Origin: Armatimonadota bacterium
Lineage (GTDB): Bacteria > Armatimonadota > Zipacnadia > Zipacnadales > UBA5352
Length of the DNA: 17,635 bases
NCBI GenBank assembly: GCA_034722055.1
Contig: JAYENL010000318.1
Location: 1-17,635 of the forward strand
Reading direction: 5' to 3'
The position numbers and the translations under genes are program-made. Below are positions 1 through 17,635 of the stretch, one piece after another; positions within the stretch are counted from its first letter, which is position 1; each line of letters begins with the position of its first letter. The notes beneath the pieces were generated by a model. It had not been told where the DNA came from and did no database searches. It worked only from the letters and a program-made list of their open reading frames with translations.

Positions 1-45
1 CTGGGCCTGCCACAACTGCGCGTCAGGGACGCAGCCTCAATCTGA
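1..45 (+). CDS. C-terminal end of the group II intron-encoded RT/maturase (partial)
   Basis: Frame 1 reads LGLPQLRVRDAASI-stop (TGA 43-45), ending just before domain V. LGLxxL is the usual end of maturase domain X in intron-encoded proteins lacking an endonuclease domain. Confidence 0.75.
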   Translation: MGLPQLRVRDAASI

Positions 46-47
46 TC

Positions 48-119
48 GAACCGCCGTGTACGGACCCGTACGCACGGTGGTGTGACAGGGACAGCCCGTG
101 AGGGCCTACCTATGTCAAT
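48..119 (+). ncRNA. Group II intron ribozyme domains V and VI
   Basis: The domain V and domain VI stems can be base-paired directly from the sequence. The branch-point A lies 8 nt from the 3' splice site. Confidence 0.92.
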
Positions 120-128
120 CTCAGGCGC

Positions 129-1595
129 CTAGACCGGCTCGACCTCTATCGCCATCGGCCGTGTCGGCTTTCGCGGGTTCTTCGTGAGCTGGAAGAGAAC
201 CTTTTCTCCGGGTACGGGCATCCTATCGTACTTCAGCCCAGTAATATGGAAGTAGATATCGGGCATGCCCGGTACCTGGATGTGTCCCCAGTCGCGGTCG
301 GCGCTGACCATCTTCACGGTCCCCTGATATCTGTTCGGCTGGCCCGCCGCGGCTCTCTGTTTCTTCTTCTCTCTGCACTCTGGGCATCGCTTGGGTGGGT
401 CAAAACCCTTGTCGCGATACCACTCCTGTTCACCAGCGGACCAAATGAAAGTGCGGCCGCACGCGCACGTGATCTCCTTGTCCACGAACTCGGGCTCGTC
501 TGCCGCCAGTCCAGATGCCCTCAAGCGCTGTAGCGAGTGTTTCGCAGACTCCGTCTGTGGATCAAGCGCCACTGCTTCCTCATATGCATTGAATGCGGCA
601 CCGGGCCGGCCTAGGCATTCCAGCACGACTCCCTTCCAGGCCAACAGGTTCGGAGACGTCGCGAAGTGCTCTGCCTGCTCGAGGAGCTTCAGCGCCTCGT
701 CGTATTTCTCTGTCTTGTAGAGCTTGATGCCCTCAGCCAGGAGACGTCTCGCCTTTGAGACGGGTGTCTGCTCTCTTTGCGCGCGTACCTTCTTCAGGTC
801 TGAGAGAAGCTGCTCAACCGTCTGATAGCGGTCCCGCTTGAAGGGCTGAAGGCACTTCGCTATGATGGACCGCGTTTCAGCGGGAGCGTGCTGAAGGTCA
901 GGGGGCTGCTGTACTGCGTCCGCCCAAGCCACATAGCCGGCGTCGGGCGAGAGACGATAGGGATGACTTCCGGCGAGGACAACGTACATGGTAACGCCGA
1001 GTGCCCAGATGTCCGTACGGTGATCAACCTTGCCGTACTGACCCGGCCGATAATGCTCGGGAGCCTGATACTCCAGCGTGGCCATCACCTGATCCAAAGG
1101 CAGCGTTGACCGACTGAGCCTGATTGCGGTACCGAAGTCCACCACCTTGGCGCGACCATTCTCCGTAAGAACAACGTTGTCAGGCTTTATGTCACCGTGG
1201 ACAACACCTACCTCGTGCGCACACCTGATCCCCTCGCACACGTCTATCAGTTGCCTGAGGCCCTCCTCAACGCCAAGCTTTCCTCCATGTCGGTCAAGAT
1301 ACTCCGACAGAGAGCCGCCGGTGACCAACTCCTGAGTGAAGTACGGTCTGCCCTCATGCTCTCCGGCGTCGAAGACCTCGGCGATATGGCTCTTGTCGGC
1401 GATCCTGGCCATAGCCTGCGCTTCGTTGATGAATTGCCGAGCTTCCTGCGGACTCGACGGGGGGACCTTGGGCATCTTGAGCAGACACTCGCGGCCGAGG
1501 AGGCCATCGCTGACGCGCCAGACCTCCGTGAAGAGGCCTCCGCGATACAGTTCGAGCAATTCATAGCGGTCCGCGATAACATCGCCCTTGTTCAA
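129..1595 (-). CDS. Hanks-type Ser/Thr protein kinase fused to TPR repeats, a zinc ribbon and a C-terminal cold-shock (CSD/OB) domain
   Basis: Kinase motifs are LLK, FINEA, HGDIKPDN, DFG, YQAPE, DIWALG and KRDRY. Two TPRs lie at about 523-753. DKEITCACGRTFIWSAGEQEWY..KGF..PKRCPECR (about 372-488) resembles the zf-trcl zinc ribbon. YQGTVK..DWGHI..DIYFH..GEKVLF (about 132-334) resembles a CSD. The start is set at TTG 1595, which overlaps the upstream TGA and follows a GAGGGAG RBS; the ORF track gives 1673. Confidence 0.9.
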   Translation of the reverse strand: MNKGDVIADRYELLELYRGGLFTEVWRVSDGLLGRECLLKMPKVPPSSPQEARQFINEAQAMARIADKSHIAEVFDAGEHEGRPYFTQELVTGGSLSEYLDRHGGKLGVEEGLRQLIDVCEGIRCAHEVGVVHGDIKPDNVVLTENGRAKVVDFGTAIRLSRSTLPLDQVMATLEYQAPEHYRPGQYGKVDHRTDIWALGVTMYVVLAGSHPYRLSPDAGYVAWADAVQQPPDLQHAPAETRSIIAKCLQPFKRDRYQTVEQLLSDLKKVRAQREQTPVSKARRLLAEGIKLYKTEKYDEALKLLEQAEHFATSPNLLAWKGVVLECLGRPGAAFNAYEEAVALDPQTESAKHSLQRLRASGLAADEPEFVDKEITCACGRTFIWSAGEQEWYRDKGFDPPKRCPECREKKKQRAAAGQPNRYQGTVKMVSADRDWGHIQVPGMPDIYFHITGLKYDRMPVPGEKVLFQLTKNPRKPTRPMAIEVEPV

Positions 1596-2902
1596 GGCCT
1601 GTTCGCTCCCTCTTCCTCTGCCGGCGGATGCTGAGCTCTCGCTACGTATAGCTTGCCTGAGACAATGAGCCATATGTTGTGGTCTGGATCAACAGCGATG
1701 CTATCTGGCGCAGAAGGAATGTCCGCGAAGACTGCATCTACTTGCTCTCGGGTCCGTCGAACGACAGCTTGCGACGCGTCGTCCCAGTAGGCGATGTAGT
1801 CGCTCGGTCCGGATGCGACCGAGACCCGTCCCAACAGCCGCCTTCCTGCGACGGCGCCACGAACAGCAATGACCATGATCTCCCCGTCCGGCTGAATAAC
1901 CATTATGCCCCCGATCGAGGATGCGCCGGCCAGTCGACTGCCATCGGCGACAGAAGCCACGTGCTCAAAACCACTGAGGGCCGGCGGAGAGCCCAAGGGT
2001 CGCGGTGCGGGCCACAACGTGATTTGCGCGGCGAACCACCCGGTGAGGATCCCAATGGTCAGCATGATGAAGCCCGAGGCGATCAGCCACAGCCACTGAC
2101 GGTGCAACGAGACCCCGCCTCTCGGGCCCTCTCTGCCTTCGGCCACCTCCCCACTCTCAGGCACCTCCGTCGGGGCCGCCTCACTGATCTCGAGGGCTAC
2201 CGCGGTGATGTTGTCCTGACTGCCGCGGCGAAGCGCCTCGTCCGCAAGTCCCTCAAGACGTTCTCTCAGCGGCTGGTCGAACCTCAGCCTCGCCGCGATC
2301 TCTCTGTCATTAAGACCCCCATTAGGAGCCAGACCATCCGTGCACAGCAGCACAACATCGCCGAGCCTCAACCGCTCACGGCCGCAGGACACCTTCGGGC
2401 AGTCCAGATAGCCGACAGCTTGCTGCAACGCGCCATCGCGGTCGCGCTGATCCTCGGTGAGCAGACGAATGTGCCCGTCGCGCAGAAGGTATAGCCGGCT
2501 GTCCCCGACATGGGAGAACTCAAGGACGTCCCCCTCAACTGCGACAGCCGTCAGCGTAGTCGCAGCGGCGCCTCCTACCTGCTCTCGCAGCTCCAAGACG
2601 GCCTCCTGGGCCTCCTGAAGAGCGGTGTCCAGTGCTTCGCGCCCATCAGCACACTCGGCCAGAAAAAGGTCGGCACATCCCTGTACTGCGCCGATCGCGT
2701 GCTCCGCGGCGGCCTCCCCAAATCTGCTACCACCAACGCCATCCGCTACAGCCGCCATCATGCGAGTCCCGTGTTCTGCTCCAACCTGTTGACTGACAAG
2801 ACAGCGATCCTCATTGGACCGCCGCCTGCCCGCACGGGAGACGCTGGCTGTCCGGATAATCAAGCGGGTCGCGGTCGTCTGCTCAGCAAGGTCCCTTACC
2901 AT
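1592..2902 (-). CDS. PP2C/PPM-family Ser/Thr phosphatase (PstP/Stp1-like) with a transmembrane helix and a C-terminal extracytoplasmic domain
   Basis: PPM motifs are GRRRSNEDR, VADGVGG, ATTL, HVGDSRLY, LTEDQ, LLCTDGL and GSQDNIT. A hydrophobic segment WLWLIASGFIMLTIGILTGWFAAQITLW follows. The start is placed at ATG 2902 after an AAGGTG RBS; the ORF track gives 2941. Confidence 0.92.
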   Translation of the reverse strand: MVRDLAEQTTATRLIIRTASVSRAGRRRSNEDRCLVSQQVGAEHGTRMMAAVADGVGGSRFGEAAAEHAIGAVQGCADLFLAECADGREALDTALQEAQEAVLELREQVGGAAATTLTAVAVEGDVLEFSHVGDSRLYLLRDGHIRLLTEDQRDRDGALQQAVGYLDCPKVSCGRERLRLGDVVLLCTDGLAPNGGLNDREIAARLRFDQPLRERLEGLADEALRRGSQDNITAVALEISEAAPTEVPESGEVAEGREGPRGGVSLHRQWLWLIASGFIMLTIGILTGWFAAQITLWPAPRPLGSPPALSGFEHVASVADGSRLAGASSIGGIMVIQPDGEIMVIAVRGAVAGRRLLGRVSVASGPSDYIAYWDDASQAVVRRTREQVDAVFADIPSAPDSIAVDPDHNIWLIVSGKLYVARAQHPPAEEEGANRP

Positions 2903-3016
2903 GTCACCTTGGTTCCCGACCTGCCCGGAGCGCAAGCACAAGCAGTACTATGCTTGCCCCGAGCAATGCGAGCCACAACAGTCCACCGAGCAAGTACTCG
3001 CTGAGAGCCATGCCGT

Positions 3017-4015
3017 TCATTCCTCGGAGTAGGTGAGTACGACCTCGCCACCGAGGACGAATTCATCGCCATCGCGCAGCCGGACTTCGCCGCGTTCGGA
3101 AACGTCGATCCTCTCCTCGGTGCGTTTCAGGAAGGTGCCGTTCCGGCTTCCCGTATCCCGAAGCCAGTAGCCTCCTGGTCCCGGTGCCACCTCTGCGTGC
3201 AGATTGGAGACATCAGCAGCGTAAGACGGTATTTGTATCTCACAGCTGGCATCCCTTCCGATTCGCCAGCTACGGTCGTTACTGAGCTGCTGCTCGATTG
3301 GTTCTGTCAGGCCGCTTGCGGATCGGAGCACGGCATTGACGGGCAGCAGTCTGTCGAACGTCAGCCGAACTGAACCAAGCTGGATCTCGTCCCCATATTG
3401 CAGCTTCGTGTCTGCAGAGACTCGTTCCGTATTGACCCACGTCCCGTTCGTGCTGCCGAGGTCCTCTATTCGGAAGTCGTGATGACCTACCATCCATATT
3501 CGCGCGTGTCTGCGTGAGACATCGCCGGAGGGGTTGGGTACAAGGACTACGTACTCCGTCGTCTCCATATCAAACGCCAACGCCGGTTCATTACTTCCTG
3601 CACACAGCTTGGTGTCTCCCGGTATCTCCACTCGGCTGTCGCCATCTTCGAAGAGCAGGGCTGCCTCGAGTCTGGGCTTGGTCGCACTTACGTCTCCCAG
3701 ATAGCCTTTGACATCCAACTCGTCGCTGTCTGAGATGCGTCGTATGTGTACTTCCAGCGGGCCAGCGAACTCGTACCCTTCCTCCTCTGCTCGATCCGTG
3801 AGGCGCTCTTTGATCTGTTCGACCGTTGGCAGTGCCTCATACTTCCTTTCTCCGGCGTGGATCACATAGATGCTATGAACGCGCTCGCCCCCGTACTTGT
3901 CGCTGCTGGCGATCATGGCGTCTTCAACAGCATTCATCACGGCTTGCCAGTTATCGTGATCGAAGATCTTGCGAAACTCCTCCCCAAACCGGCGGCTGAA
4001 GTCCCTGAGTGACAA
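3017..4015 (-). CDS. FhaA-like protein: N-terminal DUF3662-like domain plus two FHA domains
   Basis: FHA motifs are VSRRHARI...DLGSTNGTWVN and WRIGRD...VSNLHAEV...DTGSRNGTFL. The N-terminal LTDRAEEEGYEFAGPLEV resembles the FhaA N-domain. The TTG start has a strong AGGAGG RBS. Confidence 0.88.
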   Translation of the reverse strand: MSLRDFSRRFGEEFRKIFDHDNWQAVMNAVEDAMIASSDKYGGERVHSIYVIHAGERKYEALPTVEQIKERLTDRAEEEGYEFAGPLEVHIRRISDSDELDVKGYLGDVSATKPRLEAALLFEDGDSRVEIPGDTKLCAGSNEPALAFDMETTEYVVLVPNPSGDVSRRHARIWMVGHHDFRIEDLGSTNGTWVNTERVSADTKLQYGDEIQLGSVRLTFDRLLPVNAVLRSASGLTEPIEQQLSNDRSWRIGRDASCEIQIPSYAADVSNLHAEVAPGPGGYWLRDTGSRNGTFLKRTEERIDVSERGEVRLRDGDEFVLGGEVVLTYSEE

Positions 4016-4036
4016 GAAGCAACACCTCCTCCGGCT

Positions 4037-6766
4037 TCACTCGTCGCTTAGGGCGTTCTCGACCAGCCTGCGAGCAATCGGGCCGGCGCTCCGGCTGCCC
4101 CATCCCCCGTTCTCGACGATGACCGCGAAAGCTACCTCAGGCCTGCGGTACGGTGCGAAACCGGCAAACCAAGAGTGCGGCTGTAAGCCGGCCCCAAGCT
4201 GAGCCGTGCCTGTCTTCCCCGCTACGTCGTACCCCAGGCCGCTGAACACGCCGCGCCCCGTTCCTTCCTCCGCAGCGTTACGGAGCATGCCCGCGAGCGT
4301 GCGCGCCGTGTTCATTGACATCGCGCTTGTCATCGAGCTTCGTTCATCAGAGAGCCAGACCGGCTCGGGCATCTTGCCCCCGTTCGCTACCGCTGCCATG
4401 AAGCGCGCCATGAATAGCGGCGTTACCAGCAGATGTCCCTGACCGTAGCCGACATCGGGCAAGTTCTGAGCCAGTCTCATCCGATCCATGCCACGCTCCA
4501 ACCCCAGAGAGCTGTGGCAATAGGTCGCGATGGCATCGGGGCCAAGCTCCAGGGCAAGCTGGGCGAAATAGACATTGCAGGACACACGTAGGGCCTCGCC
4601 AAGGTCCACTCGGCCATGGGGCCTTTGCCCCTCGAGGTCGTGAATCCCTTCTCTTGCGAACCGGATACCATTGTACTCCCAGGTGGCCCTGGGTATCACG
4701 TGGCTGCAGTGGAACACAGGTGACAGACCGGACTCGAGAGCCGCAGCGGCCACGACCGGTTTGAACGCGGAACCCGGGGCGTAGAGCCCGTGAGTCGCTC
4801 GGTTAACCAGAGGGGCGTCCTCTTCGTCCACGCGCAGGCGGCACCACGTTTCATCGTTGAGCGCATTCGGATCGAATGAGGGCGCAGTCGCTGCCACAAG
4901 TACTTCACCAGTGCGGGAGTCTAGTAGGACGGCCGCTCCTGCGCCCGAACTGCTACGCCGAAGCAATTCATAAGCCTGCTGCTGCAAATCGGCGTCAATA
5001 GCGAGCTTGACTCGACGCGCGCCTGGCCGCCAACCTAGCGGCTTGCCGTAGCCGCGCAGCACGCGCAACCTATCTCTCGGATTACCAATCCCCGTGAGGC
5101 ACCTATCATGTGTCTTCTCAACTCCCTGCGGACCACCCAGACGCTGCGGCGCAACGTAGCCGACCACATGAACTGCTGCCGGTCCGTAGGGATAGACCCG
5201 CCCGCGACCATTGCTCTCTCGGGCCAGTGCTCTGCCGCGCCGATCGACAATGGGGGCCCGCTTGAGCCCTTGTGTAACGATGTGGAGTCGTGGGTTCGCC
5301 ACCGGCCGCGTAACACCGTCTGCCTGTGGACCGCGCCACGAACGGAGGGCGACCTCATCGGCACTCAGCGTTTGGAGATCGAGTGTGCGAGCCATGACAA
5401 TCACAAGGGCCCCGAGAAAGAGCCATCGCGTTACACGGATGCTACGCAGCCAATGATGATCGGTTGGCGCAGTTGAGCTTCGCCCAATGGAGATCAGCAC
5501 TCCCAGCGCGAGTCCAGTCGCCACGATCGAGGAGTTGCCGCGTGATACCAGTGGCAACGTGATACCGGTTAGTGGCAGCAGGCCCGTGTTCCCTGCCATG
5601 ATGACTATGGTCTGCAGGCCGACGGCGCATGATATGCCGTACGCGACCAAGCGGAGGAACCGAGACCGCTCACTTGCAGCGATCGCCAGTCCGCCGAGCA
5701 CAATAGCCGCAATGCCTGCGAAAAGTGCGGATGTGCCTGCCATCCCAAGCTGCTCAGCCACCGCTGCAAATGCCATGTCGTTCTCAGACCGCGCAACGAG
5801 CTCAGGCCAACCCCTGCCAGGCCCAAAACCGCGCACTCCGCCTGAGGCAATCGCCCAAAGGGACTGGGCTACATGCACGCCGTACGGGTGCGAACTCTCC
5901 CATGGTGTCAGCCACATGTCAATCCGTTCCGCGATCCTCGCGAACATGGTGTGACCGGCTGCGTAGTATGCGAGCCACCCAGCGCCGCCGACAATGCCGA
6001 AACTGGCCAGTGCCCAAGCCCAGACTCCCGTGTCTGCGGCAAGCATGGCCCCTGCAAGACCAACCAGCATGATTGGCGGGCCCAGGTCCCGTGCCAGGAG
6101 GAGCAAGCCGACTGTAGCGGCTACCCCCACGAGCAAAGGAAGGACAACAGGTCCGCGGGGAAGATGGATCAACCGACCTACGATGCGCCGAGGGCGCAGC
6201 GCTCGGAAACGGTTCCCGGCAAGAGCACAGTAGCCCGCCATGAATCCGATGACCAGGAGCCTGACGAACTCGGCCGGCTGAATGCCCATGAGCGCCAGCC
6301 TGGTACTCCCGGGTCCTGTGCCCGCTACAGCAAGAGCACCAACGATGAACACCGCGCCCAGCATCATCATCGGCCAGTAGTGAGTCCAGCGTGCGGTCAG
6401 CAGCCGAGCCCCCATGGCGCCCGCAATGATCGCAAGAGGAAGACCGGTAAAGAAGCTCCCCCGCAAGCTTACGGGGACCGAGGACATAAAGCGCGCCTGC
6501 ACTATCGCGCCGCACGCCATTACAGCCGTGGCACCGAGCAGCACGACCTGGCCTGATCTGTTGTCCTCCACAATCAGTTTGTTGTGGAGCGCTCCCAGCG
6601 CCACGACGCTTGCCAGTAGTCCCGCGATGCGCACCGAGTTGCCCGTCTCAGAGCCGTCCCACGCGAGGGCGACGCCACCGAGACAGACCAGCAGCAGAAT
6701 AACCCCAGTCGCCCTTTGGGTAGAGCGCCAGATGACCTCGTATCTGTCACCATATACTGGCTGCAA
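4037..6766 (-). CDS. SEDS glycosyltransferase (RodA/FtsW/SpoVE) fused to a class B penicillin-binding transpeptidase (PbpA-like)
   Basis: The N-terminal half is multi-TM with the SEDS motifs IQPAEF, RDLG, AIASGG..GFG, ENDMAFAAVAEQLG and PLTGITLPLVS. The C-terminal half has the transpeptidase motifs SxxK (PGSAFK), SxN (SCN) and KTG (GKTGTAQ), plus HSWF. It is one continuous 909-aa ORF. Confidence 0.93.
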   Translation of the reverse strand: MQPVYGDRYEVIWRSTQRATGVILLLVCLGGVALAWDGSETGNSVRIAGLLASVVALGALHNKLIVEDNRSGQVVLLGATAVMACGAIVQARFMSSVPVSLRGSFFTGLPLAIIAGAMGARLLTARWTHYWPMMMLGAVFIVGALAVAGTGPGSTRLALMGIQPAEFVRLLVIGFMAGYCALAGNRFRALRPRRIVGRLIHLPRGPVVLPLLVGVAATVGLLLLARDLGPPIMLVGLAGAMLAADTGVWAWALASFGIVGGAGWLAYYAAGHTMFARIAERIDMWLTPWESSHPYGVHVAQSLWAIASGGVRGFGPGRGWPELVARSENDMAFAAVAEQLGMAGTSALFAGIAAIVLGGLAIAASERSRFLRLVAYGISCAVGLQTIVIMAGNTGLLPLTGITLPLVSRGNSSIVATGLALGVLISIGRSSTAPTDHHWLRSIRVTRWLFLGALVIVMARTLDLQTLSADEVALRSWRGPQADGVTRPVANPRLHIVTQGLKRAPIVDRRGRALARESNGRGRVYPYGPAAVHVVGYVAPQRLGGPQGVEKTHDRCLTGIGNPRDRLRVLRGYGKPLGWRPGARRVKLAIDADLQQQAYELLRRSSSGAGAAVLLDSRTGEVLVAATAPSFDPNALNDETWCRLRVDEEDAPLVNRATHGLYAPGSAFKPVVAAAALESGLSPVFHCSHVIPRATWEYNGIRFAREGIHDLEGQRPHGRVDLGEALRVSCNVYFAQLALELGPDAIATYCHSSLGLERGMDRMRLAQNLPDVGYGQGHLLVTPLFMARFMAAVANGGKMPEPVWLSDERSSMTSAMSMNTARTLAGMLRNAAEEGTGRGVFSGLGYDVAGKTGTAQLGAGLQPHSWFAGFAPYRRPEVAFAVIVENGGWGSRSAGPIARRLVENALSDE

Positions 6767-7119
6767 GCTCCCGTCCCCCTGGTGCGTCGATCTCTCCTCG
6801 GCGGGTCGGATACGATGTCAGCCTGAGCCAGCTTGGCCGTCCTCTCAGGCAACGGCACAGGAAGGCTGGCCTTCTACACAGTGCTGCGGGTGTCATGCCG
6901 CCACTTTCGCCATGGCTTACGCACTCCCCTCTGCCGTTTCAGGTTCTCTCCACGCTGGATTGGCTGCAAAGCACGGCGTGCAGACGATGAGCACATGTCG
7001 CATGGTCACATGATGCGACTACTCGAAGCTTCGCCGTAAGAAGGTATGCTGCAGTAGACGGAGAATAGACCAGTGACACAGGGCACAACAGGGCTTAGGC
7101 CGCGCATCGGGGGACCACA
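6767..7119. promoter_or_regulatory. Divergent promoter region between the signalling operon and the cmr operon
   Basis: This is a 353-bp non-coding gap between head-to-head operons. There is a candidate -10 TATGCT at 7045-7050 (+) and an inverted repeat GTCGCAT-N9-ATGCGAC at 6997-7019. The promoter elements are not certain. Confidence 0.5.
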
Positions 7120-8433
7120 TTGAGGGCCAATAGACTCACCGTGAGAGGGATACTGCTTAGTCCCGCCTTCCTACACGGGGCGCGCGACGGGGGCCAGAAC
7201 GCTGAGTTTCGGCCAGCATCACTACGCGGGCTCGTGCGCTACTGGTTCCGGGCCATCGCCGCCGGCCTAACCTCTGAAGTCGACGCCATCCATCTGGCAG
7301 AGGCCGATGTCTTCGGAGGCATCACCCCTCGACCGAAGCGCGGGGTCCTGATCCGCCCCGACGAAGTCCCCTGCAACACTGCCCAAAGCCTCAGTCTCAA
7401 TCGAAGAAACCACTCTGGCGCCATCTATCTCGCCTACGGTCGCGAGAGGGGCGCCAGCAGCCATCACCTCACGCCTGGGCAAGGCTTCTCTGTTACGCTG
7501 CTAACCCGCCCTGACGCCGATCCAGATTGCGGGCGCCTTCTGGCGGCCGGATACGCAATGTGGGTCGCGTCAGCTCTGGGAGGGCTGGGCGGCCGGAGCC
7601 GGCACGGCTTCGGCGCGTTCCTGCTGCAGGACTGGCAGTTGAGCGGAGAGAGCAGTTCCCTTACAGAACCACCGCTGCTGGTTAACTGCGCTCGCGAACG
7701 TCTTGGCCCGGCGATCTCCGAGGGCCTCGATGCAGCGAGAGCGGCCATCAGATCAGTGCTGCCTGGAGAGCTGGCTGGAGGGACTGTCGACCATATGCCG
7801 CATCTCACAGCTTCGACGCCCATCTACGCCTGGGATGGGGGCTGGCGTGCGTCGCCGGAGGCGTGGAGGGACGCGTTGAGCTCGGTGGGGGAGGGCATTC
7901 AGAAGTATCTTCGGGGCGAGTACTCGGGAATCGTCCCGAACCGGGCCTGCAGGTTCAATAGCCAATCGAATCAGATCAAGGAATGGCTGTGGGGTGGGCC
8001 GCAGCCTGGCAGTGAGATTGATGATCTCGCGTTCGGTCTTCCCAGAGGCTTCTTCTCTAACAGCGTACGAGAGCAATGGCGACAGAAGCTGCTAGAGGAG
8101 GGCGAGACAGAGAAGAGGGCGAAGAGGATTTCCGCCAAGCGGGCACGCACGACCTTCGACCCCATCATATTGGGGGAGCCGGCGAGGCGGGCTTCGCCGC
8201 TCGTGATCAGTTTGGTCGGCTTCGGGGGCTCCCACGATCCGAGGATCACGGCGATACTCACCCCGATGCGGGGGGCCTTCCTGCCTGATACCTGCTCCAT
8301 CCATGCAAAGCGCACAGAACCGCCGCAGACGACTCAGGCAGACGTCCCGACTGAGGATGACTTTAAAGCGCTGGCCAGTGAGTTAATGAAATGTCTGCCG
8401 GTCAGCATCATAGCAGGGGGCGGGCCAAGTTGA
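7120..8433 (+). CDS. cmr1: Type III-B CRISPR RAMP protein Cmr1
   Basis: Motifs are LSPAFLHGA, EFRPASLRGLVRYWFRA, EADVFGG, the glycine-rich loop LGGLGGRSRHGFG, FGLP and RRASPL. The TTG start has a GGGGGA RBS. Confidence 0.92.
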   Translation: MRANRLTVRGILLSPAFLHGARDGGQNAEFRPASLRGLVRYWFRAIAAGLTSEVDAIHLAEADVFGGITPRPKRGVLIRPDEVPCNTAQSLSLNRRNHSGAIYLAYGRERGASSHHLTPGQGFSVTLLTRPDADPDCGRLLAAGYAMWVASALGGLGGRSRHGFGAFLLQDWQLSGESSSLTEPPLLVNCARERLGPAISEGLDAARAAIRSVLPGELAGGTVDHMPHLTASTPIYAWDGGWRASPEAWRDALSSVGEGIQKYLRGEYSGIVPNRACRFNSQSNQIKEWLWGGPQPGSEIDDLAFGLPRGFFSNSVREQWRQKLLEEGETEKRAKRISAKRARTTFDPIILGEPARRASPLVISLVGFGGSHDPRITAILTPMRGAFLPDTCSIHAKRTEPPQTTQADVPTEDDFKALASELMKCLPVSIIAGGGPS

Positions 8434-11369
8434 GCGACTTCAGCTTGTGGCAGCGCAAGATCGCCGCGTGGCTGCACGACTTGCCGGATAAGGTGCTCGA
8501 CGTACAAGGGCACCCGGCAAAGGCGAAGGAAGCCGTGCGCCGTGTCACCAAGCTGGATAATGCCGATGTCTCGAGTCTGCAGGAGATCGTCAAACCCAGT
8601 GACCACATCGCATCTGCGGCCGACCGCGAGTGTATCGACAGGCCCGCGAGCGGCTATAGGCCGGTAGTGCAGTTCGACGGCTGGGTGTATCACCCGCTGT
8701 CGGGGGAGCCCTACAAAGTCGTCGACGATGTCAATGGGTTCGCTCAAGCTGCGCCGGCCATGACCGACGTCATCGACGATCTGCTAGGCAGGGCCCGAGA
8801 AGAAGCCAAGACCGCCTACTGGGTCCTCTGGCGGCTGATGCAGGAGCGGCTCGCAGCGAGAGACGCCAGTTGGGATTACCTGCCAGCCACGACCCGGATG
8901 CCCGACATCCCGATCTGGGCGCACATGGACGCCGCGAGCGCTGTGGAGGGAGCCCTACCACGTCCGGCGCACCTGATATTTCAGATTGGGCCGGTGCAGC
9001 AGTTCATAGCTCCATCGCGACGGAGCCAGGACTTCTGGATGGGGAGCTACCTCATCTCGTTCCTTGCGTGGCATGCGATGCGCCCCATTGTCACGAAGCT
9101 GGGCCCTGACGCGATCCTGTATCCGGACCTGCGTGGACAGCCGCTGCTCGATGCCGACCCGGAGCTGGGCCAACACTGGACTGATCGGCTGTCCACCGAT
9201 CGGCGCCTCCGAAGCATCGCCTCTCTGCCCCACCGATTCGTAGCACTTGTGCCGACTGAGGACGCGGAGGACCTTGCTCACGAGTGTCAGGACGCTGTGG
9301 ACAACACATGGGAGGCGGCGGCATCCGACGTCGCGAGATCGCTCCATAGATGGTCTGGCTCAATGTGGTCGCCTGATCAGCAGTGGGAAGAGCAGATCAG
9401 TGGTTTCTGGCGCACATACTATGCGATCCACCCGTGGCCCGAGCCTCCGGACGGGGGGGGCCTGGAGTGGGCCAGACTGGCGAAGGCGGAGTATGACGGG
9501 CTCTTCCCGGATCCCTCTGACGATCAGTTCGACGAGGCATTCAAGTTCTTCACTGGCGATCGCGCGCGGAGCAGTCAGGTTCAGATCGGCACCGCCTACA
9601 GTAGGCTCTACGGACTTGCCGACCGGTTCTCGGAGAGCGTGAAGGCCACGCGGCACTTCGAGCGTGCCGATCAGGAGGGGGAGCTATGCACCTGTTGCGG
9701 GCAGCGGTCAGTACTCGGGAGCGGTCCGACAGCCTCAAGGCCACAAGTGCGGAAGCTCTGGGGGAGCATCGCTGAATCGCTTCAGTCGCAGGGACGGCAT
9801 CGGGAAGTCAAGCCGGACGGAAAGGAGCGACTCTGCGCTGTCTGTGCCGTTAAGCGCTTTGCCCAGTCCGAGAGCCAGGTAGTCGATGCCTGTATTGATG
9901 GAGAGGAGCGTTTCCCTTCAACCAGCACCATCGCAGCGGCCGACTTCGTCACGGAGCTGATAGCCACCGCGACCGAGATCGCCGATGGTCCTGAGCCCCA
10001 AGGCCATCCACTTCTCGAAGCGCTGGCGGCGTTCGTCGCGAAGCTCGATGCATCCGCGTTCCCCGATACTGCGAAGCACAGCAGGTTGCGACGCCACAAG
10101 ATGGCGATTGAGGCCATCGGGGACGATGGTCTGCGGAGAAGCCTGCATACGCTCCTCAACTACGACGGCGATGTCTTCTTCCCACACTTCTTCGTCAAGG
10201 AACGTCATCTGAACGACTTCGGAGCACAGGCGAACGCTTGGCTGGGTGACTTGCCCGGATTCCGCCAGGCGCAGGCCACGCTTCTGGAGGCCGCAACGAG
10301 CGCAAACATACGCGCCCCGGGCAGGTACTTCGCTGTCCTCGCGTTCGACGGCGATGAAGTTGGGAAGTGGCTTTCCGGGACGAATGCCCCGGAGCTTCAA
10401 GACATCATCGCCGAAGAGATTGTGGGGCAGGACTGGTTCGCTGGAGAATGGGATGAAGTGCTCGACCACAGGCGCCTGGTCTGCCCCTCATTCCACAAGG
10501 CTATCAGCGCGGCACTGCGCGATTTTGCATTGCACCTTGCACCGCAGATTGTTGAGGAGCAGTACCCTGGCAAGCTGGTCTATGCGGGGGGCGACGATCT
10601 TCTCGCCCTGGTACCGGCACGACGAGCTCTGGACCTTGCGCACGCCCTTCGCTTTGCCTTTACCGGACAGGGCCATTGGAGCGATGGCACATGGATTCCT
10701 GATCCTGACCGCGCTGACGGCTTCGTGCGGAAGGCTGGACGCCGCATTCTCTGTCTAATGGGCAGCGAGGCCTCGGCAAGTGTTGGTATCGCCGTAGTTC
10801 ATCACTCCAGCCCACTCATCCGGGCCATCAGAACTGCTCAGTCAGAATGCAAGACTGCTGCAAAGGAAGACTATGGTCGCAACGCCGTGGCAATTTCGGT
10901 GCTGAAGCGAGGCGGAGCGCCAGTCCGGGCAGGTGGTCACTTCGTATGCGACGACACCCATCTCGTCCCCGCCATCTCCAAGGCCATTGATCTCTTCGAA
11001 GACCAGCACGTGGGGTCGCTGTCTCGCGGACTGCCATCGCGGCTGCAGTCCGAGGCCCAGCTCATTATCGGTCTGACACCCGAAGCGCAGGAGGCCGAGT
11101 TCACCCGCGTACTTGACCGACAGATCGCTCTGCCTCGACCGCGCCGTGGTGCGACGAAGGAGGAGAAAACGCAACTGGCGCGGTTGCAGCAGAAGAAGAC
11201 TGATCTCCGGGATACGTGTTTGAGCCTCATGAGGGCATGGCGGAAGCAGCCTGGCCAATCGCAATTAGTGCCAGGTGACGCCGGTCTCGCGCGTCCCGCA
11301 GCACCGTACGAGGAACTCGTAAACTGGCTGCTGATCGCGCGGTTCCTGACGGTTGGGGGCGAGGAGTAA
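8430..11369 (+). CDS. cas10: Type III-B CRISPR large subunit Cas10/Cmr2
   Basis: The N-terminus has KIAAWLHD. Further motifs are IGPVQQFIAPSRRSQDFWMGSYLIS, Zn finger CTCC...LCAVC, FPSTSTIA, FDGDEVGK and the palm motif YAGGDD (GGDD at 10587-10598). The start is set at TTG 8430, overlapping the cmr1 TGA; the ORF track gives 8391. Confidence 0.95.
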   Translation: MSDFSLWQRKIAAWLHDLPDKVLDVQGHPAKAKEAVRRVTKLDNADVSSLQEIVKPSDHIASAADRECIDRPASGYRPVVQFDGWVYHPLSGEPYKVVDDVNGFAQAAPAMTDVIDDLLGRAREEAKTAYWVLWRLMQERLAARDASWDYLPATTRMPDIPIWAHMDAASAVEGALPRPAHLIFQIGPVQQFIAPSRRSQDFWMGSYLISFLAWHAMRPIVTKLGPDAILYPDLRGQPLLDADPELGQHWTDRLSTDRRLRSIASLPHRFVALVPTEDAEDLAHECQDAVDNTWEAAASDVARSLHRWSGSMWSPDQQWEEQISGFWRTYYAIHPWPEPPDGGGLEWARLAKAEYDGLFPDPSDDQFDEAFKFFTGDRARSSQVQIGTAYSRLYGLADRFSESVKATRHFERADQEGELCTCCGQRSVLGSGPTASRPQVRKLWGSIAESLQSQGRHREVKPDGKERLCAVCAVKRFAQSESQVVDACIDGEERFPSTSTIAAADFVTELIATATEIADGPEPQGHPLLEALAAFVAKLDASAFPDTAKHSRLRRHKMAIEAIGDDGLRRSLHTLLNYDGDVFFPHFFVKERHLNDFGAQANAWLGDLPGFRQAQATLLEAATSANIRAPGRYFAVLAFDGDEVGKWLSGTNAPELQDIIAEEIVGQDWFAGEWDEVLDHRRLVCPSFHKAISAALRDFALHLAPQIVEEQYPGKLVYAGGDDLLALVPARRALDLAHALRFAFTGQGHWSDGTWIPDPDRADGFVRKAGRRILCLMGSEASASVGIAVVHHSSPLIRAIRTAQSECKTAAKEDYGRNAVAISVLKRGGAPVRAGGHFVCDDTHLVPAISKAIDLFEDQHVGSLSRGLPSRLQSEAQLIIGLTPEAQEAEFTRVLDRQIALPRPRRGATKEEKTQLARLQQKKTDLRDTCLSLMRAWRKQPGQSQLVPGDAGLARPAAPYEELVNWLLIARFLTVGGEE

Positions 11370-11371
11370 GC

Positions 11372-12565
11372 ATGGTCCTTTTCATCGAGGCCGTGGACAA
11401 CTGGTTCTTCGGCGACGGCAGACCATTCGAGGCCGGCGAAGAGCACGTAGCCGAATCACTCTTCCCGCCGCTGCCCCGGACGGTCATCGGAGCGCTTCGC
11501 GGCAAACTCCTCCGGGCCATGGGAACGGACATTGGTGAGTACTCTGGCCTGAAGCGGGATGGCCAGGTGCCCGATGCGCTCAATGACGTCGTGTACGCCA
11601 TTGGCGCGCCTTGGGAGACGGGGCCAAGCGACCTCTCGATACGTGGCCCGTTCATAGCACGTTGGGAACCGGATGGAGAGCTCGTCGAGCCCTTCTTCCC
11701 CCTGCCCGCTGATGTACTGCGCGACAAGGACGACGGGAGCTGCCATCTGTTGCGACCACTGCGGCCACTGGCGAGCAACGTCGACGTAGAGACGAGTCTG
11801 CCAGCTCCTCTCCATCCTCTTTGGCTCACCAATACGGGGGCCTTTGAACGTCCCGAGCGTGCCTCCAGTCTGCTGACGGGGGCTGATCTGCAGTCAGTTC
11901 TCGGCGGTCACCCCCCGGGTCAGATCGTTGAGAACCAACACCTCTACTCCGTCAAGCCGAGAGCGGGGATAGCGCTCAAGGCGGATCAGAAGATCACCAG
12001 AGACGGTCATCTTTACGAGATAGGTGTTGTGACTCCGCGAGTGGACACGGATGCAGGCAGCCATGCTGTCGTCGGACTGGTGATCGACGTCGCGGGGCTC
12101 GACCCGTCCGGTTACCGGAACGTCATCCAACTTGGCGGAGAGAGCCGCTGGGCCGTGTTGCGCAACGCCGTTACCGTGAAGTGGCCGGAGCCGCCAGAAC
12201 ACCCGTTATGCCGGTTCAGCATCTACCTCGCTTCGCCCGTCGTCCTTTCCCACGGCTGGTATCCGGAGTGGCTCGAGTGCTCTTCCGATGTCCTTTCGGG
12301 CGACATGCCCGGCATAGGCAAAGTGAGGCTGATCTCAGTCGCTCTGAGCGGGGGCGTATCAGTCGGCGGCTACAACGTGGCGAAGGGGCGGTCGCGGGGG
12401 AGTAGCAGTGCCGTGCCGGCAGGAACGGTCTACTTCTTCGAGGCACTCGAAAAGATCACACGTGAGAAACTCGGCGAGCTGCACGGGAGTCTCTTCGGCG
12501 ATGAGAGTCCGAGCGATACGCCTGGCATGGGACTGAGCTTCGTGGGGAGTTGGGACTATGTCTGA
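11372..12565 (+). CDS. cmr3: Type III-B CRISPR protein Cmr3 (Cas5 group)
   Basis: Motifs are DNWFFGDGRPF, FPPLPRTVIGALR, LGGESR, AVPAGTVYFF and the terminal GMGL. GAGGAG precedes the ATG. Confidence 0.93.
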   Translation: MVLFIEAVDNWFFGDGRPFEAGEEHVAESLFPPLPRTVIGALRGKLLRAMGTDIGEYSGLKRDGQVPDALNDVVYAIGAPWETGPSDLSIRGPFIARWEPDGELVEPFFPLPADVLRDKDDGSCHLLRPLRPLASNVDVETSLPAPLHPLWLTNTGAFERPERASSLLTGADLQSVLGGHPPGQIVENQHLYSVKPRAGIALKADQKITRDGHLYEIGVVTPRVDTDAGSHAVVGLVIDVAGLDPSGYRNVIQLGGESRWAVLRNAVTVKWPEPPEHPLCRFSIYLASPVVLSHGWYPEWLECSSDVLSGDMPGIGKVRLISVALSGGVSVGGYNVAKGRSRGSSSAVPAGTVYFFEALEKITREKLGELHGSLFGDESPSDTPGMGLSFVGSWDYV

Positions 12566-13508
12566 TGACGTGATGGACATCCTGTTCCTCTACGCTGAGG
12601 AACCAGTGCACGTCGGCGTTGGGCAGGGACTGGGAGCCATCGACCAGCCGATCCAGAGGGAAGTGTATACGAACTTCCCGGTGCTTCACGGATCGAGTGT
12701 GCGCGGGGCATTGCGCGACCTCGTTAAGCAGCACGATAAAGACTTGGCCTTGTGGTTGTTTGGGAATGAGCCGGGACAACAGCCAATGTGGCAGGGTGCA
12801 GTGAGCCCGCACGATGCTCGCATCATCCTCTTCCCGGTACAATCACTGATGGGCGGCTTCGCCTGGACGACGTGCCCGGCGGCATTGGCTGTCCTCCGCC
12901 GCAACCTCGAAGTGTGCGAGAAGCGGCCCTGCTGGGATGTACCTGACCCCGTAGAGGATGGTGAGTGCCTCGTCCCGGAGAGCGGCGAGGATACTCCGTC
13001 TAATGTCGTCTTCCGATCCGATGATGCCTCCGAGCATGTTCAGTTGATCAGATATGACTTCACCGTATCCCGACATGACAAGTTCGATCTCACAGACCTC
13101 TCTCGGTGGCTCGTGCACAGTGCGATGCCTCAGGGCGACGAGTTCGATTTCTGGCGCAGTAAGCTCCAGACTTCTCTTGTCGTGCTATCAGATGCCGATT
13201 TCAAGTGGTTCGTAGAGAATGCTACCCAGACGATGACCCGTGTCCGACTCACGGCAGAGAAGACTGTCGATGTCGGTGGGCTCTGGAGCGAGGAGGCGCT
13301 GCCGCCCGAGACCCTCCTGCACTCGCCGGTTGCCGCACGCTCGGTGTTGACCAATGACAGCGGCGCTCGGGACACGCCTAAGACCACCAAACCGGCTAAG
13401 GATGCGATGGCTGAAGCTTGGAAGACAGTCCGAGGACGGATGAACATCGGCGGGACAGAGAGTATAGGCAGGGGACGTGTAGCGGTCAGGTGGTTGAAGG
13501 GAGAGTGA
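12558..13508 (+). CDS. cmr4: Type III-B CRISPR RAMP Cmr4 (Cas7 group, target RNA endoribonuclease)
   Basis: Motifs are PVHVGVG, GAIDQPIQRE (catalytic Asp position retained), GSSVRGALR, DARIILFPVQS, LWSEEALPPETL and IGGTESIGRG. Confidence 0.94.
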   Translation: MSDDVMDILFLYAEEPVHVGVGQGLGAIDQPIQREVYTNFPVLHGSSVRGALRDLVKQHDKDLALWLFGNEPGQQPMWQGAVSPHDARIILFPVQSLMGGFAWTTCPAALAVLRRNLEVCEKRPCWDVPDPVEDGECLVPESGEDTPSNVVFRSDDASEHVQLIRYDFTVSRHDKFDLTDLSRWLVHSAMPQGDEFDFWRSKLQTSLVVLSDADFKWFVENATQTMTRVRLTAEKTVDVGGLWSEEALPPETLLHSPVAARSVLTNDSGARDTPKTTKPAKDAMAEAWKTVRGRMNIGGTESIGRGRVAVRWLKGE

Positions 13509-13512
13509 GTTG

Positions 13513-14022
13513 ATGCCGGGAGTGGTTGACCGGGATGTCGTGCGGGCGCAGAAAGCGTATGAAGCTGTTGTCAATACCAAGGGCAAAGCGTCCTCTGACA
13601 GCGAGTCGGAGTTCCGGTCCCAGTACACGGGCCTCCCCTCGCTGCTCCACAACCACGGCCTGTTCCAGACAGTCGCGTTCCTTATGTCCCGCGAGGACGA
13701 CTGCAAGCCTCAGTACCAGCGTGCGTGGGAGGACCTTATGGCCGGTACCCTGGACGGCTGCTCCTCACTCTCCGGGGCACCGACAGACCTCTGCCGCGGG
13801 GCTGTGCTGCACTGGATGGCGAAGCTCGACTCTCTTCAGCATCGGCTCCTGTCTAGCGAAGCCTTGGCATACTCCGCGTGGCTGAAGCGTTGGGCTGAAG
13901 TGCTCCTCGAGGCGCGCAAAGATGCCGACCGACGCGGCGAAGTCGCCGATCAGAGCACAGTGCGCGCGGATGATGAGCAGGCAGAGACCGAAGCCCAGGG
14001 GGGAAGTAGCGATGGGCAATGA
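13513..14022 (+). CDS. cmr5: Type III-B CRISPR small subunit Cmr5 (Cas11)
   Basis: RAQKAY, YTGLPSLLHNHGLFQTVAFL and WLKRWAE match the Cmr5 pattern, and the gene lies between cmr4 and cmr6. The start is ATG 13513 or TTG 13510. Confidence 0.88.
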   Translation: MPGVVDRDVVRAQKAYEAVVNTKGKASSDSESEFRSQYTGLPSLLHNHGLFQTVAFLMSREDDCKPQYQRAWEDLMAGTLDGCSSLSGAPTDLCRGAVLHWMAKLDSLQHRLLSSEALAYSAWLKRWAEVLLEARKDADRRGEVADQSTVRADDEQAETEAQGGSSDGQ

Positions 14023-14932
14023 CCGCCGCGAACGACCCGGTCGTGGGCATAAGGAGAGGTTCGTTCCGCTTCCCTCTGATACGCTGCGGATGTGGGAGCA
14101 GTGGTGCCGGGCAAAGCGGAAGTCCCCCAACTTGCACCTGCTTGTGAACCAGTACGGTGCGTTCGAAAGTGGCCCTGAGCGCAGGGAGGAGCACAAGAAG
14201 GGAGAGCTTTCTGATCTGCTGCGCAAGTGGGATAGCGGAAAGGCCGCAAAGATCGCTCAGGCCGTGCTTCGGCGCCGGGAAGCCTATCTGGAGGAGGTCT
14301 GTGCACACCGGGGGTGTGCCGCCGTTCGCCTGAAGGCGACCAGCTGTTGGCGCGCGGTCACCGGAATGGGCGATGAGAGCGTCTTCAAGACAGCTCTTAC
14401 GCTCGACGAACTCGGAGGCTTTCCCGTTGTGCGCGGCAGCGCCATCAAAGGCATGACGCGCCACTACGTGGAGCACTGGCTTACTGGCGAGGAAGCCGTG
14501 GCGGATGAAGCCATTGATAAGGTCTTCGGCAAGCCCCCTGACCCTCCCGAGGATCTGGGCAGCATTGGCGCCGTTCAGTTTCTCGGCGGAATACCTGAAG
14601 CTCCGATCGGCGTCGAGCTTGACATAATGACTCCCCACTACCCGGACTGGTATCAGAAAGGGCCAACGGACACTCCCTCGGACTGGTGCAACCCGACACA
14701 GATCTACTTCCTCGCCATTCCCGCCGGACAGCAGTTCGTGTTCGACCTCGTTGGGGAGCCGGCTGCGGTGGGAAGGGCCAGGGAATGGGTCCGCGATGCG
14801 CTCGAGACAATCGGTGTCGGCGCTAAGACCGCTGCCGGTTACGGCTACTTCACTGTCCAGCCTGAGGGCATTCAGGGCCTTTCGCCTGGCCAGGCGTCCT
14901 GGCATGTCGTGCCCAGTGGCAATCCCCGGTGA
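14012..14932 (+). CDS. cmr6: Type III-B CRISPR RAMP Cmr6
   Basis: Motifs are VTGMG, GFPVVRGSAIKG, DIMTPHYPDWY, DWCNPTQIYFL and the glycine loop GVGAKTAAGYG. The start is placed at ATG 14012 after GGGGGAAG; the ORF track gives 13922. Confidence 0.93.
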   Translation: MGNDRRERPGRGHKERFVPLPSDTLRMWEQWCRAKRKSPNLHLLVNQYGAFESGPERREEHKKGELSDLLRKWDSGKAAKIAQAVLRRREAYLEEVCAHRGCAAVRLKATSCWRAVTGMGDESVFKTALTLDELGGFPVVRGSAIKGMTRHYVEHWLTGEEAVADEAIDKVFGKPPDPPEDLGSIGAVQFLGGIPEAPIGVELDIMTPHYPDWYQKGPTDTPSDWCNPTQIYFLAIPAGQQFVFDLVGEPAAVGRAREWVRDALETIGVGAKTAAGYGYFTVQPEGIQGLSPGQASWHVVPSGNPR

Positions 14933-14935
14933 GCC

Positions 14936-16171
14936 ATGACCCCACAGGATTTGCTTGATCGCCTCCGCCGCATGTCCGTGAACCATGTGCTCGCCGATGC
15001 TGACTCAATACCGGTCCATCCGTGTGATCAGCACTGGCCCGCCGCTGTTCTTGCCGTCGCATGGGACGCCATCAGGCCGCAACATCACAGTGTCGTCGCC
15101 TACCAGATCGCGCGTCTTATGGACCTCTCCGGACACAGCTCTGACGCTCTCGCCTCACTCAGAGTCCTCTCTGAAGCGTTCCCTGGGATGAAGTGCATCG
15201 AGGATCGCGTCAGATGGCTCGAGCGTGAGACCCAATGGGCTTCTGAGGGCGTTCGTGATGTACCCCTCAGGTCAGCTTCCCCGGCACAACCCGTCGATCA
15301 AGCACCATTCGACGCCGTTCGCCCCCGGGCCGATAGATGCTCCATTATGAGGGACGCATACGAGCGGTTGCGATCGCCGGAGAACCTCTGGGCCGCTTGG
15401 GTCAAAGTGTCCGCAAACCGCGGCGCCCCTGGTGCTGACGGCATCAGCGTGGAGCAGTTCGCAGGCGAAGTCATCGATCACTTCCAGGCGATCGGACGCG
15501 AGTTGGCAGATGAAGCGTACACGTTTGGCCCACCGGTCCGCTTCACGGTTCAGAAGTCAAGCGGGGGAAGACGTGAACTCGTCGTTCCGTGCGTACGCGA
15601 CCGTGTTGTATTGACGACGGCCGCGCGCGTCCTCCAGGATCATCTGGATCCTCAGTTCTCTCCGTACAGCTTTGGGTATCGGCCAGGACGCTCAGTTGGC
15701 GATGCTCTACTCGCGGCAGAGCGTTTTATTCGTCAGGGAAGGCGTTGGATCGTGGACGCAGACATCAGCGCCTGCTTTGATAGCATCCACCACGCAATCC
15801 TGCTTGATGCTCTCTCAGCCGCAGTCGACGATCACAGGTTTCTGCGGTTCGTGTCTCAGGCACTGCAGGTGTTCGCGCCGCCGGACACGGAAGGTGTCGG
15901 AATCCCGCAGGGAAGCCCGCTATCGCCAGTGCTGTGCAATCTTTACCTCGACATCTTTGACAGTGCCGCCGCCCACGGCGGGTATCCGGTCGTCCGTTAC
16001 GCTGATGACTTCCTCCTGTTCGAGCGGTCGCGTCAGCAGGCATCCAGCGCGCTGAGATGGTGTACTCATCTCTTGAGTGAGCGGCTTCGGCTCAAGCTCA
16101 ACACACAGAAGACTCGGGTCGTAGGGCCCGGACAGCCTCTTCTGTTCTTGGGCGGGGAGCTAATCGTGTAG
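14936..16171 (+). CDS. CRISPR-associated reverse transcriptase (group II intron-like RT0-7, no maturase/thumb) with an N-terminal extension of about 137 aa containing a TPR-like motif
   Basis: RT motifs are AWVKVSANRGAPGADG (RT0), RELVVPCVRDRVV, SFGYRPGRS, WIVDADISACFDSI, GIPQGSPLSPVLCNLYL, VRYADDF (YADD at 15998-16009), LNTQKT and FLG, followed directly by the stop. The gene is immediately upstream of cas1. Confidence 0.93.
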   Translation: MTPQDLLDRLRRMSVNHVLADADSIPVHPCDQHWPAAVLAVAWDAIRPQHHSVVAYQIARLMDLSGHSSDALASLRVLSEAFPGMKCIEDRVRWLERETQWASEGVRDVPLRSASPAQPVDQAPFDAVRPRADRCSIMRDAYERLRSPENLWAAWVKVSANRGAPGADGISVEQFAGEVIDHFQAIGRELADEAYTFGPPVRFTVQKSSGGRRELVVPCVRDRVVLTTAARVLQDHLDPQFSPYSFGYRPGRSVGDALLAAERFIRQGRRWIVDADISACFDSIHHAILLDALSAAVDDHRFLRFVSQALQVFAPPDTEGVGIPQGSPLSPVLCNLYLDIFDSAAAHGGYPVVRYADDFLLFERSRQQASSALRWCTHLLSERLRLKLNTQKTRVVGPGQPLLFLGGELIV

Positions 16172-16186
16172 TGAGAAGCGGCAGCT

Positions 16187-17188
16187 ATGCTCAATGGATA
16201 TGTCGCCGAGCAAGGGGCTGTTGTCAAGCTGCGCGGAGAGCGCCTCCTAGTATCGCTCTCCGGAGCGCTCATCGACGAGTTGCGCATTGGTGAGCTGGGG
16301 ACACTGGTCATCATCGGTAATGTGACACTAACAACACCTGCAATCGCGGCGCTCCTCGAGAACCAGGTCCCTGTCGCATTCCTCTCCCTGGGCGGGCAAT
16401 TCAGGGGACGATTGGAGCCCCCGCTATCGACGTCCGTTGCCGTGCGACGCGCCCAGTTCCTGGCCCTAGAAGACGCCGATTTCGCGCTTGCGCTGGCACG
16501 ACAGAGCGTCGCCGCGAAGCTCCTGAACTGCAGAGCGTTGCTGCTCAGGTCTCGGCGCCGACGCCAGTTGCCCGAGGCAGGGGCAGCACCGACTGTGCTG
16601 CGCACATCCGCAGAGCTCGCCAGCCACGCGCGAAGCGTTGAAGAGGTGAGAGGCATCGAAGGCCGGGCTTCGGCGGCCTACTTCGAGGCATTCGGCGCTC
16701 TGTTGGCGGATCCATGGGAATTCAATGGGCGAAGTCGTCGGCCACCCCGTGACGAACCCAACGCGCTGCTCAGCCTGGGCTACACGCTACTGCTGACAAG
16801 AGTGATGGCCGGTGTTCAGATAGCTGGTCTGAACGCTGGCGCCGGCTTCCTGCACACTTCTCATCACGGCAGTCCCGCTCTTGCGCTCGATCTCATGGAA
16901 GAGTTCCGCTCCACCATCGTAGATCAGGTGGTACTGCAGGCCCTCAATGGCGGGATCGTGGCGCCTGAGCACTTCGAGACCACTGAGAAGCTGCCGCATG
17001 CGCTAACCCGCGCTGGCTTTGAACGCTTCGTTGGCGAGTTCGAGCGAAGATTGCAGGAGGGGTTCACCCCGAAGGGTCGCTCCACGCCGACATCCTATGG
17101 GGACTTTATCTGGAGCCAGGCATTGGCTCTGCGGCGAGCGTTCGAGAACCATGATCCGGATGAATACCAGCCGCATGTAAGGCGATGA
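16187..17188 (+). CDS. cas1: CRISPR-associated endonuclease/integrase Cas1
   Basis: Motifs are YVAEQGA, RGIEGRASAAYF, RRPPRDEPNALLSLGY, GFLH and LALDLMEEFR, so the catalytic E/H/D-E residues are present. Confidence 0.96.
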   Translation: MLNGYVAEQGAVVKLRGERLLVSLSGALIDELRIGELGTLVIIGNVTLTTPAIAALLENQVPVAFLSLGGQFRGRLEPPLSTSVAVRRAQFLALEDADFALALARQSVAAKLLNCRALLLRSRRRRQLPEAGAAPTVLRTSAELASHARSVEEVRGIEGRASAAYFEAFGALLADPWEFNGRSRRPPRDEPNALLSLGYTLLLTRVMAGVQIAGLNAGAGFLHTSHHGSPALALDLMEEFRSTIVDQVVLQALNGGIVAPEHFETTEKLPHALTRAGFERFVGEFERRLQEGFTPKGRSTPTSYGDFIWSQALALRRAFENHDPDEYQPHVRR

Positions 17189-17194
17189 AGGCCC

Positions 17195-17485
17195 ATGCGA
17201 GACGACAGATTCCTCTATGTTGTCGCTTATGATGTTCCGGATGATCGACGCAGAGCCAGGTTGGCGGCTTCGCTGCAGAACTTCATGCCACGCGTTCAGT
17301 ATAGCCTCTTCGAAGGGCCTCTGACCGACGTACTGATCAAGCGGGTGAGGCATCGCATTGATGAGATTTGTGACCCGCATGAGGATGCGGTGCGGATCTA
17401 TCGCCTCTGCTCCCAGTGCGAAGAGATGATTGAGGCAATCGGCGGCAAGCCGCCGCCCGATCGAGCCTCGTTCGTTATCATATGA
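17195..17485 (+). CDS. cas2: CRISPR-associated endoribonuclease Cas2
   Basis: The 96-aa protein has YVVAYDVPDDRRR, RVQYSLFEG and DAVRIYRLC..C, and follows cas1. Confidence 0.96.
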   Translation: MRDDRFLYVVAYDVPDDRRRARLAASLQNFMPRVQYSLFEGPLTDVLIKRVRHRIDEICDPHEDAVRIYRLCSQCEEMIEAIGGKPPPDRASFVII

Positions 17486-17507
17486 CCGCCCGCCCGCGCA
17501 CAGTCCT

Positions 17508-17576
17508 GGGGGGTGTGCAGAGGTGATTCTGGCCGTAGAGGGCTCTGGAGCGCGAATTCCAGGTTGCACACCCCCC
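17508..17576. repeat. 12-bp perfect inverted repeat (GGGGGGTGTGCA ... TGCACACCCCCC) in the probable CRISPR leader
   Basis: The arms are at 17508-17519 and 17565-17576 with a 45-bp spacer, in non-coding sequence after cas2. The leader role is inferred from position only. Confidence 0.7.
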
Positions 17577-17635
17577 CCTCGCCCCTGAAGGCCCAAAACA
17601 AGCTGAATCCACGGAGGCCAAGGGGCCCTTAGCCT

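Follow-up and report, generated by a model that had tools for sequence, protein, structure and literature searches.

The reverse transcriptase (RT) encoded in a type III-B CRISPR locus of an Armatimonadota bacterium carries, ahead of its catalytic core, a real, conserved and folded domain (aa 1–104, hereafter the N-domain), which is predicted from co-folding to dock on helices 119–157 of the neighbouring Cas1. We consider it somewhat probable that this TPR-like domain acts as a non-covalent Cas1 clamp which replaces the RT-Cas1 fusion and so would serve the capture of RNA-derived spacers for the Cmr complex. The window, i.e., the whole stretch of DNA analysed (17,635 nt), is contig C318 in its entirety and has a GC content of 62%; the source genome measures 6.1 Mb with 68% GC.

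The type III-B locus and the RT core

The genes of the locus follow one another on the forward strand in the order cmr1, cas10/cmr2, cmr3, cmr4, cmr5, cmr6, RT, cas1, and cas2 (Table 1), and neither cas6 nor a CRISPR array was found within the window. The RT frame is open for 411 aa from an ATG located 3 nt past the cmr6 stop; the sequence GGTGAG just 5′ of this start was judged against the Shine-Dalgarno (SD) consensus, and no SD-like motif precedes the internal ATG at 15347. As the RT stop (16169–16171) has a second stop behind it and the cas1 ATG follows at 16187, RT and Cas1 are separate frames and not an RT-Cas1 fusion; this junction is also present without indels in other sequencing runs. 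The RT gene thus adjoins cas1 and cas2, unfused, in a type III locus, the arrangement by which stand-alone CRISPR-associated RTs (CARTs) are recognized, and judged from its sequence the protein would be a stand-alone type III CART, RT activity and uptake of RNA-derived spacers being predicted properties. A promoter and terminator scan remained at chance level.

Table 1. Features of the CRISPR locus and of its RT, with positions in the window.
Feature	Position	Strand	Evidence
Type III-B effector operon cmr1, cas10/cmr2 (GGDD), cmr3, cmr4, cmr5, cmr6	7120..14932	+	Gene calls and profile matches
CRISPR-associated RT, stand-alone, 411 aa, with a TPR-like domain at the N-terminus	14936..16171	+	Open frame, profiles
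All-helical N-domain, aa 1–104; predicted Cas1-binding module	14936..15247	+	AlphaFold2; conserved in P0003/P0004/P0005; co-fold
One TPR-like helical hairpin (aa 52–85) and capping helix (aa 86–103)	15089..15244	+	Alignment, VIA-align
Pro/Ala-rich disordered linker, aa 105–137, variable in length and sequence	15248..15346	+	pLDDT < 50 for aa 104–135
RT core RT0–RT7 without thumb	15347..16171	+	Profiles, structure and sequence matches; ATG 15347 starts one database call (274 aa)
YADD active-site motif, aa 355–358	15998..16009	+	Invariant in 4/4 RTs
Cas1, member of a tight five-cluster clade (57–62% identity; next matches 46% or less)	16187..17188	+	Profiles, search, tree
Predicted docking surface on Cas1, aa 119–157	16541..16657	+	Co-fold; P135, R139, E143 invariant in 5/5 clade members
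Cas2	17195..17485	+	Profile matches
Probable CRISPR leader, cut off by the contig end	17509..17635	+	Identical 127 nt end contig C81; array link inferred

Profile matches to the RT begin only at aa 141–149 and end at 405–409 (143–409 for PADLOC PDLC01136), with FLG at aa 404–406 and the stop five residues later, which bears out the claim of the initial annotation that an RT0–7 core with YADD ends right after FLG. All three relatives described below are stand-alone RTs which likewise end within 4–11 aa after FLG. As the TIGR04416 match stops at position 265 of the 353 in the profile, having begun at position 2 (240 bits, below the cut-off of 300), a thumb/X region is absent, and a missing thumb is described as normal for CRISPR RTs (PMC8102632). 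RVT_1 is the only Pfam family in the protein, which consists entirely of N-domain, linker, and RT and has no AEP primase-polymerase domain. The best sequence and structure matches of the core are to group II intron RT/maturases (6AR1), and its identity to RT-Cas1 and Cas6-RT-Cas1 fusions reaches 45%. A group II intron remnant left in place was rejected: RTs of group II introns possess a thumb/X (GIIM) and an intron RNA, whereas the window RT has neither, there being no GIIM, no Rfam match and hence no intron RNA in the window, and a TIGR04416 score below cut-off. Both the RT core and Cas1 look intact.

The last 127 nt of the window also form the end of contig C81 and their depth is doubled in one run (100 vs 44), which fits the probable existence of two leader copies. 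Two array ends with one common repeat of 35–36 nt were located on contigs C283 and C39, and we infer that the leader in the window is linked to them. Past the array trailer, C283 (L140, 350–3813) carries a second Cmr1-like RAMP gene, cas6, and a tyrosine integrase, whilst on C39 the array end abuts a serine recombinase with LuxR HTH domains; these surroundings suggest a mobile island. Seven spacer stretches, compared with the source genome only, gave one match, 24 nt exact, between C283 spacer 102–135 and C89 247–270.

Several further features of the assembly were observed. Ahead of the second leader copy, C81 (L143) carries at 944–2358 an ORF of 413 aa without a Pfam match, which by eye we take to be PIN-like. 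C302, C245, C311, and C282 carry more CRISPR systems: cas4-cas1 within a type I-C system, a Csm-like type III operon whose repeat differs, and another cas6. A second RT of about 1000 aa with HEAT repeats lies between integrase-like genes on the reverse strand of C185 (L144, 4638–7655) and resembles Abi/UG defence RTs. Within the window, positions 129–6766 of the reverse strand hold a divergent cluster of an FtsW-PBP fusion, a double-FHA protein, a PP2C phosphatase, and a Ser/Thr kinase, the last of these joined with domains of the TPR, treble-clef zinc finger, and cold-shock types; the cluster shares its low-GC contig with the CRISPR operon.

Conservation and fold of the N-domain

The first 137 aa of the RT match no Pfam or PADLOC family. 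A search for homologues with the same extension, suggested in the initial annotation, was productive: among the 120 matches listed (336 passed of 8000 candidates scored), the N-terminus is covered, the window's own record apart, by three relatives, P0003, P0004, and P0005. The same three came out of 8000 candidates when longer proteins were searched with a profile, and aa 1–137 compared with 1.84 billion representatives gave a single match, P0003. Identity to the window protein over aa 52–104 is 23/53, 23/53, and 22/51 (42–43%), with 16/50 and 9/50 over aa 1–51; the linker has 8/28, 3/16, and 4/27 and the core about 51%. The homologues retain the domain while the linker drifts. None of 2000 shuffles reached the local alignment scores of the N-domain against each of the three relatives (140, 100, and 96; best shuffle 56–67), and 13 of its residues are invariant in all four RTs: A55, Y56, Q57, A59, R60, M62, D63, G66, A71, L75, R91, E98, and W101.

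RTs with this domain are rare, to judge from the four RT clusters which the sequence searches returned. The N-domain was absent from the loci of a genome scan (21), two metagenome scans (0 and 80), and a viral scan (0), in which its profile was run over 7017 ORFs and proteins; the same profile gave weak matches only in 67 order-level and 401 phylum-level genomes, none of them a true relative, and the full RT searched in 101 genomes found no relative with an N-domain.

The AlphaFold2 model of aa 1–104, built on a four-row alignment, has a pLDDT of 88.4 and a pTM of 0.83 and consists of helices at residues 3–14, 19–24, 36–44, 52–64, 68–81, and 86–103, with no strands. The full-length model reaches a pTM of 0.64, aa 104–135 being disordered and of low confidence. 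The helical, TPR-like module which had been proposed for aa 1–137 is therefore present, but its folded part is confined to aa 1–104 and the rest is linker. When aa 52–85 are set against the TPR consensus, from which the signature positions were taken, the earlier fit stands at positions 8, 11, 15, 20, and 24 (A59, M62, G66, A71, and L75), which are invariant in 4/4, and at position 7, hydrophobic in 4/4; position 32 is Pro in 2/4, and position 4 is Ala instead of W/L/Y.

The Pfam TPR models gave no match for any of the four N-domains, so the likeness to TPRs rests on fold and profile evidence. In the Foldseek comparison, proposed in the initial annotation, the TPR domains of Fis1, cyclophilin-40, and prolyl-hydroxylase ranked first (best E 0.07, probability 0.99), and TPR proteins, judged from their titles, make up most of the 50 VIA-align rows (best Z 8.0), among them the PP5 TPR domain at 1.2 Å over 55 residues (aa 46–103, Z 6.8); these fold-search scores lie below significance, in the range which common helical bundles reach. 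In 21 loci examined for their weak matches to the N-domain profile, 11 of the 14 ORFs scanned carry Pfam TPR families, multi-repeat proteins being easily matched. An Atlas search returned nothing at 0.9 or above, with matches at 0.88–0.89 as leads only, and no relative of the N-domain was found by sequence search of the PDB (best E 0.21). As modelled, the N-domain would comprise one divergent TPR-like repeat and a capping helix together with extra N-terminal helices.

That the N-terminus is not Cas6, as originally supposed, is upheld. A degenerate Cas6 was rejected on the grounds of the all-helical model without strands, the lack of any PADLOC family at E ≤ 0.1, and the lack of a Cas6 profile match. 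Among the matches listed, the fold libraries contained no Cas-related chain, a negative of limited weight. The module does occupy the place in which Cas6 may be fused, at the N-terminus of the RT, but as a separate cas6 lies beside the matching array end on C283, it is not a substitute for Cas6.

Predicted docking on Cas1 and co-occurrence of the two proteins

Docking of the N-domain on Cas1 had been raised as one possibility among several, and it is favoured by the co-fold of the two, which scored 0.82 (runs 0.84, 0.82, and 0.79) against 0.00 for the best of three controls, the runs agreeing in at least 97% of contacts with a partner pLDDT of at least 92. Of solved complexes, 116 of 157 attain the mark used; of mismatched pairs, 2 of 215 do so. 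These counts apply only roughly, our own alignment having been used. Cas1 was co-folded as a monomer without Cas2 or DNA, and the controls comprised no non-cognate Cas1 and no Cmr subunit. Since nothing in the PDB is related to the N-domain by sequence, the score is unlikely to stem from recall of a solved complex.

In the co-fold, N-domain residues 23–32, 63–68, and 94–104 contact Cas1 residues 119–157, the closest pairs including R139–E98, P135–W101, T140–D63, and E143–L64 (Cas1 residue given first). Four of the 13 invariant N-domain residues (D63, G66, E98, and W101) fall in this interface; N-domain interface residues 26–32 vary. Among 115 outgroup Cas1s, P135 occurs in 0%, E143 in 2%, and R139 in 54/115. 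No enrichment of conserved positions was seen at the interface, where 3/11 outgroup-variable positions are clade-invariant vs 15/66 overall, 2/32 clade-specific Cas1 positions fall among its 15 residues, and Cas1 identity within the clade is 0.55 as compared with 0.59 elsewhere. Most of the 32 clade-specific invariant Cas1 residues are found outside the patch, at aa 19–110, 225–229, and 256–332, and perhaps contact the RT core, Cas2 or the leader.

The window Cas1 has four close clusters, after which identity drops sharply (Table 1); the clade was not found in 401 genomes. By source and longest contig, RT P0004 can be matched with Cas1 P0126 (both JGI, longest contig 33419), RT P0123 with Cas1 P0128 (both Logan, longest contig 11738), and RT P0122 with Cas1 P0245 (both JGI, longest contig 13915). 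These three matches come from two independent lineages and involve 2/3 RT relatives; no RT partner was found for Cas1 P0127 or P0129. As source and longest contig agree, RT and Cas1 probably travel together, and it appears that the two clades are probably co-inherited, co-location resting on matching longest-contig values in a set where only four RT clusters exist.

In quick trees built on chosen subsets of the search matches, and hence from biased samples, the four-RT clade has a support of 99–100 and the five-Cas1 clade of 100. The latter lies in a group of unfused Cas1s (support 99), outside the main fused group of the sample, along with type I-D-like Cas1s, Cas1s beside stand-alone RTs (L036, L040, and L042), and Cas1s beside RT-TPR-primase fusions (L109 and L018). 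Bit scores of the window Cas1 are 211–240 against 29 unfused outgroup Cas1s and 56–166 against 33 fused ones. A broken RT-Cas1 fusion is not favoured, the window Cas1 scoring nearer the unfused Cas1s (quick trees, with deep RT branches unsettled), and a Cas1 that is simply type I-D was dropped, the group being shared by Cas1s beside other stand-alone RTs and RT-TPR-primases. The RT clade is placed, weakly (SH-aLRT 87, an open fork), with RT-primase fusions beside cas1. In the same phylum, FHA-RT-primase fusions (L031:1045–3771 and L025:628–2769, in G083 and G088) and an RT-primase with a hydrophobic N-terminal extension (L023:451–3075, in G089) were observed, the copies in G083 and G089 adjoining cas1; N-terminal interaction domains on CRISPR RTs thus recur in the source phylum.

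A proposed clamp, its alternatives, and known systems

We propose that the end of TPR helix A, the loop between A and B, the capping helix, and a further loop (aa 23–32) would grip Cas1 helices 119–157, with a predicted E98–R139 salt bridge and W101–P135 packing holding the clamp. A flexible linker of 33–50 aa would then keep the thumbless RT near the Cas1-Cas2 integrase, the non-covalent clamp being the equivalent of the linker in RT-Cas1 fusions, and RNA would be turned into DNA or be given a DNA tail, the product being inserted as spacers that serve the Cmr complex. Two published findings are relevant here: in the fused enzyme, ligation of RNA depends on contact between RT and Cas1 (PMC8102632), and a TPR-bearing CRISPR polymerase binds Cas1 via a fragment which includes its TPRs (PMC8211822). 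The evolutionary claim that a small clade has evolved a dedicated, co-inherited docking pair, composed of a domain with a single TPR and of a Cas1 helix with P135/R139/E143, in place of fusion, is in our estimation an even bet.

There is a lesser chance, which we would put well below that of the clamp, that the domain binds Cas1 as predicted but that the RT serves DNA-side adaptation (priming, gap filling or repeat duplication) or regulates the integrase. CARTs are able to prime and extend on RNA as well as on DNA (PMC10415136), the weak placement of the RT clade beside RT-primase fusions points the same way, and the predicted patch reaches Cas1 153–157, next to the conserved E158; however, the effector is an RNA-targeting type III-B complex, type III RT fusions are described as acquiring RNA spacers, and the RT protein has no primase domain. 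It is unlikely that the Cas1 result is a false positive and that the domain instead mediates self-association of the RT or folds back on its own core as a stand-in for the thumb. The TPRs of the Marinitoga piezophila CAPP do take part in self-association (PMC8211822), and invariant Y56, Q57, R60, and R91 lie outside the predicted Cas1 interface, for which reason a second surface may exist, but the Cas1 score was strong and reproducible with controls at 0.00, and the modest full-length pTM and disordered linker give no sign of tight intramolecular packing. Docking of the RT on the Cmr complex or on a host factor, such as the divergent kinase/phosphatase/FHA module, which would link interference or signalling to adaptation, is a shade less likely again: translational coupling of the RT gene to cmr6 across the 3-nt gap, the presence of the Ser/Thr kinase, PP2C, and FHA genes on the low-GC contig of the CRISPR operon, and the FHA-RT-primase fusions beside cas1 in the source phylum are in keeping with it, whereas the co-fold passed with Cas1.

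We regard it as very improbable that the extension is a vestige or a mis-call and that the working protein starts at ATG 15347. Databases hold calls of both 411 aa and 274 aa for the window RT, the NCBI call being the shorter, one relative cluster also has a 279-aa member, and the linker has a codon score of −0.08, which is not coding-like. A Met stands at the core start in 2/4 RTs, one of them P0003, and is used by gene callers (P0002 and P0124); given the 274-aa call and the Met of P0003, a short isoform is possible. However, the identity over aa 52–104 is shared by three distant relatives, two of which, P0003 and P0004, have their initial Met aligned with ATG 14936, and the frame is open in all relatives, so that the start at 15347, which the initial annotation had named among the findings that would undo its reading, is not favoured by the sequences, nor was any of the other such findings borne out. 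The extension frame has a codon score of 0.07 vs −0.19 and −0.26 in the other forward frames (the reverse frame scores 0.10, as for cas2), the upstream side of 15347 is devoid of an SD-like motif, and the fold is confident. In a strain about 97% alike, the cmr6-RT junction and RT start are covered in a second study with no listed changes there, and in sludge runs there were 1 synonymous and 2 non-synonymous changes in the N-domain and 6 and 2 in the core, at low depth and too few to measure selection.

With the stand-alone CRISPR RTs described by Toro et al., 2018 (RT-not-fused clades 9 and 13; PMC6013744), the window RT has in common a group II-like RT0–7 with YADD and no thumb, encoded on its own immediately upstream of cas1-cas2 in a type III locus; what sets it apart is the TPR-like N-domain, 104 aa long and folded. 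The RT-Cas1 and Cas6-RT-Cas1 fusions (Thiomicrospira 7KFT/7KFU and Marinomonas MMB-1) likewise hold a thumbless RT near Cas1 through a flexible connection (PMC8102632), whereas the coupling in the window would be non-covalent and via the RT N-terminus, with no Cas6 fold and with a Cas1 that groups with unfused Cas1s (99). The nearest precedent is the TPR-CAPP of M. piezophila, in which aa 1–360 bind Cas1, TPRs next to CRISPR polymerases being already known in other arrangements (PMC8211822). TPR-CAPP and the RT-TPR-primase CART-CAPP share a TPR module on a polymerase by cas1-cas2 in type III loci, but the window protein has one divergent repeat before the RT and no primase; the TPRs of CART-CAPP follow the RT (L109) and were not matched by the window N-domain profile.

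The architecture is apparently new, all of its parts coming from known families. The four CART architectures set out in the text of PMC10415136 (CART, CART-Cas1, Cas6-CART-Cas1, and CART-CAPP) do not include a form with an N-terminal TPR, and no such stand-alone CRISPR RT was found in the literature searched, which included PMC8102632, PMC6013744, PMC6753606, PMC12669027, PMC8211822, PMC5513706, PMC8934634, PMC10828431, and PMC10415136; the term TPR is absent from the main text of PMC6753606, PMC8934634, and PMC10415136. The suggestion of a possibly undescribed RT architecture thus holds for this literature, whilst proteins of this kind may appear in the supplementary tables of RT surveys.

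In the articles searched, the systems described as acquiring spacers from RNA are RT-Cas1 fusions, and the question of how the many unfused CRISPR RTs reach the integrase is not taken up. If true, the clamp would be, within that literature, the first defined mechanism recruiting an unfused CRISPR RT to Cas1-Cas2, and fusion and docking would be alternative answers to the same coupling problem. As a test case the locus is compact, the residues concerned being named for either partner (E98/W101/D63 vs R139/P135/E143). Were the clamp real, recording tools could have their RT and integrase kept apart or exchanged, and the domain would provide a portable, switchable adaptor for RNA-recording integrases. 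The clamp would also hint that other stand-alone RTs use short tethers of their own: those at L036:798–1895, L040:3693–4631, and L042:278–1180, all directly upstream of cas1, share a conserved, aromatic/acidic C-terminal tail of 33–35 aa, which is possibly another Cas1 tether.
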